Assembly: GCA_964494945.1 (NCBI GenBank)
Contig: CAZBTX010000002.1
Coordinates: 38,696-102,695, forward strand
Origin: an uncultured Candidatus Saccharibacteria bacterium
GTDB taxonomy: Bacteria > Patescibacteriota > Minisyncoccia > Sungbacterales > JACQCQ01
Reading direction: 5' to 3'
DNA length: 64,000 nt
Part shown: positions 1-64,000 of the stretch, piece after piece
Layout: each line of letters starts with the position of its first letter
Position numbering within the stretch: position 1 is the first letter of the stretch
Notes under the pieces: model-generated
Told to the model about the DNA's origin: nothing
Seen by the model: the letters and a program-made list of their open reading frames with translations, nothing else
Database searches by the model: none
Made by a program: the position numbers and the translations under genes

Positions 1-553
1 GTTCTGTACCATCCATGCGCGGAGCGGCGTGGAAACCATGCGGGCTTTTCAGGACGCAGCGTTCAAAGTTGCCGAGGGCCAAGCCAAGCAGTATCAGATG
101 CCCGTCAGTGACTGGATGACCAGAATTCTCGGTGTCACCGTCCTCACCAGTGAGACCTACGATTCGCTCCGCAAACAGGGGCTCGTTGAAATGGTTTTCC
201 CCGCCTTCGAAGAATTCGCAAGACGTGAAGAGGACAGGGAGGTAGAGAAACTTGTTCTACGCCTCGCCCTGGATGCACATACCGCAGGGCTCGACGGCGT
301 TGTATGCCCATCGCGCTTTACGACAGCGGTACGTAAAGAGTTCGGGCCGGGCTTCATCATCGTGAATCCCGGCATCCGCTTTGCTGGCTCGCCAGCTGAT
401 GATCACACGAACCCGATGACGCCCAGCCAAGCTATCGCCGCCGGCGCTGATTACATCGTGATGGGCCGCCCTATCACCGGGGCCGCCGACCCCATCGCGG
501 CCGCGAAGCGCGTGGTTGATGAGATCGCGGAAGCGTCTGTGAAAAGAGCGTGA
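1..553 (+). CDS. pyrF: orotidine 5'-phosphate decarboxylase (PyrF), 5'-truncated at window edge
   Basis: The reading frame is open back to nt 2. C-terminal OMP decarboxylase-like motifs are present (DGVVC, NPGIR, ADYIVMGRPIT). The segment is GC-rich by eye compared with its neighbours. Confidence 0.55.
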   Translation, partial: FCTIHARSGVETMRAFQDAAFKVAEGQAKQYQMPVSDWMTRILGVTVLTSETYDSLRKQGLVEMVFPAFEEFARREEDREVEKLVLRLALDAHTAGLDGVVCPSRFTTAVRKEFGPGFIIVNPGIRFAGSPADDHTNPMTPSQAIAAGADYIVMGRPITGAADPIAAAKRVVDEIAEASVKRA

Positions 554-573
554 AGCGGTAGAAGCCACGCCGC

Positions 574-622
574 CCCGATTTACTGGGACGGCGTGGCTAG
601 ATTTTTTATAAACGCCGAATAT
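574..622 (+). terminator. rho-independent terminator after pyrF
   Basis: A 10-bp stem agccacgccg/cggcgtggct is followed by agatttttt. Confidence 0.55.
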
Positions 623-659
623 GGTATAGAGTAAAAGGCATAGCTGTTTCAATAAAATA

Positions 660-1523
660 ATGAGCACCTTAAAAGAGTTAAGCATACTAGACCCTTCGTA
701 CTCAAAACTTTTAAAAGAGACCCATTCAGCCCCGGAAAAACTTTTTGTCCGCGGGAATTTTAATATCAAACCCGATGATTGGACAATTGCTATTGTCGGT
801 ACTAGAAAGCCAACAGAATACGGCCGCACTATCGCGCGCCGTTTCGCCGAGGACCTGGCTCGCGCGGGTGCCGTGATTATCTCGGGGCTTGCCACCGGCA
901 TTGATAGCGAAGCGCACAGAGGAGCGTTAAAAGCCGGCGGCAAAACCGTGGCCGTCATCGGCTCGGGACTTGATCGCGCATCATTTTTCCCCAGTGCCAA
1001 TTGGTCGCTAGCCGAAACCATCGCTAAAGAAAACGGCACCGTGATTTCCGAATACGCAGAAGGCACGCCGGCTCTCCCTCATCACTTTCCCGAAAGAAAT
1101 AGAATTATCGCGGGATTATCCCAAGGCGTCATTGTAGTTGAGGCCCAGGAAAAAAGCGGGGCTTCCATTACCGCGCGCCTGGCGCTTGAAGAAAATCGGG
1201 ATGTTTTTGCCGTACCCGGCTCCATTTTTTCCCCCACCTCCGCCCTCCCCAACCGCCTTATAAAAGAAGGTGCAACCCCCATAACTTCGGCTGATGACGT
1301 TATGGATTTTTACGGCAAGACCAAATCAAGCATTCCGCCCGCTAATGGGTCATTTAACGGACTGGAAGCCATTATTATAGAAGCGCTCTCGGAACCAAGA
1401 ACGATTGATGACCTAAAACAGATGACTAAAGCCGAAACCGGCCCATTGCAGGCCTCGCTTTCGCTGTTGGAATTGAACGGGACTATCGCGGAAATCGCCC
1501 ATGGACAATATCAAAAAATTTGA
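660..1523 (+). CDS. dprA: DNA processing protein DprA (Smf)
   Basis: Rossmann-like DprA motifs GLATGIDSEAH, AVIGSGLD and FPERNRIIAGLS are present. The gene lies upstream of topA, the classic dprA-topA arrangement. Confidence 0.8.
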   Translation: MSTLKELSILDPSYSKLLKETHSAPEKLFVRGNFNIKPDDWTIAIVGTRKPTEYGRTIARRFAEDLARAGAVIISGLATGIDSEAHRGALKAGGKTVAVIGSGLDRASFFPSANWSLAETIAKENGTVISEYAEGTPALPHHFPERNRIIAGLSQGVIVVEAQEKSGASITARLALEENRDVFAVPGSIFSPTSALPNRLIKEGATPITSADDVMDFYGKTKSSIPPANGSFNGLEAIIIEALSEPRTIDDLKQMTKAETGPLQASLSLLELNGTIAEIAHGQYQKI

Positions 1524-1699
1524 CATGCACTACCACTCTATGGTTAGTATCTAGGATTAGTTATCAACTCGAACCGTCTTTTCAAAAACGTTTGCTTCTT
1601 CCGCCGAGAATCAAACTCGCCGACCTCCTCGCAATTCGCTTCGCGAAACCAACGTTCTCCGTCAGTCGAGCGTTTTGAAAAGAGGTTCTTCGTAAATTA

Positions 1700-3730
1700 A
1701 TGAACGTAGGAATGAAAGAAAAAAGTTTAGTCATCGTTGAGTCACCCACTAAAGCGCGTACTATCTCCGGATTTCTCGGGAGCAATTTTGTGATTGAATC
1801 AAGTTATGGGCACGTGCGGGACTTGCCTAAATCCAAGATCGGCATTGATTTTGAAAATAACTTTGAACCGAAATATATCGTCCCGCAAAAAGCCAAAGCC
1901 AACGTCAAAAAATTAAAGGAACTGGCAAAAAAAGCCAAAAATATAATTCTGGCAACCGACGAAGACCGCGAAGGCGAGGCTATCGCTTGGCATCTTATTT
2001 CGGCGCTGAATCTCGAAGATAAACCGGGAGGCAACATTCAGCGCATCGTGTTCCACGAAATTACCGAGCACGCCATCAAAGAGGCCATGGAAAGTCCTAG
2101 GGACTTGGACATGAAATTGATCAATGCCCAGCAGGCCCGCCGCATTTTGGATAGGATCGTGGGCTATAAATTATCACCGTTTTTGTGGAAAAAAGTAGCT
2201 CGTGGGCTTTCTGCCGGCCGGGTACAGTCGGTGACGGTCCGGCTTGTGGTGGAAAGAGAGCGCGAGATACAAAACTTTAAACCTGAAGAATACTGGTCTC
2301 TGGAGGCCGACCTCGAAACTGACGAAGGCGAAAAGTTTCGGGCCTATCTTACGAAATATCAAGGCAAGGCGGTTAGCAAACTGGATATTAAAAACGAGGC
2401 CGAAGCAAAACGCATCGCCGATGAGGCAAAAAAAACATCATGGATAGTCACCAACGTTGAGAAAAAAGCCAAGACCAGTTATCCCCTGCCGCCCTTCACC
2501 ACTTCCACTCTCCAGCAAGAGGCCTCGCGCCGTCTCGGTTTTTCCGCGAAGCAAACTATGGTTCTGGCCCAGCAGCTTTATGAAGGAGTAGATACCGGCA
2601 AGGGGCAAATGGGTTTAATTACTTACATGCGCACTGATTCGCTGAACTTGGCGCAATCTGCCGTGATTGATGCCGCTTCATTTATTAAAGAAGTTTTCGG
2701 CCAAAATTATGTTTTGCCCAAGCCCCGATTTTTCAAAACCAAATCCAAAGGCGCCCAGGAAGCGCACGAGGCCATTCGCCCCACGAATCCGCACTTAACG
2801 CCGGAACTTTTAAGGTCGCGTCTGGATAAGCGCCAATTGAAACTTTATGAACTGATTTGGCGCCGATTTGTGGCCACTCAAATGCCGGAAGCCGTATTTG
2901 ACGCTACCACGATTGACGTAAAAGCCGGTGAAGCAATTTTCCGGGCTACGGGACAGATCTTAAAATTTGACGGATTCCTCAAGGTCTATCCGACCAAAAC
3001 CGAAGAAGTTATACTCCCTGAAGTTTCACCCGAAGAAGAAGTAAAATTGGTTTCCCTTGATACCCTGCAGCATTTCACCGAGCCGCCGGCGAGATACACC
3101 GACGCGTCACTTATCAAAACCCTGGAAGCCGCCGGTGTCGGCCGCCCGTCCACTTACGCCCCGACGCTTTCCACCATTCAAAACCGGGGCTATGTGGAAA
3201 AAGACGAAAGAAAAAGATACCGCCCCACGGATATGGGCATTATGGTAAACGACTTATTGGTGGAGCACTTCCCGGAAGTCGTGGATATTGAGTTCACGGC
3301 AAAAATGGAGGAAGAGCTGGATGAGGTGGCTGAAGGCGTCAAAGCATGGCAGCCGGTCATTCGCGAATTTTACGAGCCCTTCTCGCGGCATCTCGAAACC
3401 AAATACGAAGAAGTGGAAAAACAAAACCACGATGAGGCCACGGATGAGGCCTGCGAAAAGTGCGGGAAACCCATGGTCATCAAGTTCGGCAGATTCGGGC
3501 GCTTCATGGCTTGCTCGGGTTTCCCCGAATGCAAAACAACCAAGAACATCAAAAAAGAAGTTGTTTCCACCGGGGTTAAATGCCCCAAATGCGGTGAGGG
3601 AGACATCGTACAAAGATTTACCAGAAAAAAGAGATTATTTTTCGGCTGCTCCAGATACCCCGACTGCGACTACGCCACCTGGACCAACCCCAACGACAAG
3701 AAAAAAGAAGAGCTAAAAACCGAGGAATAA
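1700..3730 (+). CDS. topA: DNA topoisomerase I
   Basis: TOPRIM N-terminus (VIVESPTKA, GHVRDLP), the topo IA core, and C-terminal CxxC zinc ribbons (CEKCGKPM, CPKCGEGD). An alternative start at 1712 is possible. Confidence 0.85.
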   Translation: MNVGMKEKSLVIVESPTKARTISGFLGSNFVIESSYGHVRDLPKSKIGIDFENNFEPKYIVPQKAKANVKKLKELAKKAKNIILATDEDREGEAIAWHLISALNLEDKPGGNIQRIVFHEITEHAIKEAMESPRDLDMKLINAQQARRILDRIVGYKLSPFLWKKVARGLSAGRVQSVTVRLVVEREREIQNFKPEEYWSLEADLETDEGEKFRAYLTKYQGKAVSKLDIKNEAEAKRIADEAKKTSWIVTNVEKKAKTSYPLPPFTTSTLQQEASRRLGFSAKQTMVLAQQLYEGVDTGKGQMGLITYMRTDSLNLAQSAVIDAASFIKEVFGQNYVLPKPRFFKTKSKGAQEAHEAIRPTNPHLTPELLRSRLDKRQLKLYELIWRRFVATQMPEAVFDATTIDVKAGEAIFRATGQILKFDGFLKVYPTKTEEVILPEVSPEEEVKLVSLDTLQHFTEPPARYTDASLIKTLEAAGVGRPSTYAPTLSTIQNRGYVEKDERKRYRPTDMGIMVNDLLVEHFPEVVDIEFTAKMEEELDEVAEGVKAWQPVIREFYEPFSRHLETKYEEVEKQNHDEATDEACEKCGKPMVIKFGRFGRFMACSGFPECKTTKNIKKEVVSTGVKCPKCGEGDIVQRFTRKKRLFFGCSRYPDCDYATWTNPNDKKKEELKTEE

Positions 3731-3801
3731 TCTTAGTTGATTTAATATCTTACATATGCAATAAAGAGACAAGTAAAAAATCCGGCCGAAAGGAGAAGCT
3801 G

Positions 3802-4680
3802 ATGCTTATCTTGGTTAGAGAGTCCCTACCACGTTGGTATGGCCTCTCCTGGAGGCCGAAGGAAGTAGCTCTGGCTCTTTTCATCCATGATGAGTTCCTA
3901 CGAGAAGAAACGCGGCGAAGGATCGCCGATCCCGAGACCATCGAGGCAATAAAGCAGGAATTCAAGTTCGTCACTTTCGACGGCAGTTTCGAGACCGGCT
4001 TTGGGTTCGACGGCTCTCTCGCCTTCGAGAAGCGCGAGAATGACTTCCGATTTTTCCTCGCGCGCCTGCCGAAAATCCGCAGGCAACTCAAGTCGCACTG
4101 TAAGAGCTGCAGGGGTACCAAGAAGGACCAGTATCTGGGAGACAGGGAGTGCTTTGATTGCAGAGGCACGGGCAAAGAGGTGATTTATGACCACAAACCC
4201 GGCTACGCGCTCTCGGCGAGCCTAAACCTCTTCTTCCGAGCCGCCCGATTCATCGACCAGAAAACGTCGGCGAAACTTCCTCAGCTCTTCACCGTACACC
4301 TCGTAACAACACGGGGCATGCACGGTGCGGAGCTCGGCGGAGAGTACGGCATCGAGCTAGCGGATTGGCTACGCCGGCAAGTCGTTCAACAGAACCTCGA
4401 CGCCGTGACGGATGCAATGATGCAAGCTCACGGGAGGCTCATAGGAAATTATCTCTATGAGCGGTACCACTTCCGAGCAAGCGTTGGGAGTGCGAACGGC
4501 TCGCTCAATGTCAACTGCCCGGGAGATGCCTGCTGTCTCCATCCGGGTTACCGCGGCATTGAACCTGACGGGGGCTACGAGTTCTCTTCACACAACGTCG
4601 ACAATCCCCATCAGCAACTCACGCTCCTTGCGGGACTAGCCGCACTGCATGAGCGGGTGGATCAAGAGCTACCCGAGTAA
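3802..4680 (+). CDS. hypothetical protein with DnaJ-type CxxCxGxG zinc-finger pair (GC-rich island)
   Basis: AAGGAG Shine-Dalgarno 6 nt upstream of the ATG. Motifs CKSCRGTK and CFDCRGTG are present. GC-rich by eye. Its own terminator follows. Confidence 0.5.
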   Translation: MLILVRESLPRWYGLSWRPKEVALALFIHDEFLREETRRRIADPETIEAIKQEFKFVTFDGSFETGFGFDGSLAFEKRENDFRFFLARLPKIRRQLKSHCKSCRGTKKDQYLGDRECFDCRGTGKEVIYDHKPGYALSASLNLFFRAARFIDQKTSAKLPQLFTVHLVTTRGMHGAELGGEYGIELADWLRRQVVQQNLDAVTDAMMQAHGRLIGNYLYERYHFRASVGSANGSLNVNCPGDACCLHPGYRGIEPDGGYEFSSHNVDNPHQQLTLLAGLAALHERVDQELPE

Positions 4681-4681
4681 G

Positions 4682-4735
4682 ACCCATCGTCAGCAACAAA
4701 GAGGCCTGTTGCCGCGACGATGGGTTTCTTTGTTT
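4682..4735 (+). terminator. rho-independent terminator (nested hairpin)
   Basis: Stem cccatcgtc/gacgatggg encloses an inner gcaaca/tgttgc hairpin and is followed by tttctttgttt. Confidence 0.6.
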
Positions 4736-4751
4736 ATAAAAACTTGCGCTA

Positions 4752-6509
4752 ATGCTTAATTCATACTATCACTTGAGATACATTCTCATGTCGTTCGCCG
4801 AACTCAAAGAAAAAATCATAAAAAATTACGACACTACCGACATTACGCTTGTTGAACGTGCCTACAAATTCGCCGAAAAAGTCCATGAAGGACAAACCAG
4901 GAAATCGGGGGACGCCTATATCACTCACCCTCTAGCCATAGCTTCGGCGCTGGCCGATCTAAAATTAGACCAAGCCACTATCGCGGCCGCGCTCTTGCAT
5001 GACGTTATAGAAGACGGAGGTGCTACGGAGGACGACGTTAAAAAAGAATTCGGCGAAGATGTGGCCTTCCTGGTGGAGGGCGTCACCAAGCTCGGCAAAC
5101 TGAAATACCGCGGCGCGGAGAGGATGGCTGAATCCTTGCGTAAAATGTTCTTGGCTACCGCCGAGGACATTCGCGTGGTTTTAATTAAACTGATGGATCG
5201 CGCGCACAATATGGAGACCTTAAGGGCTTTGCCGGAAGAAAAGCAAAAACGCATCGCCCTAGAGACCCTGGAGATCTACGCGCCGCTGGCGGATCGCCTG
5301 GGGCTGGGCCAGTTAAAAGCACGGCTGGAAGACCTGGCTTTCCCCTATGTTTATCCCGAAGAATACCAATGGCTGCAAAATAACGTAAAAGAGGCGTTTA
5401 AAGAAAGAGTAAAATACATTGAGCATATAATGCCGGTAGTGCGCGAGTTGCTTTCCAAAGAAAACATTCCGGTGCTCGCCATGGATGCTCGGGCCAAGCA
5501 CCAATACAGCTTGTGGAGAAAACTCGCGAAATTTGACATGGACGTTACAAAAATCAACGACCTCGTGGCCCTTCGCATCATTGTCCCCACCGTTTCCGAC
5601 TGTTATCAGGCATTAGGAGCAATTCATGCCGGGTGGCGTCCGCTCCCCGGGAAAATCAAGGACTATATTGCTTTACCTAAACCCAACGGATACAAATCGC
5701 TTCACACCACCGTTTTCGGGCCTGACGGCGAAATTGTGGAATTTCAAATTAGGACCGAGGAAATGCATGAGGAAGCCGAGCATGGCATCGCGGCGCACTG
5801 GGCTTATAACGAACATAAAAAGACCAAAGGATATAAAACATCAGCGCCGTCCGAGGCCGACAAAGACAAGATACATTGGGTAAGCCAGTTAAAGGACTGG
5901 CAAAAAGACGTGCCCGACCCCAATGAATTCCTGAATTCCCTGAAAATTGAATTCTTCAAAAACCGCATCTTCGTTCTGACTCCCAAAGGAGACGCGATTG
6001 ACTTGCCGGAGGGCGCTACCGCGCTGGATTTTGCATACCATGTGCATTCTCAAATCGGGGATACCGCCTCGGGGGCTAGGGTTAACGGCAAAATGGTGCC
6101 ATTAAATCATGAGCTCTCCAATTTTGACGTGGCGGAAATAATTACGCAAAAAAATAAAAAGCCGAGCGCGGATTGGTTGGGGTTCGTAAAAACCTCCATG
6201 GCGCGCCGCCACATCACGTCCAAAATTCGCCGGGCCGAAGAAGACCGCAGATTTTCCGAGCATCAGGGTAAACAAATGGTGGAAGTCAGGGTTATCGCCA
6301 AAGATCGCGTGGGCTTGGTTAATGATCTAACAGCTGTTGTGGCTTCATTCAAGATCAACATTAAAGGCATGCGTACAGAAAGAGGTGAGCGTAGCCATCC
6401 TTTGGTTTTAATGAACTGCCCAGTAAAATCCAACGACGAAATGAGAAAACTCCTGATGAAATTAAAGAGCGTAAGGGGCGTGGAGGAAGTGGGTTATAGG
6501 ATTATCTAG
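4752..6509 (+). CDS. rel: bifunctional (p)ppGpp synthetase/hydrolase Rel/SpoT family
   Basis: HD domain (HDVIEDG), RelA/SpoT synthetase domain (NGYKSLHTTV), TGS domain (IFVLTPKGD) and C-terminal ACT domain. The true start may be at 4788 (MSFAELKEK). Confidence 0.8.
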   Translation: MLNSYYHLRYILMSFAELKEKIIKNYDTTDITLVERAYKFAEKVHEGQTRKSGDAYITHPLAIASALADLKLDQATIAAALLHDVIEDGGATEDDVKKEFGEDVAFLVEGVTKLGKLKYRGAERMAESLRKMFLATAEDIRVVLIKLMDRAHNMETLRALPEEKQKRIALETLEIYAPLADRLGLGQLKARLEDLAFPYVYPEEYQWLQNNVKEAFKERVKYIEHIMPVVRELLSKENIPVLAMDARAKHQYSLWRKLAKFDMDVTKINDLVALRIIVPTVSDCYQALGAIHAGWRPLPGKIKDYIALPKPNGYKSLHTTVFGPDGEIVEFQIRTEEMHEEAEHGIAAHWAYNEHKKTKGYKTSAPSEADKDKIHWVSQLKDWQKDVPDPNEFLNSLKIEFFKNRIFVLTPKGDAIDLPEGATALDFAYHVHSQIGDTASGARVNGKMVPLNHELSNFDVAEIITQKNKKPSADWLGFVKTSMARRHITSKIRRAEEDRRFSEHQGKQMVEVRVIAKDRVGLVNDLTAVVASFKINIKGMRTERGERSHPLVLMNCPVKSNDEMRKLLMKLKSVRGVEEVGYRII

Positions 6510-6520
6510 TTTTTGCCTTC

Positions 6521-7312
6521 TTATTTCTCTTTGCGTTTCCGTCTGAACCTAATGGGCCAAAAAGTTTCAATATCTTTTTTAGAAAAACCCCGTTGCCGAA
6601 GGAAATCTAAAACCTTGGTGGTTTTGGCTAATTCGGGCTCGTCGAGGTGGAGTTTCTGCAATTCTGCCCTCGTTTCTTCATCTAGATGGTGGAAAATTTC
6701 TGCAAATAATTCACGACTCGTTTCTACATCTAATACGCCTTCTTCTATGGCCTCAAACAGATCACTGAATGTCGCGTCTTGGGTAAGTGATACTGTTGTT
6801 AGAGCACCTTCGTTATCATCTTCTTTTTCCCTCAAAATTTCCCATTTCCTGTCTTTCTCCTTTTGTTTCTCTATTTTTTCTTTTTTTCTTTCTTCCTGAT
6901 TAAAAAGCTCCTTAGCGCGTCTATACTCTTCACTATCTATCCCATAAAGATACTCGGCGGCAACTATATTTGATGGTTGTTGCCCTAATAACTCTTGGTA
7001 AGTTCTGCGCGCTGTTTCTCTAACCTCATCTTCAGTAGCAATACCGGTGTTTCGAGCCATACGCAAAGCCATATCAACGCTATAACCCCTACGAAGGTCT
7101 GCTTTGATGACGCGGAGAGCGTATGTTTTTACTTTTTCTTCTGGTACTTCTATTTCTCTGGCTTTTTTTATTTGAGCCGCCCCTCCTTCCGAAGTATCCA
7201 GATCCTTAAGTATCCGCTCTCTTTTCTCACTCATCCCTTTTTGGTCTTCGGTCATAATTTCCTCCGCTTTCTGAAATTCTTCCGGCGTTGGGCTGTACTT
7301 TTCTTGAGGCAT
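6521..7312 (-). CDS. hypothetical Lys/Glu-rich coiled-coil protein
   Basis: Long ORF with a highly charged KE-rich central region. No recognisable domain. Lies directly downstream of parB. Confidence 0.45.
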   Translation of the reverse strand: MPQEKYSPTPEEFQKAEEIMTEDQKGMSEKRERILKDLDTSEGGAAQIKKAREIEVPEEKVKTYALRVIKADLRRGYSVDMALRMARNTGIATEDEVRETARRTYQELLGQQPSNIVAAEYLYGIDSEEYRRAKELFNQEERKKEKIEKQKEKDRKWEILREKEDDNEGALTTVSLTQDATFSDLFEAIEEGVLDVETSRELFAEIFHHLDEETRAELQKLHLDEPELAKTTKVLDFLRQRGFSKKDIETFWPIRFRRKRKEK

Positions 7313-7335
7313 AAGGGATTGGTATTTTTAGTAAT

Positions 7336-8349
7336 TTAAAGTGACACCCCGCGTTCTTTTAGCACCTTATCAATGATGGCGCGTAGTTCTTCGTCGGAAT
7401 AAAACTCAATTACTATCTTGCCCCGGTCGCCAATCTTTTGCACTTGAACTTTTGTTCCCAGCATTTCTTGCAGTTTGGACTGCCAATCGCGGGTTTCCGG
7501 GTCTCCAGGCGAGCCGAAGCGTTTGCGCGGTTTTAATTCCCTGCCTGAAAGACGGCGTGCTGACATTTCAGCATCTCTTACCGAAAGCTTAGAATTGATA
7601 ATTTCCTCGTAGAGCGCTCTCCGCTGGTCCTCACCGTCACCCGCCATCAGAATCGCCCGGGCGTGCCCCTCGGTTATTTCACCTTTGGCGATGGCGTCCT
7701 GCATATCCAGAGGCAACGACAAAAGGCGCAGAGTATTGGCCACCATTTCCCGGGACTTGCCGACTCTTTCGGCCACTTCTCTTTGCATCAGCTTGAAATC
7801 ATCAATCAACTGTCGGAAGGCTCTGGCGCGATCAATGGGACTTAGATCTTCGCGCTGGACATTCTCAATCAGCGCCAGTTCAAGCTTCATCCGCGCTTGG
7901 GGCTCCTTTTTGATAATGACCGGCACCTGATCCATCCCGGCCATGGCTGCCGCCCGCCATCGCCTCTCCCCCGCGATTAACTGATATTTTGTCTCAAGGC
8001 CCCGCGGCGTTTCCACTTCCACCCGGGAAACAATTATAGGTTGCAGCATCCCGTGAGTTTTCAGCGAATCGGCCAGATCTTTAAGAGCCGCTTCGTCAAA
8101 TTCGCGTCTGGGCTGATAGGGATTGGGTTCTATGCGGGAACGTTCTATCCAAAAAATACTTTCGTGCGCGCGGCGTTCGGTTAAGGGAGCTTCGGGTATT
8201 TCGGCTGATGGCGTGGTAAACCCCCACACCTTTTCTGGTTTCGCGGGAAAGGGTGTGGGGGTAAAACCCGCGGGTGGTCCGGCGGGCGCGGATGATTCCG
8301 AGGGTTCGGGGCCTTGTTTGATTGGATTTTGAGAAATTTCTCCTTCCAT
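7336..8349 (-). CDS. parB: ParB/Spo0J-like partition protein with Pro-rich N-terminal extension
   Basis: ParB N-domain motif GERRWRAA and HTH region ALIENVQREDLSPID are present. About 100 aa of Pro/Ser-rich extension precedes them. No parA is adjacent. Confidence 0.7.
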   Translation of the reverse strand: MEGEISQNPIKQGPEPSESSAPAGPPAGFTPTPFPAKPEKVWGFTTPSAEIPEAPLTERRAHESIFWIERSRIEPNPYQPRREFDEAALKDLADSLKTHGMLQPIIVSRVEVETPRGLETKYQLIAGERRWRAAAMAGMDQVPVIIKKEPQARMKLELALIENVQREDLSPIDRARAFRQLIDDFKLMQREVAERVGKSREMVANTLRLLSLPLDMQDAIAKGEITEGHARAILMAGDGEDQRRALYEEIINSKLSVRDAEMSARRLSGRELKPRKRFGSPGDPETRDWQSKLQEMLGTKVQVQKIGDRGKIVIEFYSDEELRAIIDKVLKERGVSL

Positions 8350-8570
8350 TACAGGTTTAGGATACCGTAGAGCTTATTCGTTGACAATGTAATCACGAAA
8401 ATCTAGTATTTTGATGCGCGCCGGAGTGGTGGAACCTCGCACCAAATTCCGAAGAAAAACTCTGGAATCACGCCCGCGGAAACGCCTGCGGCTCGCCGTA
8501 TCTTAACTCGGAACATAAAATGATAGAATTGGTGCGGGGCAGGCTGGCAGATTCACCCCGCACTAAATTT

Positions 8571-8654
8571 GCCGCTGTGGCGAAATTGGCATACGCGATG
8601 GACTCAAAATCCATTGGGGGCAACCCCGTGTCGGTTCAACTCCGACCAGCGGCA
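8571..8654 (+). tRNA. tRNA-Leu (anticodon CAA), class II with long variable arm
   Basis: Hand-folded. Acceptor gccgctg/cagcggc, 3-bp D stem, anticodon stem atgga/tccat with loop cTCAAaa, a variable stem-loop, T arm gtcgg-ttcaact-ccgac, discriminator A. CCA is not encoded. Confidence 0.7.
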
Positions 8655-9078
8655 TCAGAATACTCGGCAAATTTCAGTGTGGGGCGCGCAGGACTCAAAA
8701 TCCTGCGAGCGTAAGCTCATGAGGGGCAAAACGTGAATGTCTTCACGTCTTGCGGGAAATTAGCGTAGATTTATCGAAGCGTTAAAATTTCCCTGGGTTT
8801 CGCTGTGGGAAGCGAAACGACTCCCTCCTCCGGCACCAGAAAGGAAAAAGTAAGTCAGAGCTCGCCGCCTCGCAGAGCGAGGCGGCTCGCGCGTACTGCG
8901 TTTTCGGGCTGAATTCGAATTGGCGATTTTGCATTCGGGGAAAAATAATTTTTGGCCATACATTCTGAAATCCTAAACTCATAAATACCCTTGTTTTGTA
9001 GCCCAATTTTGCTTGACAACCACACTACTCTATGCTATGCTCTCGACATCGCGTGTCCAACCCCACAGGAGGATTCAC

Positions 9079-9543
9079 ATGCGCAAGTTCTTTGCAACCG
9101 GTCTCGTCGGTCTCGCCCTACTCGCTGGCCCTACATCTGTCGCACAAGCGCAGTGCCTGTTGTGCGGCGTCATCGGCTTTGCGATCGGCAGCAGCACGAG
9201 CGGCGTGAACGCCACTCCGCAGGATGTCTCCGGCGGTGGCGGCGCGGTGCTCTATATCGCGCCGAGGATCTCTGAACGCATCACCGAACCACTCGCTGTT
9301 CGCATAGCCTCCACTCCGGTCGCCGGTTTCTCCAGCGACACCGGATGGAACTACAAATGGAAAGGCATGACCATCCAGCAAATCTTCGAGAAGACGGTGA
9401 AGAATCCCGAGCAGTTTGTGGTGCTCGAAGTTATGCGCGTTGTCAATCCGAGCAACACCAACGCCGCGACGTTCTGGTTCGCCTATCTCGAAAAGCACAA
9501 GGTCGTCCCGCTCGAACGGCTCACGCCGCGCGAGCAGAAGTAG
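9079..9543 (+). CDS. small secreted hypothetical protein (signal peptide), GC-rich island
   Basis: AGGAGG Shine-Dalgarno at 9067-9072. N-terminus MRKFFATGLVGLALLAGPTSVAQA is signal-peptide-like. The ORF-track start at 9013 is probably too early. Confidence 0.5.
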   Translation: MRKFFATGLVGLALLAGPTSVAQAQCLLCGVIGFAIGSSTSGVNATPQDVSGGGGAVLYIAPRISERITEPLAVRIASTPVAGFSSDTGWNYKWKGMTIQQIFEKTVKNPEQFVVLEVMRVVNPSNTNAATFWFAYLEKHKVVPLERLTPREQK

Positions 9544-9916
9544 CCGCCCCAGCTTCGCTGGTGAAAGCCTCATGTTTGAAAGGAGCTTCGCGCTCACTTC
9601 AGCACGAGGCTTCTTTCTTTTTAATTCAAAGAGCAGTTGTATTCGCTTTGCGAATTCCTAGCCTAGTCCACCAAAGAAAAACTTGTCGTGCTCGAGACTG
9701 ATCCGCCTCTGGCGGAAAATTGTCAGCGGTGCGGCTCCCCGCCTGCGCCGAGGCTTCGGCTGGCAGGCGCCACGTTTCGGATTTTTCGCGGGGTGCTTTC
9801 CTCGCCGCCGCAGGCGGCGAAATGCGTTCGGACTAATTCAAGAATACTACGCCAAGAACAAACAAGTTTCGGTTTTTCCTATTTTTGATGGGTTTCCGCA
9901 ACGGAAGCCCATTGAC

Positions 9917-9956
9917 GTACTCACAGGACAATTCTATAGAATTGTCCTGTGAGTAC
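9917..9956. repeat. 40-bp perfect palindrome (18-bp arms around TATA)
   Basis: gtactcacaggacaattc-tata-gaattgtcctgtgagtac, followed by a second short palindrome ggagtcggactcc. Confidence 0.8.
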
Positions 9957-10100
9957 TGATTGGGAGTCGGACTCCTAAGTAATTACGACCATTTGCTAAT
10001 CAAGCGAATTGATTAGATTAGAACGCGGGTGTATAAATACATAGATAACCCACGGCCTTTTACAATAAATAATAAATAAAATAAATCTAGGGAGGCAATC

Positions 10101-10823
10101 TTGAGCAGATATGCAAAACACCACGAGCTTCTCGTGAAGCTCTCCCAGGTGGGGGCGATAAAGAAAGATGGGACGCGCCTAAAGATTCATGATGCGCATC
10201 CCGACCTTGAGCCGGCACCCGTTTACTTCAACCTCCGTACACCCAGAAACCCGAAGCCCGGCCCTCTTACTGAAAACCTCCTGGCTGAAATCGGGATTCT
10301 ACTCCGAAAAGAAGTACTGAAAGCAAACGTCCCATACGCGTGGTGCGCGGGAATTCCTAACGCGGGAACGGATATCGCCAAGTGGTTTTCGAGAATTCAC
10401 CTGCAAATTCCCATGCTCAAGCTCCGTAAGGATATGGTCGCTGAAAAGGTATGTTCCATATCCCTTGACGCACTACTGGAGGGCACGGATCCGTTTCTCG
10501 CGAGAGCAATACGGAGAGGGATGCCGGGCCTCTTGCTCGATAATGTGATAGGCGCCGCAACCTCAAAGTTCCCTTGGCTCGACTGTTTCAAGATGCACAG
10601 AATCAATATCTCGGCCCTAGTCGTAGTTTTTGACCGGGAGGAAGGCGGCGTGGAGGAAATCAAGCGCCGTTACAAAATCCCGGTGGTTCGTTTATACCAA
10701 TACCTCCCAGCACTTCGGGCGCTTCTCAACTCCGGAGAACTACCCCCAGACACTTACGAGGCCGCACTCCGTTTCCGCCGCAAGGTGATTGCGCTGACGG
10801 TGCCGAGCGAAGCACGTGTGTAG
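10101..10823 (+). CDS. type I phosphoribosyltransferase, orotate PRTase (PyrE)-like
   Basis: TTG start with GGGAGG Shine-Dalgarno. PRPP-binding-like motif GLLLDNVIGAATS and VVVFDREEGG are present. GC-rich by eye. Confidence 0.45.
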   Translation: MSRYAKHHELLVKLSQVGAIKKDGTRLKIHDAHPDLEPAPVYFNLRTPRNPKPGPLTENLLAEIGILLRKEVLKANVPYAWCAGIPNAGTDIAKWFSRIHLQIPMLKLRKDMVAEKVCSISLDALLEGTDPFLARAIRRGMPGLLLDNVIGAATSKFPWLDCFKMHRINISALVVVFDREEGGVEEIKRRYKIPVVRLYQYLPALRALLNSGELPPDTYEAALRFRRKVIALTVPSEARV

Positions 10824-10952
10824 CCCCCGCTCCGACAGCCGTCGGAGCGGGGAGTTGTTACTCCGTCCGCCGAAGGCGAATCTAGAATTTCGGCGGAGCC
10901 GACTCCTTGTGTAGAAAACGGCCCTGACGCCTTGTGCTTTAGCACGAGGACG

Positions 10953-11040
10953 TTTTATTTTATAAAGAATTTTCTTATGAGAAATTCCGTGATACTTCCG
11001 AATACAATACCGATTACAGCGCCGCCGCCAGTGACAGATT
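10953..11040 (-). pseudogene. C-terminal fragment of a PAP2 phosphatase paralog (partial duplicate of the 13118-13651 gene 3' end)
   Basis: About 85% identical by eye to 13121-13200. The minus strand encodes ...SITEFLIRKFFIK. The hairpin+agttgtta motif at 10823-10860 also matches 13088-13120. Confidence 0.5.
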
Positions 11041-11060
11041 TTTTATTCGATGATCTTAGT

Positions 11061-12224
11061 CTAATCTACTTCACGCCGCAAATGCTCAAGGAACGGTTCT
11101 TGTAGAACGTCCATATAAGATTGCCTGAAAAGTTCCATTATTTCTTCAAAAGAAATTTTATTTTTGACGGGAGCAAATTCATGTAATTTGTGCAAAGCAA
11201 CAATCGCAGTAAACATATCTTTAGCGTAGGTGGTTTTGGGTTTACCTTCAAACCGTTCAAATAAATGTTCGTCTATACCATCAAAACCGTGAGGAGAGGC
11301 TTTGACGGCATCAATAATCTCGGAAAGGTCAGATTCCTCTGGATATCCCCGAGGGCGCTCAACTGAATCCAAATCTATAATTCTGCAATCAAGCGTTATA
11401 TTATGGCGGGTAAGATACCCATGCGCAAAACCAAGGGTATGCATTCTGGCTACGTTTTCGCCAAGCGTATTTGCAAACCATTTAACATATTCTATTGGAG
11501 TAAACTCTTGTTCCGGTATCTCCAACTCTTGACTTACCATGAGCCGCGCATCCTCGAAAGAGTTGCGAGTGGGAGTTTTATACTTCGGATCAACTATGGA
11601 TAGATCGGCGATTCGCTCTCGCGTGCCGAAAGCGCGGATTTCCAAAGCAGGGTCGGAACTTAGAGGAAGTATTAATAGTTTCTTGGCTTCTTCAATCGAT
11701 ATCTTTTCTTGCGGTTCATTTCTTGTGAAATTGGTAACAATTTCTTTTAATTTAGTTATCGCAATAACACGATATGTTCTTATCCCACTTGATGAAAACG
11801 CTTCTGCCATTGAAGCGTCTTTTAAGGCAATAGCGTAATCGAGTATCCCACGCACAACTCCTTCACGAACCTCGTGAACAGGGTTCACTAAAAGCCCGCC
11901 GTCCCAGTATGTGAGGCTGCCAAGTCCTTTGATGTCAACATCGCGATATTTTTCTCCCTTATCATCCTCAAAAATTACTTGCCCAAGAATGGCGGAACGA
12001 CCATGACCCACCACGCCCTCAACTGTAGTATCTTTGGATTCTTCGTGAGTAGTTGCAAAAATACCAAGTTTAGTCGGTTTCCCCTCTTCCACGTCAAAAG
12101 GGGCATGGATGTGGGGATTGACCCATGCGACTTCATTTTTTACTTCTACTGCGGGAATGCGTTCCATTTTCGCTTCCCGCTTCCCCGCGCCTATTGGCAA
12201 TTCCGAGGATTGTTCTAAACTCAT
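11061..12224 (-). CDS. hypothetical protein with protein-kinase-like catalytic motif
   Basis: HGYLTRHNITLDCRIIDLD resembles the RIO/Kdo-kinase HGDLxxxNI...IDF catalytic loop. Nothing else is recognisable. Confidence 0.35.
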   Translation of the reverse strand: MSLEQSSELPIGAGKREAKMERIPAVEVKNEVAWVNPHIHAPFDVEEGKPTKLGIFATTHEESKDTTVEGVVGHGRSAILGQVIFEDDKGEKYRDVDIKGLGSLTYWDGGLLVNPVHEVREGVVRGILDYAIALKDASMAEAFSSSGIRTYRVIAITKLKEIVTNFTRNEPQEKISIEEAKKLLILPLSSDPALEIRAFGTRERIADLSIVDPKYKTPTRNSFEDARLMVSQELEIPEQEFTPIEYVKWFANTLGENVARMHTLGFAHGYLTRHNITLDCRIIDLDSVERPRGYPEESDLSEIIDAVKASPHGFDGIDEHLFERFEGKPKTTYAKDMFTAIVALHKLHEFAPVKNKISFEEIMELFRQSYMDVLQEPFLEHLRREVD

Positions 12225-12387
12225 ATAAATGCTTCAACTAGTTAAATTCTCGAAAGTCCAATTTGGCAAAGAATATTGAAAAATGCATTTAACCACACTG
12301 ATAACAATTTCAAGTTTTTCAGTTCGCAGTGTAAACTACTGAAATTCTAGCGAATTCCAGTTTGGGCGGCAAATTATTTGAAAAAAC

Positions 12388-12440
12388 AAAAGAGATGACC
12401 CGCTGTTCGCTTTAGCTACTAGGCGGGTCATTGGGCTGTC
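12388..12440 (-). terminator. rho-independent terminator downstream of 12461-12835 gene
   Basis: Minus-strand stem atgacccgc/gcgggtcat is followed by ctcttttgtttttt. Confidence 0.55.
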
Positions 12441-12460
12441 GAGGGAGTCTATCCTCCACA

Positions 12461-12835
12461 CTAGTTCAGAGCATACTCCCTACGGAGTAGGGGGCTGATC
12501 ATCATGATGAACCACACGAGCAGGTAGCCCATCACGAACGGGAGAATGGTGTAGATAGCGCCGGTCGTGCCGACCTCGAAGATTGACTTCATTCGCATGA
12601 CGAAGGGGGCACCGAACGTCACCCCCGCCATCGTCCCCACCACGACGGTGAAGACGTAAGTCGCGGAGAGGTTCGGCGAGAACCCCACCACGGCGAGGCC
12701 GAGCGCCGAAGCAAGCACGAGTAGGATTTGAGTCCCCCGCGTGAGCCAGGGGAGCAGGCCGGCCTCCCCGATCGCCGAGAACAGATCGACGGGCTTACCC
12801 ATATGCTTCTCCTTTCGTTCCTGCCTGCCCTTCAA
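12461..12835 (-). CDS. small hypothetical membrane protein (3-4 TM), GC-rich island
   Basis: Hydrophobic helices. AAGGAG precedes the internal MGKPVDLF start at 12804. The leader is strongly structured. Confidence 0.45.
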   Translation of the reverse strand: MKGRQERKEKHMGKPVDLFSAIGEAGLLPWLTRGTQILLVLASALGLAVVGFSPNLSATYVFTVVVGTMAGVTFGAPFVMRMKSIFEVGTTGAIYTILPFVMGYLLVWFIMMISPLLRREYALN

Positions 12836-13117
12836 TTAACTCAGGGCCAGGCCTTCGGAACATATTGCCGCAGTCTACGGCAACAAAGAAGAAACTAACC
12901 CCTTAACTCCCTCTTTGTTGCCGTAGAATATAGCTTATTTTAGGGTGCTAAGTTTCTAGTTGAATAGTAGCATATATATAGAAAAAGTCAAGGGGCCATG
13001 CCTCGTGGCGCAAAATGCGCCGTAAGGCAACCAAAACGTACGAAAAAGTGCGCGAGTTCCAAGCAGTACTCCGCGCCCTCAATCCCCCGTCCCGCTTGTA
13101 GTGGGAGCGGGGAGTTG

Positions 13118-13651
13118 TTATTTTATGAAGTACTTTCTTATGAGAAACTCCGTGATGCTTCCGAAAACGAGACCGATTACGGCCCCGCCGATTATATCAG
13201 TGGGCCAATGTACCCCCGCCATGACTCTGGCAACGCCGATCAAAAGCGCGGCCAAAGCCAGAACGTAAGCAGATTTTCTGTGGTAGAACCAAAAACTGGC
13301 CGCCAGCGAGAAAAAGAAAGCCGCGTGCCCCGAGGGGAACGAAGAACTGGCTTCATGCGGAATCAGGCGCAGAGTCTCGCCGAGTAACGCGAAGGGACGA
13401 GGCGAGAAAATCCATAAACGAATAATCTCCACCACGCCAAAACGTACGATCAAAGCTGCGGCGTAGGCGGCTGCGACTTTTTTTACGGCCTTACTGTGAC
13501 GCCGCTCCGTCTCCCAGAAAATAACCAGCGGCGCCAAAGCCGCGAGATACGGCAGCCAGCGCGCTATGAAAATCACAAGCGTATCAAAATAGTAATCAAC
13601 GCCCGCTAATCCGTTTAACCAAATAAAAATTGTTTGATCAAACTGGGTCAT
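13118..13651 (-). CDS. PAP2-family phosphatase (undecaprenyl-diphosphatase / BcrC-like)
   Basis: PAP2 motifs PSGH and SRVMAGVHWPTD are present. The protein is membrane-associated. Confidence 0.65.
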   Translation of the reverse strand: MTQFDQTIFIWLNGLAGVDYYFDTLVIFIARWLPYLAALAPLVIFWETERRHSKAVKKVAAAYAAALIVRFGVVEIIRLWIFSPRPFALLGETLRLIPHEASSSFPSGHAAFFFSLAASFWFYHRKSAYVLALAALLIGVARVMAGVHWPTDIIGGAVIGLVFGSITEFLIRKYFIK

Positions 13652-13713
13652 GGATACAGCGCTTGAAAAGCATCATTAGTCACTATAGTTACTATTTATT
13701 CACTGATCTGCTC

Positions 13714-13745
13714 ACTGTATCAGTAGGACGTCCTACTGATACAGT
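13714..13745. promoter_or_regulatory. 32-bp perfect palindrome with TAGGACGTCCTA core upstream of PAP2 gene
   Basis: actgtatcagtaggac/gtcctactgatacagt. Lies between the yerC-like stop and the PAP2 start. Confidence 0.5.
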
Positions 13746-13804
13746 ACGATGCCGGACTTTCACAGCCCACACTATACACTTCCGGTAAGGCCCACTCTAC
13801 GGCG

Positions 13805-14185
13805 CTAGCTTCTTATCTGTGCCGACGCGCCCAGAATCCGTTCTACTGCTTTGATCACTTGTTGGCCCTGTGACTCTTTAAAGAACTGACTAAACACCTT
13901 CCGATAACCTTCGCCTGACTTAAAAAGTTCCCGTTGAATAATGTGCACGGTAGTTTTGCTTATTTTCAGAACACGGCATATCGCGCCGTAACTATAACCA
14001 TGTTGCAGCAACACTGCTACCATCAGCCGTTTGGCCAGCATAATTTTTTCGGTATGGGTAAGAAGATTATCGAGGAAGCGGCGCAGTGGCTTCTCGTCGT
14101 TAATCTTCGCAAGAGTCCTCACAAGAGCGTCGGCGATCTGATGCTCCATCTCGCGTGAAAGCTGATTTTGAGATACTTTAGGCAT
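13805..14185 (-). CDS. TrpR-like DNA-binding protein YerC/YecD family
   Basis: C-terminal HTH GYSYGAICRVLKISKTTVHIIQR is typical of the YerC family. Confidence 0.6.
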   Translation of the reverse strand: MPKVSQNQLSREMEHQIADALVRTLAKINDEKPLRRFLDNLLTHTEKIMLAKRLMVAVLLQHGYSYGAICRVLKISKTTVHIIQRELFKSGEGYRKVFSQFFKESQGQQVIKAVERILGASAQIRS

Positions 14186-14210
14186 ACACCAATATTAATT
14201 AAAACCGACT

Positions 14211-14240
14211 ACTGTTACAATAGGACGTCCTACTGTAACG
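14211..14240. promoter_or_regulatory. near-perfect palindrome with the same TAGGACGTCCTA core in the yerC-like promoter region
   Basis: actgttacaataggacgtcctactgtaacg. One arm mismatch. Confidence 0.5.
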
Positions 14241-14273
14241 ATTAATTTATAACTGCTTAATGACAACTAGACG

Positions 14274-15092
14274 CTAAGACCTGGAAGCTAGGACGACGAG
14301 ATTCTTAAAAATATGCGCGATAGTTAATGGTCCAACACCGCCGGGCACCGGAGACAGCCAGCCATCTTTGGACTTTAAGCTTTCGGCGTCAGCGTCCCCT
14401 TTTAGAGAACCGGCGTCCATAGCAGTTCCCGCATCAATTATAACGGCGCCGTCACTCACCATGTTCCCACGAATAAGTCCCGGCTTACCGACACCGGAGA
14501 TAATTACATCCGCTTTTTGCAACTCTTGCCCCATGTCTTTTGATTCTTCCGTAAGCACGGCGAACGGCAAGTTTTGTGACAAAAGCCAGAGTGACACGGG
14601 CCGCCCCACGAGGCGCCCCGCGCCGAGAATTACGATTTTTTTTCCAACTAAGTTAATCTGTTGGCTGCCCAGTAGTGTTTTGACGGCCGCGACCACCGGC
14701 GGCAGTATTTTGGACCTCCCCGCCGCTAACGCCCCCAAGGACTTCTGGCTCAAACAATCTATGTCTTCCGCTTCGGAAATAGAGTTTAAAACGTACTGGG
14801 CGTTAACATTTCTGGGTAGAGGCAATTGCACTATCCAGCCATCATGCTCGGACTTTTTGACCAGTTCGGCGAGGCGGCGGCGCAGGGCCTTAGAATTTTC
14901 AGACGCTAAACTATAATGTTTCACTGAAACTCCCAGCTCGTGTCCTCTTTTTTCTTTTTCCGTGATAAATCTCTGTGAGATCTCATTCTCACCTATGGAA
15001 ACTATACCGAGCGAGAGACGCTTACTACCTATAAGAGTTTTTGTTTCTTCCAAAACTGAATCCGCGAGTGCCCCGCCGTTAAAAAAATTCAT
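14274..15092 (-). CDS. folD: methylenetetrahydrofolate dehydrogenase/cyclohydrolase
   Basis: Rossmann motif GAGRLVGRP and C-terminal VPGGVGPLT. Confidence 0.75.
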   Translation of the reverse strand: MNFFNGGALADSVLEETKTLIGSKRLSLGIVSIGENEISQRFITEKEKRGHELGVSVKHYSLASENSKALRRRLAELVKKSEHDGWIVQLPLPRNVNAQYVLNSISEAEDIDCLSQKSLGALAAGRSKILPPVVAAVKTLLGSQQINLVGKKIVILGAGRLVGRPVSLWLLSQNLPFAVLTEESKDMGQELQKADVIISGVGKPGLIRGNMVSDGAVIIDAGTAMDAGSLKGDADAESLKSKDGWLSPVPGGVGPLTIAHIFKNLVVLASRS

Positions 15093-15736
15093 TTGTGTTT
15101 AGAAAGCATTTGGTCCAAATCGGCTTTAGTTAGAATGCCCTTTCTCACCACCACGGGATTTTTTCTGTCCGTGAGATCAATAATGGTTGAGGGCTCGTTC
15201 GCGGGAAGCTCTCCGGCGTCAATCACGAGATCGGGCTTCACCTTGGCGTCTTGCAGAGCTTCCCAAAAACGAGTCAATGTTTTCGGCTGGGAAGGATCGC
15301 CGGAAATATTGGCCGAAGTGGAAATCAGCGGGAAATCAAGCTGTTTCGTCAAGTCATTTATAAAACGATTTTTGGGCAAGCGAAGCGCAATGGTTTGGGC
15401 GCCACCCGAAACTTCTTCCGGTACAATGTCTTTTTTGTGGAGCACCACCGTTACCGGCCCCGGCCATAAACTTGCCAAAACGCCCTCGGCCCAAAGGTCA
15501 ATGTAAGCGTATTTTCGGGCCATGGCTATATCGCGAACAAGCAAAATCATGCCTTTTTCTAAGGGTCTATGCTTAATTTTCAATATTTTTTTGACAATTT
15601 TCACATCCAGCCCGTTCCCGCCGATGCCGTAAACCGTATCGGTCGGATAAACAATTATTTTGCCGGCACGTAAAGCTTTGACCGCTTCAAAAAGAACTCC
15701 AAGGAAGGTGTGGCCGTTTAGTTCAATTATTTTCAT
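15089..15736 (-). CDS. tsaC: L-threonylcarbamoyladenylate synthase (YrdC/TsaC)
   Basis: YrdC motif YPTDTVYGIG. Confidence 0.7.
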   Translation of the reverse strand: MKIIELNGHTFLGVLFEAVKALRAGKIIVYPTDTVYGIGGNGLDVKIVKKILKIKHRPLEKGMILLVRDIAMARKYAYIDLWAEGVLASLWPGPVTVVLHKKDIVPEEVSGGAQTIALRLPKNRFINDLTKQLDFPLISTSANISGDPSQPKTLTRFWEALQDAKVKPDLVIDAGELPANEPSTIIDLTDRKNPVVVRKGILTKADLDQMLSKHK

Positions 15737-15748
15737 GGTCGTGGGAAA

Positions 15749-16258
15749 CTAACCGCTAACTTTAACATCAACACCTAGTCGTTTCAGTGAAACGATGAGT
15801 TGATGCGCATTTTTATAGACGAAGGCCTTCATTCCAGCTTGTTTTGCTTTCGCAACCAAATATTTGTGATCATCAGTAAATGCTACCTCGGAGGCCTTGA
15901 GCCCCATTGCCCGAGCCGCAAGAACAAAAGCCTGCTTTTTTCTTTTGCTGATGCCTGTTTTATAAGAAAGGCGTACTGGTCTAAATCCACGATAAACACC
16001 AGCCGCACGAACAATTTGAGCGTGGGTAGGAATAACATCGGAGAGAATTCCGACTTTATAACCGCTTATTCTAAGCTTTTGTGCTATTGCTAGAATACTT
16101 TTTTGCGGCTTTATTCGCCGTCTCGAAAATATAGGGAGAAGCTTTTTAACTTTTGATTTAGGCAGTTTGTATTTCTGCCCCAAGCTCTCCCACATTTCCT
16201 GCTCGGAGATTTTGTTTTCGGCAACCTTGGAAATATAAGCTGTGAAATCCGGCATCAA
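15749..16258 (-). CDS. HAD-superfamily hydrolase-like protein lacking N-terminal DxD motif (possibly truncated)
   Basis: C-terminal HAD motifs (K...FTDD, AGMKAFVY) are present, but no motif I is upstream within the frame. Confidence 0.35.
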   Translation of the reverse strand: MMPDFTAYISKVAENKISEQEMWESLGQKYKLPKSKVKKLLPIFSRRRIKPQKSILAIAQKLRISGYKVGILSDVIPTHAQIVRAAGVYRGFRPVRLSYKTGISKRKKQAFVLAARAMGLKASEVAFTDDHKYLVAKAKQAGMKAFVYKNAHQLIVSLKRLGVDVKVSG

Positions 16259-16380
16259 TTTTTCATGCGAAACATCTAGAATTTTTGCTGCTATTTTAGA
16301 AGCTTCATTTTTTCCAAGACTCTAGACCAGAACGCGGCCTACATCAAAATATATTCCACGAATCATATTAGTTAAAGTCT

Positions 16381-18999
16381 TTAAACCACAAAGTTAATCA
16401 ACCGATCACGAACGAAAACGACTTTTTGCGGCTCACTCGTCAAGAACTTGGCGGCTGCGGCATCTGCACGCACCGCGCTTTCGGCGTCTTTTTGTGAGAC
16501 ACCTCTTGGCAAATTTATCCTGCCACGCACCTTGCCATTTACCTGCACTATCAACTGAAACGTATCTTCATGAATAAGTTTTTCGTCATACGAAGGCCAA
16601 GAGGATTTATGAATTGAGCCCTTGTCTCTTTGCTGTCCCGATTCGCTTCGCGAATCGCGGATCCTCGATTTTTTGTCTGCGAAAAATCGGGACCATAACT
16701 CTTCCGCGATATGCGGCGCGAAAGGCGCTAATAATTGCAAAAATATTTTGACGTCTTCGCCCGAAACAGCCCCCGGAAACTCCTCAAACTCGTTCAAAAG
16801 TATCATGAGTGCCGAAATCGCTGTATTGTAGCGCAGCCCTACAATGTCTTCAGTTATTTTCTTAATTGTTCGATGAACTATTCTTTCCAACTTTTGATTT
16901 TTGAGTTGTAATTTTGATTTTTGACTTTTGATTTTTGATTTTTCAGAGTAGAACCTCCAAACCCGATTTAAGAATCTGGTCATCCCGGCAATCCCCGAAT
17001 CGCGAAAATCCCCGCCTTCCTGAAATGGTCCGGTAAACATCAAATAAAGTCGCAAGGCGTCAGCGCCGTAGGCCTTGATGTAATCGTCCGGATTTACAAT
17101 ATTCCCCTTGGATTTGGACATTTTGGCGCCGTCTTTGATTATGAGTCCGTGTGCACGAAATATCGTGAACGGCTCCTCAAAATCCAAAAGCTCCCAATCC
17201 TTGAATACCATCGTAAGAAACCGCGAGTACAAAAGATGCAGAACCGAGTGCTCCGCCCCGCCGATGTACATCTGGACAGGCAACCATCGCCGTGTAATTT
17301 CCTGATTCCACGGAATTTCTAATTCCGAATTTCTAATTCCTAAATTTGAACTTTTTGCATTCTCATTTTGAATTTTGATCTTTGAATTTTGCATTTTTAC
17401 GCTGGGATACCGAAGAAAGTACCAGGCCGAATCCAGAAAAGTATCGGAAACATCGGTTTCGCGACGCGCCTTAGCGCCGCACTTGGGACATTTTGTTTCG
17501 TAAAACGACTTAACTGACGCCAATGGCGACTGACCCGTCCCCGTGGGCCGAAAATTCTTGATAAACGGCAATTTTACCGGCAAATCTTTTTCCGGCACCG
17601 CCATCCAGCCCGGATTTTCCAGTTCGCCCTTATTAAATCCTTCCTTAATTTTGATTTTTGATTTTTGATTTTTGATTTTCCCCGCGCAGTTTTCACAGAA
17701 AACAAGCGGGATGGGCGGCCCCCAATAGCGCTGGCGCGAAATCAGCCAATCACGGATGCGATATGTGGTAACTTTTCTACCCTTTCCCTTTTCGCTAAGC
17801 CACTTCGTGATGGCAACCCTGGCCCCAGATGAAGTCATGCCACTGAACTGACCTGAGTCGTACAAAACTCCATCTTCTATAAAAACCCCTTCAATTTTTT
17901 CTTCATCGGCCGGTTTTATAGTTGGCTTCAGCGGTATATGGTATCTTTTCGCAAAAGCCACGTCGCGTTCATCGTGTGCGTCTCCAAATAGAGCACCGGT
18001 GCCAAAATTTATAAGCGCGTAGTCCGCAATCCAAATCGGTAACTCTTGGTTATTTAAGGGATTAACTGCTTTCGCTCCCCTTACTTCGATTCCTGTTTTT
18101 TCTCTTCCTTCAGCAGCCCGTTCAAGTTCAGACTTTTTAATTGCATTTTGAACGTAGTTTTCTATTTCTTTGCTATTTGATACTTGATTTTTTAATTCCC
18201 AGATTATCGGATGCTCCGGAGCCAACACTAAAAATGTAGCCCCCCAAAGCGTGTCTACTCTGGTGGTAAACACCTTGATACTTAAATTTTTGTTTTTAAT
18301 CTCAAAACTGATCTCCGTGCCCTCGGATTTTCCGATCCAATTCCTTTGAGCGATTTTTATTTTTTCCGACCAGTCAATTTTTTCAAGATTATTCAAGAGC
18401 CGCTCGGCATAATCCGTGGTCTTAAAAAACCATTGCTCCAGGTCTTTTTTTATGACCGCCGTGCCGCATCTTTCGCAATTCCCGTTTATGACCTGCTCAT
18501 CCGCCAGCACCGTTTTGCACGAAGGGCACCAATTAACTTTTGCCTTTTTGCGGTATGCCAAGCCGTGCTTAAACATCTGGACGAAAATCCACTGGGTCCA
18601 CTTGTAGTATTCTGGATCGTAGGTTTCTAGTCGCTCATTCCAGCTAAATCCGTTGCCGATGCTCGAAAGCTGCCGGTAAAAATTCTTTTCCGAAACCTTG
18701 GCCTGTTTGGCGGGGTGCTTGCCGATCTTCAGGGCGTAATTTTCCGAATGAATCCCGAAGCCGTCAAGTCCAATGGGCTCAAAAACGTCATGTCCTTGCA
18801 TGCGCTTAAAGCGCCCGTAAATGTCGGAGCCGGTAAAAGCGAAGACATTGCCCACATGAAGCCCCTCCGCCGAAGGATACGGGAACATCATTAAGTTGTA
18901 GTAGGGTCTCTTGGCTCCCTTAAAATTCGGCTCGTAGGTTTTATCCCTAAGCCATTTAGCTTGCCATTTCTTCTCAATTTTCGCCGGGTTGTAGCGCAT
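16381..18999 (-). CDS. leuS: leucyl-tRNA synthetase with three K/Q/S-rich low-complexity insertions
   Basis: HVGN (HIGH) and KMSKSKGN motifs plus a CP1 editing region. Insertions KIKNQKSKIKIKEG, KMQNSKIKIQNENAKSS and EKSKIKSQKSKLQLKNQK are encoded by (tgatttt)n repeats. Confidence 0.85.
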   Translation of the reverse strand: MRYNPAKIEKKWQAKWLRDKTYEPNFKGAKRPYYNLMMFPYPSAEGLHVGNVFAFTGSDIYGRFKRMQGHDVFEPIGLDGFGIHSENYALKIGKHPAKQAKVSEKNFYRQLSSIGNGFSWNERLETYDPEYYKWTQWIFVQMFKHGLAYRKKAKVNWCPSCKTVLADEQVINGNCERCGTAVIKKDLEQWFFKTTDYAERLLNNLEKIDWSEKIKIAQRNWIGKSEGTEISFEIKNKNLSIKVFTTRVDTLWGATFLVLAPEHPIIWELKNQVSNSKEIENYVQNAIKKSELERAAEGREKTGIEVRGAKAVNPLNNQELPIWIADYALINFGTGALFGDAHDERDVAFAKRYHIPLKPTIKPADEEKIEGVFIEDGVLYDSGQFSGMTSSGARVAITKWLSEKGKGRKVTTYRIRDWLISRQRYWGPPIPLVFCENCAGKIKNQKSKIKIKEGFNKGELENPGWMAVPEKDLPVKLPFIKNFRPTGTGQSPLASVKSFYETKCPKCGAKARRETDVSDTFLDSAWYFLRYPSVKMQNSKIKIQNENAKSSNLGIRNSELEIPWNQEITRRWLPVQMYIGGAEHSVLHLLYSRFLTMVFKDWELLDFEEPFTIFRAHGLIIKDGAKMSKSKGNIVNPDDYIKAYGADALRLYLMFTGPFQEGGDFRDSGIAGMTRFLNRVWRFYSEKSKIKSQKSKLQLKNQKLERIVHRTIKKITEDIVGLRYNTAISALMILLNEFEEFPGAVSGEDVKIFLQLLAPFAPHIAEELWSRFFADKKSRIRDSRSESGQQRDKGSIHKSSWPSYDEKLIHEDTFQLIVQVNGKVRGRINLPRGVSQKDAESAVRADAAAAKFLTSEPQKVVFVRDRLINFVV

Positions 19000-19086
19000 A
19001 CCGGGTAGTAGAAATTTGATTAAGCCGGGTTCGTTCGCCCGCCCGCGGCGGGCGAACCATCAAATTTTCACTACCCGGCATATACA
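18997..19086. mobile_element. MITE-like element with ~24-bp TIRs abutting leuS start codon
   Basis: TIRs cataccgggtagtagaaatttgat and atcaaattttcactacccggcatat flank an inner GC hairpin. The terminal cat is the leuS ATG on the minus strand. Confidence 0.55.
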
Positions 19087-19151
19087 AAGCTCACTATACA
19101 GGCGCTCTATCGCCGATTCAAGCCGAAACGGCGGACCCTTTTAACGCCTCG

Positions 19152-19198
19152 CCCGAAAAATTAACATTCTCGCATTCTTGAGAATATGAGAATGTTGT
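19152..19198 (-). terminator. rho-independent terminator for tatD
   Basis: Stem aacattctc/gagaatgtt with a T-run on the minus strand (aattttt). Confidence 0.5.
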
Positions 19199-20019
19199 TA
19201 AATGTTGAAAAGCTGGCGAGCATTTTTTGTTGTAATTTTACTCACTATATCAATATCTGTTCCTTTCCACTCGGCGATCTTAGCAACCGCGGCTTCCATG
19301 TATAGGGGCTCATTACGTTTGCCCCGATAAGGCATAGGAGCCACATACGGCGCGTCGGTTTCCAAGACAATTCTATCAAGCGGCACTGACTCAACGATGT
19401 CGCGATAACTTTCTGCAAACGTGATTACGCCGCCGAATCCCAGATAAAACCCCAGATCCATCAGGGCTTTGGCATCATCAACCGTGCCGCTGAAAAAATG
19501 GATGACGCCAGGGTTAGCGACATGGGGCATGTGACATGAGACAAGTAACTCAATCAAGTCGGCGAATGCTTCACGGCAATGGATAATTAACGGCTTTTTT
19601 AATTCTTTAGCAAGTTGAATTTGCGCTTCAAAAATTTCTTTTTGCTTTTTCCTTGTCTCTTGTCCCATGTCGCTTGTCGCTCTGTAGTAATCCAGTCCGC
19701 ACTCGCCTATGCCTAATACTTTGGGATGTTTGGCCAATTCACGAAGTTTTTCCAGATCAAAAACTTCCTCGGCGGGATGTTCTTTTTCCCACTCGTCGTG
19801 ATGCGTCGGCACAATATGCCCCGGATGGAATCCCACAGAGGCATAAACGCCTTCGGGATATTTTTCGGCAAGTTCTATGGCGCTTTGTGAAGTGGACTCT
19901 TGGGTTCCGACATTCACCATCCAAATTCCCGCCTCGAGCGCCCGCGAAATTACGGCTTTGCGATCTTCATTATAAACGGGAAACTGAACGTGGGTATGAG
20001 TGTCAATTAGTCGCGGCAT
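19198..20019 (-). CDS. tatD: TatD-family metal-dependent DNase/hydrolase
   Basis: N-terminal LIDTHTHV and the TatD fold. Confidence 0.7.
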   Translation of the reverse strand: MPRLIDTHTHVQFPVYNEDRKAVISRALEAGIWMVNVGTQESTSQSAIELAEKYPEGVYASVGFHPGHIVPTHHDEWEKEHPAEEVFDLEKLRELAKHPKVLGIGECGLDYYRATSDMGQETRKKQKEIFEAQIQLAKELKKPLIIHCREAFADLIELLVSCHMPHVANPGVIHFFSGTVDDAKALMDLGFYLGFGGVITFAESYRDIVESVPLDRIVLETDAPYVAPMPYRGKRNEPLYMEAAVAKIAEWKGTDIDIVSKITTKNARQLFNI

Positions 20020-20177
20020 GTGTTATGATATTTTCGCAGCAAGAGCGGCAAGGGGTTCATCCGGGGTTGGCCTGAGAGGATGATGGTGCGTACCCAAGCG
20101 CGCATCGTTTCAACATCCTGGGATTCACCTCCGCCCCCGCCGAGTGACATTCGGGCACACTTGGCCTTGCTGCTTTT

Positions 20178-21629
20178 TCATTTGCGCGGGAAAAGGGGGT
20201 CAATTTTTACACTAGGAATAAAAAGATAAAAACCCTCTGGAGCTTTTTTAATCCCTAGTCCACTTAAAATTTTTCTCGAAGAATCAGGCATAAGCGGCTG
20301 TAGCAGTTCAGCTATCTTACTAAGCACAGCCAGGGGTTCTATCAACATGGTCTTTCTCCTATCTTTTAAAAATTTCCATGGTTCCGTTTTATTGATTAAC
20401 TGATCAGCATAGGAAACAAGTTGTTGAATAATATTTATAGCACCATAAAACTCCAGCGACTCCATTAAGTTTTGATATTCCTGAGCCAATGAATCAATAT
20501 ATTTCTGTGATTCACCGCTTAACCCAAGAAGATTAATTTCCTGCTCGGCTGCTAGCGTAGTAATACGAGCTGCCAAATTCCCGATACCATTCGCCAAATC
20601 GGCATTGTATTTTTCGGTAAGTTTATCCCAGTCAAAATCGCCGTCCGCGCCGAAGGGAAATGCCGAGAGCAGAAGATACCTGGCGCCATCCACACCAAAT
20701 TTTTGGGTTATCTCATCCGGCGTAATGACATTACCGAGTGTTTTGGACATTTTCTGGCCGCCAATCGTGAAAAAACCGTGAGCAAAAACTTTTTTAGGCG
20801 GCTCTTCACCGGCCGCTAAAAGCAGGGCTGGCCAAACAACGGAGTGGAACCAAAGAATGTCTTTGCCGACTAAATGCAAATCCGCTGGCCAGCATTTTTC
20901 TTGGCTACCGTAGGTATAATAGTTAATCAGCGCGTCTACCCAAACGTAAACAGTCTGGGTTTCATCCCGGGGAATTGGTATCCCCCATTTGGTTTTCTTC
21001 ATGGAACGCGAAATGGAAATATCTTCCAATCCTTGGCGTAATTTACCCAAGATCTCGTTTTTGCGTTCATCTGGCGCTATAACCAGCTCGTCTGATTCAA
21101 TCAGTTTAATTAATTGATCCTGAAACTTGCTTAAATGGAAAAAGTAATTTTCTTCTTTGTGCCGCTCGGGGATAGTTTGATGGTCCGGGCATTTGTTATC
21201 AACTAGATCTGATTCGTTAAGAAATGCTTCATGCCCCACGCAGTAAAGTCCTTCGTAAATACCCTTGCTGACAAAACCGCGGTCATAAATTTTTTGCATG
21301 AACTGTTTGACGGTCGCCCCGTGATCGGAATCTGTTGTCCGAATAAAACGATCATATTGAACGCAGAGTTTGTCCCAAGTTTCGCGGAATACTGACGAAA
21401 TCTCATCAGCATAGGATTTGACGTCTTTGCCGCGAGCGGTTGCGGCTTTTTCAATTTTATCACCATGCTCATCCGTCCCTGTGAGCAAACGAACATCCTG
21501 CCCCATGGATTTCCGCCATCTGGCATAGACATCGGCCGCCACCGTGGTATAAGCATGCCCAATATGCGGCACGTCGTTGACGTAATAAATGGGGGTAGTG
21601 ATGAAATAAGGTTTTTTATTCATGCCCAA
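20178..21629 (-). CDS. metG: methionyl-tRNA synthetase (short form)
   Basis: HIGH motif (PHIGHAYT) and KMSKTLGN. Confidence 0.8.
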   Translation of the reverse strand: MGMNKKPYFITTPIYYVNDVPHIGHAYTTVAADVYARWRKSMGQDVRLLTGTDEHGDKIEKAATARGKDVKSYADEISSVFRETWDKLCVQYDRFIRTTDSDHGATVKQFMQKIYDRGFVSKGIYEGLYCVGHEAFLNESDLVDNKCPDHQTIPERHKEENYFFHLSKFQDQLIKLIESDELVIAPDERKNEILGKLRQGLEDISISRSMKKTKWGIPIPRDETQTVYVWVDALINYYTYGSQEKCWPADLHLVGKDILWFHSVVWPALLLAAGEEPPKKVFAHGFFTIGGQKMSKTLGNVITPDEITQKFGVDGARYLLLSAFPFGADGDFDWDKLTEKYNADLANGIGNLAARITTLAAEQEINLLGLSGESQKYIDSLAQEYQNLMESLEFYGAINIIQQLVSYADQLINKTEPWKFLKDRRKTMLIEPLAVLSKIAELLQPLMPDSSRKILSGLGIKKAPEGFYLFIPSVKIDPLFPRK

Positions 21630-22008
21630 AACGTCTTATTAGCCATAGCATAATCCAAGCTCCCGCGACATCAACGATGATATCTAATGCGGTATCCAAG
21701 GCGTACCATAGAGGCCCGCCATACTCGGCTGGTGTCGCGGAAACCAAAAATTCTATGACCTCAAAGACCGCTCCGATTAAGAAAACTGAAAAGAGAAGTA
21801 CTTTAGTCCGCGGGAAATAAGGATAGAAAAGACCGGCAACCAGCGCCCCTCCCAGAGTATGTACTGCTTTATCCCATTGGGGGAATAGGGTCCCGGTAGG
21901 CAAACCCGACGCCCAGAAATCCAAAAGGAACAGCAAAAGCAAAAGAAAAAGGGCGATGACTTGCCCCCCGGCAATCCCGGTCAGATCTGCTCTTGCCTTA
22001 CCAATCAT
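21616..22008 (-). CDS. small membrane protein, VanZ-like (tentative)
   Basis: 4 TM segments. KAVHTLGGALVAG resembles VanZ. Overlaps the metG start by 14 nt. Confidence 0.35.
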   Translation of the reverse strand: MIGKARADLTGIAGGQVIALFLLLLLFLLDFWASGLPTGTLFPQWDKAVHTLGGALVAGLFYPYFPRTKVLLFSVFLIGAVFEVIEFLVSATPAEYGGPLWYALDTALDIIVDVAGAWIMLWLIRRFGHE

Positions 22009-23051
22009 GCGCTGCTCTGCCTGCGTTTTTTCTTATCAAAATCATTCAGAAGCTCCACTAATACGGCGGTTACCGGCACCGCCAGCAAAAGTCCCAGAAT
22101 TCCCGCGAGTTCCGCGCCTATCAAAAGCGCTATAACCACCACGATCGGTGAAATGCCGAATGTGGTTTTCATTACCAGGGGTACCACAATGTGCGATTCC
22201 AACTGCTGCACCACTACATAAAGAATAATTACCATCAGCGCCAAAAAGGGACTTTGAAGAAAAGCTATCAAGGTAGCCGGAACAGCCGCCAGTATCGGCC
22301 CCGCGATGGGCACTAATTCAAAAATAGCGGCAATAAATGCGAATACCAAAGCGTATTTTACGTTAAGAAGCGTTAAACCAAGGTAGATCCCGACCCCTAT
22401 CAGGGCCCCCAAAAGCAGCTGGGCCCTCAACCACTGCCCCATTTTTTTCTGCGCCCTAAGCCACAGATCCACTGAATAGCTTTCGTATTTTAGGGGCAGA
22501 GCTATACGTATAAAGTCCTCGATCCCCTTTTCTTTTATGGCAAGATAAAATGACACCACTATCAGGATAACTACCGAAAATGCCCCACCGAAAAAACCGG
22601 AAGTGAACGACACCACCCCACTGGAAAATCCAGAGATATACTGTGACGGCTCCGCTAATAGGCCGCGGGCGTTTTCCCGAATGAAATCGATGAACGGTAA
22701 ATTACCGATACCCTGAATTTCACGCAAAACCTGCCGTTCAAATATCGGATAGGTAAGAGTGAAGCCCTGCAGTTCTTCCGCGAGCAACGGCACTATAAGA
22801 TAAACGGCGAATACCAGAGTTGAGATGGCCGCCAAAAAAATAAGTATAGTGGATAAAATCCGCGGAACGCGGAGACGCTGGAACCACTCAATGGCGGGTT
22901 CCATGGCCGAAGCCAGAACCACCGCAAATAAAAGTATCGCTACGATATCCCGTAACATATACAGCAGTACCAGCCCGAGTATCACGGAAAAGAACCTGAC
23001 CATTGTCCAGGTAGAGATATCAACGTAGTGGCGATTAACTTGTATTTGCAT
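22005..23051 (-). CDS. AI-2E family transporter (PerM/UPF0118)
   Basis: Multi-TM protein with AI-2E-like topology and conserved C-terminal region. Confidence 0.55.
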   Translation of the reverse strand: MQIQVNRHYVDISTWTMVRFFSVILGLVLLYMLRDIVAILLFAVVLASAMEPAIEWFQRLRVPRILSTILIFLAAISTLVFAVYLIVPLLAEELQGFTLTYPIFERQVLREIQGIGNLPFIDFIRENARGLLAEPSQYISGFSSGVVSFTSGFFGGAFSVVILIVVSFYLAIKEKGIEDFIRIALPLKYESYSVDLWLRAQKKMGQWLRAQLLLGALIGVGIYLGLTLLNVKYALVFAFIAAIFELVPIAGPILAAVPATLIAFLQSPFLALMVIILYVVVQQLESHIVVPLVMKTTFGISPIVVVIALLIGAELAGILGLLLAVPVTAVLVELLNDFDKKKRRQSSA

Positions 23052-23190
23052 ATCGGGTAGTAGAACTTCGGATAAGTAATAATACTATGAAACTACCGAT
23101 TTTCTTGCTTACAAGCAAATTTATTGAGTAAATCCCGTTATAAAATAATAGTCCGCTCTATCCCATCCGGAGTTTCACTACCCGACATAG
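23049..23190. mobile_element. MITE-like element filling the spacer between two minus-strand genes
   Basis: TIRs catatcgggtagtagaacttcggat and atccggagtttcactacccgacatag. The left terminal cat is the ATG of the 22005-23051 gene. The right end abuts the stop of the M16 gene. Confidence 0.55.
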
Positions 23191-23191
23191 T

Positions 23192-24460
23192 TTAGAGTTT
23201 TAGAAGCTTTTTGAACTTCTCCTCGTCCTTGAAGGGCCCGATGATGGCTAAGTTAAGCCGTTCCGGCCTAAATAGCTTTTTTGCTAACGCCTGAACTTGA
23301 GCTGGCGTTACTGCATCAATCTTAGCAAAAACTTCATCAATTGTAAGAGGTTTGCCAGTAAGCATCTCCTCGCTACCGACAAAATTGGCGACAGCATTAG
23401 AAGCCTCCATTGCGATAAGTGTGTGAGTTTTAATATACTCTTTAGTTCTTGTAAGCTCAGATACATTAACGCCCCGTTCTATCATCTTACTGTATTCACC
23501 CATAATAGCCGCCGTAGCCCTTTCAACATTGGAATGGGCCACACCGGCATAAGTTACTAAACACCCGCGATTGGAATAAGCACTGTGATCTGTCGCTATA
23601 TGATACGCAAGACCCAAACGCTCACGCACTGTATCAAACATACGCGAACTCCAGCTACCACCAAGAACTGTGGCTAGCATATCTGCGACATAACGGTCTT
23701 TATCCACCCCGGGAATACCACGAAATCCTAGCAAAATATGTGTTTGATCGGTTTCTTTAAAAATTACTTTCGTTTGAGGATTCTTATGTCGCAACTCACG
23801 GAACGAACCAAAAGGTTTAGGCTTGGTGGCACGAACCTTACTAAAAAGCGCTAATACTTTCCTTGTGACATACGATTCATCGCAATTCCCCGCTACCACA
23901 ACGGCAGTATTTTGTGCTGTGTATTGGCGGTTGAAATAATCCTTAAAATGTTTTGGCGTGAAAGAGCGAATATGCTCTTCGGTACCGCTGATATCCCTGC
24001 CCGCATTTTGATTGCCATAAAGCAACTTTTCATATTCAATGCCAACTTGACGCTCGGGAGTATCGGCAATCATGTGCATTTCCTCAATCACTACTTGACG
24101 CTCGCGATCGATTTCCTTTTGATCAAGCAATGAGTTGATATAGATGTCCGCAAGAATCTCTAGTGCTCGGTCAAGACGGGTCTTCGCAGTTTTTATGTAA
24201 TAACCGGTAATCTCGTGTGATGTAAAAGCGTTTTGTATACCGCCCATTTGGTTCATTTCACCTTTAATAATCTGCGGCGTGGGGCGTTTCTTTGTTCCTT
24301 TAAAGAACATATGCTCCAAAAAATGCGAAATACCAGCTTCTTTATTGGTCTCGTTGTCTGAACCTGTGCCGCAAAGAACAAGCACCGTCACAGTATTCGT
24401 GCCTTTCATGGGGGTGGTGATGATACGGAGTTTATTGGGTAAAGTGATTTTCTTAAACAT
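23192..24460 (-). CDS. M16-family zinc peptidase (insulinase/pitrilysin-like)
   Basis: HxxEH motif HFLEHMFFKG and the M16 N/C domains. Confidence 0.7.
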   Translation of the reverse strand: MFKKITLPNKLRIITTPMKGTNTVTVLVLCGTGSDNETNKEAGISHFLEHMFFKGTKKRPTPQIIKGEMNQMGGIQNAFTSHEITGYYIKTAKTRLDRALEILADIYINSLLDQKEIDRERQVVIEEMHMIADTPERQVGIEYEKLLYGNQNAGRDISGTEEHIRSFTPKHFKDYFNRQYTAQNTAVVVAGNCDESYVTRKVLALFSKVRATKPKPFGSFRELRHKNPQTKVIFKETDQTHILLGFRGIPGVDKDRYVADMLATVLGGSWSSRMFDTVRERLGLAYHIATDHSAYSNRGCLVTYAGVAHSNVERATAAIMGEYSKMIERGVNVSELTRTKEYIKTHTLIAMEASNAVANFVGSEEMLTGKPLTIDEVFAKIDAVTPAQVQALAKKLFRPERLNLAIIGPFKDEEKFKKLLKL

Positions 24461-24507
24461 GCGAAAGCATACTAGCTTATTTTTCTCTTATGGTCTAGGG
24501 TTTGGCC

Positions 24508-25881
24508 TTACTTGATTTTCGCGTTTAAGTATTCAACCAATTCCGAATCCTTAACTCGTTCCTGCTGCATAGTGTCGCGGTCGCGAACAGTAACGGAGCC
24601 GTCTTCTAACGTTTCAAAATCCACCGTGATACAGAATGGCGTGCCAATTTCGTCCTGGCTATAGTAGCGTTTGCCGATATTCCCCCGGTCATCCCAGGCG
24701 GTCATAAAATGCTGTTTTAGATTTCGATAGATAGCGCGTGCCCGCTCCACCAGCTCGGGCTTATTCGCAAGTAGCGGGAACACGGCGACTTTATAGGGAG
24801 CAATGGAGGGTGCAAGTCGCAGGACGGTGCGGTTCTCCTCCTCGTGATAAGCATCACAAAGAAGCGCAAATAGAATCCGCTCAACTCCTGCGGATGGTTC
24901 GATTACATATGGTATAAACCGCTCTTTAGTCTCCTCGTCGAAATAAGAAAGATTATCCCCCTCCCTAGTATGAGCCTGTAGATCAAAATTGCCGCGATTC
25001 GCAATTCCTTCAATTTCCTTCCGACCGAAAGGAAAATCATACTCAATATCTATTGTTGCTTTTGAATAATGTGCTCGTTCTTCCGTTGATTGTTCTCGTA
25101 AATGTATGTTGTTCAGACCAATGCGTTTGTACCATGCAAGACGCTCATCAACCCACATCCTGAAAGCTTTGTCATCATGTCCCGGCTTCACGAAATATTC
25201 CAACTCCATCTGCTCAAATTCGCGTGTACGAAAAATGAAATCCTTTGGATTGATTTCATTTCGGAATGCCCGGCCAATCTGCGCGATACCGAAAGGAACT
25301 TTAACTCGCATAGTATCAAGGATATTTTTGAAATTCACAAAAATGCCGCCAGCAGTTTCGGGGCGAAGATACGCGACCGAGGCATCGCCTTCCACGGGGC
25401 CGACAAAAGTTTTGAACATCAGGTTGAATTTACGCGGAAATCCTAGCGTATTCTTTCCGCCGCAACTCTCACAAACAACATCTTTAAAATCCGTGATTAA
25501 TTCATACGATTTATCCGAAAGGCCCGGAATCCTATTTACCTGTATTTTAATTTTATCCTCGCCGAAATCATCTGCTTTAAACCTTCTATGGCAGTTAGAA
25601 CATTCCACCAAAATATCAGAGAAGCCGATAACGTGTCCCGACGCCTCCCACACTTTTGGGTTCATGATAATAGCGGCGCTCAAACCGACAACGTCATCAC
25701 GCTCCGATACAACCGCCTTCCACCAAGCTTGTTTGATATTAAATTTCAATTCTGCGCCAAGCGGGCCGAAATCATAAAAGCCAGCGAGCCCGCCGTAAAT
25801 TTCCGACCCGGGAAAAACAAAACCGCGCCTTTTGGCGAGTGACACGATTTTATCCATAAGCGTCAGATTGTCCGCAGTCAT
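24508..25881 (-). CDS. glyQS: glycyl-tRNA synthetase (alpha2 dimeric type)
   Basis: N-terminal KRRGFVFPGSEIYGG is class II GlyRS-like. Confidence 0.8.
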   Translation of the reverse strand: MTADNLTLMDKIVSLAKRRGFVFPGSEIYGGLAGFYDFGPLGAELKFNIKQAWWKAVVSERDDVVGLSAAIIMNPKVWEASGHVIGFSDILVECSNCHRRFKADDFGEDKIKIQVNRIPGLSDKSYELITDFKDVVCESCGGKNTLGFPRKFNLMFKTFVGPVEGDASVAYLRPETAGGIFVNFKNILDTMRVKVPFGIAQIGRAFRNEINPKDFIFRTREFEQMELEYFVKPGHDDKAFRMWVDERLAWYKRIGLNNIHLREQSTEERAHYSKATIDIEYDFPFGRKEIEGIANRGNFDLQAHTREGDNLSYFDEETKERFIPYVIEPSAGVERILFALLCDAYHEEENRTVLRLAPSIAPYKVAVFPLLANKPELVERARAIYRNLKQHFMTAWDDRGNIGKRYYSQDEIGTPFCITVDFETLEDGSVTVRDRDTMQQERVKDSELVEYLNAKIK

Positions 25882-25896
25882 AAGTTGGTAGATTTA

Positions 25897-27783
25897 TTAC
25901 TTAACCACGCGCCAATCTTTGGCTGATGTCGTGGGGTCGCTTTTTAATTCCGTTGTCAGCGGCTCACCTGGCATTATTAAGTCCTGATTGGCAAAAATGT
26001 CGTGTCCTTTGGTTTCAATGGAGCTAACTAGCGCCGGTGTCTGGTTTATTTGATTTTCCCCGGGTGTGACACTGACAAGAAACGCGACCATGGGAGATGG
26101 TTTAATATTACCGGTTCCGGCGGGCACTGACCCTACTCGCCAAACTATGAGGCCAGACCCCTGGTCAAATGAAATTGAAGCATTAGAGGGATTTACCGTC
26201 CCCTCCCAAACGGCTCCGGGTGCCAATTTGCCGCGAACCTCAACGCCCGCGGTGTCATTAATGCTGTTAGCCAACTGCCAGATTATCACAAAACTGGTTT
26301 TCTGCCCTACTTTCGGCGGCAAGGGGCCCAGGGTCGGGATATATTGATTGTGGTACAGGGCCCGCGAGGAAAGTGTCAATTTCGTGGTGAATTTTGCCGT
26401 AATAATATCTTCGCTTGAAAGCAGAAGGCCTGATAGCCCCGCAGGTGCTTCGCCGGCGTTGATCACAGCACTTGAGGTAATGGTTGGGGTTTTTATATTA
26501 TCGGGAACTGTCGCTGATGTTCTTATGGAAAACTCCAGATCTCCCTCGCTTTTGGAAGGAAGCGAGGCGAAAGCCGGGAAGGAAGCGGCGTTCCAAACAA
26601 TTTTACCTTTAGCGCCATTGTATTCGCCGTCTTTTATTTCAAGTGTCGCCAGATCCAAAGTACTGTCGCCGAGCGCCACTTCCACGGAAATATTTTTAAG
26701 AGTAATGTCCAGATTGTTCTTGTAATGCAGTTGGAAGCGCAAACTATCACCGGGTTTTACCGTGATTTCTCTGGCTCCGTTGACTTTTTGCTCTATGGAC
26801 AAGGGTGGAGTAGCAATAGTTGAAATTTTCAAGGCTGTCTGATAGGGCATCCATTCTTTGGTAAGCGCGTTATACGGGCCGGCCTGGACCGTGAAGGTTT
26901 TGATCTCACCGGGGGCGCCGGAGATGGCGCCGTTAATGGTTATGCTGCCGGAATCCCCCGGAGCGATTGCTCCCAAAAACCAAACGGAGTCGCCCTCGCT
27001 GGGCGCGGGGTCAGCGGAAACAAAAGTAAATCCCGGCGGGTACTCAATACCCATATGCATATTTTCAAAGGGTGCTTGGGCATTAGAGGAATAATCAACG
27101 GTTATAACCACGTTTTGATTAGAGCGCAGATTGTCCGGCACGTTGATATTTAATACCAGTGGCACACGAACAATCTTGGTTTCGGCTTTGGCTTTAACGG
27201 CAAAACGCGCCGCGCCGTCCTCGGCGCGATACAATATAACGGCTTCAGCGGCTTTAACTTCCCCGGCTTTGCCGAAAAGTCGGGCTGAGACCTCAATGGA
27301 TTCTTCCTTGCCCGGCTCAATATCACCGAGGGTAATTCTTGTATGAAGCAGGTCAGTAGAATCTTCTTCGCGTTTTAGCGGAATGGAACCGCCAGGATAG
27401 GTGAACGAGAGTTCCACATCCTGCAGTTTTTTCGCGCCCTGATTTTTATATGAGACCTGATAGGTTGTTTTTTCGCCCGACTCTATCTCGTCTTTAACGA
27501 ATATACGAATAGTCAGGTCCTGCTTCTGAAATCCGAAAAAGAAAACACCGATAACGGCGAGAATCCCCACCAAAAAGACCGCCGCCGCAATCATCCCGAA
27601 CCTGAAGGATTTCCGCGGAGCATGACTTGGTGAAGGTTCTGCGGCGGTATTCCTCTGTATTTCTTCCCAGGATTTTTTGGTTTCGGTGTCGCCAATCTTA
27701 GGTCTACCGAAAAATTTCGGCTCAATTTCCGGCGTTTGGCCGGGCTCATAAAGAGAGTGTCTTGCGTCTTCCAATTTGCTCAT
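25897..27783 (-). CDS. large membrane-anchored surface protein with repeated beta-rich domains
   Basis: N-terminal TM helix followed by about 550 aa of Thr/Ser/Gly-rich repeated domains. No catalytic motif. Confidence 0.45.
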   Translation of the reverse strand: MSKLEDARHSLYEPGQTPEIEPKFFGRPKIGDTETKKSWEEIQRNTAAEPSPSHAPRKSFRFGMIAAAVFLVGILAVIGVFFFGFQKQDLTIRIFVKDEIESGEKTTYQVSYKNQGAKKLQDVELSFTYPGGSIPLKREEDSTDLLHTRITLGDIEPGKEESIEVSARLFGKAGEVKAAEAVILYRAEDGAARFAVKAKAETKIVRVPLVLNINVPDNLRSNQNVVITVDYSSNAQAPFENMHMGIEYPPGFTFVSADPAPSEGDSVWFLGAIAPGDSGSITINGAISGAPGEIKTFTVQAGPYNALTKEWMPYQTALKISTIATPPLSIEQKVNGAREITVKPGDSLRFQLHYKNNLDITLKNISVEVALGDSTLDLATLEIKDGEYNGAKGKIVWNAASFPAFASLPSKSEGDLEFSIRTSATVPDNIKTPTITSSAVINAGEAPAGLSGLLLSSEDIITAKFTTKLTLSSRALYHNQYIPTLGPLPPKVGQKTSFVIIWQLANSINDTAGVEVRGKLAPGAVWEGTVNPSNASISFDQGSGLIVWRVGSVPAGTGNIKPSPMVAFLVSVTPGENQINQTPALVSSIETKGHDIFANQDLIMPGEPLTTELKSDPTTSAKDWRVVK

Positions 27784-27922
27784 TGAGAATAATTATACCC
27801 CGTTAGAAATAGCATAAAAAGAACGAGATATGATGTGGGAGCTATTATATAACTAAGAACGGTTAGTATCTAAATGCTGGCTGCTAAATTTCTAACGGGG
27901 TATACCCCAATATTCAGTAGGG

Positions 27923-28573
27923 TTATATCGCATTGGCGGTTTGATTAAGAAAAAGGAACCTAAATCCCAAATATCTTTCAAATGACTGCGATACAAGACG
28001 CAAAATGCGTTTAAGGTCTTCACTGGATAGCGACTCACCCAAGGCCTTTTGGATAGTAAATTCTTCGTAGCGTTTTACGTATTCTCTCAAGTTATCGTCA
28101 CTGACCAAATCTGTATCGCGCGATAGCGCATATCCTAAAACCGAGAGTAAATTTAAGAGAAACCAAATAAGCGCCCTGTCGTGCTCGGCATCGGGTATGT
28201 AATTCTCTGTATCAAGCAATTTAAAAAAATCCGAAAGTACCCGCCAGATCGCTTTATCTTCACCTTCAAAAGCGATGGTTGAGAGTATAGTAGCAGCGGA
28301 GGCGGCTAATCTCTGTTTTTCCAAAGACGACACTATACCCAAGTGGGAATCAATTAACGACGCGCCAATCAGGCGATAGCCGCCCCTTCCTTCAACCAGT
28401 GTTATCTCGGTCTCGCTGAATATCTCCAGATGGCCCTTAAGTTTGGCGGATATCTTGCGAACTCCTTGAGCTACCGCGCGAATTAGGCCGAAACGCTCCG
28501 TATAGAGCGAGAAACTCAAATCTGCTTCCCCTTTTTCGGTATGTCCCAAAACAAATGTCCGGGTGCGGTACAT
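27923..28573 (-). CDS. recO: DNA repair protein RecO
   Basis: N-terminal OB-fold region (RTRTFVLGHTEKGEADL) and overall length fit RecO. Confidence 0.6.
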   Translation of the reverse strand: MYRTRTFVLGHTEKGEADLSFSLYTERFGLIRAVAQGVRKISAKLKGHLEIFSETEITLVEGRGGYRLIGASLIDSHLGIVSSLEKQRLAASAATILSTIAFEGEDKAIWRVLSDFFKLLDTENYIPDAEHDRALIWFLLNLLSVLGYALSRDTDLVSDDNLREYVKRYEEFTIQKALGESLSSEDLKRILRLVSQSFERYLGFRFLFLNQTANAI

Positions 28574-28686
28574 AGCTACGAACGCAAAAAGTAAAAATTA
28601 AATATCAAAATTATGGTATCGCTTCGCGATTAATTTTTGAATTTTGACTTGTCATTTTGACTTTTGATTTTTGAATTTTGATTTCA

Positions 28687-31600
28687 CTAGCGGATACCTA
28701 ACCAAAGCTTCTCGCCGCCCAAAGGCAGTTCGCGTTCCACGCGGAATTTGCGCTTGCCGCCAACAATAATTTTTACAGTATTGGTCTCCGTTTTTATCTG
28801 TTTTTGCCATTCGTTGATGACCGCGATGCCCTTCTCCGACCCGGCGCACTGAACAATTATTTTTTCCTTGGGCTTTAATCCTAAGTCACGGCGCAATTCC
28901 TGGATATTGCGAATTATCTCTCTGGCTATGCCTTCTCTTCTTAAAACTTCGGTAACGGCGGTATCCAACACCACCCCCACTTTTGACAATTTTTTATCAA
29001 TTACGATCTTTTTCACGTTAACTTCTTCCTGAATAAGGTCCAGTAATTCCGGGTATCGGCTTAATTCCAGCGTTTTGATCCTTAATTCTCCGAGCGGTTG
29101 GCGAACTTTGACACCGGCTGCGGCGCGCGCTTTCAAGGCATCGGCCGCAATACCGCGAACCGTACCCATTTTTTTCTCAAGTTCTAATTTTTGAAGTGCC
29201 CCATTGGGCTTAGGCCACAAAACCAAGTGCACGCTTTCTTCCGAGAGCTGGATTTTCTCTTTTAACCCTTGGTGAACGGCTTCGGCCGCGTACGGCACAA
29301 AAGGCGCCAAGACCAGAACCAGAGTTTTAAGCACTTCAGCCGCAACACCGGCCACTTCTTCCTTTTCCCGCTTATTTTTAGGTCTTTGGAAGCGGCGGCG
29401 CGACCTTCGCAAATACCAATTGGAAAAATCGTCAACGGTAAATGATTCTATAAGGCGCGCCGCTGAAACAATATCGTACTCGTCCAAATGCTCGGTGACG
29501 GCGCTAACAAGCTTAGCGAGGCGCGAAAGTATCCAGCGGTCCAGAAGCGAGGTGGAGGTTTGCCGCGGCTTTACGCGGCCTTCGGTATAGGTGTCAAAAA
29601 GCACGAAGGAATTCCAAAACGTCCCCAAAAATCCGCGGAGTTTGCCCAGTATGTCCTTCTCGTCAAATTTTTTAGGGTCGCCGGGAGCGTTCACGGTGTA
29701 AAAATACCAGCGAATGGCGTCCGCTCCGTATTTTTCTATCATCTCCCAGGGATTTACCGCGTTGCCTTTGGACTTGGACATTTTCTGACCGTTCTTGTCC
29801 AAGACATGCCCCAGAGAAATCACGTTCTTGTAAGGAACGCCCTTGCCGAGCAGAGTTGACTCCGCCAGCAACGTGTAAAACCAGCCTCGGGTCTGGTCCA
29901 CCGCTTCGCAAATATAATCGGCCGGGAAGAATTTTTTCTTATCAACCAAATCCTTGTTCTCAAAAGGATAGTGGCTCTGGGCGAAAGGCATGGCGCCGGA
30001 GTCAAACCAAACGTCCGCCACTTCAGGCACCCTCGTTTTGATACCACCGCACGAACATCTGACCTTCAGCTCATCAACGTAAGGGCGGTGCAGGTCCACT
30101 TCACCCTTGGCGTTTAACGGCAGGGGTTTTGGTTCATATATCTCATACTCCGCCGGCGCCAAATATTCGCCGTGCGGCTGTTTCCACTGCGCCATCATTT
30201 CCCCCTCGGTCAGTCCTTTCATCATGGCAAGCATCATCCAAGCGGGATCGGCGTGCGTAACTATCAAGATGGTTTGGCCGCGATATTTTTTCTCCGTCTC
30301 GCGAAAAAAATCTTCCAAGCGGACTCTTACATCCAGAAGCGACTCCCCGCCCTCGGGGGACTTAGAGAGTTTATCGCGCGGCGTTCTGAATAATTTGCGG
30401 TAAGCGGCGGCCGATTCTCCGTTCATAACACCCGCCCTGATCTCGCGGAGGCGCGGGTCAAAATTGATACTTAACCCGCCTAAAACTTCCGACACGATCT
30501 CGGCCGTTTCTTTGGTGCGAGTAAGGTCGGATGCGAAAATATGACTTATATTCTCGCCTTTAAGATAATACGCGGCCTCGCGGGTAGCGTGCTTGCCCCT
30601 CTCTGTTAAACTAAACGGCGTGGCTTCGGGCCAGGAAACCACGATTTGTTTCATGATATTTTCCGATTCGCCGTGCCGCATCAAAATATACCGGTTCCCC
30701 GAGCTCATGGCCCGCTCCGAAAGCTCACTCACAGAGGAAACGACGAGTATATCGCCGCAGGCGTTGCACTTCCAAATAGGGAGCGTTGTGCCCCAATATC
30801 GTTCCCGGGAAAAAGCCCAGTCCTTTTCTTCTTTCAGCCATTCGCCGAATCGGCCGCGTTTTAAATGCGCGGGCACCCAATTTATCGTCTCGTTATTTTT
30901 TAAAAGCTCCTTGCGAACGGCGTTAACCCTCACCCACCAGGACGACCGAGCGTAATACAAAATCGGCGTTTCGCATCTCCAGCAAAAAGGATATTCGTGC
31001 TCGTAGGCCTCTTCACGGAACAATGAGCCGGCGCGCTGCAAATGCTGCAGTATCAAAAGCTCCGTTTCCTTGGCTTTGACGTATTTGCCGGCGAGTCCGT
31101 CGCCGAGAGCGCCGATGAATTTACCGGCATCGGTCACGGTATGCACGGTCGGGAGCCCGTAGCGCTTGCCTAATTTATAATCATCGTCGCCGTACATAAC
31201 GGCCGTATGCACAATACCCGATCCCTCATCGGACTTAACAAAGTCGGCCTCGTAAATTTTGTAAGAATTCGCGGAAACCAGCTCCGGCACGTCAAAAAGC
31301 GGCTGATATGAAAGTCCAATGAGTTCCCGGCCGGAGAACGGCACGCTGGCCTTAGAGTCCTTAGGCAGTACCCCGCGTTTCAAAAGCAATGGGAAATTTT
31401 CCTGGCCCACGACGACCCAGTTGCCCTTTTTTTCCGGGTCCGGAACTCTTACGTACTGCATGGACGGAGAGACCGCAAGCGCCAAATTCCCCGGCAAGGT
31501 CCAGGGAGTTGTGGTCCAGGAAAGCAGGGCTACATTTTTCCATCTGGGGTCCTGGCTGGTTAATTTAAACCGGATGTAAACCGAAGCGTCCACGATGGAT

Positions 31601-32340
31601 TTGTACCCCAGCGCCACCTCGTGCGACGAAAGCCCGGTGCCGCATCTGGTGCACCACGGCAAAACCTTGAAATCCTGGTACAGGAGATCTTTCTTCCAGA
31701 ATTCGGAAATTATCCACCACAGCGTTTCCATGTAAGAACGCTCATAAGTGATGTAAGGATTTTTTTCGTCCAGCCAAAAAGCGATGCGTTCCGTCAGTTT
31801 TTGAAATTCCTGGACGTACTGCCATACCGATTCGCGGCATTTTTCGTTAAATTGCCGAATGCCGAATTTTTCAATGTCTTGTTTGGTTTTGAATCCCAGC
31901 GCTTTTTCCACTTGAATTTCTACGGGCAGTCCATGCGTGTCCCAGCCGGCTCTTCTTGGCACATAATACCCCCGCATGGATTTGTACCGCGGGATGATGT
32001 CTTTAAAAACTCTGGCCTCCACGTGATGGAATCCGGGTGCGGCGTTGGCCGTTGGCGGACCTTCGTAAAACACGAAGGTCTTGCCACGTTTCCTGGATTC
32101 CAATGATTTTTCAAAAATGCGTTTTTCTTTCCAAAATTTTAAGGTCTTTTCTTCTCTTGCGACAACTTCCGATTTAGGGGCCTCGGGAGCGGGCGGAGAC
32201 GAAAAAACTGCGCCGGACACGGTGTTAAGTGCGTTCCTAAAATGCTTTTTAGCTGATTTGCCTTTCTCCGTCGGCATAGCGGTCGCTCGATAGCTTTTTG
32301 GAAAACGCATGAAATCCCAGCGAGATTTCGTACTCACCAC
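28687..32340 (-). CDS. ileS: isoleucyl-tRNA synthetase (type 2) with inserted histidine-phosphatase (PGAM-like) domain
   Basis: PPTANAAPGFHH (HIGH), GWDTHGLPVE, CWRCETP zinc site and KMSKSKGN are present. About 190 aa containing RHGESEN...VTHADP sit between the CNACG and the DLHRPY core segments. The true start may be M22 at 32277. Confidence 0.8.
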   Translation of the reverse strand: MVSTKSRWDFMRFPKSYRATAMPTEKGKSAKKHFRNALNTVSGAVFSSPPAPEAPKSEVVAREEKTLKFWKEKRIFEKSLESRKRGKTFVFYEGPPTANAAPGFHHVEARVFKDIIPRYKSMRGYYVPRRAGWDTHGLPVEIQVEKALGFKTKQDIEKFGIRQFNEKCRESVWQYVQEFQKLTERIAFWLDEKNPYITYERSYMETLWWIISEFWKKDLLYQDFKVLPWCTRCGTGLSSHEVALGYKSIVDASVYIRFKLTSQDPRWKNVALLSWTTTPWTLPGNLALAVSPSMQYVRVPDPEKKGNWVVVGQENFPLLLKRGVLPKDSKASVPFSGRELIGLSYQPLFDVPELVSANSYKIYEADFVKSDEGSGIVHTAVMYGDDDYKLGKRYGLPTVHTVTDAGKFIGALGDGLAGKYVKAKETELLILQHLQRAGSLFREEAYEHEYPFCWRCETPILYYARSSWWVRVNAVRKELLKNNETINWVPAHLKRGRFGEWLKEEKDWAFSRERYWGTTLPIWKCNACGDILVVSSVSELSERAMSSGNRYILMRHGESENIMKQIVVSWPEATPFSLTERGKHATREAAYYLKGENISHIFASDLTRTKETAEIVSEVLGGLSINFDPRLREIRAGVMNGESAAAYRKLFRTPRDKLSKSPEGGESLLDVRVRLEDFFRETEKKYRGQTILIVTHADPAWMMLAMMKGLTEGEMMAQWKQPHGEYLAPAEYEIYEPKPLPLNAKGEVDLHRPYVDELKVRCSCGGIKTRVPEVADVWFDSGAMPFAQSHYPFENKDLVDKKKFFPADYICEAVDQTRGWFYTLLAESTLLGKGVPYKNVISLGHVLDKNGQKMSKSKGNAVNPWEMIEKYGADAIRWYFYTVNAPGDPKKFDEKDILGKLRGFLGTFWNSFVLFDTYTEGRVKPRQTSTSLLDRWILSRLAKLVSAVTEHLDEYDIVSAARLIESFTVDDFSNWYLRRSRRRFQRPKNKREKEEVAGVAAEVLKTLVLVLAPFVPYAAEAVHQGLKEKIQLSEESVHLVLWPKPNGALQKLELEKKMGTVRGIAADALKARAAAGVKVRQPLGELRIKTLELSRYPELLDLIQEEVNVKKIVIDKKLSKVGVVLDTAVTEVLRREGIAREIIRNIQELRRDLGLKPKEKIIVQCAGSEKGIAVINEWQKQIKTETNTVKIIVGGKRKFRVERELPLGGEKLWLGIR

Positions 32341-32575
32341 TCTCCTCGCCGTCCCTCGATAAACTCGGAGACCATGCCGACTCGTCGAGTGAGTGTTTCC
32401 ACAAAAGCTATCTTCGCTAGAGTGTTTTCTTAAGGTAGGCCTAAAAGGCCTTTTATTGAGTACCTTATCCTAACGGAAAAAAGATGAAAATGGAAGAGTC
32501 CCCTCGCTTCCCCTTGTTAAATAGCCGTCAACGTGGCACATTAAGGCAAATCCAGCTTCTGGAAGGAGGGAAAGA

Positions 32576-32908
32576 ATGGGCTTTCGAATGGAGATGAAAC
32601 GCGATGCAGTGAGAGGCGACGAGGTGCGCTTGAGCGAGTTCTCCGGGCCGGCTCATGTGATTCTGGAGGGAGCCGTCGTGGGTGGCGAAAGGGCCACGAT
32701 CGAGGTCAAGGCCGAGGGAGGAGGATTCCTTCTCACGCTAGCGAGGAAGCTCGAGGACGGCCGTGAGCAGAAACCTTTCATGGTCGGGGTTACAACTACG
32801 GGCCAGCTGGTGGTTGTGCATCCCGGCACCGGGTTCGTTGCGGACAGGTGCTGCCCGGACGTCTGGAGGACCAACCAGCCGACCTTTGCGGATGCGAAGA
32901 CGGCCTAG
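32576..32908 (+). CDS. hypothetical protein (GC-rich island)
   Basis: AGGAGG Shine-Dalgarno 7 nt upstream. Its own terminator follows. Confidence 0.45.
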   Translation: MGFRMEMKRDAVRGDEVRLSEFSGPAHVILEGAVVGGERATIEVKAEGGGFLLTLARKLEDGREQKPFMVGVTTTGQLVVVHPGTGFVADRCCPDVWRTNQPTFADAKTA

Positions 32909-32920
32909 GCCCGCTGTGGC

Positions 32921-32953
32921 GGGGGCGTCAGAGACGCCCCCGCCGTTTTTCTT
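32921..32953 (+). terminator. rho-independent terminator
   Basis: Stem gggggcgtc/gacgccccc with a T-run (gccgttttt). Confidence 0.6.
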
Positions 32954-33131
32954 CTTTAAAGCCCAACGGGCTACCTTGAGCAAATCTTAAGCGAAGATAG
33001 CTTTTCTGGAAACGCTGAGCGACGAGGCGGCATGGTTCACCGAGTTTTATGAGGTGACGCCGAGGAGCGACGCGAGTTTCAAATTCTCGCTGGGAATTTG
33101 AGACGTTTTCCAAAAAGCCATCGAGCGTCCG

Positions 33132-34748
33132 CTACATCTCCTCCGGCGCTGACATCCCCAAAAGCCAAAGTGCACGCTTTAAGACGATTTGAGTCGCAAC
33201 AGCTAAACTAGTACGAGCTTCTTTTATATTATCTTCCGCGTCTAAAATCCGGTTCTTTTCGTAAAAAACGTGAAAAGCGTTGGCCAATTCGTAAACATAA
33301 TGCACCAAACGAGATATACGATAATCGCCAGCAATATCTTCCAATATTTCTGGAAAACGAACTAACTTAGATATCAGCGTTTTCTCGGAATCCGAAGAAA
33401 GCAGTGAAAAATCAAATTTATCCGGCATTACTGCTCCCTTCCTGAAAATGCTGGCAATACGCGCGTGAGCGTATTGCACGTAATAAACCGGGTTTTCTTT
33501 AGAATGTTTTTTCGCAAGCGCTATATCAAAATCAATGTGCGTTTCCGGATTTTTTTCAAGAAAGAAATAGCGAACCGCGTCCAGCCCAACTTCGTCAATC
33601 AATTCATCAATGGTCACGTACACTCCTTTTCGTTTTGACATCCTGCGTTCCACTCCGCCTTCCATCAAACGCACGAGCTGCATGATGACAACCTCGGATT
33701 TTAAGAGCCCAACAATCTGGGCAACGGCCTGAATGCGGCCGATATAGCCGTGGTGATCGGCTCCCAGAATTAAAATCTTTCGGTCAAAACCGCGCTCCTT
33801 GGTTTCCAAATAGTGACCGCCGTCAGCTAAAAGATAAGTGAGGAACCCGTCAGAGGTAACCAGAACACGGTCTTTATCATCGCCAAAATCAGTTGTTTTC
33901 AACCACTGCGCATTCTCGTTTTCATACACCAGCCCATTTGATTTCGCGAGCTCCAGAAACCGCCCAACGTATCCGGCTTTGTGCAAATTAGTATCTTCCG
34001 AGGTCCAGCGATCAAATTTAATTTTCATTTTTTCTTCAACAGCCGGCTGGATCATAGTGCGCAAAAAGTCAGCGGCCACTTTTTTACCAAGCGCTTCCGG
34101 GTCGTCTTTCAGGGTTACACACTCGTCTTTATGTTCCCCAGCCCATTCTGAAATATGCTCGCCCCTGTAATATTCTTCGCTATCGGGGACTAGACCGGTC
34201 GAAGCTAAAATTGCTAATCCCAGCGTTCGCACTTGATTTCCGGCATCGTTAATATAGTATTCGCGTTCAACTTCATATCCTCGCGTTTCTAAAACTTTAG
34301 AAAGCACATCGCCAAAGAATCCGCCGCGGCCGTTAGCGAGTGTTAAGGGGCCGGTGGGGTTGGCAGAGATGAATTCTACCTGGATTTTTTCCGAGCTGGT
34401 TCTTTGATTCCCGTAATTCTCCCCACTCCCCAAAATTTCATGGAAAGCTGATTCTTTGGCCTTGCTGGTCAAGGTAATATTCAAAAATCCCGGGGCGGCT
34501 ACTTCAACTTTTTCAATCAAATCGTCTAGCAATTTTCCTTTCAGCGCCGCGGCCAACTTCATGGGATTTTCTTTCCTATCTTTGGCCAAAACTAAAGGCA
34601 AATTCGTGGCGTAGTCCCCGTATTCGGGCCTGGGCGGTTCGGACAGCGAAAACTGAATATCGTCGCCGATGCCCGCAATTTTCTTTAATATATTCCTAAG
34701 TTTTTCCCGCATTGGCTTCAGTTTACCCCCACACCAAAAATTCCCCAA
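33132..34748 (-). CDS. argS: arginyl-tRNA synthetase
   Basis: Class I core with EYYINDAGNQV and a C-terminal DALR anticodon-binding domain. Confidence 0.8.
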   Translation of the reverse strand: MGNFWCGGKLKPMREKLRNILKKIAGIGDDIQFSLSEPPRPEYGDYATNLPLVLAKDRKENPMKLAAALKGKLLDDLIEKVEVAAPGFLNITLTSKAKESAFHEILGSGENYGNQRTSSEKIQVEFISANPTGPLTLANGRGGFFGDVLSKVLETRGYEVEREYYINDAGNQVRTLGLAILASTGLVPDSEEYYRGEHISEWAGEHKDECVTLKDDPEALGKKVAADFLRTMIQPAVEEKMKIKFDRWTSEDTNLHKAGYVGRFLELAKSNGLVYENENAQWLKTTDFGDDKDRVLVTSDGFLTYLLADGGHYLETKERGFDRKILILGADHHGYIGRIQAVAQIVGLLKSEVVIMQLVRLMEGGVERRMSKRKGVYVTIDELIDEVGLDAVRYFFLEKNPETHIDFDIALAKKHSKENPVYYVQYAHARIASIFRKGAVMPDKFDFSLLSSDSEKTLISKLVRFPEILEDIAGDYRISRLVHYVYELANAFHVFYEKNRILDAEDNIKEARTSLAVATQIVLKRALWLLGMSAPEEM

Positions 34749-34908
34749 ATATAACGGCGGCGTCCTAAATTAGCTATTTATAATTTGTTCATAGAAAAAG
34801 AATCTGCCGCAATCTCTTTGCGGTAGTATGGGAATAAACTGGAACTTTACCCCAAAACAAAAGGGCGCCGCGTGCGTCCGCGGGCGCCCCGAGCCGACTG
34901 TCTGATAT

Positions 34909-35286
34909 TCACTTGGGGATTGAGTAGATTGCCCAGCCGACAGCGACAACTACACCCAGAACCGCGAGAACCAACACTCCGGCTAACACCCGCAAACACC
35001 ACGCCTTCGTCCAGCCAGTCAAGCATTGTATCTCGTCTATGTCCCCCTCAACCTCCGGGTGCGGGTTTCCGGCCAATACCTTGTCCTGGTCTCCGGTCAT
35101 GAGTCCTTCTCCTTTCTTCGGTAAACCGAGTTCTAACTGTTGGCGCGCCTTTTCTCGTTTTATCAGGTACTGGCTTTTTTCTTCACCAGAGACAAAACGT
35201 TTCCAGCGATGGATGATGCGTTCACTGACCCCGAATAGAATCACTCTGACTAAGAAGACCCAGGCCGTGAATCGGTTCTTGAACAC
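34909..35286 (-). CDS. hypothetical protein with C-terminal TM helix (GC-rich)
   Basis: ORF only. Weak support. Confidence 0.25.
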   Translation of the reverse strand: MFKNRFTAWVFLVRVILFGVSERIIHRWKRFVSGEEKSQYLIKREKARQQLELGLPKKGEGLMTGDQDKVLAGNPHPEVEGDIDEIQCLTGWTKAWCLRVLAGVLVLAVLGVVVAVGWAIYSIPK

Positions 35287-35372
35287 CCGGGACCTCCTTC
35301 TCGTGAAATTGGCTCACTAACTTACTTAAGGAAGGGTTAGCGAAACTAGGACGTGTTAAAGTTAAAGGTAGC

Positions 35373-35819
35373 ATGGAGCCCTACGCCGTCAATAGAAAAG
35401 CGTCTTTTGACTATGAGATCCTGGAGACATACGAGGCGGGCATTGAGCTTTTGGGATTTGAGGTGAAAGCCGTACGAGCCGGGCACGTAAATCTTGCCGG
35501 CGGTTTTGTAATCCCGAGGGGACACGAGCTTTGGCTCACCAACGTTTCCATACGCGCTTATCAGCCGCAAAATACCCCGCGAGGATATGATCCAGAGCGC
35601 CCTAGGCGGCTTTTACTGCATAAATCAGAGATCGCGACCTTAATTGGGAAGTCCCGAGAAGCCCGCTTGACCCTAATTCCCCTCCGTGTATATAGTAAAG
35701 ACCGGCGGATAAAGGTTCTCGTGGGCATTGCCAGAAAGAAACGTAAAGAAGACAAACGCGAAGCCATTCGCCGTCGGGACACGGAAAGAGAAGTGCGGAG
35801 AACTTTGTCCGACAAATAA
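35373..35819 (+). CDS. smpB: SsrA-binding protein SmpB
   Basis: The conserved SmpB sequence is recognisable throughout. Lies immediately upstream of the tmRNA. Confidence 0.85.
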   Translation: MEPYAVNRKASFDYEILETYEAGIELLGFEVKAVRAGHVNLAGGFVIPRGHELWLTNVSIRAYQPQNTPRGYDPERPRRLLLHKSEIATLIGKSREARLTLIPLRVYSKDRRIKVLVGIARKKRKEDKREAIRRRDTEREVRRTLSDK

Positions 35820-35877
35820 CCAATAACTAATAACCGCGTGCTATTTATTATTTGCTATTAGTTATTCGTAGAAACAC

Positions 35878-36310
35878 GGGAGCGCACTGATTCGACAGGT
35901 CATTTACATCAAGAAGAATTCAGATCGAGATGCCGAGCAACTCTCGCCTTGCCCTTCCGAATCTGTCATTTGACGGAGAATGAGGGTAAAAGAAATCTCG
36001 GCAAAACAAATACGTGCAAACGTATTCAAATTCAATGGCGCTTTTGCGCCCGCTATGGCGTAAGCCGTAGTTGCTTTCTCCGAAAAGAACTTCGGAGCAT
36101 CGGCCCGTACTCGCCCCTAGGCGGATTGCCGGTGTCATTTGGGGCTTGATTGCACTAACTCCGGTATGTGTGACGACAATTGCCGGAAACAGTCATGGGA
36201 TATTTTGCCGAATTTCAGAACCCATGAGTGAAATTAAATTCGGATATATCTGTAAATTATTTTTCTTGATGCTGACCTGGACGCGGGCTCATTACCCGCC
36301 GCTTCCACCC
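35878..36310 (+). ncRNA. ssrA: tmRNA (ssrA)
   Basis: 5' GGGAGCGCACUGAUUCGACAGG matches the tmRNA 5' consensus. The 3' end GGACGCGGGCUCAUUACCCGCCGCUUCCACC gives a T arm plus an acceptor that pairs with the 5' end. Putative tag ORF GCA AAC ... UAA at 36017-36064 encodes ANVFKFNGAFAPAMA. Confidence 0.75.
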
Positions 36311-36403
36311 CGTTAGTTCCTGGTGCTTAGTATCTAGTGCCTAGGAAGACAAAACGGCGTCAAAACTAGGTACTAAGAACTAGGGACTAGGCACTCCAAA
36401 AAT

Positions 36404-36910
36404 ATCCAAAAACGTTACCGCACAAATGAATACATAAGAGCCCCGGAACTTCGCGTCATTACCGATGACGGAAAGAATTTGGGCGTGTTAACGCTTGCCG
36501 AAGCGCTGGCCAAAGCCCGTGAACTCGGCGAGGACCTGATTGAAATAGCTCCAACCGCCAATCCACCCGTAGCCAAAATAATGGATTTTGGGAAATTCAA
36601 ATATGAACAGGAGCGTTCGGAGCGCGAACATAAACCAAAAAAGAGCGGCGGCGAAGTAAAATCAATACGCATCGGATTTAAGACGGGAAAGCATGACTTG
36701 GAGGTAAGGGCTCTGCAAGCCAAGAAATTCTTGGAGCGCGGCGATATGGTGAATGTGCTTTTGGCACTTAGGGGACGGGAAAAGGCGCACCGCGACTTGG
36801 CGGAGAGGAAGTTCCATGAGTTCTTGAAATTAATCCCGATTGATATTACACTCGACGGGGTCCCCAGGCGCATTCCGCAGGGTGTGACGGGAATGATAAG
36901 AAAGGCCTGA
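36404..36910 (+). CDS. infC: translation initiation factor IF-3 with non-AUG start
   Basis: The conserved IF-3 N-terminus RTNEYIRAPELRVI lies in frame upstream of the ORF-track TTG at 36479. The only candidate starts are near-cognate (ATC at 36404), consistent with infC autoregulation. Confidence 0.65.
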   Translation: MQKRYRTNEYIRAPELRVITDDGKNLGVLTLAEALAKARELGEDLIEIAPTANPPVAKIMDFGKFKYEQERSEREHKPKKSGGEVKSIRIGFKTGKHDLEVRALQAKKFLERGDMVNVLLALRGREKAHRDLAERKFHEFLKLIPIDITLDGVPRRIPQGVTGMIRKA

Positions 36911-36959
36911 CAGCGGCGAATGGCGATTAGCGAATGGTGAATAGGGGGTAAAAAAATCC

Positions 36960-37148
36960 GTGTTAAAAACCAGAAAATCCATAACCAAACGCATAAAAAT
37001 TACCTCTTCCGGGAAACTGCTCCGGCGGGTTTCGCGCAAGAATCATTTTAACGCCAAAGAGCGTCGTGCCACCCAGCTCCGCGGCAAGGGCGAACGAGCA
37101 ATTTACGGCGTATATGAACGAGAAATTCGCGCCGGTTTACACAACTAA
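36960..37148 (+). CDS. rpmI: 50S ribosomal protein L35
   Basis: GTG start. Basic 62-aa protein MLKTRKSITKRIK. Confidence 0.65.
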   Translation: MLKTRKSITKRIKITSSGKLLRRVSRKNHFNAKERRATQLRGKGERAIYGVYEREIRAGLHN

Positions 37149-37200
37149 GCTGCTAGTGCCTAGTTCCTAGTTCCTGGTGCCTAGTACTTGATACTCTTCT

Positions 37201-37554
37201 ATGAATTCTTATAAAGAACTGACGGTATGGCAAAAGTCAATGGAGTTAGTTCGTGTAATCTATCTTGCGACAGGGATATTCCCCAAATCTGAGATGTTCG
37301 GACTAACTTCACAAATGCGGCGAGCTGCCATCTCAATCCCATCAAACATTGCTGAGGGATTTAACCGGAGGCATAGAAAAGAGTTCGCGCAATTTTTATC
37401 AATAGCTTATGGGTCCGGCGCGGAATTAGAAACGCAGGTAGAGTTAGCGAAATCGCTACGGTTCATAAAAGAGCGTGGGTTTGAAAAATGTGATGCATTG
37501 TTACAAGAAGTTATGAAGATGCTGAATAAACTTATAGCTAACCTAAGACGATAA
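37201..37554 (+). CDS. four-helix-bundle protein (23S rRNA intervening-sequence protein / Avd-like family)
   Basis: LTVWQKS...FPKSEMFGLTSQMRRAAISIPSNIAEG matches the TIGR02436-type family. Confidence 0.6.
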   Translation: MNSYKELTVWQKSMELVRVIYLATGIFPKSEMFGLTSQMRRAAISIPSNIAEGFNRRHRKEFAQFLSIAYGSGAELETQVELAKSLRFIKERGFEKCDALLQEVMKMLNKLIANLRR

Positions 37555-37595
37555 TTTACGCTAGGGACTAGGAACTAGTCGCTAAGAACTAAACT

Positions 37596-37940
37596 ATGAC
37601 TCGAGTCAAAGGCGGCGTACACGCCCTGAAAAAAAGAAGGAAGACCCTAAAATATGCCAAGGGGTATCTTTGGGGCAGAAAATCCAAAGAGCGCCAAGCG
37701 CGGGAAGCACTTCTGCACGCCTGGGTTTACGCTTTCCAGCACCGCAAAAAGAAAAAAGGCGAATTTAGAGCGCTCTGGAACACCAAAATATCCGGGGCCT
37801 TAAGCGGACAGGGTTTCTCCTACAGCAAGTTCATAAACGCCTTAAATCAGAAGAAAATCGGCTTGAACAGAAAAATGCTGGCAACCATCGCCGAACAACA
37901 TCCGAAAGTGTTTGAAAAAATTGTGGCGGAAGTCAAATAA
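37596..37940 (+). CDS. rplT: 50S ribosomal protein L20
   Basis: The conserved L20 sequence is recognisable throughout. Confidence 0.85.
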   Translation: MTRVKGGVHALKKRRKTLKYAKGYLWGRKSKERQAREALLHAWVYAFQHRKKKKGEFRALWNTKISGALSGQGFSYSKFINALNQKKIGLNRKMLATIAEQHPKVFEKIVAEVK

Positions 37941-37947
37941 AAAAGTT

Positions 37948-37979
37948 GAGCCGCCCCTCGCGGGGCGGCTCATCGTTTC
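37948..37979 (+). terminator. terminator after rplT
   Basis: 10-bp stem gagccgcccc/ggggcggctc. Confidence 0.5.
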
Positions 37980-38457
37980 AGCTGATGCACCGCGCATCCC
38001 ACCAGCCGCGCGGGATGAGGTTGCTACGAAAGAGTGCCACAAGTTCCTTATAGTTCCGTGGATCTTGCAACCACATCCCAGCAAACCGTTCCGCGGACTG
38101 TTCATGCTCGAAGTCATAGAGCCAGAGAAATCTCATAGAAATTTCCGGCCCGCGAGGCAGAACGCCGAGATGATGGAACACTTCAAGGGCAATATGGCCC
38201 ATCTCATGCGCTACGTCTGTAAGACGTTCGCGAAGAGATCCTGCCGGTGTGATCTGGATCCGGTACCACCATGGATCATTTGCCACGGACCATCCACTTG
38301 TGGGAAAATAGTGAGCTCTCCCCCAGTTCCACGCCCCATGTCGCCCTACTTCAATTTCCCGGACACGTAACACCTCGAACTGATGACGCAGCCGCAGACC
38401 GCGTAACTGATCCAAACACTGAAAGAGCAGCTGATTCCAGTTGACGCCGGTCATCAT
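37978..38457 (-). CDS. putative HExxH zinc metallopeptidase (GC-rich)
   Basis: VAHEMGHIAL motif. Confidence 0.3.
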   Translation of the reverse strand: MMTGVNWNQLLFQCLDQLRGLRLRHQFEVLRVREIEVGRHGAWNWGRAHYFPTSGWSVANDPWWYRIQITPAGSLRERLTDVAHEMGHIALEVFHHLGVLPRGPEISMRFLWLYDFEHEQSAERFAGMWLQDPRNYKELVALFRSNLIPRGWWDARCIS

Positions 38458-38579
38458 CTCCTCCTGGAAACTTTAGATGCCCAAGTCTACCAAAAATTGG
38501 GAATGGTTGCCATTAAGCTGGCTTGCGAAGAAACCACTAAGTGGTTTTTTTGGTTTTACTTGATTGAAAGGAGAGTGCT

Positions 38580-38801
38580 ATGAAGAAATCAGAGAGTTTT
38601 TCATACCACCTCACGATTAGAATTAACTGGCGCGAGTTGAGACCAGAAAATCTTGCTGGCCATCTCGGCCAAGCAATGAGAGTGCATGCAGGAGATGATT
38701 GCCTCGGCTCAATCTCAATCATTGAGGTCCAGGAGCATTGGATTCGGACCAAAGTTGCAACTACTCTGATTCGTTTAATCCGCTGGATCTTCCAAGTCTA
38801 G
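38580..38801 (+). CDS. small hypothetical protein
   Basis: AAGGAG Shine-Dalgarno 5 nt upstream of the ATG. Confidence 0.35.
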   Translation: MKKSESFSYHLTIRINWRELRPENLAGHLGQAMRVHAGDDCLGSISIIEVQEHWIRTKVATTLIRLIRWIFQV

Positions 38802-38818
38802 CCCGCCTTCTGCGGGCT

Positions 38819-39601
38819 TCATATTTTTCTACCCAAAACCAGCGTCAGCAAAAATATCCCCGCGCTGGCAATGATCACCGCCGGCCCTGCGGCAACACCC
38901 CAAAGATAAACGGCTCCAACGCCAAGCATTACCGAAACGGCCGCGAAGGCCATGCTGATAATACCAAAACTATAAAGATTTTTCGCTACGTTCTTGGCCG
39001 CAGCCGCCGGTATTATGGTTAAAGTTCCCATAAGTAGCGTCCCCACGAACTTGATGCCGAGCGCCACCACTAAGGCCAGCATGAGAAGAAATACGAAATT
39101 GGCCAACTGAACGCGCAACTTGGAAGCATGCCATAAATCTGGAGCGGCGATGGAAAACATGATGCGTCGCGAGATTAAAACAGTTATGACAACTACTGCC
39201 AATGATGAAGCTATTGTAATCCAGGCCTCCAGCGGGGTAATTTTTGTTAGGTCGCCGAATAACGCTTCCAGAAGTTCCGGCTCGGGAGTTAAGAGAATCC
39301 CGGCAGCTAATGCTGCCGAAAATAAAACTCCCACAATGGCATCAATCGGTAAATTGGTTCTCTTCTCAAGTCCTGATATCAAAACTGCCGCTAAAAGCAA
39401 AAAAGCAAATGCTCCGATAAAAGGATTTAGATTAAATATGAGCGCTAGGGCAATTCCCGGCAGAGCCACGTGAGACAAGGCATCGGACACCAGGGACATC
39501 CGTTTCATTATCATAAAAACGCCTAAAAAACCGGCGGCGACCGCTGTCCCGAGCCCGGCCATTAAGCTGTAAAAAAGATTTGAATCAAGAAATTGGCTCA
39601 T
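38819..39601 (-). CDS. znuB: metal (Zn/Mn) ABC transporter permease
   Basis: Topology and motifs of the ABC-3 family. Confidence 0.65.
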   Translation of the reverse strand: MSQFLDSNLFYSLMAGLGTAVAAGFLGVFMIMKRMSLVSDALSHVALPGIALALIFNLNPFIGAFAFLLLAAVLISGLEKRTNLPIDAIVGVLFSAALAAGILLTPEPELLEALFGDLTKITPLEAWITIASSLAVVVITVLISRRIMFSIAAPDLWHASKLRVQLANFVFLLMLALVVALGIKFVGTLLMGTLTIIPAAAAKNVAKNLYSFGIISMAFAAVSVMLGVGAVYLWGVAAGPAVIIASAGIFLLTLVLGRKI

Positions 39602-40332
39602 GCTACGTGTTCTCCTTCTTTAGTATGCAAGTGATGATAAAACGTGGTCTCGCCGTAAAGTTTTTCCAACTGCTGGGGTGTTAAAACCTCATGCGGCTCG
39701 CCGGAGCAAACCAGCGATTTATTAAGGCAGAGGACCGAAGTGGCGTATCTGAATACCACGTTCAATTCGTGTGATACGAGAATAATAGTGATGCCGAATT
39801 TGTCCTGTAATTCGTGAAGTAAATTGTAAACCGTCTCTTCGCCGGAAATATCCACGCCCGCCGTTGGTTCATCAAAAAGAAGCACACTGGGCTTGTCAAA
39901 AAGCGCCCAAGCGATCAAAGCCCGCTGGACTTGTCCCCCGGAAAGAGTTGAGAGACGTTCGTTCATGACCGAGGCCGGCAATTCCACGGTCTCCAGCGCC
40001 TCACGGATTCGTTTATCATGATTTACCCAGGAAAGCAGGAAATTCTTCTCATGCAGCAGAAAAAACTCACGCACCGTAATGGGAATATTCTTGTCAATTT
40101 GAAAACGCTGCGGGACGTATCCGATACGTACATCCGGACGCCACCGAATCACGCCTTGATACGGCAATGTCCCTAAAAGCGTCCTGAAAAGAACGGTTTT
40201 TCCCGCTCCATTCGGCCCGATAATGGCCGTAACATCGCCCTCATTCACCGTAAAAGAGAGACCGGAAAGTATCTCCTCTTTTTCAATCGTGACCGACAAA
40301 TTTTCTACTTCAAGAATAGGATTTTTATCCAT
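39598..40332 (-). CDS. znuC: metal ABC transporter ATP-binding protein
   Basis: Walker A GPNGAGKT, signature LSGGQ, Walker B. Confidence 0.7.
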   Translation of the reverse strand: MDKNPILEVENLSVTIEKEEILSGLSFTVNEGDVTAIIGPNGAGKTVLFRTLLGTLPYQGVIRWRPDVRIGYVPQRFQIDKNIPITVREFFLLHEKNFLLSWVNHDKRIREALETVELPASVMNERLSTLSGGQVQRALIAWALFDKPSVLLFDEPTAGVDISGEETVYNLLHELQDKFGITIILVSHELNVVFRYATSVLCLNKSLVCSGEPHEVLTPQQLEKLYGETTFYHHLHTKEGEHVA

Positions 40333-40383
40333 GGTTAGAAATCTAACACGAAAATTTTAACTAGACAAAGCCCCTGACAAATT

Positions 40384-40465
40384 TATTCTATGTACTCTAT
40401 TTTGGTACTCTATTCCAACTGTTAATACCCTATGCTATGCTATAGCATGACATAGAGTACATAGA
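40384..40465. repeat. composite palindrome: 16-bp TIRs around ATGCTATAGCAT core
   Basis: attctatgtactctat ... atagagtacatagaat with a central tatgctatagcatg. Confidence 0.6.
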
Positions 40466-40470
40466 ATAAA

Positions 40471-41076
40471 ATGGGTATAGACAAGCATGGCAGGGTTAGC
40501 TATATCATGATGACGCGGAAGGGAGAAATTGCGAGATTAATATTGGGGATTCTCGCGGGGGCTGGAGTAGTTTTAGTCGCGGCCACGCTCCCCGGACTCG
40601 CGGTAGCGCTGAAGCCGTTCGCGCGAAAGAAAAACAAGCATCTTGAAAAACAAAGTCTTGAGCGAGCCCTCCGGCGCCTTTGCCAAAGACGACTGGTTGA
40701 ATTAGTGCCTGACCGCAATGGCAACTTTTCGCTGTTAGTCACCAAACTTGGTAAAAAACATCTCAAGAAACTGGACTTCGAGAGTTTAAAGCTTAAAATC
40801 CCAGAATATTGGGACGGAAAGTGGAGTGTGATACTTTTTGATATACCGGAATCGCGCAAAGCGGCTCGTAATGCGCTCCAACGAAAATTAAAAGAGATGG
40901 GCTGTTTCCAACTCAACAAAAGTGTGCTTGTACACCCCAGTGACTGTGAGGATGAGATAGATTTCACCAGTGAAATACTTGGGATCAGAAACTATGTAAT
41001 AACTTTTCAAACAACGTCTTTGGGACACCAAGAACATCGGGCCTTACACCACTTTAAGTTAAAACCGAGATCATAA
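40471..41076 (+). CDS. membrane-anchored winged-helix protein with Cas2/VapD-like C-terminal domain (tentative)
   Basis: N-terminal TM helix, a wHTH-like LERALRRLCQRRLVELV, then WSVILFDIPESRKAARNALQRKLKEMGCFQLNKSVLV, which resembles the Cas2 beta-alpha-beta core. Confidence 0.4.
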   Translation: MGIDKHGRVSYIMMTRKGEIARLILGILAGAGVVLVAATLPGLAVALKPFARKKNKHLEKQSLERALRRLCQRRLVELVPDRNGNFSLLVTKLGKKHLKKLDFESLKLKIPEYWDGKWSVILFDIPESRKAARNALQRKLKEMGCFQLNKSVLVHPSDCEDEIDFTSEILGIRNYVITFQTTSLGHQEHRALHHFKLKPRS

Positions 41077-41136
41077 CAAAGACTTTAACTACAAATCGAC
41101 AACATCAAAAAACACACCGCATACGTTCTACACACT

Positions 41137-41174
41137 CCTACCCTATACCATGCTATAGCATGGTATAGGGTAGG
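41137..41174. repeat. 38-bp perfect palindrome with ATGCTATAGCAT core
   Basis: cctaccctataccatgctatagcatggtatagggtagg. Confidence 0.8.
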
Positions 41175-41200
41175 AATTGGTCTTATTCACTTTATGTGAA

Positions 41201-42925
41201 TTACTTCAGCATCTGTAGCATCTTTTCTATGGGTAGCGTATTTATTATGTCTTTTGCCTCGCACCAGCCGCGACGAGCTTGGGCAATACCGAACTCCAAA
41301 AAGGCGAAGTGCGAGATAGCGTGCGCGTCTGAATCAATGGAAAACTTTATCCCAGCTTCGCGAGCTATGCGAATATGCTCGTCTTTCAAATCCAGCCGAT
41401 GGGGCTCGCCGTCAATTTCCAAAATGGTCTTGGTGCGCTTGACGGCCCTTAATATCTCGTCAAAATCCAGTTCTATCGGTTCACGCTTCTGTATCAGGCG
41501 GTCGGACAAATGGAAAATAATGTCCACGTTAGGATTTTCCATGGCGCGGATCACGCGCTTGGTCTGGTCGGCCCTAGATAATTTTAAATTTGTATGCACC
41601 GCCGCGCCAACGCAATCCAGCATCGCCAGAGTTTTATCGTTTATGTCCAATTTCCCGTCGGCGAGAATATTAACTTCCGCGCCTTTTAGAACTCTAAATT
41701 TAATCCCGCGCTTTTTTAACTCCAAATTAACTTTATCAATTTCAGCCATTTGGCGCACCAGCTTTTTCTCATCCGCGCCGCCTGTCATGGCGAGCGTCCG
41801 AGTATGGTCAGTAATCACAATATATTCCAATCCATATTTATATGCGGCCAGCGCCATCTCCATAATGGAATTATTTCCATCGGTCCAGTCGGTTTGCGTC
41901 TGCAAATCGCCCTTTAAATCCTTATACCCGATAATTCTCGGCAAATTATTTTTGGCGGCCAGTTCAATTTCGCCTTTATTTTCGCGCATTTCCGACTCTA
42001 CGTATTGAAGCCCGAGTGTTTTATAAACTTCTTCTTCGGTTCTACCAGCGATACGCTTTGCCCCCTTGAAAAGGCCGTATTCGTTCAGCTTGTATCCTTT
42101 TTTAATGGCGCGTTCTCTCAATGCCACATTATGTTCTTTAGAGCCGGTAAAATAATTTAGCGCGGCACCGAACGATTCTTCGGGAATCACGCGGATATCC
42201 ACATCCAAGCCGTTTTTCATCCTGACCATGGACTTGGTTTCGCCATGAGCGTAAACGTGCGCGACGTCCTTCATGCGCACGAAATTATTCATAACAGGCC
42301 GCGGTTTTTTAGAAACCGCGATAATATCAATATCCCCCACCGTTTCTTTCCAGCGCCGGAACGAACCGGCAATGACAAGTTCATCTACCCCTTTCCAGCT
42401 TTTTAGTTCTGATTCCAATTCTTTAACATATGGGCGAATATCGCCCAAAACAAATCTCCCGCCGTGCGATTTTACAAATTCAATGCCTTTTAAAATTTTA
42501 TCTTCCGATTTTTTGCCAAATCTCGGAAGTGTAGCGATTTTTCCGGCCTTGGCGGCTTTCTCCAGATCGGCAACGGTTTTAATTCCCAATTTCTGCCATA
42601 AGACCTTAATTCCTTTCGGCCCCACGCCTTCAATTTTGGTAAGCCCCGCGATATCCACCGGCAGTTTCTTTTTTAATTGCTCATATTCCTTGATGTGGCC
42701 GGTACTCACATATTCCTCAATTTTTTCCGCGAGCCCTTGCCCCACGCCGGGAATATTTTTCAAAGCCGGAATGCCGCCTTCTTTATAAACGCTCTTTACG
42801 TCCTCGGAGAATGACCCGACCGATTCGGAAGCGCGCTCATACGCTTGCGGCTTAAACGGCACGTCGTCCACGGCCATTAATTCCGCCATCTCCAGAAAAA
42901 TTTTGGCGAGTTCCTTATTTATCAT
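41201..42925 (-). CDS. polX: DNA polymerase X family protein with C-terminal PHP domain
   Basis: HhH motifs, a pol-beta-like NT domain (GSFRRWKETVGDIDI), and a PHP phosphoesterase region (ITDHT). The start is at MINKELAKIF. Confidence 0.7.
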   Translation of the reverse strand: MINKELAKIFLEMAELMAVDDVPFKPQAYERASESVGSFSEDVKSVYKEGGIPALKNIPGVGQGLAEKIEEYVSTGHIKEYEQLKKKLPVDIAGLTKIEGVGPKGIKVLWQKLGIKTVADLEKAAKAGKIATLPRFGKKSEDKILKGIEFVKSHGGRFVLGDIRPYVKELESELKSWKGVDELVIAGSFRRWKETVGDIDIIAVSKKPRPVMNNFVRMKDVAHVYAHGETKSMVRMKNGLDVDIRVIPEESFGAALNYFTGSKEHNVALRERAIKKGYKLNEYGLFKGAKRIAGRTEEEVYKTLGLQYVESEMRENKGEIELAAKNNLPRIIGYKDLKGDLQTQTDWTDGNNSIMEMALAAYKYGLEYIVITDHTRTLAMTGGADEKKLVRQMAEIDKVNLELKKRGIKFRVLKGAEVNILADGKLDINDKTLAMLDCVGAAVHTNLKLSRADQTKRVIRAMENPNVDIIFHLSDRLIQKREPIELDFDEILRAVKRTKTILEIDGEPHRLDLKDEHIRIAREAGIKFSIDSDAHAISHFAFLEFGIAQARRGWCEAKDIINTLPIEKMLQMLK

Positions 42926-43538
42926 CGGTCTTAATATCAGCTGAAATCTTTTCTGCGAATACCGAGTGGTAAAGGAGCACGAGTACGACCGTCCCCACCA
43001 GTGCCGTAAACCCCGCCACAAGAAAAAGCGTCCTAAAACCGTAGGCTTCAGTAATAAGCCCCGAGAGAGCCCCCACCGTGCCCACCGCCAGCGCCACGGT
43101 TACGTTCTCCACTCCCCATTCCAGCCCCTCCCTTTTTTTGTCTATGCCGCGGGTAAAAAGCGAGTACCAAGCGGGTAAATCAACGGCGCGTCCCAGACCC
43201 GCTAGGGCCTGGATAGCGTATATGTGCCAGGGATACTCGGCCACGGTAAACAGGAATAGGGCCGCTGTCGTAATGAAGGCACCAACGATGAGAAAAATAA
43301 AGTCGTCGCGATCGCCGTCGTGCCTGTCTATGAACCAGCCGATGGGAATTTGCAAGATCCACATGACCATGTAAATAGCCGTGGCGAATCCGGCCGTTTT
43401 CACGCTCCCGCCTTCTATGCCGGTGGCAATGAAAATCGGCAGAATCGGCCCCAAAAAACCTATGCCCGCCAGCATGAAGAAATCGGAAAGCACCAGCATC
43501 CGTATAATCGGGTTTATTCTTAGTGAGACAAGCAACAT
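42915..43538 (-). CDS. half-size MFS-like transporter fragment (6 TM)
   Basis: 207 aa resembling the C-terminal half of an MFS transporter. Overlaps its neighbours by a few nt. Confidence 0.35.
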   Translation of the reverse strand: MLLVSLRINPIIRMLVLSDFFMLAGIGFLGPILPIFIATGIEGGSVKTAGFATAIYMVMWILQIPIGWFIDRHDGDRDDFIFLIVGAFITTAALFLFTVAEYPWHIYAIQALAGLGRAVDLPAWYSLFTRGIDKKREGLEWGVENVTVALAVGTVGALSGLITEAYGFRTLFLVAGFTALVGTVVLVLLYHSVFAEKISADIKTDDK

Positions 43539-43541
43539 GAA

Positions 43542-44156
43542 CTAAAAAAGAGTTAATGGCCCGGATGGCTTGCCGGCATTAAACACTCCGACTGGCGTCG
43601 GCGCATCTTCTTTTAATAACTCCGGCAGTTTTTTAAAACTATTTTCCAGTTCTTTTAAGACCGCGCCGGCGCGGAGCGCGGCCGCGGGATGGAACATGGG
43701 AATTACGCGCCTTCCATCTACCCAAAAAACTTTGCCTTGATCGCGAGAAATTTTGGCCTCCGGCAAAAAATAATTCATGGAGAATCTCCCCAGGGGCACG
43801 ATAGCCTTGGCATCAATTATCTCAATTTGTTTTGCTAGATACGGCTTGTATGCCTCAATTTCTTCCGGCAAAGGGTCTCGGTTTTCCGGCGGGCGGCGCT
43901 TCACGATATTGGTGATATAAACCTCCTCGCGTTTCCAACCGTTGGCCAATATTAATTTATCCAAAAGTTTTCCGGCATTCCCCACGAAGGGGCGCCCGAG
44001 CCGGTCTTCGTGAAATCCCGGCGCTTCACCAATGAATAAAACATCAGTATCCGGACTCCCTTCGCCAAATACCAGATTGGCTTCTCCGTAAAGCGGCAAA
44101 GACTTATCTTTGACTATTTGCTCTTTTAATTCCTCCAATGCTTCGCTTTTAGACAT
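43542..44156 (-). CDS. udg: uracil-DNA glycosylase family 4
   Basis: GEAPGFHEDRLGRPFVGNAGKLL motif. Confidence 0.7.
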   Translation of the reverse strand: MSKSEALEELKEQIVKDKSLPLYGEANLVFGEGSPDTDVLFIGEAPGFHEDRLGRPFVGNAGKLLDKLILANGWKREEVYITNIVKRRPPENRDPLPEEIEAYKPYLAKQIEIIDAKAIVPLGRFSMNYFLPEAKISRDQGKVFWVDGRRVIPMFHPAAALRAGAVLKELENSFKKLPELLKEDAPTPVGVFNAGKPSGPLTLF

Positions 44157-44313
44157 ACCCGGTAGTAGAAACTCGAATTACGTTTTAGTTATTATATTCT
44201 GATTTTAATCAATATACCCGTATCCCTGAACTAAACCGAATTAGGTATTATCCCATATGGCTTCGCCTTCGAGTTTTCCCTGCCCGCCGGCAGGCGGGAC
44301 TACCGGGCATATC
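44154..44313. mobile_element. MITE-like element (left TIR starts at udg ATG)
   Basis: Left TIR catacccggtagtagaaactcgaa. Right end ggactaccgggcatat. Confidence 0.45.
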
Positions 44314-44393
44314 AGGTAGTGAAAATTCAACTGCTGTGACATTTGATGTTTCGCGAAGCGAAACATCCGTCGAATTTCTACTACCTAGCATAT
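44309..44393. mobile_element. MITE-like element, tandem to previous
   Basis: TIRs catatcaggtagtgaaaattcaac and gtcgaatttctactacctagcatat around an inner gatgtttcgc-gaa-gcgaaacatc hairpin. Abuts the stop codon of the 44395 gene. Confidence 0.55.
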
Positions 44394-44394
44394 A

Positions 44395-45537
44395 TCAAAA
44401 ACATCTGGCGATACCGGCACATGTTCTAGTAATCTCATAAATAACGCCGAGCATGAACATCGCGACCATCCCGTAAGCCGCTAACGCGGGAAAACGCCCG
44501 AGAACGCAGTGAACCGAAAGTGACTTCCACATACTGACAATCAAAACACCTTCGGTGCCTATCGTAAGAGCCCCTACGAAACTTATGACGCGAATAAAAT
44601 CAGAAATGCCCATAGCCACCAGGATAAACGGGAGAAACGAGGTAATGACCCAGGCCAAATTCTTTTTAACACCAAAATCTATATTAAGCAGTTCTTTGAA
44701 GGTAAGTCCGACGCCAATAAACGAAGTGATAATCGCCAAAAATCCGATGAGATTCCCTAAAATCGCCGCCGGCTCACCGAGTTTCTCCGCAATTCCCGAA
44801 ATCGCGTCCTGCGATACACCGCCGCCGCTGGAAGCCAATATGGCGGCGGTGAATAAGGAGTAAAGTACGGCTGGCGCCAGCGTCCCCCAGAGAATAACGG
44901 ACCTTAAATAACGGCCATCACTCGCCAATGTTTCTCGCACCCGAGGTATCACTGATGTTCCAGCTAGAGCGAAAAGAATTACACCGTAGGGTATCGCGGC
45001 GCGACTTACGTCAATTTTGGCGATAAACCCGAAGTTCCCAAAAAGAATCCCCAGAGTTATCAAGACGACCATGAAAAAAATCAGCATGGCGGAAAATACG
45101 CCGTTGATCTCGGTGGAGATCCAAGAATTGTAGAAAAAAACCGAAAGGCCGGTCACCAAAAATAAGATCACGGCCGCGTGATAGGTGAAATCGCCGAGCC
45201 AAGGCGCCATAAGCGCTCCAAGAAATTTTGTGCCCAGAATTACGTAAACCACCATAGCCCCCAAAAGTCCGGCGGATGATGATGCCGACGCGACCGCGCG
45301 CCATGATCTTCCCAAATAGTGCGAAACGTATCCCGGCAGTTGATGGAGCTCGGGGCGAGAAAGCACAATATCGCCATACATAAGATGAATGGCCAGTATC
45401 ACGCCGGTCAAAAATACAAGTTCTAAAACACCTAATAAAAATCCGGTTTGGGCGATAACGTAAGGTAACGCGAACATCCCCACCCCGATGATGGTACCAA
45501 CCAAGAGTGCCAGCGCTTGAAAGTAGCGGGCATTCAT
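44395..45537 (-). CDS. amino-acid permease-like transporter (about 11 TM)
   Basis: Polytopic protein. The N-terminal GVGMFALP motif resembles aromatic amino acid permeases. Confidence 0.4.
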   Translation of the reverse strand: MNARYFQALALLVGTIIGVGMFALPYVIAQTGFLLGVLELVFLTGVILAIHLMYGDIVLSRPELHQLPGYVSHYLGRSWRAVASASSSAGLLGAMVVYVILGTKFLGALMAPWLGDFTYHAAVILFLVTGLSVFFYNSWISTEINGVFSAMLIFFMVVLITLGILFGNFGFIAKIDVSRAAIPYGVILFALAGTSVIPRVRETLASDGRYLRSVILWGTLAPAVLYSLFTAAILASSGGGVSQDAISGIAEKLGEPAAILGNLIGFLAIITSFIGVGLTFKELLNIDFGVKKNLAWVITSFLPFILVAMGISDFIRVISFVGALTIGTEGVLIVSMWKSLSVHCVLGRFPALAAYGMVAMFMLGVIYEITRTCAGIARCF

Positions 45538-45542
45538 ACGAT

Positions 45543-46121
45543 TTATACCGAGGCAACTTTCTCTTTTTTAACCAGCTCTATCACTTTTTCCACCAACTTC
45601 TTAGGGTCGGCATCATAAATGATCTTCCCCGGCCCGCGATGGGATTTAGCCACAATTTCGTCAATTTCGTCAGCCGTGCCGCCGGTATCCGTTAATACGC
45701 CGATGGGTTTGTTGTCTTCAAAAGCATCCGTGAATTCATTTAAGGTTCCGATTCTGCCACAGGAAAAAATCACGGCGTCAGCCGAGCGCGTCAGCAGTAA
45801 ATTTCTGCCAGAGTAGCCAAATCCCGTGTAAACTATCAAATCGTGATAATCCAAGGGGAGTTTATACTCTTCCACATGTTCTCTTTCGGTGGCGGCCGGC
45901 GAGATGCCAATGATAAATCCTCCGGCTTCTTTGGCGCCAATAGCTGCCCAATATGGTGCCCCGGTGGTAGCGCCCGTTACCAAAACCGCGTTGCTTAGAG
46001 CGATCTGACGACCAAGTTCCTTGGTCATGGGAAGGGCATTGGGCGCGCAGTGGCCGGTCTCGGCCGCGCCCGAGACCGCGATTTTCAATTTCAAATGCAT
46101 GTGGGCTTCTTTGCCATTCAT
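45543..46121 (-). CDS. LOG/TIGR00725-family Rossmann-fold protein
   Basis: IAVSGAA...GATTG...GGxGTLNE pattern. Confidence 0.45.
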   Translation of the reverse strand: MNGKEAHMHLKLKIAVSGAAETGHCAPNALPMTKELGRQIALSNAVLVTGATTGAPYWAAIGAKEAGGFIIGISPAATEREHVEEYKLPLDYHDLIVYTGFGYSGRNLLLTRSADAVIFSCGRIGTLNEFTDAFEDNKPIGVLTDTGGTADEIDEIVAKSHRGPGKIIYDADPKKLVEKVIELVKKEKVASV

Positions 46122-46151
46122 ATGGTTTATTCTATCATGCTAAATTCCTAC

Positions 46152-47555
46152 CTAAATTAATTCCACGCGCTGACCTAGGGTCGGCGCGTCAGCCGGAATG
46201 CCAAGTTTATCCCGCACTTCCTGCACCAGCGCCAAAGACGCCTCTTCTTCTCCTTGCACGGCGTAAACGTGCGCCAGCGAGTCCTTCAAGTGCGCCACAA
46301 AATTGAACAGCCGGTCTTTGTCGGCGTGCGCCGAGTAGCCATGAGCTGTCAAGACTTCGGCTCGTACCGGAATTTCTTCACCGAAAATTTTAACCGAGTC
46401 AGCGCCGTCCAAAATTCGGCGTCCCAAAGATCCCTTGGCTTGATAGCCCGTGATTAAAAGCATGGAATTCTCATCCGCAAGATATCTTCGCAAATGATGC
46501 AAAATTCTGCCGCCCGTCATCATGCCGGAACCCGCGATGATCACTTTGGGCGACGGCACGTCGTTAATGGCTTTTGATTCTTCCACGCTCGGCGTATTTT
46601 TTAAGCCCTTGGAAGCGAATAGATGAGGGTGCTCTTCATGGAGTGTTTGAATTTTCTCGTTGTAGTAGGGCCAGTATTTTTCAAAGACCTCCGTGATCTT
46701 TATCGCCAAGGGCGAATCCACAAAAACCGGCATATCCGGAACACGTTTTTGGACCACTTTCTCGTTCAATTCAAAGATCACGTCCTGGGTGCGCTCGGTG
46801 GCAAAGGCCGGTATCATCAAAACGCCTTTTCTGGCGGCTGTATCCTCCATCACCCGCTCTAGGATCAATTTATCATCGCTTGACCCAATGTGGGCCTTAT
46901 CCCCGTAGACCGATTCAATCACGAGATAATCTATTTCGTTAACGACATCAGCTGGCGGGAGAAGCAATGATGTCTCGTTGCCTAAATCCCCCGTAAAAAG
47001 AACTTTCTTGCCCTGAACTTTAACTTCCACCATGGAAGACCCTAGAATATGTCCGGCCCGAAGCAGTGAGATCGTCATGTCTCCCACAGCCATCGCTTCG
47101 TGATATTCCAGCGTTTCCCATTGGGTCATGGCTTGGTCAATGTCGGGGATGTCGTACGTAATTTCTTCCTGACAATCCTTGGCTTCTTTCTCCATGATGC
47201 CATACCCATCTCTGATAATAAGCTCCGCCAAGTCCCTGGTCGGCGGCGTGGAATAGATCGGCCCGCGGAATCCTTCTTTTACGAGCTTGGGGATCCTACC
47301 GATGTGGTCCAGATGCGCGTGAGTGATAAAAAGAGCGTCAATTTCTTTAGGATTGAAACCAAAGGGTTTTGAATTGTGTGTTTCGCAAAAACGTCCGCCT
47401 TGAATTAATCCGCAATCCACCAATATTTTGGCGTTATCCGTTTCCAGCAAATAACAAGCGCCCGTAACCTCGCGGGCTCCGCCGTGAAACGAAAGAGTTA
47501 ATTTATTCATCGTCGTTGACATTCTAAACCGAGCTGACCCAAATGCCAATCTCAT
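46152..47555 (-). CDS. MBL-fold beta-CASP ribonuclease (RNase J/CPSF-like)
   Basis: HAHLDHIG motif and the beta-CASP region. The start is probably at 47522 or 47510. Confidence 0.6.
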   Translation of the reverse strand: MRLAFGSARFRMSTTMNKLTLSFHGGAREVTGACYLLETDNAKILVDCGLIQGGRFCETHNSKPFGFNPKEIDALFITHAHLDHIGRIPKLVKEGFRGPIYSTPPTRDLAELIIRDGYGIMEKEAKDCQEEITYDIPDIDQAMTQWETLEYHEAMAVGDMTISLLRAGHILGSSMVEVKVQGKKVLFTGDLGNETSLLLPPADVVNEIDYLVIESVYGDKAHIGSSDDKLILERVMEDTAARKGVLMIPAFATERTQDVIFELNEKVVQKRVPDMPVFVDSPLAIKITEVFEKYWPYYNEKIQTLHEEHPHLFASKGLKNTPSVEESKAINDVPSPKVIIAGSGMMTGGRILHHLRRYLADENSMLLITGYQAKGSLGRRILDGADSVKIFGEEIPVRAEVLTAHGYSAHADKDRLFNFVAHLKDSLAHVYAVQGEEEASLALVQEVRDKLGIPADAPTLGQRVELI

Positions 47556-47614
47556 GCGGCGTTTTACAAAACTCGATTCCGGTGGTAAAAAAGATGTAAT
47601 TCCAGCTTAAGGGG

Positions 47615-48112
47615 GTGAGAGAAGTGGCGACCATCGGACTTCTGCACGGCCACGACAGAAGCAGAAAAGGCACGCTGAACCGGCAAACCATCCAGCGCTG
47701 TAAAAAAGCTGTCGAGCTCTACAAGAAAGGAGCGATTGGCAAAATCGCCATCACCATCAGATCACGCAACCCCCTCGCGAACCTCGCCTGGGAAATGCGG
47801 CACTTTCTCATCACCAGCGGCATTCCGGAAAGCGACATCATCGTTCGCGCGGAGGGCGATGATACCGTAGGCGAAGTCCTGGCGTGTATGCTTTGCGTCA
47901 GTGAACGCGACGGCGTGGTATCAATCTCCAGCTGGTACCACATCCCGCGAGTTTGGTTCATTTGGAAGATGATATGCGGCAGACGAGTCAATCTCGCGCC
48001 GTCACGAGGCGGGGATTGGCTGGATGTCTCGCTTGAGATTCTCGCGTTCCCGGTATCATTTTTGCGGTTCCGGAAAAAGTCCAGAAGTCAGGCCCACCCC
48101 GCCCCGAGATGA
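47615..48112 (+). CDS. DUF218/YdcF-like protein (tentative), GC-rich
   Basis: GDDTVGE and SSWYHIPR motifs. Confidence 0.35.
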   Translation: MREVATIGLLHGHDRSRKGTLNRQTIQRCKKAVELYKKGAIGKIAITIRSRNPLANLAWEMRHFLITSGIPESDIIVRAEGDDTVGEVLACMLCVSERDGVVSISSWYHIPRVWFIWKMICGRRVNLAPSRGGDWLDVSLEILAFPVSFLRFRKKSRSQAHPAPR

Positions 48113-48173
48113 ACTCTCGGGGCGAATTCTTTCTATGCGTCCCCACAGGGACTCGAACCTTGGGGAATAATGA

Positions 48174-48245
48174 CGCCCTCGACAGGAATCGAACCTGTAC
48201 CGCGCCCTTCGGAGGGGCGCATTGTGTCCATTCAACTACGAGGGC
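48174..48245 (-). tRNA. tRNA-Arg (anticodon CCG)
   Basis: Hand-folded on the minus strand. Acceptor gccctcg/cgagggc, D stem gttg/caat, anticodon stem cgccc/gggcg with loop cTCCGaa, T arm acagg-ttcgatt-cctgt, discriminator G. Confidence 0.7.
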
Positions 48246-48618
48246 AATGTTAGACCGCGCTCGTTCCGCTCCCCTAAGACGGAAGTTCCGCTTACGCGGA
48301 AACTCTCGCGTCTCGCCGGCGAAACCCAGGGAAAATCACGTTTCGATAAATCTACACTTTTCCGATTATAAAAACAAAACCCATACGACACCGAGGTGTT
48401 ATATGGGTGAGGAGCGCGTTGCCGCTCTCCTAGCTTCTGCCAGCCGCTGGATTGAGGCCATTCCCTCCGACGTCTCGGAAAGGACGCCCGGCTGGGTGGA
48501 GAAACGGAACATCCGCACTCCTCACGCTTGGCGCGCGCCTTCTTATGAAGTTGTCAGGTGTGCATTCTCTACGGAGGTTTCTTCGTCTTCATCGGGTCTC
48601 CCGACGAGTACGTCTCGG

Positions 48619-48825
48619 CTAGTGGGTGTCCTTCTCGAACTCCCCGCTTCTCCGGAGCGTCTCCCGCACATCTTGTGGCAAGACGCTCACGACACCTCCC
48701 GGACCCGTCACCGAACGACGGCTTCTCTCCAGCTGCGCGATACGAAGACTTCGCGCTGCCTGCTCGGGTGTTTCCTTGCGTCGCGGGGTATGTCCGGGGT
48801 CCTCTTCAACAGCCGAGCTCACCAT
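48619..48825 (-). CDS. small charged hypothetical protein in GC-rich island
   Basis: AGGAGG Shine-Dalgarno 7 nt upstream. The caggaggattcac leader is identical to the 9064 gene leader. Confidence 0.3.
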   Translation of the reverse strand: MVSSAVEEDPGHTPRRKETPEQAARSLRIAQLERSRRSVTGPGGVVSVLPQDVRETLRRSGEFEKDTH

Positions 48826-48982
48826 GAGTGAATCCTCCTGAAAGAAAGATGCGGCGTTTTCGCCGTTACTGCGTTTTTACAAAGTGCTCCTCCTTTCTCC
48901 CATAAAGGCCTGGGGGTATTAAACAAATAATACGCCATATCCGGCGTATGCGTCAACAAAGGTAAATTCCCAACTTGCCCAA

Positions 48983-49480
48983 CTAGGTATGTCTATCCGC
49001 CACTGAAGAAGCCGCATAAGCGCCAGGTTTTGTAACGGCTGTGAAATTAAAACCTCTTACCATACCCACCACTTCATCCACAAAATTTCTGGTAAGCCCT
49101 TTATCGCCCACGTCAATATGTATCTGGTCCTGCCAGAAAATATCCTCGCCCAAAGTATCGCGAAGCCGCCCGCGAGTTTCTTGCGCCAGGGTGATGGAAG
49201 ACATGGTTTCGGCGTAAATCCGGTCCCGCACCTGGCGATAAATCGCGGGGCGTCCTCTAACATAAAAATAACGGCCGCCGTTCCCCACTCTACGAACAGT
49301 TAGAGCCGTTACGATGGAAACGGGCTTGTCGTAAGTGCCGGCCGAATCCGAGCCAATAATTATCTCATACTTATGCTCCGGCTTTTCGGCGATGTAGCCG
49401 GCAATTTCTGCCATAACCTCGGCCAAACTCAAAAAGCGCATAGTGCTTATCGATTGAAATATCTTTTCCGTGTCTGACAT
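48983..49480 (-). CDS. DUF458/YkuK-like RNase H-fold protein (tentative)
   Basis: IIGSDSAG...VTALTV pattern. Confidence 0.4.
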   Translation of the reverse strand: MSDTEKIFQSISTMRFLSLAEVMAEIAGYIAEKPEHKYEIIIGSDSAGTYDKPVSIVTALTVRRVGNGGRYFYVRGRPAIYRQVRDRIYAETMSSITLAQETRGRLRDTLGEDIFWQDQIHIDVGDKGLTRNFVDEVVGMVRGFNFTAVTKPGAYAASSVADRHT

Positions 49481-49501
49481 ATTAGTTCGTCTAAAATCCC
49501 T

Positions 49502-50086
49502 TTAAAAAAGGGTCGGCTCCCGGACTTCTTTTTCGGACATACGCTTCCAACTAACTGGTATAATTCTCGCGTTACTCCCTATCCTCGACTCCAGCTTTAT
49601 GTGCCCGTTGGAAACACCGAACTCAAATAGGTCTTTAGTGATTTTTACGTCGTCCAGGCAGTACTGGCGCAGTTTTTCAAGATTCCCCTCTTTATACCAG
49701 CGAACGGCTTCCAGTCCGTGCCCGGATTTTGACACGCCCAAGGTTGCTTTGGCAAGGTCAATTAATTTGGGGCGAAATCCCAGAACTCTCGTTGCTTCTT
49801 CCATTAGGTCAAGGGTATTTAGATTTCTTAGATTAAGATTTTTTAGATGCGGCTGTAAAACCCGATAATCAAAGTGTTTAATGTTAAATCCTATGACACG
49901 TTTGGCTTGGGAAAGCAGTATCTCAAATTTTTCTACTTCATGTTCATTAAAAGAGCTGTAAGTCATGTCACCATACGAATAAGCGCCTATCAATGAAATC
50001 CCCAAATTGGCAAAATCGGTTCTCCCGCCGACTTCGTGAAAGGCCTTCTGGGTTTCTACGTCAAAAACGATCTCGCCCCCAAGCAT
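49502..50086 (-). CDS. DEDDy-type 3'-5' exonuclease
   Basis: Exo I FDVET, Exo II GFNIKHFD, Exo III YCLDDVKIT. Confidence 0.55.
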   Translation of the reverse strand: MLGGEIVFDVETQKAFHEVGGRTDFANLGISLIGAYSYGDMTYSSFNEHEVEKFEILLSQAKRVIGFNIKHFDYRVLQPHLKNLNLRNLNTLDLMEEATRVLGFRPKLIDLAKATLGVSKSGHGLEAVRWYKEGNLEKLRQYCLDDVKITKDLFEFGVSNGHIKLESRIGSNARIIPVSWKRMSEKEVREPTLF

Positions 50087-50089
50087 AAA

Positions 50090-50581
50090 TTATTCCGGCG
50101 TTTTAATTTTCACTTTATCTCCAGTCAATATTTTATGCCTCTCCACAAATCCCGCTGGCACTTCCAGTACTTGGTCTACGGCAATCGGTGAAGAATAACG
50201 GAGAAGGGCCGCGTCAACGGAAGCAGCCAGTGGCGGTAATGCGTTGGTCTCGGTGCCAATCACAACACCGTCCCGGATCCAAATAATATCAATGGGAATT
50301 AACATACCTCTCATCCAAAAAACCTGCGGCTCGGGCTTTTCAGTCCTAAAAAGCATGCCTTCGTATTCGCCCAGGAACGTCCTACCCGCAAGACCCTTCT
50401 CGCGTTCACCTAGCGATTCAGCGAGAGTCGCTGATATTTTAGACCCCCCTATTTCTACAACAACTTCTTTACTTACCGAATTATTGCTAACAACCTGAAA
50501 TGTTAAAATCGCAACCCCCACCAAAATAAAAATTGTGAGTCCTGAAACTAGCCATAAAAATCCCCGAAAGTTTAAATTCAT
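50090..50581 (-). CDS. DUF192 family protein
   Basis: N-terminal TM helix and FWMRGMLIPIDIIWI motif. Confidence 0.55.
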   Translation of the reverse strand: MNLNFRGFLWLVSGLTIFILVGVAILTFQVVSNNSVSKEVVVEIGGSKISATLAESLGEREKGLAGRTFLGEYEGMLFRTEKPEPQVFWMRGMLIPIDIIWIRDGVVIGTETNALPPLAASVDAALLRYSSPIAVDQVLEVPAGFVERHKILTGDKVKIKTPE

Positions 50582-50585
50582 GAAA

Positions 50586-51248
50586 TTATGAACCAGTTTG
50601 ATACAACCAGTCAGCCAAAATTTTTAGATATTCGGGTTTCCGTTCTAGCATGGTTGTTCCATGCCCCGCGTCATGCAGTATTTCCATTTTTTTATCGCTG
50701 GTTGCGACCTCAAAAAGTTCTTTAGTGGAAGCGGCTGAATATTCATCATCCTCTGACGCCATAAAAAACACCTGCTGGCCTGTATGCAACTTGACCGCGG
50801 CATCTTTGGTTAATACCCCGCGATAATCAAGCCCCGGAGACAAAATTATCAATGAACGAATTTCCGGGTGAGCCGCCGCGTACACCAAAGCTAGGTTAGC
50901 GCCGATGGAAGCTCCCGCGATGGAAATTTCTTTCATCTTCTTTTCATTTTTTAAGAACTGCGACGCCGCCTCCACGTCTTGAATACTGGCTTGGTGGTCC
51001 TCGTCTTTGAAATTCTGATAATCCAACAAAGTGCCGTTGGGACCGGTTGTAGATTCTCCATGCCCCCTTAGATCAACGGCGAGCACTGAAAGCCCGTCCG
51101 CCACCAGAGCATTGGCAAATGCCGTCCAGGAAGCCCGAGTGGCGGGCATCATATGTAAAAGCAAAACGGCCCTGTCTCTGCCGCCTTCGTAATAGTCGCC
51201 GATGATACTGACCCAGTCTTCAGTTATAATGCCTACGCGTTCGTTCAT
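50586..51248 (-). CDS. alpha/beta hydrolase
   Basis: LAVDLRGHGES and a nucleophile-elbow region. Confidence 0.5.
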   Translation of the reverse strand: MNERVGIITEDWVSIIGDYYEGGRDRAVLLLHMMPATRASWTAFANALVADGLSVLAVDLRGHGESTTGPNGTLLDYQNFKDEDHQASIQDVEAASQFLKNEKKMKEISIAGASIGANLALVYAAAHPEIRSLIILSPGLDYRGVLTKDAAVKLHTGQQVFFMASEDDEYSAASTKELFEVATSDKKMEILHDAGHGTTMLERKPEYLKILADWLYQTGS

Positions 51249-51388
51249 AAGTAGAAGATATTATAACTTCAAAAGCTCAAAGCTCAAAGCTCAAAACAAT
51301 CCATAAGCATAAAAATGTAAATTCTAAACGTTTATAATTTTGAATTTAGAATTTGTTTTGGATTTTGAAGTTTGAATTTTGGATTTTC

Positions 51389-52594
51389 TCAATAGGCGTT
51401 TTTTGCGTAAAAATCTGCGCGAAATTCGTTAAAATCTCCGTTTTTTATCGCTTCCCGGCACCGCGCCACCAGCTGGTTCATGAAATAAAGATTATGGATA
51501 GTTGCGAGACGCTTGGCTAATAACTCGCCTGTACGAAACAAGTGATGTAAATAACTCCGCGTGAAATTGACGCAGGTCATGCACTTGCATTCCTCTCCAA
51601 TTGGCGATAAGTCCATCCGATATTCAGCGTTTTTTATGTGCAACTTGCCGGTGTCGGTGTAAAGCGTCCCGTTCCTGGCTTCTCGTGTTGGTACCACGCA
51701 ATCAAACAAATCCACACCCTCCCCTATAACATCCATAATTTCTTTTGGAGAGCCCATACCTAAAAGATGCCGCGGTTTTTCTTCCGGCAATGTGGAAGTC
51801 ATCCAGCCCACGACTTTTTTGATATCTTCCTTGGTGATACCTACTGGACCACCTAGACCAAACCCGTCAAAAGACATAGCGCCAATTTCCTTGACGCTTT
51901 TTTCTCTCAAATCCTGCCACACGCCACCCTGAATTACACCGAACATTGCCTGGTCGCTCCGGCTCTTAGCATCAATGCAACGCTTGGCCCAGCGTGTTGT
52001 TCTATCCACTGCGGCTTTGGTGTATTCATACGAAGACAGGGGCGAAGTGCATTCATCAAACGTAAAGAACATATCCGCCCCCAGCATCTCCTGGATACCC
52101 ACCGAAATTTCGGGAGAAAGTTCGAGGGTATTCCCCTCTCGCGGCGATTGGAATATGACTTTTTCTTCCGTGATTTTTATTTTTCTCGGCGCTTCAAGCT
52201 CGGTTTTTGTCAGATCGGCGGGCACATCTCCACCCGGAAAGAACGGGACATTTTTGCCGATACCATGGTCTGACCCGAATCCCATGGAAAATACTTGAAA
52301 TCCTCCGGAATCCGTCATGGTCGGGCCGTCCCAATTCATGAATTTCGCAAGTCCTCCGGCCTTGGCAATAACCTCATGCCGCCCATCCAGATATAAATGA
52401 TAAGTATTGGCGAGTATCACTTGTGACCCCGCATCATGTATTTCATCCGGCGTTAAAGTGCGCACAGATGCCAAAGTCCCCACGGTCACGAATGACGGCG
52501 TCTTAATAACGCCGTGCGGCGTTTCTATACGGCCGGCGCGCGCCCGACTTTTGGTGTCTATAGCTTCAATTGAGAAACTAATCGCGCTCATCAC
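51389..52594 (-). CDS. tgt: queuine tRNA-ribosyltransferase
   Basis: Tgt core and C-terminal zinc site CKCMTC...H. Confidence 0.7.
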   Translation of the reverse strand: MMSAISFSIEAIDTKSRARAGRIETPHGVIKTPSFVTVGTLASVRTLTPDEIHDAGSQVILANTYHLYLDGRHEVIAKAGGLAKFMNWDGPTMTDSGGFQVFSMGFGSDHGIGKNVPFFPGGDVPADLTKTELEAPRKIKITEEKVIFQSPREGNTLELSPEISVGIQEMLGADMFFTFDECTSPLSSYEYTKAAVDRTTRWAKRCIDAKSRSDQAMFGVIQGGVWQDLREKSVKEIGAMSFDGFGLGGPVGITKEDIKKVVGWMTSTLPEEKPRHLLGMGSPKEIMDVIGEGVDLFDCVVPTREARNGTLYTDTGKLHIKNAEYRMDLSPIGEECKCMTCVNFTRSYLHHLFRTGELLAKRLATIHNLYFMNQLVARCREAIKNGDFNEFRADFYAKNAY

Positions 52595-52711
52595 ACCTTG
52601 TTAATACTATGAACCCCTCGCGAAGAGAAGCGGCAACACGCCTTTACGCCGTCTACATTCCTGATACATTAAAACCACGCGCCCTACGATCAAACCATAA
52701 AGGAGACACCC

Positions 52712-53203
52712 ATGCCGGCAGCCAGATTACCGAGGGGTCCCAAAAGGCCTGTAGCAAAACCTACGCCAACGCCACGTCAGGATACCCTACGCATTCACAG
52801 TAGCATCATCGCGCGTCGCTTCGTACTCGCCAATATCCGAGGCGAGCAGGTCTTGGTACCCAGAAAAAGGGCGGAGCGGGAAGGACTTTCTTTTGTTCCT
52901 TTCCCGCAATCGTCACCGCCCAAACCATTGAGACTGCCGAGGTTGCCTAAGCGCCTCAAGGCGCCCGGGCCGCGAAATATTCCCAACCCGCCACCTTCTC
53001 GAATTCCACTAGCGGGTTTTGGGCTGATTGAGGTCCGCGGCAGAACCCGGATAACTAAGCTTCGCGCTAGAATATCCCAAACGGAGCCGGCGCCTTTGCC
53101 CACCTCGCGCGTCGTCTCGCCGCACCTTGCTCTCATCACGAGGGGGGGGACATACCCGCATCGTAAAATGCCGCCAGACGTAAAGAGAGCGGCCGTCAGC
53201 TGA
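52712..53203 (+). CDS. Pro/Arg-rich basic hypothetical protein (GC-rich island)
   Basis: AAAGGAG Shine-Dalgarno. Ends inside a palindromic terminator. Low-complexity sequence. Confidence 0.3.
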   Translation: MPAARLPRGPKRPVAKPTPTPRQDTLRIHSSIIARRFVLANIRGEQVLVPRKRAEREGLSFVPFPQSSPPKPLRLPRLPKRLKAPGPRNIPNPPPSRIPLAGFGLIEVRGRTRITKLRARISQTEPAPLPTSRVVSPHLALITRGGTYPHRKMPPDVKRAAVS

Positions 53204-53220
53204 CGGCCGCTCTTCTCTAA
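53186..53220. terminator. bidirectional palindromic terminator
   Basis: agagcggccgtcag/ctgacggccgctct, a perfect 28-bp palindrome between convergent genes. Confidence 0.5.
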
Positions 53221-53999
53221 TCAATTTCGTACGTAACGCTAACGTAAGACCTCACTTCATTCTGCCCCACTTGAATATCCGGCAACGGACCGCCGCCTCC
53301 ACCCTTACCAAAAGCTTCAGCACCGTAAATAATCGGCGGCTGACTCCCGCCGGATTCGGAATAATTCGTGATGCGCGCCAGTTTCACTCCCAGTTCTGAA
53401 GCCAGTTTTTCTGCTTTGGTTTTAGCATCAGCAATTGCTTGATTTCGAGCATCCTCTTGCGGTTTCTTGGGATCATCTACAGTGAACTGAAGTCCGGAAA
53501 CCTCATTGGCTCCGTTGGTAACAGCTCCGTTCAATATCGCCCCGACTTTAGCGAGGTCCCTGATCTTCAATTGAATGTCTTGTCGCACCGTATATCCCAA
53601 GAATTGCTGGCCGTTCTGCGAATAGTTGTATCTGGGATAAATGGAATAATTCACGGTCTTTATATCTTCATCTTTTACGCCCTGCGATTGGGCGTAATTT
53701 ATGACGGCATTGGCCGTTTTAGAATTCTTATCCTGCGTTTCCGCCAAGTTCGTGGACCCCGCCTCCGAAGAAACCGTAACTTGCACCGTCGCCACATCGG
53801 CCTTGATATAGGTCCTGCCCTCGCCAGCAACGGTAATGGAGCGAGTCAAATTCGGATTGGAGCCGATGAATTTATAGGCCTTAAATTGGCCCGCCGCCCA
53901 AATCGCGGCTGCCAGTGCTAAAACAATAAAGAAAAGCGACTTAGCGCCCGATTTTTGCCACCTCATACCCATTGGCGTTTGTGTGTCCATTTCATTCAT
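53217..53999 (-). CDS. SIMPL/DUF541 (BP26-like) periplasmic protein
   Basis: N-terminal TM helix and C-terminal VSVTYEID. Confidence 0.5.
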   Translation of the reverse strand: MNEMDTQTPMGMRWQKSGAKSLFFIVLALAAAIWAAGQFKAYKFIGSNPNLTRSITVAGEGRTYIKADVATVQVTVSSEAGSTNLAETQDKNSKTANAVINYAQSQGVKDEDIKTVNYSIYPRYNYSQNGQQFLGYTVRQDIQLKIRDLAKVGAILNGAVTNGANEVSGLQFTVDDPKKPQEDARNQAIADAKTKAEKLASELGVKLARITNYSESGGSQPPIIYGAEAFGKGGGGGPLPDIQVGQNEVRSYVSVTYEID

Positions 54000-54048
54000 A
54001 AAATTTATAAGTTAATTAAAATTTATTAAGCGCCTTAAAATTATAACC

Positions 54049-54297
54049 TCAATGCCCCAAAATTTCCACTAGCTTAACGCGGCCGGTAGTGCCGCATAAA
54101 ATTCTCACATTTGATTTCGCCGCGCCGAAATATTTGGCCATAAGCGCAATAACTTCTTGGTTAGCCCGATTTTCTACGGGAGCGGCCAGAACCCGCACGC
54201 GATAACTATCTCCAATTTTTTCAACGCTGGGGCGCTTAGCCCTTGTGATCACACGGACACTAATTTTCATATTTTCATATTTCCACGCGCTTACCAT
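54049..54297 (-). CDS. DUF167 (YggU) family protein
   Basis: ISVRV...APVENRANQEVIALMAKYF...VRILCG. Confidence 0.6.
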   Translation of the reverse strand: MVSAWKYENMKISVRVITRAKRPSVEKIGDSYRVRVLAAPVENRANQEVIALMAKYFGAAKSNVRILCGTTGRVKLVEILGH

Positions 54298-54714
54298 ATA
54301 TGTTTACGATAGGAAACATATATGGTAAAAGCGAATGAATCTGCAAGTGCACGAAATTGATCCATAAAAAGAATGGGCGGCGCGCCTTGCGGCGGCCGCC
54401 CCTGTGTGCGTCGGCGGGAGGTGATCAACCTCGCCAAAGATCTTGGAAAGTACCTCCTAACCGGGAGGGGGTTGGCCTCCCTTACGATTGCGCAGGCGCG
54501 CGATCACCTCCTTGGGAGACGTCTCTGCCACTTGGACTGCTTTTGTTTCCTGCTTCCCTTGGTTGTCGTGACCATTTGCGGTTCTCCGACGACACGGAAG
54601 TTCGCACGATAGCCCAAGATGTCAGCGAGACCCCCTTTCAGGTCGAGCAACGCGACCGAATACTTCCATTCTAGACCCTTATTTCTTTTTCGCATCTTTC
54701 TTTTTCAACAGCCA

Positions 54715-55497
54715 TTATTCTTTGGCTGAACGCCACATCATTTCAAAGATTGTGCGAAACGCATTTGCGATAACTTCACTTTCAATATTCACAGTGAAAT
54801 AATCCTTACTAATAGAAGAAATGAGTGTTCTGTCGCCGAAAATACCTATGTCCATTTGGAATAGCGGAAATTCCTTGGAGATAAATCGCGTGTGTTGATA
54901 TTCGTTGTCATATTCTTTCACATAAGCGCGAGCTTCTTCGGTTTCATATAGTATTCCCCGCACCGTAAATTCCGGCGAATAAGTTACGTAATGGAATTTT
55001 TTCATGGTGCGCGGAAAGGCCTCTTTAAAAAGCTCGAGATTACCCATGTAGAGCATATCGCCCCTGATTACAAAAACCTCATCGTAGGCGCGGTCTAGCG
55101 CTTCTTTCCCCTGATAGATCATTACGCGCGGCTTCCCCATCCCCCTCTGAAGGAGCGACTCTAATTGAGGAATAGCTTCCTTTAATTCTTTCAGTCGAAA
55201 TTCGGCTTCGGTGACCAGCTTCTGCGGGGGCTGCGGTACAAAGAATGTCTTCTTACCGCGTACGGTTTTCGTCACCAGGCCTTTTTCTTCAAGCGATTGT
55301 AAGGCAACATACGCCGTCGGGCGCTTAATGCCGGATTTTTTCGAGATACCCAGGACGGTTGCTTCTCCAAGCTCAAGCAGGCTCGTATAGAGCCGGGACT
55401 CCTTATCTTGAAGACCAAAAACCCATGGTGTTTTAGTAGTATTCATGAACCCCAGGATAGAGCTAAAACTCTGATTTGTCAATATTGCTGACAACAT
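54715..55497 (-). CDS. TrmB-family transcriptional regulator
   Basis: N-terminal wHTH (LYTSLLELGEATVLGISKKSGIKRPTAYVAL) plus a C-terminal effector domain. The likely start is 55446 (MNTTKTP). Confidence 0.55.
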   Translation of the reverse strand: MLSAILTNQSFSSILGFMNTTKTPWVFGLQDKESRLYTSLLELGEATVLGISKKSGIKRPTAYVALQSLEEKGLVTKTVRGKKTFFVPQPPQKLVTEAEFRLKELKEAIPQLESLLQRGMGKPRVMIYQGKEALDRAYDEVFVIRGDMLYMGNLELFKEAFPRTMKKFHYVTYSPEFTVRGILYETEEARAYVKEYDNEYQHTRFISKEFPLFQMDIGIFGDRTLISSISKDYFTVNIESEVIANAFRTIFEMMWRSAKE

Positions 55498-55553
55498 TAT
55501 TACATTTTTTAATCTAGTTTTTTCTATTTTTAGCCATTTTTATGATATTTGTA

Positions 55554-55582
55554 TTGACATTATTGACAAATTGCGATATGTA
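55554..55582 (+). promoter_or_regulatory. putative sigma70-like promoter for 55631 gene
   Basis: TTGACA, 17 bp, TATGTA. A tandem gattcgata/gattcgatc repeat lies downstream. Confidence 0.35.
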
Positions 55583-55630
55583 TTACAAAAGATTCGATAG
55601 ATTCGATCCTTCACAATAAGGAGAAACGGC

Positions 55631-56218
55631 ATGTTCTACGACTGGGTCTGCCAAGCTATTAATCTCCCCAACTACGTCGACAAGCGCCAGGCGCTCACGA
55701 CCCTCGTTTCCCGATGGGCGGTGAAGTACCCGCTGATCGCGGAGGCCATGGCTGGACGCGCAAGTTTCGAGAAGACGGTGGAGCCGATCGTGTCCGAGAA
55801 TCTCAAGATCCGGTATCTCCGCTACGGCGCTTGCGCCTCGGAATCGTTCCGGGGGAAAGCGGGTGAGATCGCGGAGAAAGTGAAAGATGTTTTCTACCTT
55901 CGTGGTATCGCCGAGCACCGTGTCTTTCCTTACGTGGAATACTTCACTATTTTAGCCGTACCTTTGTCAATCATGCTCGGGTTGTTGCTCTTATCCCTAA
56001 AAATGCAGGTCTTCAGGCCGGAAATAGAGCTATGGCTCGTCAAGCAACTGCTCTTTTGGGGAACGGTGGTGATTTTCTGCTTCTGGCTTCTCCTCTGCTT
56101 GACGAGTGAGTATGGAATAACTCGCGGGAGACAAGAAGCTGCGAAAATCATCACGTGCCAGGCTCGCTTCCTGGATGAAATCTTCGCGAAGCTCCGTAGC
56201 GGTGGGTCGTTCAACTAG
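55631..56218 (+). CDS. hypothetical membrane protein (GC-rich island)
   Basis: AAGGAG Shine-Dalgarno. Two TM helices. Its own terminator follows. Confidence 0.45.
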   Translation: MFYDWVCQAINLPNYVDKRQALTTLVSRWAVKYPLIAEAMAGRASFEKTVEPIVSENLKIRYLRYGACASESFRGKAGEIAEKVKDVFYLRGIAEHRVFPYVEYFTILAVPLSIMLGLLLLSLKMQVFRPEIELWLVKQLLFWGTVVIFCFWLLLCLTSEYGITRGRQEAAKIITCQARFLDEIFAKLRSGGSFN

Positions 56219-56225
56219 AACCAGC

Positions 56226-56267
56226 CCGGCCGCTCTCCTCGGGGAGAGCGGCCGGACTCACTTTTTA
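56226..56267. terminator. bidirectional rho-independent terminator
   Basis: 13-bp stem ccggccgctctcc/ggagagcggccgg with a T-run. Confidence 0.6.
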
Positions 56268-57649
56268 ATATCTTTTTTCTTTTTCAACACCGCTTGGTTT
56301 TCTTGGTCGGCCCTAGGTTGGTAATATTTCCTCCCGCGCAATTTCTCCGGCAAATGTTCCTGCGAAACTTTAGCATCCAAAAAATCATGGGCATATTTAT
56401 ATCCTTTGTGATATCCCAGATCTTTCATGAGCTTAGTTACCGCATTCCTTAAATGTAGCGGGACGGGCAAAGCGCCGTGTTCTTTTGCGTCAGACAACGC
56501 GGCCAAAAGTCCAGTATACGAAGCGTTGGACTTCGGCGCCAAAGCCAGATAGGTCGCGCCGTGCGCTAAGTTGATCATGGCTTCCGGCATCCCCACATGC
56601 TCCACGGCTTCTGCTACAGCAATAGCTACCACTAATGCCGTTGGCAGGGCGTTTGAAATATCTTCCGAGGCAAAAATTATCATGCGGCGCGCAATGAATC
56701 TCGGGTTTTCTCCCGCCTCCACCATGCGCGCGAGCCAATACAAAGCCCCGTCCGGATCCGAATCGCGCATGGATTTGATGAAGGCCGAGATGACGTTATA
56801 ATGCTCCTCGCCTTTTTTGTCGTATCTTATGGCTTTTTTCTGGAGGGCATCCTCCACCATCTTTTTTGTAATCTTTATACTCTTAGCGGCATCTTTGCTC
56901 ACCGTCTTATTCTCTAATTCGCGCGAATTAGAGAATGCGGTATTCGGGGTGGAGAGAACAATAAATTCCAGCGCATTCAGCGCCACTCTAGCATCTCCGT
57001 CGGCAAATCCAATCACAGCGTGCTTGGCGTCCTCGTCCAACTTGGCCTTGCGCGTTCCTAATCCACGCGCCAAGTCGGAAAGTGCTCTATCAATAATATT
57101 TTCAAGCGCATCATCAGTAAGCGGTTCTAAAACCAAAACCATGGAACGGGAAAGTAGAGGCGAGTTAAGTTCAAAAGAAGGATTTTCGGTGGTGGCACCG
57201 ATTAAAATAATCGTGCCGTTTTCCACGTAAGGCAAAAAGGTGTCCTGCTGGGCTTTGTTGAAGCGGTGGATCTCGTCAACGAATAAAATGGTTTTGCGTT
57301 TTTCAAACTTCAGTCGCCTTTTGGCGTCTTCAATCAGTTTGCGCAGCTCCGGGACGCCGGAAGTGGCCGCCGAAAACGGCTGAAAAAATCCTTTGGTCTT
57401 TTCCGCGATGATGCGCGCCAGCGTAGTTTTGCCGGTTCCCGGCGGACCCCACAAAATCACCGACCGCAACTCGTCTTTTTCAATGGCTGTTCGCAAGGGC
57501 TTCCCCTTCCCCACAATCTCATCCTGCCCGTGAAAATCGCCGAAATCCCGCGGCCGCATGCGCTCGGCCAACGGCTCCATGCCTTTTATATTTTCTTCAA
57601 ATAAGTCAGTCACAGTGAAACTATTATACTCCCGCCGTCCCGAAGGCAT
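56258..57649 (-). CDS. rarA: replication-associated recombination protein A (AAA+ ATPase) carrying in-frame palindromic insertion
   Basis: GPPGTGKTT Walker A and MgsA_C region. An FSNSRELEN insert is encoded by the 28-bp palindrome. Confidence 0.75.
   Translation of the reverse strand: MPSGRREYNSFTVTDLFEENIKGMEPLAERMRPRDFGDFHGQDEIVGKGKPLRTAIEKDELRSVILWGPPGTGKTTLARIIAEKTKGFFQPFSAATSGVPELRKLIEDAKRRLKFEKRKTILFVDEIHRFNKAQQDTFLPYVENGTIILIGATTENPSFELNSPLLSRSMVLVLEPLTDDALENIIDRALSDLARGLGTRKAKLDEDAKHAVIGFADGDARVALNALEFIVLSTPNTAFSNSRELENKTVSKDAAKSIKITKKMVEDALQKKAIRYDKKGEEHYNVISAFIKSMRDSDPDGALYWLARMVEAGENPRFIARRMIIFASEDISNALPTALVVAIAVAEAVEHVGMPEAMINLAHGATYLALAPKSNASYTGLLAALSDAKEHGALPVPLHLRNAVTKLMKDLGYHKGYKYAHDFLDAKVSQEHLPEKLRGRKYYQPRADQENQAVLKKKKDIKK
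56909..56936. repeat. 28-bp perfect palindromic element inside rarA
   Basis: attctctaattcgcgcgaattagagaat. Confidence 0.85.
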
Positions 57650-57726
57650 ATCAGGTAGTAGAAATTCGAACAAGCAACCACTTGTTCGCCGTAAGCTAAC
57701 ACTCGGATTTTCACTACCCGGCATAT
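57647..57726. mobile_element. MITE-like element abutting rarA start codon
   Basis: TIRs catatcaggtagtagaaattcgaac and ctcggattttcactacccggcatat around an inner gaacaag/cttgttc hairpin. Confidence 0.55.
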
Positions 57727-57872
57727 TACCTTAAAATCTTGACTTTTTCATACTTTATGATAAGTTATTGTCGTCCTTTAACTGGCTGGCGTGGACGGGC
57801 CAATCTACCACGCAAAACCTTCTCCGCGCACTGCTCCGGTAACCAGCCCGGAGTACCGCAAAGGAGATACAA

Positions 57873-58409
57873 ATGACGACGCACCTTGAATGGGTCTTCA
57901 AGAACACCCTCGGCGGACAGGGGTACTTCGTGTATACCCCAGCCAACGCATGCGAGGACCTCCGTACTGGGGAGGCCAATGCCGTGCTGTTCAAGCTGGA
58001 CCTTAGCGACACGGCACGCTACTCCTGGAAGGATCACCCGCTCTTGCTGGAGATCGAAAAGATCCAGCGGGGCGAGATTCCTCTCTTCAGAGCCAACGTC
58101 CTAGAAATCTCCGATTGGGACGAGCTGAACAGCGCTTTTCAACTGGAGCGCGGTTGGGGTTACATCGACCTCCTCGACGGATCGGTAGCTGAGTTCATTG
58201 CGGCCGAGTTCGATGTCGGACAGAAAAAGAATGGGGAATGGACGAGTTGGAGATTCGGGAAGATCGTGGCGGTGAGGCAGAGATTCCGGCTCGACCGAAT
58301 CGCACGGATCGCCCACCTCGTCGAGGAATATCTCCATCAAGTAAGAAAGACAGAGCCGGCGAAGATCATTCGCATTGCCAACTTTCTCGAGCTCGACGCT
58401 GTAAGGTAG
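57873..58409 (+). CDS. hypothetical protein (GC-rich island)
   Basis: AAGGAG Shine-Dalgarno 6 nt upstream. Confidence 0.45.
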   Translation: MTTHLEWVFKNTLGGQGYFVYTPANACEDLRTGEANAVLFKLDLSDTARYSWKDHPLLLEIEKIQRGEIPLFRANVLEISDWDELNSAFQLERGWGYIDLLDGSVAEFIAAEFDVGQKKNGEWTSWRFGKIVAVRQRFRLDRIARIAHLVEEYLHQVRKTEPAKIIRIANFLELDAVR

Positions 58410-58580
58410 GAGTATGCGGGTGAGGCGAGCGGTCCACCGTCTCGATAAGCTCGGGGCAAGCAAACGCTCGCAACAGCCGGGGATACCCCTCGGCTGTTTC
58501 TTTTTATATTTTCTTTCTATATTTCCATCAGCGCCAGTTGCCGCGGCACCCGCACATAAGTATTTCAAGTATTTCGGTAT

Positions 58581-58626
58581 GCTCCCTACTCTATCTTATG
58601 CTATAGCATAAGATAGAGTAGGGAGC
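58581..58626. repeat. 46-bp perfect palindrome with ATGCTATAGCAT core
   Basis: gctccctactctatcttatgctatagcataagatagagtagggagc, between convergent genes. Confidence 0.8.
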
Positions 58627-58727
58627 TAAGTACGCAACGAAACAGAAACATGTAAACGAGTATAGAAATATAGAAACGAGCCGGGAGAGTAAGAGAAATG
58701 AAAAACTGCCCCAAATGGGGCGGTTTT

Positions 58728-58982
58728 TCAGTTAAATCTGTCTTCCTTCGCGTGTCTTGAAACTTCTTCGGCAAGCATTTTGACTTTCTCCTCGTCCATT
58801 TCCTTCATCTTCTTCCAGAGGTTGGAGCAGTGATCGCAACCCTCGGCGTTCTTAATGTAATCATCGTAGCGGTAAAGCGAAGACGAATCCTCACTTAACT
58901 GCTTTACGAGGTCGTGATTGTGGTCTTTTAGCATTTTTCTTTTCTTTTTTAACCGGCTCTTTGGAGACAACCGGCGTTTCAT
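58728..58982 (-). CDS. small hypothetical protein (CxxC), overlaps upstream ORF in another frame
   Basis: ORF only. An internal Met at 58934 follows an A-rich run. Confidence 0.3.
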   Translation of the reverse strand: MKRRLSPKSRLKKKRKMLKDHNHDLVKQLSEDSSSLYRYDDYIKNAEGCDHCSNLWKKMKEMDEEKVKMLAEEVSRHAKEDRFN

Positions 58983-59217
58983 TTTTGATTTCGACCTTTG
59001 GCGCGACTTTTTGTTTTACCACCACGCCAGAATTTAAACCGCCGTCAACCGGTGCTTCACGCAGCCGGGATTTGGTGTGGGGGTTAAAAAATTTCTCTAT
59101 TAAAAGTTTTATCTTCTCTCTGGCTTCCGGAGTATCGTTAAATTGACGGCGGATAGCCGCTTTTTCCTGCCTGATATGCCGTCTAAGACCCTTGGAAAGT
59201 CGCGCAAATTCAACCAT
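58891..59217 (-). CDS. small basic hypothetical protein
   Basis: ORF only. The Lys-rich C-terminus ends in an A-run shared with the next ORF. Confidence 0.35.
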   Translation of the reverse strand: MVEFARLSKGLRRHIRQEKAAIRRQFNDTPEAREKIKLLIEKFFNPHTKSRLREAPVDGGLNSGVVVKQKVAPKVEIKNETPVVSKEPVKKEKKNAKRPQSRPRKAVK

Positions 59218-59265
59218 AACCTAAAGAGCATAACAGGTAGCAGAAATTCTAACAAGTAACTACCA

Positions 59266-59303
59266 GCGTACCCCCTCCCACTACGATACTCTAGAGTATC
59301 GTA
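59266..59303. repeat. 38-bp perfect palindrome (TCTAGA core)
   Basis: cctcccactacgatactctagagtatcgtagtgggagg. Confidence 0.8.
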
Positions 59304-59314
59304 GTGGGAGGAAT

Positions 59315-60250
59315 TTACGAACGCGAAAGGGCTTTACGTTTTTCTATGGCGGCCAGCAGTGCCTCGCGAATGCCGTCAGTTGAATATCCATAGGTCGGAT
59401 AGCCGCCGATCTGTGCCGAACCCTCCGCTGGTTTTTTAGGATCTATATAAGTATCGTGAAAATCAGTACCGGCGGTTTTTAGTATCTTATATTTCTCCGA
59501 TAGTGTTATCAAGAATTCCGTGCCATCCTCATCAGCATTTGAAAAAACTTCAATGCCATCTAGTCCTTGCTCCAAAAACTTGCCAAGAGTTTCTTCAACT
59601 AATTTATATAATTGATTTTTATCTTTTATAACCATGCCCATGGGTATAAGCGGATGCGACCAAATCGCGACACCCCCCGCTTCGTGTATTACTTCGGCCG
59701 CTTCTTCGGGTGTTAGCGAACTATGAGATACAAAAACACTCTTCGGGGCCTCATCCGCTAAATAAGCGTTGAAAAGATCCTGCCGAGTTACGATGTTTTC
59801 TGTTCGCAGTTTCTCTACATTCGCGGGATTTTCCATGATTTCCTCCGCGACATGTACACGGCTTATGACTCCCTTAGCTCTTTTATTCACCGCCTCAAAT
59901 TCCACCGCGAAACCATAACGCTTCAGATTTTCTATGCCGTTTTGGGCGCGCGTTTCCCGCGCACGCTTAAAATCTCCTAGTATTTGTAAAAGGCGCTGAT
60001 GGCTACAATCAATCCCAAACCCCAGAATATGAATTCCCCATTTTTCATACTCACACGAAAGTTCAATCCCCGGTATCACCTCCATACCAAGTTCCTTCCC
60101 GGCCTCCAATGCTTCATTAATGCCGCCAACCGTGTCGTGGTCGGTGATGGCTATGCTTAAAACGTCGTTCTCTTTCGCCATTTTCACGCATTCCCGCGGA
60201 GAAAACTTGCCATCGGAAGCGGTAGTTTGAATTTGATAATCAATTACCAT
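59315..60250 (-). CDS. PHP-domain phosphoesterase
   Basis: N-terminal ITDHDTVGG motif. Confidence 0.6.
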   Translation of the reverse strand: MVIDYQIQTTASDGKFSPRECVKMAKENDVLSIAITDHDTVGGINEALEAGKELGMEVIPGIELSCEYEKWGIHILGFGIDCSHQRLLQILGDFKRARETRAQNGIENLKRYGFAVEFEAVNKRAKGVISRVHVAEEIMENPANVEKLRTENIVTRQDLFNAYLADEAPKSVFVSHSSLTPEEAAEVIHEAGGVAIWSHPLIPMGMVIKDKNQLYKLVEETLGKFLEQGLDGIEVFSNADEDGTEFLITLSEKYKILKTAGTDFHDTYIDPKKPAEGSAQIGGYPTYGYSTDGIREALLAAIEKRKALSRS

Positions 60251-60343
60251 GGTTCTTAGTTTCTAGTTTTAATTTACAGTTGTTAGTTTCTTGTTTTAGT
60301 ACAGAAAACTAAAACCAAAAACTAAGAACCAAGAACTGAGCCG

Positions 60344-60763
60344 TTAGACAAACTCTGGCACAAACTCGGCTTCCCAGTGATGCAACTTAGTTCGCTGAAT
60401 TCCGCTACCCACAAGCGCCACGGCGTGAATCTCTTCTTCTACATGGTCAATATGCTTCCCTATAAGTTCGCATTCAATTTCTTTGTCGGAAAAATGAATA
60501 ATATCCATCGCGGAAAATACCGCATTATGCATCTCATTCTCAAATATCACGTTATCCAAGAATTCCCCCAGAAGATCTGAAAGATTCTTGCCATGTGTGT
60601 GCGCCCTAACTCTTACCGTCTTTCGATTTTCCGGTGCGACATCAGGCCGCAGAAGCGCCGCCAAGCCCAAAAGAGCGTTGCCAAAAAGTTCGCGTTCCGA
60701 TGAACCCCAGACCCTAACGCGGGTAACGCCGTCTTTACCAAAAATATCGTATTTCAACTGCAT
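60344..60763 (-). CDS. archease-like protein (tentative)
   Basis: About 140 aa with an archease-like pattern. Confidence 0.35.
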   Translation of the reverse strand: MQLKYDIFGKDGVTRVRVWGSSERELFGNALLGLAALLRPDVAPENRKTVRVRAHTHGKNLSDLLGEFLDNVIFENEMHNAVFSAMDIIHFSDKEIECELIGKHIDHVEEEIHAVALVGSGIQRTKLHHWEAEFVPEFV

Positions 60764-60765
60764 CG

Positions 60766-61740
60766 TTATTCTATAATAACGTTTCCCCTTCCTTTGGCTA
60801 TATACCCTATCTCAAAAACTCTTTCCTTATTTATAAGTAGCTTCTTGATTGTGGCTAACGACTTTCCCGGCACAATTAGCACAAAACCGATGCCCATATT
60901 AAAAGTCCGGAACATTTCTCTCCCGGAAATACCGGATTTCTTTTGGATTTCAAAAAAGATCTTCGGCACAAGCCAGGAATCTTTGTTGATAATCGCATCT
61001 ACCCGAGACGGCAATATTCTATGAAGATTGTCGTAAAGTCCGCCGCCTGTAATATGAGCCGCGCCGTGGAGAATACATCTTTTCATAACCGGCAAGATGC
61101 TTCTTACATAAATCCTTGTAGGCCGAAGTAAATCTCTACTGGGTTTTAAAATTTTATTTACCAAACTAAAGCCATTTGAGTGAAGTCCTGAAGAAGTAAA
61201 TCCCAAAATTATATCTCCGCTTCGTATTTTACTCCCATCAATGATTTTCTCTTTTTCTACTACGCCAACAGCAAAACCGGCTAGCCCCATACGGTTTCCG
61301 CCATAGACATCTGGCATTTCTGCAGTTTCGCCCCCCACAAGAGCACATCCCGCCAATTTGCATCCTCTCGTCATACCGCGAATAAGCGTGAACAAAAATT
61401 GCTTTTGACCAAGCCCTAATCCCACATAGTCAAGAAAAAAGAGTGGTTCCGCGCCCATTGCGAGAATATCGTTAACATTCATGGCCACCAAATCAACGCC
61501 GATGGACTTAAGGTTTTTCAGCCGAATCGCCATATCAAGTTTAGTACCAACGCCATCAGCACTAGAAACTAATATGGGATTTTTATATCTTTTTAAACTA
61601 AAAAGGGCGCCGAAGGGCCCAATGTCGTCTAGAACTTCTGCTCGTCTGGTACTCTTAACCAATTTTTTGATACGAGAAATAATTGAGTTCGCAAATCTCA
61701 AATCTACTCCTGATTGTTTATAGCCCAATCTTTTCATCAA
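60766..61740 (-). CDS. purM: phosphoribosylformylglycinamidine cyclo-ligase (AIR synthetase)
   Basis: N-terminus YKQSGVDL, SADGVGTKL, and the PurM C-domain. Confidence 0.7.
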   Translation of the reverse strand: MMKRLGYKQSGVDLRFANSIISRIKKLVKSTRRAEVLDDIGPFGALFSLKRYKNPILVSSADGVGTKLDMAIRLKNLKSIGVDLVAMNVNDILAMGAEPLFFLDYVGLGLGQKQFLFTLIRGMTRGCKLAGCALVGGETAEMPDVYGGNRMGLAGFAVGVVEKEKIIDGSKIRSGDIILGFTSSGLHSNGFSLVNKILKPSRDLLRPTRIYVRSILPVMKRCILHGAAHITGGGLYDNLHRILPSRVDAIINKDSWLVPKIFFEIQKKSGISGREMFRTFNMGIGFVLIVPGKSLATIKKLLINKERVFEIGYIAKGRGNVIIE

Positions 61741-63040
61741 ATAAGGTTTTGAGTTCTTCTATTACTACATTCCTATCATCCCACGGAATTTTTTTGCCGC
61801 CAGCAACCGCGATTGCCGACTCCGAACCCTTGCCCGTAATTATAACTACATCTCCGGCCCTAGCTGATGAAAGTGCTTCCCGAATAGCAAGCCGTCGGTC
61901 TTCAATTATTTTAGACCGGCCGCCGCTCGCCTCAACTCCGCGTCTGACATCTTCCATTATAGAACGCGGGTCTTCGTTATAAGGGTCTTCATCCGTAATG
62001 ATAACTTTAAAGCAATACTCGCCGGCAATTTTACCCAGTTCCGGCCGTTTCCATTTGTCCCTGCCTCCGCCCGTCGCTCCTAAAACACAGATCAGCTTTT
62101 TTGCACCGCCACTTAAAGTTTTATAAACCTGTCTCAAAGCATTGGGCGTGAAAGCGTAATCCACCACAACCGAAAAATCTTTGGCCTTGATTTCCTCCAT
62201 TCTCCCCGGAACACCGCGAAAATCCGCGAATGCCTTTCTTATTGATTCATGCGAGATGCCAAAGGCCTCGGCAACCGCAATGGCGGCAAGCATATTCTCG
62301 GCATTAAAGAGGCCTTTAAGTGGTGAAGCGACTTCCCATCCCTCCGAAAAATACAAATGAATACCGTTATCCCCAACCTCGTATTTTGACGGCCAGAGAA
62401 CCTTAGATAATTTAGACCCGGCGCCCACACGATAATTCAGCATATAACCGATTTTTTGCTTGGCCTTGAACGAAAGAAAATAATCGGCGTTTTGATCTCC
62501 TAAATTGACAACCGCAACCCCCTGCCCGCCAAGCCCTTTGAATAACTTGCCTTTAGCGCGCTTGTAATTTTCAAATCCGCCGTGCGCTTCCAGATGCTCC
62601 GGCGTTAGATTGGTCAATACTGCTGCGGCAAAAGGAATATATTTGTGCCGAAATTGTTTAATACCTTCTGATGTCACTTCCAGTATCACGTGTGTGACTC
62701 CGGATTTTTTAGCGTCTGACAAGAACTTTTGCACAAAGAATCTCCCCGGCATTGTCATTTTGAATTTGTTCTCAACTTCCTTGTCGCCAATTTTAAACCT
62801 TATAGAAGATAAAGAAGCAACTTTTTTGCCATCCGCCTCAAAAATACGGTGCAGCATTTCCACTACCGTGGATTTGCCGTTGGTGCCGGTAACGCCGATG
62901 ACGATAAGCCCGCGTGCCGGGAAGCCGTAAATAATAGCCCCAGCGGTGGCCAACAACCAGTGATAAGCCGGCTGGAAAAAGCGAAAAATGGGTTTGGGTA
63001 TTACATATTCTCGAAAGAAATAGAAAATCCGGTCTAGCAT
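61718..63040 (-). CDS. murE: Mur ligase family protein (MurE-like)
   Basis: GVTGTNGKST P-loop, with Mur ligase middle and C domains. The start is probably MLDRIFYF at 63040. Confidence 0.55.
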   Translation of the reverse strand: MLDRIFYFFREYVIPKPIFRFFQPAYHWLLATAGAIIYGFPARGLIVIGVTGTNGKSTVVEMLHRIFEADGKKVASLSSIRFKIGDKEVENKFKMTMPGRFFVQKFLSDAKKSGVTHVILEVTSEGIKQFRHKYIPFAAAVLTNLTPEHLEAHGGFENYKRAKGKLFKGLGGQGVAVVNLGDQNADYFLSFKAKQKIGYMLNYRVGAGSKLSKVLWPSKYEVGDNGIHLYFSEGWEVASPLKGLFNAENMLAAIAVAEAFGISHESIRKAFADFRGVPGRMEEIKAKDFSVVVDYAFTPNALRQVYKTLSGGAKKLICVLGATGGGRDKWKRPELGKIAGEYCFKVIITDEDPYNEDPRSIMEDVRRGVEASGGRSKIIEDRRLAIREALSSARAGDVVIITGKGSESAIAVAGGKKIPWDDRNVVIEELKTLFDEKIGL

Positions 63041-63047
63041 AAAGCGA

Positions 63048-63932
63048 CTATACCACCTTGCGGGCGAGTTGGTAGAGCGCGTACCAAATCGGCCGGAAAA
63101 CCACATCAAAAGCAAGAGGATGAGTCTTAGACGTTCCGCCGAATCCTTTTTTGAAACGGGAGATGCCGGGCCACTTAATTTCATCAATACCCCACAAGTC
63201 ATAGGTGGCGCATCCGCGCCTTCTGGCTTCCTGTATAATCCGCCAGTGCAGGAGATACGGCGCCATCACGTTTCGCAATTCGTAATTTGAAGCGCCGTGA
63301 AGGTAAGTAGCCGTTCCTTTGTAAAAATTCACCAGAGCCGCCGCCGCGACTTCTTTTTTGTAAACTGCAAAAAACAATCTATTCTCTAATTCGCGCGAAT
63401 TAGAGAATAATAAATGCTCGTAGTGCGATTTGGGATGCAAATGAAAGCCATCACGCTTGGCGGTTGCGGAAAGCAGCTTGTAAAACTCTTCAACCGCCTC
63501 CGTGCCGCGCTCTTCTACCGCCACCCCGTGCCGCTCGGCGACTCGTATGTTGTATCGCGTTTTTTCGTGCATACCGCGAAGCAGTTCATCATCGGATTTT
63601 GTCAGATCAATCAAAACCGTCTCCCGCGGCTGTAGATTCAGCGCCGGAGATACTTTCAAATTACTTGTCGCTTGTCGCTTGTCGCCTGTCGCCAATTCAT
63701 TTTCTGGCTCAACGCGAATAAAGATTGGACTATCGGGGAGCGCCCTTAATGCTTTGAAAAATCCCTCGACATTTTTAATTTCCGGCCGTGGGCAGTACCA
63801 ATAAAAAAATCCGAATGGCAAATTGTGTTTGAAGAAAACCGCCGATTCACTACCAAAGACGAGACGATGGGTCTCCCGCCCATCCAGTTTCTGAATTTCT
63901 TCCCATTCTTTGTACTGCAAAAATGATGGCAT
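63048..63932 (-). CDS. FemAB-family peptidoglycan bridge-formation protein carrying in-frame palindromic insertion
   Basis: YLHGASNYELRNVMAPYLLHW is FemAB-like. An FSNSRELEN insert is encoded by the 28-bp palindrome. Confidence 0.5.
   Translation of the reverse strand: MPSFLQYKEWEEIQKLDGRETHRLVFGSESAVFFKHNLPFGFFYWYCPRPEIKNVEGFFKALRALPDSPIFIRVEPENELATGDKRQATSNLKVSPALNLQPRETVLIDLTKSDDELLRGMHEKTRYNIRVAERHGVAVEERGTEAVEEFYKLLSATAKRDGFHLHPKSHYEHLLFSNSRELENRLFFAVYKKEVAAAALVNFYKGTATYLHGASNYELRNVMAPYLLHWRIIQEARRRGCATYDLWGIDEIKWPGISRFKKGFGGTSKTHPLAFDVVFRPIWYALYQLARKVV
63381..63408. repeat. 28-bp palindromic element inside FemAB-like gene
   Basis: attctctaattcgcgcgaattagagaat, identical to the rarA copy. 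Confidence 0.85.
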
Positions 63933-63942
63933 CCCTACCTAT

Positions 63943-63970
63943 CTTCTCTAATTCGCGCGAATTAGAGAAG
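63943..63970. repeat. intergenic copy of the palindromic element upstream of FemAB-like start
   Basis: cttctctaattcgcgcgaattagagaag. The 26-bp core is identical. Confidence 0.85.
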
Positions 63971-64000
63971 GTGAGTTATATACTTTACTGGCGGTTTTGG

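Follow-up and report, generated by a model that had tools for sequence, protein, structure and literature searches.

In the genome of an ultra-small, uncultivated member of Candidatus Sungbacteria, a stretch of DNA of 64,000 nucleotides that was analysed as a whole (hereafter the window) carries a small gene bracketed by palindromes with a shared core, which raises the question of what its product is and what the palindromes are for. A preliminary description based on the sequence proposed a membrane-anchored protein with winged-helix and Cas2-like parts and offered as possible readings an autoregulated DNA-binding nuclease, a toxin-like module, or a Cas2 relic with cognate operator sites. The layout, with the gene placed between palindromes, is repeated in many related bacteria with a different palindrome sequence in each case, which suggests a protein that recognizes the DNA around its own gene, and no description of it was found in the literature searched.

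A short PaaX-type protein and its genomic context

The product is a short PaaX-type protein (mini-PaaX) composed of a winged helix and a Cas2-like central domain, without an effector domain.

40507 to 41076, + strand: mini-PaaX gene (PF20803 match, homolog alignment for the start, AlphaFold, Foldseek)

The longest open reading frame of the gene starts at 40471 and encodes the 201 aa originally assigned to the protein; a frame of that length exists, but the true start is probably the ATG at 40507/40510, giving a product of about 188-189 aa, because M14 of the 201-aa frame aligns with the first residue of the two closest homologs, which are 187 aa long and 82-84% identical. In the 189-aa form, the N-terminal winged helix spans residues 7-92 and the Cas2-like domain (PaaX_M) residues 100-185, approximately in both cases. 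The GC content of the gene is ordinary.

Residues 112-191 match Pfam PF20803, PaaX_M ("PaaX protein central Cas2-like domain"), with 74.1 bits (gathering score 24; E 9.6e-21). An AlphaFold model built on a 122-sequence alignment (pLDDT 87, pTM 0.70) contains a canonical winged helix and has E. coli PaaX (8a39, 183 columns) as its best Foldseek structural match, followed by Rv0674 (3kfw, 174 columns), while in structure comparison the winged-helix half resembles PadR and MarR repressors. For the N-terminal half, the best Pfam match was MarR_2 at E 0.03 and no PaaX N-terminal model appeared at E<=1. The link to PaaX rests on Pfam and fold comparison, since a profile-to-PDB sequence search reached PaaX only at E 0.28. 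Foldseek also aligned the model with the Cas2 structures 3exc, 5zyf, 2ivy and 6jhz (probability 0.97-1.0, target-normalised TM 0.47-0.64). Altogether, the Pfam match, the fold comparison and the model bear out the initial assignment of a winged-helix segment followed by a Cas2-like, ferredoxin-fold C-terminal domain.

The order of domains, a winged helix and then PF20803, is the same as in PaaX of E. coli and Pseudomonas (8a39; also Rv0674, 3kfw, and the Jannaschia protein 3l09), in which the central Cas2-like domain is described as the dimerization motif of the repressor (PMC9493321). Unlike PaaX, a protein of 316 aa with a C-terminal effector domain that binds phenylacetyl-CoA, mini-PaaX (189 aa) gave no PaaX_C match in Pfam and stops about 10 residues past the central domain; moreover, it fails the equivalog TIGR02277 (26.8 bits versus 264.55), has no paa genes nearby, and belongs to a family confined to Patescibacteria with several paralogs per genome. 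This family comprises 870 clusters (50% identity) at E<1e-30, in which a winged helix invariably accompanies the Cas2-like domain and the protein has about 185 aa; the 150 best representatives range from about 166 to 277 aa and mostly measure 180-195 aa. At least one member is labelled "CRISPR-associated endonuclease Cas2" in GenBank, a label that is probably wrong.

Cas2 and VapD have in common with mini-PaaX a ferredoxin-like beta-alpha-beta-beta-alpha-beta fold whose first strand ends in an Asp, but mini-PaaX stays below the threshold of the Cas2 sequence models (PF09827, 12.4 bits versus 23.8; TIGR01573, 12.4 versus 24.5; PADLOC Cas2, E 0.033), is fused to a winged helix, and lies among housekeeping genes with no cas1, array or antitoxin found. 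In this fold the strand-1 Asp, D112 of the 189-aa form, and a Ser are invariant and a Cys is nearly so. Scans with Pfam and NCBIfam detected solely PaaX_M and weak winged-helix/Cas2 matches, with no HUH/tyrosine motif or recombinase domain. As read from the sequence, catalysis by mini-PaaX has no positive support, though its strand-1 Asp is invariant, and the proposal of a nuclease or toxin-like module is disfavored by the lack of a partner gene, of a significant PADLOC model and of a PHROG match.

The immediate neighbors in the window are an ABC-3 transporter, in a divergent operon, and PolX, which is convergent. As stated in the preliminary description, the window holds neither a CRISPR-like array, as judged from array-like tandem repeats over the 64 kb, nor, among the immediate neighbors or the 25 strongest Pfam families of its 73 ORFs, a cas1 gene. 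The context was extended to a comparison set of 79 Patescibacteria loci with 82 family genes, in which the flank was defined as the sequence within 300 bp of the gene. The 144 neighbors assigned with Pfam belong to scattered housekeeping families, none recurring in more than 6 of the 144; neither cas genes nor antitoxins were found among the recurrent neighbors, and tblastn detected no synteny with the window neighbors in the 79 loci. A conserved operon partner or regulon was rejected on this basis. A phage or defense origin was also discarded, considering that mini-PaaX has no PHROG match, that no PADLOC defense-system model was significant (best E 0.02), and that the family is nearly absent from viral contigs, with 1 relative in IMG/VR.

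Palindromes in the window

The following elements, none of which has a strand, were delimited around the gene and elsewhere in the window (the slash marks the center of symmetry; L087 and L088 are the loci of the two relatives with 82-84% identity).

40382 to 40400: left arm of the outer inverted repeat, 19 nt, TTTATTCTATGTACTCTAT; 100% complementary to 40452-40470
40405 to 40413: additional direct repeat of the outer half-site GTACTCTAT, with a spacing of 13 from its counterpart at 40392-40400
40426 to 40459: upstream palindrome, imperfect, 34 bp, TACCCTAT-GCT-ATGCTA/TAGCAT-GAC-ATAGAGTA; kept in L087 and L088
40452 to 40470: right arm of the outer inverted repeat, ATAGAGTACATAGAATAAA; 100% complementary to the left arm, with 51 nt between them
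41136 to 41175: downstream perfect palindrome, 40 bp, TCC-TACCCTAT-ACC-ATGCTA/TAGCAT-GGT-ATAGGGTA-GGA; conserved in L087 and L088
58581 to 58626: solo perfect palindrome, 46 bp, GCTCCC-TACTCTAT-CTT-ATGCTA/TAGCAT-AAG-ATAGAGTA-GGGAGC; hairpin of -23.4 kcal/mol

The core ATGCTATAGCAT occurs exactly three times in the window (40437, 41150 and 58598), compared with 0.06 copies expected and with 0 of 100 shuffles reaching three, which confirms the sharing of a core by three sites. The pattern common to them, TACYCTAT-N3-ATGCTA/TAGCAT-N3-ATAGRGTA, extends over 34 bp with its outer blocks centered 26 bp apart, and its outer 8-mer is present in 11 copies in the window versus 1.5 expected, 8 of the 11 being located within the three sites.

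The upstream element is indeed composite, as first described: the fully complementary 19-nt arms enclose the imperfect 34-bp palindrome with the same core together with two additional direct copies of GTACTCTAT. In this palindrome, the putative operator, 3 of 17 pairs are mismatched, and the center lies about 65 nt ahead of the start codon; its position and both blocks are kept in L087 and L088. The left arm faces the divergent ABC-3 transporter operon and holds the half-site TACTCTAT and a -10-like ATTCTA, whereas the right arm consists of the right half-site of the putative operator and the conserved TAGAAT that adjoins it, -10-like for the mini-PaaX gene; the block ATAGAGTAYATRRAATAAA of this arm is conserved in both relatives. 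ATTCTA and TAGAAT may thus represent promoter elements of the two divergent transcription units.

The downstream palindrome begins 60 nt past the mini-PaaX stop and is separated by 26 nt from the stop codon of PolX, which is convergent. It is perfect, as claimed, but measures 40 bp and not 38 bp, and folded as a DNA hairpin it reaches -19.6 kcal/mol (z -7.2). The third palindrome with this core, also reported at the outset, was verified as a perfect one of 46 bp; it is located 17 kb away between two convergent genes, both equipped with a canonical intrinsic terminator of their own. In L124 and L126, the orthologs of the gene to its left (73% identical) are not followed by this solo palindrome, but the contexts there are rearranged and do not represent clean empty sites. 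Another perfect palindrome of the window occurs in frame inside two unrelated genes.

Association, specificity and compensated changes across Patescibacteria

In the comparison set, perfect palindromes without a loop and with arms of 10 or more numbered 47 in 48 kb of flanks and 34 in 1,136 kb elsewhere, a 32.7-fold difference. Palindromes are hence about 33-fold denser within 300 bp of family genes, and the suspicion that they might occur by chance, with no link to the gene, is not sustained: they are cognate to it. At least one flanking palindrome accompanies 58 of the 82 family genes, with both sides occupied in 25, while 24 have none. These palindromes are loop-free and perfect over 28-54 bp; the upstream ones are mostly centered 30-85 nt ahead of the start codon, and the downstream copies start within about 0-60 nt of the stop codon. 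A C[G/T]AT[C/A]G center was present in 71 of 93 flanking palindromes, and palindromes with this center were found 73 times beside a family gene versus 11 times as solo copies; with 1.1 Mb of flanking sequence covered, solo copies amount to about 1 per 100 kb. The solo copies have the same inner core and different outer arms that are yet perfectly self-complementary, and prefer gene 3' ends; by gene orientation, about 10 solo sites are convergent, 11 tandem and 2 divergent.

The association is specific to each gene. Arm identity is 85% when the upstream copy is compared with the downstream copy beside one gene and 35% when different genes are compared, the paralogs of a genome each have a different palindrome (four in JACQCQ01, five in CAYHJX01), and the type of center tracks the protein tree. 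In L087 and L088 the two blocks and their spacing are kept and the N3 is changed, and the outer block TACCCTAT is retained even in a homolog with 56% identity (L008). In another clade (L046/L050/L056/L060), GAGM-N3-CGATCG-N3-KCTC is conserved and the outer arms are variable.

The percentage of paired positions is partly circular, given that palindromy was itself the criterion of selection; what is informative is how diverse the pair types are and how upstream copies differ from downstream ones. Among the differences between the two copies of one gene, 40 of 64 were compensated on the opposite arm, and the covariation score of the arms was 1.07 versus 0.21 in shuffles. A position at which the two copies of a gene differ is evidently not read sequence-specifically, and its compensation points to a hairpin-related constraint that a simple repressor model does not explain. 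Mismatches on the sense strand did not favor G-T (18) over A-C (13), and no Rfam family was detected at the palindrome sites; an RNA element as the primary level of selection was rejected for lack of both an Rfam match and a G-U-compatible excess. Inversion between the flanking palindromes was likewise discarded, as it would give chimeric imperfect palindromes, yet each copy keeps its own perfect symmetry.

A proposed repressor with its own operators and the competing explanations

The most likely reading of this evidence, to which we would give about an even chance, is a self-contained repressor/operator module, which is close to the autoregulated DNA-binding protein with cognate operators of the preliminary description and is favored by the comparative palindrome data. 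A dimer of mini-PaaX would bind the two-fold symmetric inner 34 bp of the palindromes around its own gene, that is, the pattern common to the three sites, with the Cas2-like domain acting as dimerization module, as in PaaX, and without a ligand-binding domain. Because the upstream site overlaps the predicted promoter region, the protein would repress its own synthesis, and in this genome it would probably also control the divergent ABC-3 metal-transporter operon. The downstream copy and the few solo sites would be further binding sites, possibly serving as a second operator or, where genes end, as a roadblock/insulator. Each paralog would have evolved its own palindrome, so that cross-talk among paralogs would be avoided. 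The perfect symmetry of the arms, which extends to positions evidently not read by the protein, could be kept by hairpin-mediated template switching at replication (quasi-palindrome correction), a process documented in E. coli (PMC7202029), or by selection for a hairpin or cruciform.

PaaX itself represses its own promoter, and its E. coli operator, TGATTC-N27-GAATCA, is an inverted repeat of 39 bp (PMC9493321), a span similar to that of the mini-PaaX palindromes. The mini-PaaX sites differ in that uninterrupted perfect palindromes lie to either side of the gene. The N-terminal domain is also like that of winged-helix repressors of the PadR/MarR type, which bind palindromic operators as dimers and commonly show autoregulation. 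In contrast to these repressors, which dimerize through C-terminal helices, mini-PaaX would presumably do so via the Cas2-like domain, and its putative operators exceed theirs two- to threefold in length and have perfect symmetry.

Several observations stand against the repressor/operator reading. An ordinary operator needs no 40-54 bp of perfect symmetry; a function in repression is not evident for sites placed right behind the stop codon; solo sites favor convergent gene ends and not promoters, and the one in the window sits between two terminators and is not conserved in relatives. In addition, 24 of 82 family genes are devoid of a flanking palindrome, and the N-terminal segment is hydrophobic enough for a membrane helix. 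According to a wider proposal, which we consider unlikely, the palindromes are no ordinary operators and the family represents either a Patescibacteria-wide class of hairpin modules, whose proteins recognize and perhaps process or propagate folded palindromes, mark their own gene on either side and seed the solo copies at gene ends (comparable to REP/RAYT or CRISPR repeats, with a Cas2 fold but without Cas1), or a membrane tether that organizes the chromosome.

A rival explanation is a selfish or semi-mobile element made of palindrome and gene, in which the protein would nick, copy or spread folded hairpin or cruciform DNA. In REP/RAYT systems, a RAYT transposase gene is reportedly flanked by palindromes on which the enzyme presumably acts. 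The likeness extends to the presence of more extragenic copies, often at 3' ends, and to the compensated evolution of the arms. Under this hypothesis the flanking copies would mark the element, and the solo ones would be dispersed progeny or scars of gene deletion by recombination between flanks. It would account for a gene bracketed by its own palindrome copies in unrelated genomic contexts, for solo copies with a common core, different self-complementary arms and a REP-like preference for gene 3' ends, and for compensated changes, which imply a base-paired intermediate or constraint; the conserved Asp, Ser and Cys of the Cas2-like fold and the in-frame occurrence of the other window palindrome in two unrelated genes would also agree with it. 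On the other hand, no near-identical cassettes were found within a genome, where paralogs are about 30-55% identical and have their own perfect, loop-free palindromes, and close relatives keep their context (L004-L007 are identical, and PolX is retained in L087). Neither a target-site duplication nor an empty site was found; in L124 NUDIX/ZIP genes replace the mini-PaaX and ABC-3 genes of the window, and its PolX locus is uninformative as an empty site because the whole segment is replaced. Solo copies, 11 in 1.1 Mb and 1 in the window, fall short of the tens to hundreds of REP-style dispersal, the protein is not an HUH/Y1 transposase, with neither the corresponding motif nor a recombinase domain found in Pfam and NCBIfam, and the same domain is described in PaaX as a dimerization motif (PMC9493321). 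The selfish-element hypothesis is thus quite improbable.

We give little credence to a DNA-membrane tether or centromere-like organizer, in which a hydrophobic N-terminus would anchor a protein that inserts beside its own gene and clamps the flanking palindromes and a few others to the membrane, organizing or segregating a small chromosome. The N-terminal segment, the transmembrane helix of the preliminary description, is strongly hydrophobic, with a mean Kyte-Doolittle value of 2.35 over 19 residues, and a hydropathy of at least 1.6 is reached in 63% of 239 family members; besides, most of the sites are located in cis, and the winged helix showed weak sequence matches to the centromere-binding proteins AspA and TubR (E 0.02-0.03), although these are not significant. 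Nevertheless, in the AlphaFold model a loop separates helix 7-18 from helices 28-42, and together they form helices 1 and 2 of the winged helix (segment pLDDT 56-79), the homolog alignment shows it interrupted by an invariant Pro and a conserved Gly, and in about 45% of members the uninterrupted apolar run is shorter than 18 residues. Membrane anchoring obtains no support from the model, though hydropathy by itself would permit it.

It is just as doubtful that the palindromes are chiefly structural hairpins, that is, two-strand terminators or insulators that shield a dosage-sensitive regulator and are not recognized by it. Watson-Crick symmetry without wobble bias would fit a hairpin required in both transcripts, the downstream copies lie close to the stop codon, the solo copies favor convergent ends, and the downstream palindrome of the window, with a weakly terminator-like score, is the only hairpin between two convergent genes. 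Intrinsic terminators, however, have a GC-rich stem, a loop of 3-8 nt and a U tract, while these palindromes are loop-free with AT-rich stems, the ordinary terminators of the genome are GC-rich, an A or T tract accompanies only about a third of the downstream copies (14 of 43), and the solo site of the window already lies between two such terminators. This explanation also leaves aside the conserved center and blocks, the near-identity of the copies of each gene and the 33-fold enrichment at one family. Finally, a Cas2 relic or a VapD-like toxin or nuclease left by a lost CRISPR or toxin-antitoxin system, suggested by the ferredoxin-like fold similar to Cas2 (3exc, 5zyf, 2ivy, 6jhz) and by the GenBank label of one homolog, is already largely refuted and hardly credible in view of sub-threshold Cas2 models, a window without array, 79 loci of housekeeping neighbors without cas or antitoxin genes, and a domain that is the central domain of PaaX, always fused to a winged helix in about 185 aa (870 clusters, E<1e-30) in an architecture that matches PaaX.

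Patescibacteria (Candidate Phyla Radiation, CPR) are mostly uncultivated, and we know of no experimentally defined pair of transcription factor and binding site in them. No literature was found that combines PaaX with Cas2 or Cas2-like proteins, PaaX is unmentioned in the top-ranked CPR papers, and nothing relevant was found on perfect palindromes in CPR. The mini-PaaX family offers one large protein family paired with a predicted DNA site for each member, and as each gene reveals its site directly in its own flanks, the site is testable by gel shift on synthetic DNA. The compensated changes of the arms require either a hairpin/cruciform function or a strong symmetrizing mutation process in these reduced genomes, and either would be relevant to genome stability and to the evolution of Cas2-fold proteins.

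HIP1 (GCGATCGC), the highly iterated palindrome of cyanobacteria, is an 8-bp sequence present in thousands of copies and not known to have a dedicated flanked gene; it resembles the palindromes described here in the CGATCG center and, as another palindrome of the window does, lies in coding sequence without change of length. In several assemblies of the genomes compared, perfect palindromes of similar size coincide with contig ends.

The mini-PaaX cassette and its product

The 12-mer ATGCTATAGCAT occurs three times in the 64 kb (at 40437, 41150 and 58598, against 0.06 expected), and lies at the centre of three palindromes, two of which bracket the mini-PaaX gene, the sole plus-strand ORF of its region.

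Features of the mini-PaaX locus (window coordinates)
38819-39601, minus strand: ABC-3 permease, divergent to the mini-PaaX ORF
39598-40332, minus strand: ABC transporter ATPase, in the same operon as the permease
40426-40459: upstream palindrome, 34 bp, imperfect, centre ATGCTATAGCAT
40471-41076, plus strand: mini-PaaX ORF, 201 aa
41136-41175: downstream palindrome, 40 bp, perfect, centre ATGCTATAGCAT
41201-43021, minus strand: family-X DNA polymerase (PolX) gene, convergent with the mini-PaaX ORF
58581-58626: solo palindrome (without an adjoining family gene), 17 kb off, 46 bp, perfect, centre ATGCTATAGCAT

The palindrome coordinates of the preliminary description were correct to within 2 bases. 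The upstream palindrome is nested within a 19-nt perfect inverted repeat (arms 40382-40400 and 40452-40470), and this composite element carries two further direct copies of GTACTCTAT. The three sites have in common the pattern TACYCTAT-N3-ATGCTA joined to TAGCAT-N3-ATAGRGTA, the outer 8-mer of which is present in 11 copies in the window (1.5 expected), eight of them within these sites. For the sites as single-stranded DNA, folding energies are -19 to -23 kcal/mol (z-scores -7 to -10). The interval from L20 to PolX (37596-43021), which in the window holds an ORF with a HEMGH motif, the ABC-3 transporter and the mini-PaaX cassette, contains ZIP and NUDIX genes in a related Sungbacteria genome (L124 5957-9825); one metal-transporter segment is exchanged for another.

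Residues 112-191 of the 201-aa ORF match PF20803 ('PaaX protein central Cas2-like domain'; Pfam, E 9.6e-21), and Cas2 models gave sub-threshold scores. The protein comes from a Candidatus Sungbacteria MAG, where it is annotated as hypothetical. Since the two closest homologues (187 aa) begin at the position of M14, comparison of the sequences places the true start probably at 40507/40510. The AlphaFold model obtained from 17 sequences was confident for the C-terminal domain only, while that from 122 sequences (pLDDT 87, pTM 0.70) comprises a helix (7-18), a loop, helices 28-34 and 36-42, a recognition helix (48-60), a beta wing (64-78) and a linker helix followed by a beta-alpha-beta-beta-alpha-beta domain. 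In Foldseek searches of the PDB, E. coli PaaX (8a39, 183 aligned columns) and the PaaX-like Rv0674 (3kfw) ranked at the top; the C-terminal half resembles Cas2 structures and the N-terminal half PadR/MarR proteins, indicating for mini-PaaX a two-domain DNA-binding fold of the PaaX type. A review of the pathway (PMC9493321) divides PaaX into a winged helix, a motif for dimerisation and an effector domain at the C-terminus, and reports repression of its own promoter and binding to TGATTC-N27-GAATCA. The mini-PaaX protein ends after the central domain and, by its sequence, is therefore a PaaX without the ligand-sensing part.

The segment that the preliminary description took for a membrane helix does score very high in hydrophobicity (2.35 averaged over 19 residues; above 1.6 in 63% of 239 relatives). 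The model, however, makes it the first two helices of the winged helix; one proline in it is invariant and one glycine conserved, and membrane anchoring is not favoured. The family is large, with 5,899 clusters at E<1e-3 (870 at E<1e-30); almost all members are about 185 aa long, and viral contigs carry hardly any of them. One member, P0015 (GenBank MDP3784723.1), is annotated as 'CRISPR-associated endonuclease Cas2', which looks like an annotation error since the winged-helix fusion is fixed and the family has no cas context.

Association of the gene with its palindromes

The main result is that gene and palindromes travel together. Two homologues (53% and 50% identical), retrieved with their contigs, lie in wholly different neighbourhoods. 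On the upstream as on the downstream side they are flanked by perfect palindromes with ACGCTATAGCGT at the centre, and these 12.5-kb loci contain no other long palindrome. In a scan that took a single genome for each species, 427 relatives were found, and 79 loci were kept, nearly all labelled as Patescibacteria MAGs and often with several paralogues per genome. Within 300 bp of their family genes (48 kb in total) there were 47 zero-loop perfect palindromes with arms of 10 nt or more, versus 34 in the other 1,136 kb of the loci, a 32.7-fold difference in density; ordinary stem-loops with loops of 1-4 nt were enriched only 3.3-fold. With a few mismatches allowed, at least one flanking palindrome was present at 58 of 82 genes, and one per side at 25. 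The centres conform to C[G/T]AT[C/A]G (CGATCG 37, CTATAG 20, CTATCG 10, CGATAG 4), and 73 of the 84 palindromes with such centres flank a family gene. Upstream copies are mostly centred 30-85 nt before the start codon, and downstream copies begin from -8 to about +100 nt from the stop, mostly within 60 nt. The link between each gene and its palindromes is strong, specific and evolutionarily persistent.

The palindromes are specific to the individual gene. At positions 4-17 from the dyad, the two that flank the same gene share 85% identity, against 35% between genes; paralogues within one genome have differing palindromes (four in JACQCQ01, five in CAYHJX01), and the type of centre matches the protein tree. 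Close relatives of the window protein (82-84% identity) keep both palindromes in place with the two blocks conserved and the N3 spacer altered, and a 56% homologue (L008) retains the outer block TACCCTAT. In another clade GAGM-N3-CGATCG-N3-KCTC is conserved and the outer arms vary, even when the upstream and downstream copies of a single gene are compared. The blocks are conserved in the manner of a binding site.

Between upstream and downstream copies, 40 of 64 differing positions had changed on both arms, leaving pairing intact in both copies. Across 71 centre-aligned sites 93.7% of cells pair, a percentage that is partly circular because the sites were chosen for being palindromic, which does not apply to the variety of pair types (covariation score 1.07 versus 0.21 in shuffles and 0.12-0.21 in slid registers). 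Sense-strand mismatches evidence no preference for G-T (18) over A-C (13) and G-U cells are rare; therefore the constraint on pairing acts on DNA or both strands, rather than on one RNA.

Some short-read contigs end exactly inside palindromes (L002 2501-2526, L003 2343-2368, L087 1-40, L088 1-40); thus, perfect palindromes of this size appear to break the assemblies of these genomes, and counts from fragmented data would be biased.

The domain family is already known and named in Pfam, and one homologue bears the UniRef name 'Transcriptional repressor PaaX-like central Cas2-like domain-containing protein'. A literature search found no paper tying PaaX-like proteins to the Candidate Phyla Radiation or to Cas2, and no description of genes bracketed by perfect palindromes in bacteria of this group. 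Based on this, what appears new is a regulator of the PaaX type that lacks the effector domain and whose gene is bracketed by its own, perfectly palindromic sites, a distinctive architecture that is widespread in Patescibacteria.

Possible roles of the sites

It can be hypothesized that mini-PaaX binds the inner 20-34 bp as a dimer, joined through its Cas2-like domain in the manner of PaaX; in the window sites the outer blocks lie 26 bp apart centre to centre, comparable to the 33 bp of PaaX. The right arm of the upstream element runs into a conserved TAGAAT and the mirror-image left arm faces the ABC-3 operon, suggesting a classical divergent regulator/target arrangement. Since the upstream site would overlap the promoter in this layout, mini-PaaX may act as an autorepressor and here probably also control the ABC-3 transporter. 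The downstream and solo copies would be further putative binding sites of uncertain use, e.g., looping, roadblock or insulation. Symmetry beyond the recognised bases may stem from template switching at quasi-palindromes, a replication error on record by which imperfect inverted repeats become perfect (PMC7202029), or from selection for hairpin or cruciform formation. This composite explanation, a self-repressing dimer on the inner palindrome with further sites and hairpin-related symmetry, is given about an even chance of being correct.

Searching metagenomes for CTAT-N3-ATGCTATAGCAT-N3-ATAG gave 35 loci, the majority with perfect or nearly perfect palindromes of 30-54 bp (typically 38-46 bp) that have the inner part in common and differ in N3 and outer arms. 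A family gene adjoins only five of the sites, in four loci. Some solo sites have the same outer block as cassettes of the same sample (L106 vs L105/L097). The positions of solo sites as a whole (about 10 convergent, 11 tandem, 2 divergent) favour convergent or 3' locations. The solo site of the window sits between two canonical terminators; in two relatives, where contexts are rearranged, no counterpart follows the orthologous gene. A 15-nt inverted repeat (58514-58528 and 58662-58676, 93% complementary), between both terminators and about 70-80 nt either side of this palindrome, might be the remnant of a larger element. Flanking palindromes were rejected as standard terminators because only about a third have A or T tracts.

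The bracketing of the gene, the location of solo copies at the ends of genes and the compensation of changes between arms would also be accounted for by a REP/RAYT-like selfish module or a protein acting on folded palindromes, a rather unlikely reading given that signs of recent movement, many copies and a catalytic motif are all missing. A membrane tether or a centromere-like role, to which the hydropathy of the N-terminal segment and insignificant AspA/TubR matches point, is improbable, and little credence is likewise given to palindromes as pure structural hairpins, which would leave the conserved blocks and the gene specificity unexplained. The Cas2 relic or toxin of the preliminary description is highly improbable, as the scores under the Cas2 thresholds, the genomic context and the fixed fusion architecture contradict it.

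Other palindromes and repeats of the window

The 64 kb contain nine palindromes that have no loop and arms of 14 nt or more, whereas ten Markov shuffles gave none with arms above 11. Two further long palindromes, at 9917-9956 (CTATAG) and 54291-54328 (CGATAG), resemble the mini-PaaX sites in the type of centre but have unrelated arms, and may be sites for paralogues encoded outside the window; the second one overlaps the start of the small ORF 54049-54297. Loop-free perfect palindromes with other centres lie at 13714-13745 (GACGTC, just downstream of a Trp-repressor-like gene, 13805-14185), 59274-59311 (TCTAGA, 3 nt past the stop of the ORF 59315-60250) and 53186-53213 (CAGCTG).

A different perfect palindrome, TTCTCTAATTCGCGCGAATTAGAGAA, is present in three copies (56909-56936, 63380-63409 and 63943-63970). 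Two are inside unrelated ORFs, MgsA/RarA-like (56258-57724) and FemAB-like (63048-63932), where the only open frame reads FSNSRELEN, and the third precedes the FemAB start by 11 nt. Since the segment aligns gap-free with a FemAB homologue (L074), it seems to have overwritten sequence of the FemAB-like gene in place and not to have been inserted. The heptamer TTTTGAT forms arrays at 16892-16943, 17649-17679 and 28635-28684, two within a leucyl-tRNA synthetase-like ORF (16381-18999) and one intergenic.

Follow-up and report, generated by a model that had tools for sequence, protein, structure and literature searches.

A perfect 28-bp palindrome that lies in-frame inside rarA is probably a dispersed copy of the cognate operator of a small ArsR/SmtB HlyU-like protein, and such copies appear to be kept at the DNA level. 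The winged-helix protein is conserved across Paceibacteria-type Patescibacteria. Its link to the palindrome is suggested by genomic association together with a single case of co-variation, as far as sequence comparison can tell.

The window, that is the whole 64-kb stretch of DNA analysed, carries the palindrome at positions 56909-56936 (ATTCTCTAATTCGCGCGAATTAGAGAAT). It is its own reverse complement, as the sequence-only reading had stated, and divides into the tetramers ATTC-TCTA-ATTC-GCGC-GAAT-TAGA-GAAT. Only frame 2 is open and gives FSNSRELEN, while the remaining two frames stop at TAA and TAG, again as had been read. The same 28 bases are found at 63381-63408, in-frame within a FemAB-family gene and with the same peptide, so the reported second genic copy is real. 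A third copy, with CTTC...GAAG ends, escaped that reading. It is intergenic, at 63943-63970, 10 nt upstream of the femAB ATG, and has two changes from the canonical sequence that preserve the symmetry. This copy is the 3' member of a pair bracketing an ArsR-like gene, whose stop codon TAA (63962-63964, minus strand) falls within it. A fourth canonical copy lies just past the window end, at 3395-3422 of locus L206, and is the upstream member of the pair. The gene order in this genome is ruvA, palindrome, 42 nt, HTH gene, palindrome, femAB with its internal copy and, further along, rarA with its own; 7.4 kb holds four canonical copies. Could such a number arise by chance? None of 100 dinucleotide-preserving shuffles gave any match, against the three copies observed. 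The four-tetramer layout recurs with variant spacers (ATTC-TCGC-ATTC-TTGA-GAAT-ATGA-GAAT) at 19166-19193, 5 nt past the stop codon of TatD and with leuS downstream.

An assembly or adapter artefact was ruled out by the contiguous flanks in conserved genes and by the presence of the motif in about 80 independent assemblies. When this genome's four copies were compared with one another, no convincing longer element beyond the 28-mer and no target-site duplication were found; the top-scoring pair reached 13 where the null maximum was 11, a marginal difference given 24 comparisons. Rfam was searched with the whole window at gathering threshold and with 63300-64000 at E<=10; the only matches were a tmRNA, two tRNAs and chance-level ones. 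In a sigma-70 promoter scan the palindromes did not reach a promoter-level score.

The rarA/mgsA ORF extends over 56258-57724 on the minus strand, with 57649 as the start of its annotated 463-aa product, P0001. The product matches RuvB_N, AAA, AAA_assoc_2 and MgsA_C and aligns with E. coli MgsA (3pvs). The ORF reads through the palindrome as A-FSNSRELEN-K, and the peptide occupies residues 239-247 in the linker joining the AAA+ lid to the MgsA_C domain, which agrees with the place first assigned to it. At this point the linker is about 16 residues longer than in E. coli MgsA, a lineage-specific expansion. Two checks had been proposed, whether RarA orthologues lack the insert and whether the peptide lies in a loop, and both favour the proposal: it is absent from orthologues of 79% identity or less, and it is predicted as coil with pLDDT below 50. 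One orthologue carries the paired changes F to V and N to T (GTC...GAC), by which symmetry is kept at the cost of two amino-acid changes. There are also orthologues with a 10-residue in-frame addition exactly at the palindrome centre. Lying within a disordered linker expansion of one lineage, the copy is presumably harmless to the protein.

Is the palindrome then an in-frame insertion, as had been proposed? For RarA the proposal stands, but RarA is the only one of RarA, FemAB, NifS and Dus that shows a net gain of residues. The FemA/FemB-family peptidoglycan bridge glycyltransferase gene (P0121, 63048-63932, minus strand) reads its copy as L-FSNSRELEN-R. More than 100 orthologues have a native segment of equal length at this position, with the consensus LL-xx-RSxx-FSNELFF; the copy overlays native residues and leaves the length unchanged. 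FemAB orthologues from the protein search keep 28/28 or 27/28 nucleotides with differing adjoining codons, and in other orthologues 14-17 of the 28 match. The NifS copy aligns gap-free with E. coli IscS (1p3w), and the Dus copy with T. maritima Dus (1vhn). The sequence-only reading had named the same peptide at the same position in distant orthologues as a refutation, since it would mark ancestral protein sequence. In part this refutation applies: such orthologues do occur for Dus, where the peptide keeps its position across candidate phyla (Taylor-, Wolfe-, Nomurabacteria and others), and likewise for NifS, MurD and TatD, in proteins only 53-62% identical. Dus orthologues in this range of identity have 27-28 of the 28 palindrome nucleotides in common. 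No common regulon is obvious among the host genes, a point against reading the copies as operators.

How widely is the palindrome distributed? The exact 20-base core was found at no fewer than 119 loci in about 80 species genomes, nearly all of them Patescibacteria, with about 10-20 copies per genome. The claim of a dispersed repeat whose genic copies are tolerated in the open frame only is borne out, as genic copies can use just the single open frame. About 75% of the copies are intergenic and some 20-25% are genic; long ORFs hold 32 of 129, and for no fewer than 24 of the 32 the gene was identified by homology. The intergenic copies are biased to gene 3' ends (23 between convergent pairs, 7 between divergent ones). 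This is the pattern of a 3'-end element and not of classical operators. Loci totalling 1.16 Mb contain 80 instances of the general pattern ATTC-N4-ATTC-N4-GAAT-N4-GAAT, where 0.0003 would be expected, and 38 of the 80 have non-canonical spacers. The ends are ATTC/GAAT or, alternatively, ACTT, ATAT or CTTC. The conserved unit is 20-28 bp, and the symmetry of the flanks past it is unique, copy-specific sequence: in dispersed copies dyad symmetry runs through the spacers and well into unique flanks, making perfect palindromes of up to 46 bp. Protein binding alone leaves this symmetry of spacers and flanks unexplained. Several loci have extra pieces of 19-40 nt inserted exactly at the palindrome centre, which suggests that the centre is an insertion hot spot. 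Half-sites alone are rare: the two arms were counted 161 and 173 times and the full site 129 times, with about 14 expected by chance. All ORFs near the copies were clustered and part of them scanned; this gave only housekeeping genes and the HTH family, and no transposase or recombinase was found. No published account of the palindrome was found in the full-text literature on the sequence or on Patescibacteria/Parcubacteria palindromes, ArsR and regulons; all matches to 'palindrom' in the Patescibacteria/Parcubacteria context were CRISPR mentions.

The HTH family supplies the candidate partner protein. The window edge cuts its ArsR/SmtB-family winged-helix gene, so that only the 3' end (63962-64000, minus strand, ...PKPPVKYITHLL and stop) of the gene for an 88-aa product is inside; the complete gene is at 3464-3730 of L206. 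The protein scores 63 bits with NF033788 (cut-off 55) and 33.8 bits with Pfam HTH_5 (cut-off 22), and HTH_20 also matched. Its nearest solved structure is HlyU (4k2e, E 9e-15), and the PDB profile matches are HlyU, NolR, PagR, CzrA, CadC and SmtB. The sequences examined show no Cys/His sensor site. A gene for an 86-95-aa protein of this family adjoins the palindrome in 23-25 of the 119 loci, and is almost always bracketed by a copy upstream and a copy at the stop codon. For an independent test, loci were seeded by the ArsR-like protein and not by the palindrome, and a site was counted at no more than 4 mismatches in 20. A site within 160 nt upstream was present in 54 of 75 loci (72%) and a 3' site in 56 of 77 (73%), where the calculated chance expectation is about 6e-5 per locus. 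Sites number 8 per 100 kb where the HTH gene is no more than 1.5 kb away, and 0.9 per 100 kb elsewhere. The upstream site stands 5-100 nt before the ATG (20-90 nt in the 54 protein-seeded loci), in the promoter region and often just upstream of a TGnTATAnT -10 box, and the 3' site overlaps the stop codon (...CTT CTC TAA...). The two bracket sites share one orientation. They keep the ATTC/GAAT tetramers and their spacing, while dyad symmetry and hairpin potential are lost, the spacers being symmetric in only 11/54 and 8/56. This argues for protein-DNA recognition over an RNA hairpin. The divergent homologue at locus L058 has the recognition helix INFKTGSEHI in place of LSFKATSKHL and is bracketed by GTTC-N4-GTTC-N4-GAAC-N4-GAAC; every other homologue sampled combines an ATSKHL helix with the ATTC/GAAT site, which leaves L058 as the single clear case of co-variation. 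The neighbourhoods of the HTH gene are highly varied, and small nucleases often adjoin it. At one locus compared among relatives, the window genome and L124 have the gene with both bracket sites, L122 and L123 have the palindrome alone, and L125 has neither.

What might the palindrome do? The site consists of four ATTC/GAAT tetramers at 8-bp spacing, with TCTA, GCGC and TAGA as the canonical spacers. Dimers of the ArsR-like protein may bind the bracket sites and so autoregulate their own gene. Further copies would have been written into nearby and distant DNA, mostly into short intergenic regions at gene ends and, for a minority, in-frame into tolerant linkers of housekeeping genes. We infer that copies reached coding DNA when an existing one templated short-patch conversion at a site of microhomology, a route proposed in place of transposon-like insertion; it would explain why most genic copies leave protein length unchanged. 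The genic copies could then offer the protein additional places to bind and work as roadblocks, attenuators or titration sites, and selection for binding would keep copies at the nucleotide level. Note that perfect conservation over 20-28 bp far exceeds the information a regulator needs for 10-20 sites in a 1-Mb genome, which counts against the operator reading; because of this excess the copies are taken to be related by copying, with the mechanism as a proposal. Both the mode of spread and the role of the dispersed copies are put forward conditionally. A fuller scenario can be offered only tentatively: a phylum-wide pair of regulator and site forms a self-bracketed cassette, its operator is copied by templated, length-neutral events even into essential coding DNA, and the copies are kept over the long term as intragenic control or roadblock sites.

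Other explanations should be weighed against this one. A REP-like hairpin of RNA or ssDNA, working as a bidirectional terminator, mRNA 3'-end stabiliser or processing site with the regulator gene as a mere host, is unlikely. It would suit the 3'-end bias, and as RNA the site folds with a GCGC loop on a stem of 12-15 bp, at -13 to -17.5 kcal/mol and a z of -4.3 to -6.5; co-variation in the flanks lengthens this stem. In some genomes A-runs and T-runs flank the site (aaaaccACTT...AAGTggtttt) and resemble a bidirectional intrinsic terminator, and the 63381-63408 copy with its downstream TTTTTT is terminator-like by score on the coding strand. But most copies have no U-tract, there is no Rfam family match, and G·T at non-Watson-Crick positions (18-26% against about 17% expected) shows no clear excess. 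Symmetry is also perfect through the centre, beyond what any RNA loop requires, and the HTH-bracketing sites have given up arm complementarity. A selfish RPE- or MITE-like palindrome, inserting at random and surviving only where it is tolerated with no host function, seems rather improbable. The near-identity of copies over 28 bp does speak for copying and not convergence, and the single open frame, the RarA gain confined to one clade in a disordered loop, and the pieces at palindrome centres (the 10-residue RarA addition included) all suit it. However, FemAB, NifS and Dus show no net insertion, and copies at orthologous positions across candidate phyla keep 27-28 of 28 nucleotides between diverged flanks, where a neutral insert would decay. 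Nor is there a transposase-like or RAYT-like gene cluster among the neighbours or a target-site duplication, and the close pairing with the ArsR-like gene is left unexplained.

A site for site-specific recombination, of 11-6-11 form like dif/pdif and flanking a mobile HTH cassette, with solo copies as landing sites or footprints, is improbable. The 28 bp can be divided into 11-bp AT-rich arms and a 6-bp CGCGCG centre; the bracket sites are co-oriented, relatives differ at one locus in whether they have the cassette (window genome and L124 against L122, L123 and L125), and the varied HTH neighbourhoods with nearby small nucleases would fit. On the other hand, neither the sites nor the cassette were found linked to a recombinase gene, and the palindrome arms presumably resemble Xer-binding arms weakly at best. 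Many active identical sites within essential genes would be destabilising, and ordinary recombination between two repeats suffices for loss of the cassette. We give hardly any credence to a DNA uptake signal of naturally competent Patescibacteria, built up by biased uptake and recombination like USS or DUS. Clade-wide conservation of the motif, its length-neutral presence in coding DNA at orthologous positions, its frequency at gene 3' ends as an inverted repeat, and the partly matching FemAB orthologues as possible intermediates agree with such a signal. USS and DUS have a density of about 1 per kb, while the palindrome occurs about once per 100 kb away from the HTH gene and has three canonical copies in the window. 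Near-miss copies are few in the window and half-sites are seldom alone, and the clustering around one regulator gene would be unexplained.

The reading as a dispersed operator has partial parallels in known systems. ArsR/SmtB autorepressors (SmtB, CzrA and the non-metal-sensing HlyU, with 12-2-12 inverted-repeat operators) are of the same protein family, and here too a dyad-symmetric site of about 28 bp with ATTC/GAAT stands beside the protein's own gene. The difference is that this site is nearly invariant across a phylum-level clade, that two sites surround the gene with the second overlapping the stop codon, and that dispersed copies lie in-frame within housekeeping genes, with no visible Cys/His sensor. 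Rickettsia palindromic elements (RPE) are likewise in-frame in genes of conserved proteins and between genes, usually at structurally tolerant places. They are 100-150 bp long, add 30-50 residues, are restricted to Rickettsia-type genomes and decay over time; we know of no partner protein for them. The element here is 28 bp, usually residue-neutral, nucleotide-conserved across candidate phyla and paired with a regulator gene, and its matches are in Patescibacteria MAGs, with no Rfam or literature match to the sequence. The RPE likeness first proposed therefore survives in the dispersal, the single frame and the RarA linker, but not in the length, the mostly intergenic, 3'-biased location or the cognate ArsR-like gene. 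The REP/BIME-RAYT system likewise has short palindromic repeats of 20-40 bp, most of them at the 3' ends of genes, and a dedicated protein gene flanked by copies. Most REPs are sorted by a GTAG/CGTC head (PMC3733652). The palindrome has neither head, is not strictly extragenic as its copies in long ORFs demonstrate, numbers about 10-20 and not hundreds per genome, and flanks an ArsR/SmtB winged-helix gene in place of a Y1 (IS200/IS605-like) transposase. In CIRCE/HrcA, parS/ParB and NBS/Noc an inverted repeat nearly unchanged across wide taxa is read by one conserved protein, and parS and NBS are often within coding DNA and clustered near the gene of the binding protein. These sites differ from the 28-bp palindrome in that parS and NBS are 13-16 bp and CIRCE is 9-N9-9, and in that point mutation gives rise to them and leaves visible degeneracy. 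What they do is known, whereas the palindrome goes with another protein family and its role is putative.

Patescibacteria have tiny genomes and few regulators, and we know of no genetic tools for them. With its identifiable partner protein, a 28-bp motif found in about 80 species genomes offers a testable entry to their regulation or chromosome organisation, as the protein can be purified and its binding tested in vitro. If the reading is true, the copying of an operator into coding DNA would be a form of regulatory-site dispersal undescribed in bacteria. A palindrome predicted to bind protein can overlay coding sequence without changing its length and then stay conserved at synonymous sites, which bears on annotation, on dN/dS analyses and on the separation of insertions from overwritten sequence. 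The case also amends the RPE-like reading: an in-frame palindrome within a gene does not, on its own, count as evidence of selfish insertion.

The 28-bp palindrome at 56909-56936 of the window, ATTCTCTAATTCGCGCGAATTAGAGAAT, is identical to its own reverse complement and lies inside the minus-strand ORF 56258..57724, whose product is 100% identical to a protein (P0001) annotated as RarA in a Candidatus Sungbacteria MAG and can be aligned along its full length to E. coli MgsA (PDB 3pvs). One frame is open, giving FSNSRELEN, and TAA and TAG interrupt the other two. The perfect symmetry and the single open frame had been described in the sequence-only reading, as had an identical second copy, which our search of the window located at 63381-63408 within a FemA/FemB-family gene (63048..63932, minus strand). 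A third copy, absent from that reading, stands at 63943-63970; its outermost bases differ symmetrically at the two ends (CTTC...GAAG), which leaves the palindrome perfect. None of 100 shuffles yielded a match, and the repetition is confirmed to be far beyond chance. On contig JACOYZ010000011.1 the gene order is ruvA, palindrome, 42 nt, a gene for an HTH protein of 88 aa, palindrome, femAB with a palindrome inside and, further on, rarA with a palindrome inside; four canonical copies fall within 7.4 kb. The 3' part of the HTH gene forms the window end, where 63962-64000 (minus strand) encodes ...PKPPVKYITHLL* and the stop falls within the third copy.

How widely is the palindrome distributed? 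A scan of 185,579 species-representative genomes for its 20-base core, TCTAATTCGCGCGAATTAGA, gave at least 119 stretches from about 80 assemblies. Nearly all of the matches listed come from Patescibacteria of the Parcubacteria/Paceibacteria type, among them Sung-, Kaiser-, Taylor-, Vogel-, Wolfe-, Zambryski-, Campbell-, Lipton-, Yanofsky-, Harrison-, Nomura- and Portnoybacteria. Some contigs with both palindrome and HTH gene bear the label Ignavibacteriae or 'uncultured Gammaproteobacteria' (fetched loci L104, from JACPWH010000148.1, L014, L027, L028 and L052); mis-binning or mislabelling of Patescibacteria contigs is the probable reason. The four bases flanking the core are variable yet complementary (ATTC/GAAT, ACTT/AAGT, ATAT/ATAT, ATTG/CAAT, CTTC/GAAG), and perfect symmetry extends into copy-specific flanks by 5.2 bases per side on average and by 13 at most, giving 46-bp perfect palindromes. 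No Rfam family matches the palindrome, and the literature searched held no description of its sequence or of its pairing with a regulator.

Among the matches listed, 32 of 129 exact cores lie in long ORFs, all in the single open frame. Homology identifies the host gene for at least 24 of the 32: NifS/IscS, Dus, MurD-like ligase, TatD, Fmt, Mpg, Tgt, MnmA, MurI, MiaA, GT1 glycosyltransferase, RarA and FemAB. Copies at the same position in orthologues of different candidate phyla were found, again among the matches listed, for NifS (5), Dus (5), MurD (3) and TatD (3). Such genic sites are conserved at the nucleotide level; in Dus, 27-28 of the 28 palindrome bases are common to proteins only 53-62% identical. 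The intergenic copies listed (56 between co-directional genes, 23 convergent, 7 divergent) are biased towards gene 3' ends. Copies also occupy short gaps between tandem paralogues (locus L012, 1178-7998; also L008, L018, L078, L112) of a protein that has roughly 600 aa, a Cys-rich N-terminal region and no Pfam match.

Does the palindrome have a partner protein? When all ORFs in the palindrome loci were clustered by family, the largest family by far was a protein of 86-95 residues, present in 23 of the 119 loci listed, with the motif LKALANRRRLAIL...LSFKATSKHL...EKEQRSL. It scores 63 bits against NCBIfam NF033788 (cut-off 55), matches Pfam HTH_5 and HTH_20, and has HlyU (4k2e) as its best solved relative; these comparisons place it among the winged-helix regulators of the ArsR/SmtB family. 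In nearly every case its gene is bracketed by an upstream site 5-100 nt from the ATG, often right before a TGnTATAnT box, and a second site at the 3' end, where the stop codon is commonly the TAA of the left arm (…ATT/CTT CTC TAA). Most of 120 HTH homologues have ...LL or ...IL at the C-terminus, the ending predicted if the stop codon falls within the palindrome. To remove the bias of the palindrome-based search, a metagenome scan was seeded with the HTH protein and returned 80 loci. Counting only loci with enough flank, and allowing at most 4/20 mismatches and an upstream window of 160 nt, we found the upstream site in 54/75 and the 3'-end site in 56/77. The bracket architecture is thus present in the ascertained sample and in the independent one. 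Sites also cluster near the gene, at 8 per 100 kb within 1.5 kb of it vs 0.9 around copies elsewhere (about 9-fold). Relatives have at the ruvA-femAB locus either the HTH gene between two palindromes, a solo palindrome, or nothing. Neighbourhoods of the HTH gene are highly varied (loci L126-L205); small nucleases (PD-(D/E)XK/Cas4-like, DpnI-like, GIY-YIG) or a DnaQ-like exonuclease often adjoin it, and in six loci the gene is directly upstream of NifS.

On either side of the gene, the bracketing sites point the same way and follow the consensus tc-TCTA-ATTC-GCGC-GAAT-aggN-GAAT-AG. Their tetramers and 8-bp spacing are retained but the right spacer is unconstrained, which abolishes the hairpin potential. 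In 1.16 Mb of fetched DNA we counted 80 sites with the layout ATTC-N4-ATTC-N4-GAAT-N4-GAAT, vs 0.0003 expected, and 38 of them have non-canonical spacers; one of these 38 is in the window at 19166-19193, 5 nt past the TatD stop. On the same contig past the window, a perfect 28-bp palindrome adjoining rpsT (L206 268-295) has the four-tetramer layout with other spacers (ATTCCAATATTCTGCAGAATATTGGAAT). In one case protein and site co-vary: a divergent HTH homologue (locus L058), whose recognition helix reads INFKTGSEHI, is bracketed likewise by GTTC-N4-GTTC-N4-GAAC-N4-GAAC sites. The window also holds six more perfect zero-loop palindromes of unique sequence and 28-46 bp (58581-58626, 59274-59311, 9917-9956, 41136-41175, 13714-13745, 53186-53213). 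Several have a common centre ATGCTATAGCAT and GGGAG ends, and the two inspected are both intergenic and adjoin gene 3' ends. Ordinary terminators are seldom perfectly symmetric through the centre. These palindromes suggest that this genome readily makes or keeps perfect symmetry. The window also has a tmRNA gene (35878-36310; Rfam RF00023, 89.9 bits), tRNA-Leu(CAA) at 8570-8656 and tRNA-Arg(CCG) at 48172-48246.

Was the palindrome inserted into its host genes or written over them? In RarA the peptide is confined to the seven closest orthologues (at least 82% identity). The next clade (72-79% identity) lacks it and about 12 neighbouring residues, and the window protein has 16 extra residues at this site vs E. 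coli MgsA, so the net gain proposed earlier is real. The AlphaFold model (mean pLDDT 80.4) puts the peptide, residues 239-247, in a coil (237-254, pLDDT <50) that joins the lid to the MgsA_C domain, in agreement with the proposed location between AAA+ core and MgsA_C. One RarA orthologue has VSNSRELET, that is GTC...GAC, a paired change that retains symmetry at the price of two amino-acid changes. The second gene does not bear out an insertion: the FemAB segment is equal in length in more than 100 orthologues, with consensus LL-xx-RSxx-FSNELFF vs LL-FSNSRELEN-RLFF in the window. Two FemAB orthologues found by protein similarity alone have 28/28 and 27/28 palindrome bases despite differing flanking codons, and two further ones, with QSNSHEFSNE or RSNSHEFSNE, match 17/28 and 14/28. 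In NifS and Dus no gap is needed to align the copies with E. coli IscS (1p3w) and T. maritima Dus (1vhn), respectively. Of four genes tested, three (FemAB, NifS, Dus) show no net insertion and one (RarA) does; therefore native codons were overwritten, not added to, in most host genes. After the femAB-internal palindrome (63379-63410, minus strand) comes TTGTTTTTT, coding for the conserved LFF, and so this mid-gene site scores as intrinsic-terminator-like on the coding strand.

Three RarA orthologues carry an extra 30 bases exactly at the palindrome centre, adding 10 residues in frame (PLRQGYEGQA / RLHQGFGGQA). Central inserts were located in rarA orthologues (L120, 1094-1143, and L121, 3682-3731) and, in comparable form, at other loci (L028 4168; L058 4828; HTH-gene 3' sites in L006 and L114). 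They are GC-rich, 19-40 nt long and precisely between ATTC and GCGC, with the typical end ...GG(G/A)CAGGC and then GCGCGAAT, and may be a second small element targeting the palindrome centre.

What, then, is the palindrome? The best-supported reading is that it is the predicted cognate binding site of the ArsR-like HTH protein. Of known systems, an ArsR/SmtB autorepressor and the inverted-repeat operator it binds come closest to the pair in presumed working, and CIRCE/HrcA or parS/ParB resemble it in breadth of conservation. This leaves unexplained the intergenic 3'-end bias, the symmetry into unique flanks and the conserved information exceeding recognition needs, so three rivals are kept alive. 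One is an RNA or ssDNA hairpin element, favoured by the palindrome fold of -13 to -17.5 kcal/mol and the terminator-like contexts of copies in some genomes; another is a dif-like recombination module. The third is a selfish repeat similar to the Rickettsia palindromic element (RPE). From the sequence-only reading, which had proposed such an element, the dispersed, in-frame, tolerated repeat stands and the RPE-like selfish insertion does not; an RPE itself is ruled out by size, length-neutral embedding, taxon and partner protein. A REP/RAYT system was rejected, there being neither GTAG/CGTC head nor, among the clustered ORFs, a Y1 transposase, and many copies being genic, as was a DNA uptake sequence, which would need an about thousand-fold higher density.

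If the palindrome is the regulator's site, the HTH protein would bind it and autoregulate its own gene, and the dispersed copies might provide additional points for binding, roadblocks or titration. Short-patch templated conversion, with an existing copy as template, may generate new ones; the femAB copy could have had as donor the copy lying 560 bp upstream. Some microhomology may have to be present at the target beforehand; palindrome-free femAB orthologues already carry TCAAATTCGCACGAG at that spot. A common stretch, TTTTTGCAG(T)TACAAA(G/A)AA, follows the femAB-start and femAB-internal copies (L206 3750-3790 vs 4312-4345; window about 63900-63860 and 63340-63300). Its alignment score of 13 vs a shuffle maximum of 11 is marginal, and it could be the trace of a longer copied patch. 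In our view, the pairing of palindrome and regulator is more interesting than an RPE-like insertion: it is clade-wide, with copies overlaid on essential coding sequences, and undescribed in the literature searched.

What the first reader, a model, noticed from the sequence alone, without database searches (positions are those of the whole stretch)
63381..63970. Two more copies of the palindromic element: one in-frame in the FemAB-like gene, one in its 5' spacer
An identical 28-mer at 63381-63408 encodes LFSNSRELENRLFF inside the FemAB-like ORF. A third copy (26-bp core identical) at 63943-63970 lies about 10 bp upstream of that gene's start. So three copies fall in 64 kb, two genic in the permissive frame and one intergenic. 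The element is proliferating and is compatible with coding sequence.
Basis: seen in the sequence. Interest (0 to 1): 0.65.

Follow-up and report, generated by a model that had tools for sequence, protein, structure and literature searches.

The report
Conserved palindromic operator of Patescibacteria
The repeated 26-base palindrome is real, but it is most likely the binding site of a small ArsR-family regulator found across candidate-phyla-radiation bacteria, with some sites written into protein-coding sequence, and not a freshly multiplying jumping element.

Summary
TTCTCTAATTCGCGCGAATTAGAGAA occurs exactly three times in the window (56910, 63382, 63944), against 0 expected. Two copies lie in intact genes (RarA, FemAB) in the only stop-free frame, and one lies 11 nt before the FemAB start.

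The "proliferating mobile element" reading is only partly supported:
- All three copies are old and shared with orthologous loci whose proteins are 61-85% identical.
- The FemAB copy occupies native codons with no length change. The same is true in Dus, cysteine desulfurase and Mpg genes elsewhere.
- Only the RarA copy is part of a true insertion (+21 aa).
- There are no target-site duplications.

The 22-nt core occurs in more than 118 stretches of Patescibacteria genomes. It is tightly linked to an 85-93 aa ArsR/SmtB-family winged-helix gene:
- In 80 loci chosen by that gene alone, the core sits upstream in 70 of 76 testable loci and at or after the stop in 65 of 78.
- The window's last 39 nt look like the C-terminus of this gene, with its stop codon inside copy C.
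- The 12-2-12 geometry is the classic ArsR/SmtB operator layout.

Best reading: a conserved operator and regulator pair. Binding is inferred from genomic association, not shown. Insertions, centre-nested hairpins and palindrome extension remain unexplained.

The parts
63944..63969 (.). Copy C of the 26-bp palindrome (12-2-12 inverted repeat), 11 nt upstream of the FemAB ATG. It overlaps the apparent stop codon of an ArsR-like gene that runs off the window end.
   Evidence: Exact match. A related site sits at the same position in front of femAB in L119, L120/L121 and L122/L123. In 31 of 67 regulator-anchored downstream sites the core begins 2 nt after the end of the protein match, so the site's left arm covers the last codons and the stop.
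63382..63407 (.). Copy B, inside FemAB. It is translated on the minus strand as FSNSRELEN and occupies native codons with no length change.
   Evidence: The exact 26-mer also occurs in orthologue P0004, a 1-mismatch version in P0002, and 17 of 27 matching bases in P0003.
56910..56935 (.). Copy A, inside RarA/MgsA, translated as FSNSRELEN in the variable linker between the AAA lid and the MgsA_C domain.
56897..56947 (-). Approximate 51-nt block (12 + 27 + 12) forming the core of the +21 aa insertion that separates RarA of P0121-P0127 from the closest site-free orthologues. In relatives it is a 40-50 bp palindrome.
   Evidence: Protein alignment and codon comparison. The boundaries are approximate.
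63048..63932 (-). FemAB-family peptidoglycan bridge-formation gene (294 aa), intact. It carries copy B and lies downstream of copy C.
   Evidence: Pfam FemAB E=3.9e-37 and Acetyltransf_6 E=4.2e-16. 99-100% coverage alignments.
56258..57724 (-). RarA/MgsA recombination-associated AAA+ ATPase gene, intact. It carries copy A.
   Evidence: Pfam MgsA_C E=1e-62, AAA_assoc_2 and AAA. Homologues.
63962..64000 (-). Probable last 12 codons plus stop (PKPPVKYITHLL*) of the ArsR/SmtB-like regulator gene, cut off by the window end. The TAA stop lies inside copy C.
   Evidence: Translation. The C-termini of family members end ...SIIHLL...QIVHLL and ...PVLSLL. The same gene directly precedes femAB in L121, L161, L167 and L195. 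This is an inference from 13 codons only.

Best explanation
The palindrome is most likely the DNA operator of a small (85-93 aa) ArsR/SmtB-family winged-helix regulator that is conserved across many Patescibacteria (CPR) lineages. Its layout is 12-2-12: TTCTCTAATTCG-CG-CGAATTAGAGAA, with the most conserved core being ATTCGCGCGAAT. A protein dimer would bind the two arms.

The regulator gene is typically bracketed by two sites:
- One lies 20-60 nt before its start, over the -35 region of its own promoter, which suggests autoregulation.
- One lies at or just after its stop codon, in front of the next gene.

In this window:
- Copy C is that second site. It sits between the regulator gene, whose last codons are visible at the window edge, and femAB. 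It would control the femAB and Mur-ligase gene string.
- Copy B is an additional site written into native FemAB codons. It arose in place in a small Sungbacteria clade.
- Copy A entered RarA as part of a roughly 50-60 nt palindromic insertion in a tolerant linker, and has been kept since.

Sites inside genes survive only in the one stop-free frame, hence the recurrent peptide FSNSRELEN.

Shown: the sequence, copy number, distribution, gene association, positions, the in-place versus inserted status of copies, and conservation.

Inferred: that this protein binds this site, that binding represses or activates transcription, and that intragenic copies are functional.
For: (1) Geometry. The element is a perfect 12-2-12 inverted repeat. 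By established knowledge of the SmtB/ArsR family, this is the operator layout of those repressors.

(2) Association found in palindrome-anchored loci. The ArsR-like gene lies within 86 bp of an exact copy in 15 of the 18 loci that hold a strong match to it, and is bracketed by two exact copies in L049, L054, L062 and L070.

(3) Independent test. In 80 metagenome loci chosen only by the protein, ATTCGNNCGAAT lies within 150 nt upstream in 70 of 76 loci and at or after the stop in 65 of 78. Elsewhere there are 30 occurrences in 255 kb. Best 26-mer matches are listed.

(4) Protein family. NCBIfam NF033788 (ArsR/SmtB) scores 56.2 against a cutoff of 55. Pfam HTH_5 and HTH_20 pass their cutoffs. 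The nearest solved relatives are HlyU, NolR, SrnR and PagR. The putative recognition helix LSFKATSKHL is nearly invariant, which matches the near-invariant site core.

(5) Promoter context of the upstream site. TATAAT-like hexamers are enriched 22-25 nt after the core (24 occurrences in 61 upstream regions; sequences).

(6) Long-term conservation at orthologous positions. The host proteins are only 55-71% identical, and the flanking DNA is 42-71% identical.

(7) In-place origin without length change in FemAB, cysteine desulfurase, Dus and Mpg. This is expected for a selected site, not for an inserting element.

(8) Recurrent neighbours. femAB and cysteine desulfurase recur directly downstream of the regulator gene.

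(9) The same architecture appears twice more in the window. A Trp_repressor-family gene and a PaaX-like gene are each bracketed by their own private palindrome family.
Against: - No binding experiment exists; the link rests on genomic association only.
- About a third of exact copies are inside genes (44 of 129). Exact palindromes in general show no fixed-distance -10 element, so most copies are not obviously promoter-linked.
- No clear conserved regulon emerged. Neighbours of the regulator gene are very variable.
- A dimer-operator model does not explain three observations. Outer flanks of intergenic copies are self-complementary beyond the consensus. A 30-nt GC-rich hairpin can sit exactly in the centre with both arms kept. 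RarA acquired the site as a 50-60 nt palindromic insertion.
- The regulator gene itself was not found inside the window. Its presence just beyond the edge rests on 13 codons.
Confidence: 0.6

Rival explanations
1. It is a selfish miniature palindromic element, like Rickettsia palindromic elements or a minimal MITE made only of its terminal inverted repeats. It inserts into genomes, including in-frame into genes, and is spread by horizontal transfer. The ArsR-like gene flanked by two copies would be its cargo or helper.
For: - RarA carries a true +21 aa insertion containing the site. TatD and TsaD copies lie in lineage-specific extra segments.
- Copies occur at many non-orthologous places in many lineages with an identical 22-26 nt core.
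- Split versions exist with intact arms and 23-32 nt of other DNA in the centre.
- The regulator gene bracketed by two copies sits in very variable genomic contexts.
- In relatives, the femAB upstream spacer holds either a lone site or site-gene-site. This would fit gain or loss of a cassette by recombination between sites.
Against: - Four gene families carry the site with no added length.
- No target-site duplication: flanks are inverted in 16 cases and direct in 1.
- No transposase or RAYT-like gene was seen nearby (motif scan). An 88-aa winged-helix protein is not a known transposase.
- None of the three window copies is shown to be recent. Counterparts of the two femAB-locus copies persist in all three orthologous loci examined, and the RarA copy is shared by a clade at 80-85% identity.
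- Density is low: about 8 of 118 loci of up to 8 kb hold a second exact copy.
- There are 0 matches in viral contigs.
Confidence: 0.2
2. The functional unit is a nucleic-acid hairpin, not a duplex protein site. It could be an RNA stem-loop (identical whichever strand is transcribed) acting in termination, processing or mRNA stability, or a DNA cruciform or hairpin recognised by a structure-specific protein.
For: - The predicted hairpins are stable, at -14 to -16 kcal/mol with z down to -6.3.
- Outer flanks of intergenic copies are complementary well above a permutation control: 0.93/0.81/0.70/0.59/0.52 against 0.67/0.53/0.50/0.36/0.30.
- Symmetric double changes keep the palindrome (L127 G..C; L010, L017 and L090).
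- Arms are kept when a GC-rich hairpin is nested in the centre.
- Intergenic copies lie somewhat nearer the upstream gene's stop than the downstream start, and are more frequent between convergent genes (18) than divergent genes (7).
- Other long perfect palindromes fill intergenic spacers of this window.
Against: - No T-tract follows most copies, and there is no Rfam family.
- The regulator's own upstream sites are often asymmetric (left arm plus core plus GGTAGAAT) and show little covariation above control. This argues for sequence recognition, not structure recognition.
- Genic copies show no excess flank symmetry.
- Excess symmetry could be a mutational by-product, since template switching perfects quasi-palindromes (established knowledge).
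Confidence: 0.12
3. It is a chromosome-level signal such as a centromere-like (parS/NBS-type) site or a DNA-uptake sequence for natural competence.
For: - Sites of those kinds are conserved across wide taxa, tolerate coding positions and arise in place.
- The window encodes ParB and DprA and has no canonical parS.
- The three copies cluster within 7 kb.
Against: - The site is linked to the ArsR-like gene, not to parB, which lies about 49 kb away in the window.
- Three copies in 64 kb is far below the density of uptake sequences.
- 26-32 bp of specificity is unlike known uptake sequences.
- No origin markers were seen, and GC skew is monotonic across the window.
Confidence: 0.04

Closest known systems
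SmtB/ArsR-family repressors and their 12-2-12 inverted-repeat operators (e.g. SmtB at smtA, CzrA, CadC; non-metal members HlyU, NolR, PagR, BigR)
   Same: A small homodimer-type winged-helix protein of this family. A 26-bp 12-2-12 inverted repeat. A site in the regulator's own promoter region. A site placed before neighbouring genes.
   Different: No conserved Cys/His metal ligands appear in the alignment. The site core is conserved almost base-for-base across very divergent lineages. Exact sites are embedded in frame in housekeeping genes. A second site usually overlaps the regulator's stop codon. Binding is untested.
CIRCE/HrcA (and similar phylum-spanning operator-repressor pairs such as NrdR boxes)
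   Same: An inverted-repeat operator conserved nearly unchanged over very large evolutionary distances, together with its repressor. It may also act as an RNA hairpin.
   Different: Different sequence, protein family and target genes. CIRCE is 9-N9-9, sits upstream of chaperone operons and is not known inside coding regions.
Rickettsia palindromic elements (RPEs) and other in-frame MITEs
   Same: Palindromic repeat copies inside intact protein-coding genes, read through in a permissive frame, placed in tolerant surface segments. The RarA copy is a real insertion.
   Different: RPEs are about 100-150 bp and always add residues. Here the unit is 26-32 bp and at least four host families show no added length. 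There are no target-site duplications. The consistent genomic partner is a transcription-factor gene.
REP/REPIN elements with RAYT transposases
   Same: Short, dispersed palindromes able to form hairpins, mostly intergenic, often near gene 3' ends.
   Different: REPs are extragenic, imperfect and species-specific, with a linked Y1-transposase gene. Here a third of copies are genic, the core is conserved across lineages, and no such gene was seen.

Membership tests
ArsR/SmtB operator-regulator pair | Inverted repeat with 12-2-12 (about 26 bp) geometry | tested here: met
   TTCTCTAATTCG-CG-CGAATTAGAGAA, perfect in all three window copies.
ArsR/SmtB operator-regulator pair | Cognate regulator is a member of the ArsR/SmtB winged-helix family | tested here: met
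   NCBIfam NF033788 scores 56.2 bits against a cutoff of 55. Pfam HTH_5 scores 28.9 (cutoff 22) and HTH_20 scores 31.3 (cutoff 27). Nearest PDB relatives are HlyU, NolR and PagR.
ArsR/SmtB operator-regulator pair | Site located in the regulator's own promoter region (autoregulation) and/or before adjacent target genes | tested here: met
   The core lies within 150 nt upstream in 70 of 76 protein-anchored loci, and at or after the stop in 65 of 78. Spacing to the start is mostly 30-60 nt. -10-like hexamers lie 22-25 nt after the core.
ArsR/SmtB operator-regulator pair | Direct, sequence-specific binding of the protein to the repeat, and release by an effector | not testable with these tools
   This needs EMSA, DAP-seq or footprinting.
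ArsR/SmtB operator-regulator pair | Metal-sensing ligand sets (alpha3N Cys pair or alpha5 His/Asp/Glu). These define the metalloregulator subgroup only. | tested here: not met
   The invariant columns of alignment A2 contain no Cys and only one His, in the SKHL helix. The protein therefore resembles the non-metal members.
Rickettsia-palindromic-element-like in-frame mobile repeats | Copy adds residues relative to orthologues lacking it (a true insertion) | tested here: inconclusive
   Met for RarA at +21 aa, TsaD at +6 aa, and TatD, where the copy lies inside a 49-aa extra segment. Not met for FemAB, cysteine desulfurase, Dus and Mpg.
Rickettsia-palindromic-element-like in-frame mobile repeats | Repeat unit of about 100-150 bp with a family consensus over its whole length | tested here: not met
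   The shared consensus is only about 32 bp (cTATTCTCTAATTCGCGCGAATTAGAGAATAg). Flanks beyond that differ between copies.
MITE / DNA transposon derivative | Target-site duplication flanking terminal inverted repeats; related autonomous element with a transposase | tested here: not met
   No direct repeats of 3 nt or more. For flanking dinucleotides that are not self-complementary, 16 are inverted and 1 is direct. TA..TA flanks (39 copies) cannot be told apart from palindrome extension. No transposase was seen near copies, although neighbouring genes were not scanned exhaustively.
REP/REPIN-RAYT | Extragenic location and a linked Y1 (HUH) transposase gene | tested here: not met
   44 of 129 copies are genic. 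No HUH motif hit was found in the window, which is only a weak test.
parS / ParB centromere | Match to the parS consensus and clustering by parB/origin | tested here: not met
   The sequence is unrelated to TGTTTCACGTGAAACA, and the only near-parS in the window has 3 mismatches. parB is at 7336-8349, about 49 kb away.
DNA uptake sequence | Short motif at very high density (about 1 per kb) | tested here: not met
   3 copies in 64 kb. About 8 of 118 loci of up to 8 kb hold a second exact copy.

The most novel reading that the evidence does not exclude
The palindrome may be a self-propagating operator. On this reading, a transcription-factor binding site, together with its small ArsR-like gene as a site-gene-site cassette, spreads within and between Patescibacteria genomes. 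Spread would occur by hairpin- or palindrome-mediated insertion and by short-patch conversion that overwrites chance look-alike sequences, including codons of housekeeping genes. The same genomes also grow palindromes outward (flank symmetrisation) and inward (centre-nested GC hairpins). This would be a new way for regulatory sites to colonise streamlined genomes and proteins.
Probability: 0.2. Interest if true: 0.85.

Novelty: new member of a known kind. Interest (0 to 1): 0.6.

Why it matters
Almost nothing is known about transcriptional regulation in the candidate phyla radiation, because most members are uncultivated.

- **A testable entry point.** A base-for-base conserved 12-2-12 site with an identifiable small ArsR-family partner, found from Sungbacteria to records labelled Saccharibacteria, could be synthesised and tested by EMSA or DAP-seq.
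- **Candidate targets.** The genes that recur next to the site or the regulator include femAB and Mur-ligase cell-wall genes, a cysteine desulfurase, and a family of large CxxC proteins.
- **An annotation warning.** The recurrent peptide FSNSRELEN in unrelated proteins (RarA, FemAB, Dus, TatD, TsaD, MurD, Tgt, Fmt, Mpg) reflects a DNA-level signal, not a protein motif.
- **An open question on palindrome dynamics.** These genomes show insertion of whole palindromes, nested centre inserts, and symmetric flank extension around several different operator-like cores. This is unexplained and could bear on how genomes that may lack hairpin-cleaving nucleases tolerate long perfect palindromes.

Tried and rejected
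- **Target-site duplications.** None of 3 nt or more. Flanks are inverted, not direct.
- **Rfam.** On 54-64 kb of the window at E up to 1, only sub-threshold miRNA-like hits appeared, on other long hairpins. Nothing matched at the three copies.
- **Viral contigs.** 0 matches to the 22-mer.
- **Literature.** Full-text searches for the sequence, the peptide SNSRELE, and Patescibacteria plus palindrome/ArsR/regulon returned nothing relevant.
- **Canonical parS.** Absent from the window.
- **Motif scan of the window's six-frame translation.** Scanned for transposase, recombinase, DnaA and other motifs. Only ParB was found.
- **Sigma-70 consensus scan around femAB.** No promoter-like site. The intragenic copy plus the TTTTTT of the Phe-Phe codons scores as terminator-like, which I regard as coincidental.
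- **Split arms far apart.** Looked for the two arms separated by hundreds to thousands of bases, as for a larger element with these ends. The only such pairs were separate sites flanking the regulator gene.
- **Window contig beyond base 64000.** Tried to fetch it through the FemAB protein, but it is not on record. The regulator search did not return a protein from the 127,769-bp contig.
- **Lineage-specific change in regulator specificity.** Considered as an explanation for flank covariation, and rejected. Copies within one MAG differ in their outer arms, and the recognition helix is unchanged where operator variants occur.
Full report
**1. The observation**

The 26-mer TTCTCTAATTCGCGCGAATTAGAGAA is present exactly three times in the window, at 56910-56935, 63382-63407 and 63944-63969. 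There are no further matches even at 3 mismatches, and none in 100 shuffles. The more general core ATTCGYRCGAAT finds the same three places only.

Copies A and B share a 28-mer. Copy B is a perfect 30-bp palindrome, and copy C has a C/G outer pair.
- Copy B lies in a 294-aa FemAB-family ORF (63048..63932, minus strand).
- Copy A lies in a 488-aa RarA/MgsA ORF (56258..57724, minus strand).
- Copy C ends 11 nt before the FemAB ATG.

Both genic copies are read as FSNSRELEN. The other two frames contain TAA and TAG on either strand, so this is the only frame that can survive in a gene. Each copy can fold into a 12-13 bp hairpin (-14 to -16 kcal/mol, z = -4.2 to -6.3).

**2. Where else it occurs**

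All are Patescibacteria/CPR MAGs or records of that size class. The labels include Sung-, Yanofsky-, Vogel-, Wolfe-, Kaiser-, Lipton-, Niyogi-, Nomura-, Portnoy-, Staskawicz- and Veblenbacteria, Paceibacterota and Saccharibacteria. It is absent from viral contigs, from Rfam and from the searchable literature. The window itself is from a Candidatus Sungbacteria MAG.

Of 129 exact copies:
- 44 are in long ORFs, always in the open frame.
- The rest are intergenic: 51 between tandem genes, 18 between convergent genes, 7 between divergent genes.

Genic copies recur at the same codon position in several families from different lineages:
- cysteine desulfurase (8 loci)
- Dus (7 loci)
- TatD (5 loci)
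- RarA and TsaD
- MurD-type ligases (identified by Pfam) and genes I read as Tgt, Fmt and Mpg from motifs in the translated peptides (Mpg confirmed).

The host proteins are only 55-71% identical, and the 45+45 nt flanks only 42-71% identical.

**3. Insertion or not**

*FemAB.* All 120 closest homologues have the same length at this point. FSNSRELENR simply takes the place of the family's xxRSxxFSNE segment. At the DNA level:
- The exact 26-mer is present in orthologue P0004.
- A one-mismatch version is in P0002.
- P0003 has 17 of 27 matching bases, with the family-typical FSNE.

So the perfect site arose in place in a small clade.

*Other families, from PDB alignments.* The alignments show no added residues in cysteine desulfurase (VSNSRELEN aligns with AKEEMATEM of E. 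coli IscS), Dus or Mpg.

*RarA.* This is different. P0121-P0127 (80-85% identical) carry +21 aa relative to the next relatives (72-79%). Codon comparison shows that the added DNA was a palindrome of about 50 nt centred on the 26-mer. L127 still has a 40-bp perfect palindrome, in which the outermost core pair changed on both sides together, T..A to G..C.

*TsaD and TatD.* TsaD has +6 aa, and the TatD copies lie inside a 49-aa lineage-specific segment.

*Target-site duplications.* None were found. When the flanking dinucleotide is not self-complementary, the two sides are inverted in 16 cases and direct in 1.

**4. Age of the window copies**

A site is present in the spacer in front of femAB in L119, L120/L121 and L122/L123, whose FemAB proteins are only 61-64% identical. 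It differs by one or two mismatches, or has a decayed right arm. A counterpart of the FemAB-internal copy is present in all three relatives, decayed in one (17 of 27 bases), and the RarA copy is shared by a clade. Nothing indicates recent multiplication in this genome.

**5. The partner gene**

I clustered the genes around the 129 copies. One small protein stood out: an 85-93 aa winged-helix protein with consensus ...LKALANxRRLAILxYLK...VGEIAxxIKLSFKATSKHL.... It lies within 86 bp of an exact copy in 15 of the 18 loci that hold a strong match to it. Two exact copies bracket it in L049, L054, L062 and L070.

It belongs to the ArsR/SmtB family. It passes NCBIfam NF033788 and Pfam HTH_5/HTH_20, and its nearest solved relatives are HlyU, NolR, SrnR and PagR. 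Every organism named in the source annotations of its homologues, and in the genome records that carry it, is a Patescibacteria lineage or an unclassified "bacterium" MAG.

To remove the ascertainment bias, I fetched 80 metagenome loci selected only by this protein:
- The core ATTCGNNCGAAT is within 150 nt upstream in 70 of 76 testable loci.
- It is at or just after the stop in 65 of 78 loci.
- Elsewhere there are 30 occurrences in 255 kb.
- In 31 of 67 downstream sites, the gene's last codons and stop (..CTC TAA) are the left arm of the site.

The upstream site is often asymmetric (TTCTCTAATTCGCGCGAAT-GGTAGAAT). TATAAT-like hexamers are enriched 22-25 nt after the core, which places the site over the -35 region of the gene's promoter.

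femAB directly follows this gene in L121, L161, L167 and L195, and a cysteine desulfurase follows it in six loci.

In the window, the 39 nt after copy C, read on the minus strand, give PKPPVKYITHLL*. This resembles the family's C-termini (...SIIHLL...QIVHLL...PVLSLL), and the stop lies inside copy C. The regulator gene therefore probably lies just beyond base 64000. This is an inference from 13 codons.

**6. Parallels inside the window**

Two other small regulator genes show the same layout with their own private palindromes:
- A Trp_repressor-family gene (13805..14185, minus strand) is bracketed by TAGGACGTCCTA-centred palindromes at 14221 and 13724.
- A PaaX-like gene (40471..41076, plus strand) is bracketed by ATGCTATAGCAT-centred palindromes at 40437 and 41150, with a third at 58598.

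Each core has fewer than 0.1 matches expected by chance. In these families too, a 12-bp conserved core sits inside 26-46 bp palindromes that are perfect or nearly so and whose outer arms differ between copies.

**7. Best explanation**

The element is a 12-2-12 operator of a conserved ArsR/SmtB-type regulator.
- Copy C is the site between the regulator gene and femAB.
- Copy B is an extra site evolved in place in FemAB codons.
- Copy A was acquired by RarA within a palindromic insertion.

The geometry matches the family's classic operators (established knowledge of SmtB/ArsR repressors). The gene association, positions and conservation are tool results. The binding itself and its regulatory consequence are inferred.

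**8. What this does not explain**

- Intergenic exact copies have outer flanks that are complementary well above a permutation control (for example 0.93/0.81/0.70/0.59/0.52 against 0.67/0.53/0.50/0.36/0.30). Genic copies do not show this.
- In RarA of P0122, P0126 and P0127, a 30-nt GC-rich segment sits exactly in the palindrome centre (FSNS|RLHQGFGGQA|RELE) with both arms kept. The close relative P0124 lacks it. Similar centre-nested GC hairpins occur at L035 and L103 and at several regulator-flanking sites.
- These observations point either to selection on a hairpin, or to mutational behaviour of palindromes: template-switch perfection and extension, and centre breakage and repair. The RarA case shows that whole palindromes can be inserted.

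I therefore keep a selfish-element reading (0.2) and a hairpin-function reading (0.12) as live rivals. They are not mutually exclusive with the operator model.

**9. Comparison with known systems**

In function, the closest systems are ArsR/SmtB operator-repressor pairs. For breadth of conservation, the closest are CIRCE/HrcA-type pairs. In appearance, the genic copies resemble Rickettsia palindromic elements, but the defining RPE features (100-150 bp units, obligatory added residues) are not met. REP/RAYT, parS and uptake-sequence memberships also fail on tested features (see the membership table).

I found no description of this motif or regulon in the searchable literature. I therefore rate it a new member of a known kind, with unusual in-frame intragenic sites and unexplained palindrome dynamics.

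**10. Limits**

- All palindrome-anchored copies were selected for an exact 22-mer, so their perfect conservation is partly by construction.
- My gene calls in fetched loci are simple ORF calls.
- Taxon labels of some TPA assemblies may be unreliable.
- The regulator search in the protein database was limited by its word index (157 candidates).
- No experiment links the protein to the site.

Noticed in passing
window 13714-13745 and 14214-14239, flanking ORF 13805..14185 (-): A Trp_repressor-family small HTH gene is bracketed by two palindromes that share the core TAGGACGTCCTA. One lies 36 nt upstream of its ATG and one about 60 nt after its stop. There are only two copies in the window, against 0.08 expected. 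This is the same site-gene-site layout as the ArsR-like gene.
   Followed up: partly
window 40382-40470 and 41136-41175, flanking ORF 40471..41076 (+); third copy at 58581-58626: A PaaX-like regulator gene (PaaX_M Cas2-like domain) is bracketed by palindromes with the core ATGCTATAGCAT. Two of the three (40 and 46 bp) are perfect; the upstream copy is imperfect. The outer arms differ between copies but are self-complementary. There are three copies, against 0.06 expected.
   Followed up: partly
window 9917-9956, 59274-59311, 60239-60340, 8211-8271, 12874-12927: Further long hairpins or palindromes, most of them in short intergenic spacers. They comprise a 40-bp and a 38-bp perfect palindrome, a hairpin of about 100 nt between 59315..60250 and 60344..60763, and two imperfect ones; the one at 8211-8271 lies inside the parB ORF (7336..8349). 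Rfam gives only sub-threshold miRNA-like hits. Long perfect palindromes appear to be a general feature of this genome.
   Followed up: partly
L124:1091-1146, L125:1679-1734 (RarA orthologues); L035:4825-4871; L103:3826-3878: GC-rich hairpin-like segments of 23-32 nt (often CCTG...CAGG) are inserted exactly in the centre of the palindrome, with both arms preserved. In RarA the segment is translated (RLHQGFGGQA). A very close relative (L127) lacks it, which implies either precise loss or repeated site-specific gain.
   Followed up: partly
L005, L009, L074, L083, L089, L108, L130 and others: Tandem arrays of paralogous proteins of about 560-610 aa, with an N-terminal CxxC...CxxC zinc-ribbon-like segment and no Pfam family. 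Palindrome copies often lie in the spacers between them. This is the most frequent downstream neighbour of the ArsR-like gene (11 of 80 loci).
   Followed up: no
window 660-1523 (+), 1700-3730 (+), 4752-6509 (+), 7336-8349 (-): By their sequence motifs (not checked against profile libraries), the window appears to encode DprA (competence DNA-processing protein), topoisomerase I, a RelA/SpoT-like protein and ParB. No canonical parS site lies within the 64 kb; the best match has 3 mismatches.
   Followed up: no
L104:147-1307: A reverse-transcriptase-domain ORF (Pfam RVT_1, E=4e-24) carries an in-frame copy of the palindrome (LSNSRELES).
   Followed up: no
L118:2510 and 3317; L044 versus L060; L068 versus L073: Some copies share extended flanks. 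L118 has two copies 807 bp apart with identical left flanks. Two contigs of one MAG, L044 and L060, have similar flanks. L068 and L073 have identical flanks in two differently labelled MAGs. This suggests local duplications or recently shared DNA.
   Followed up: no
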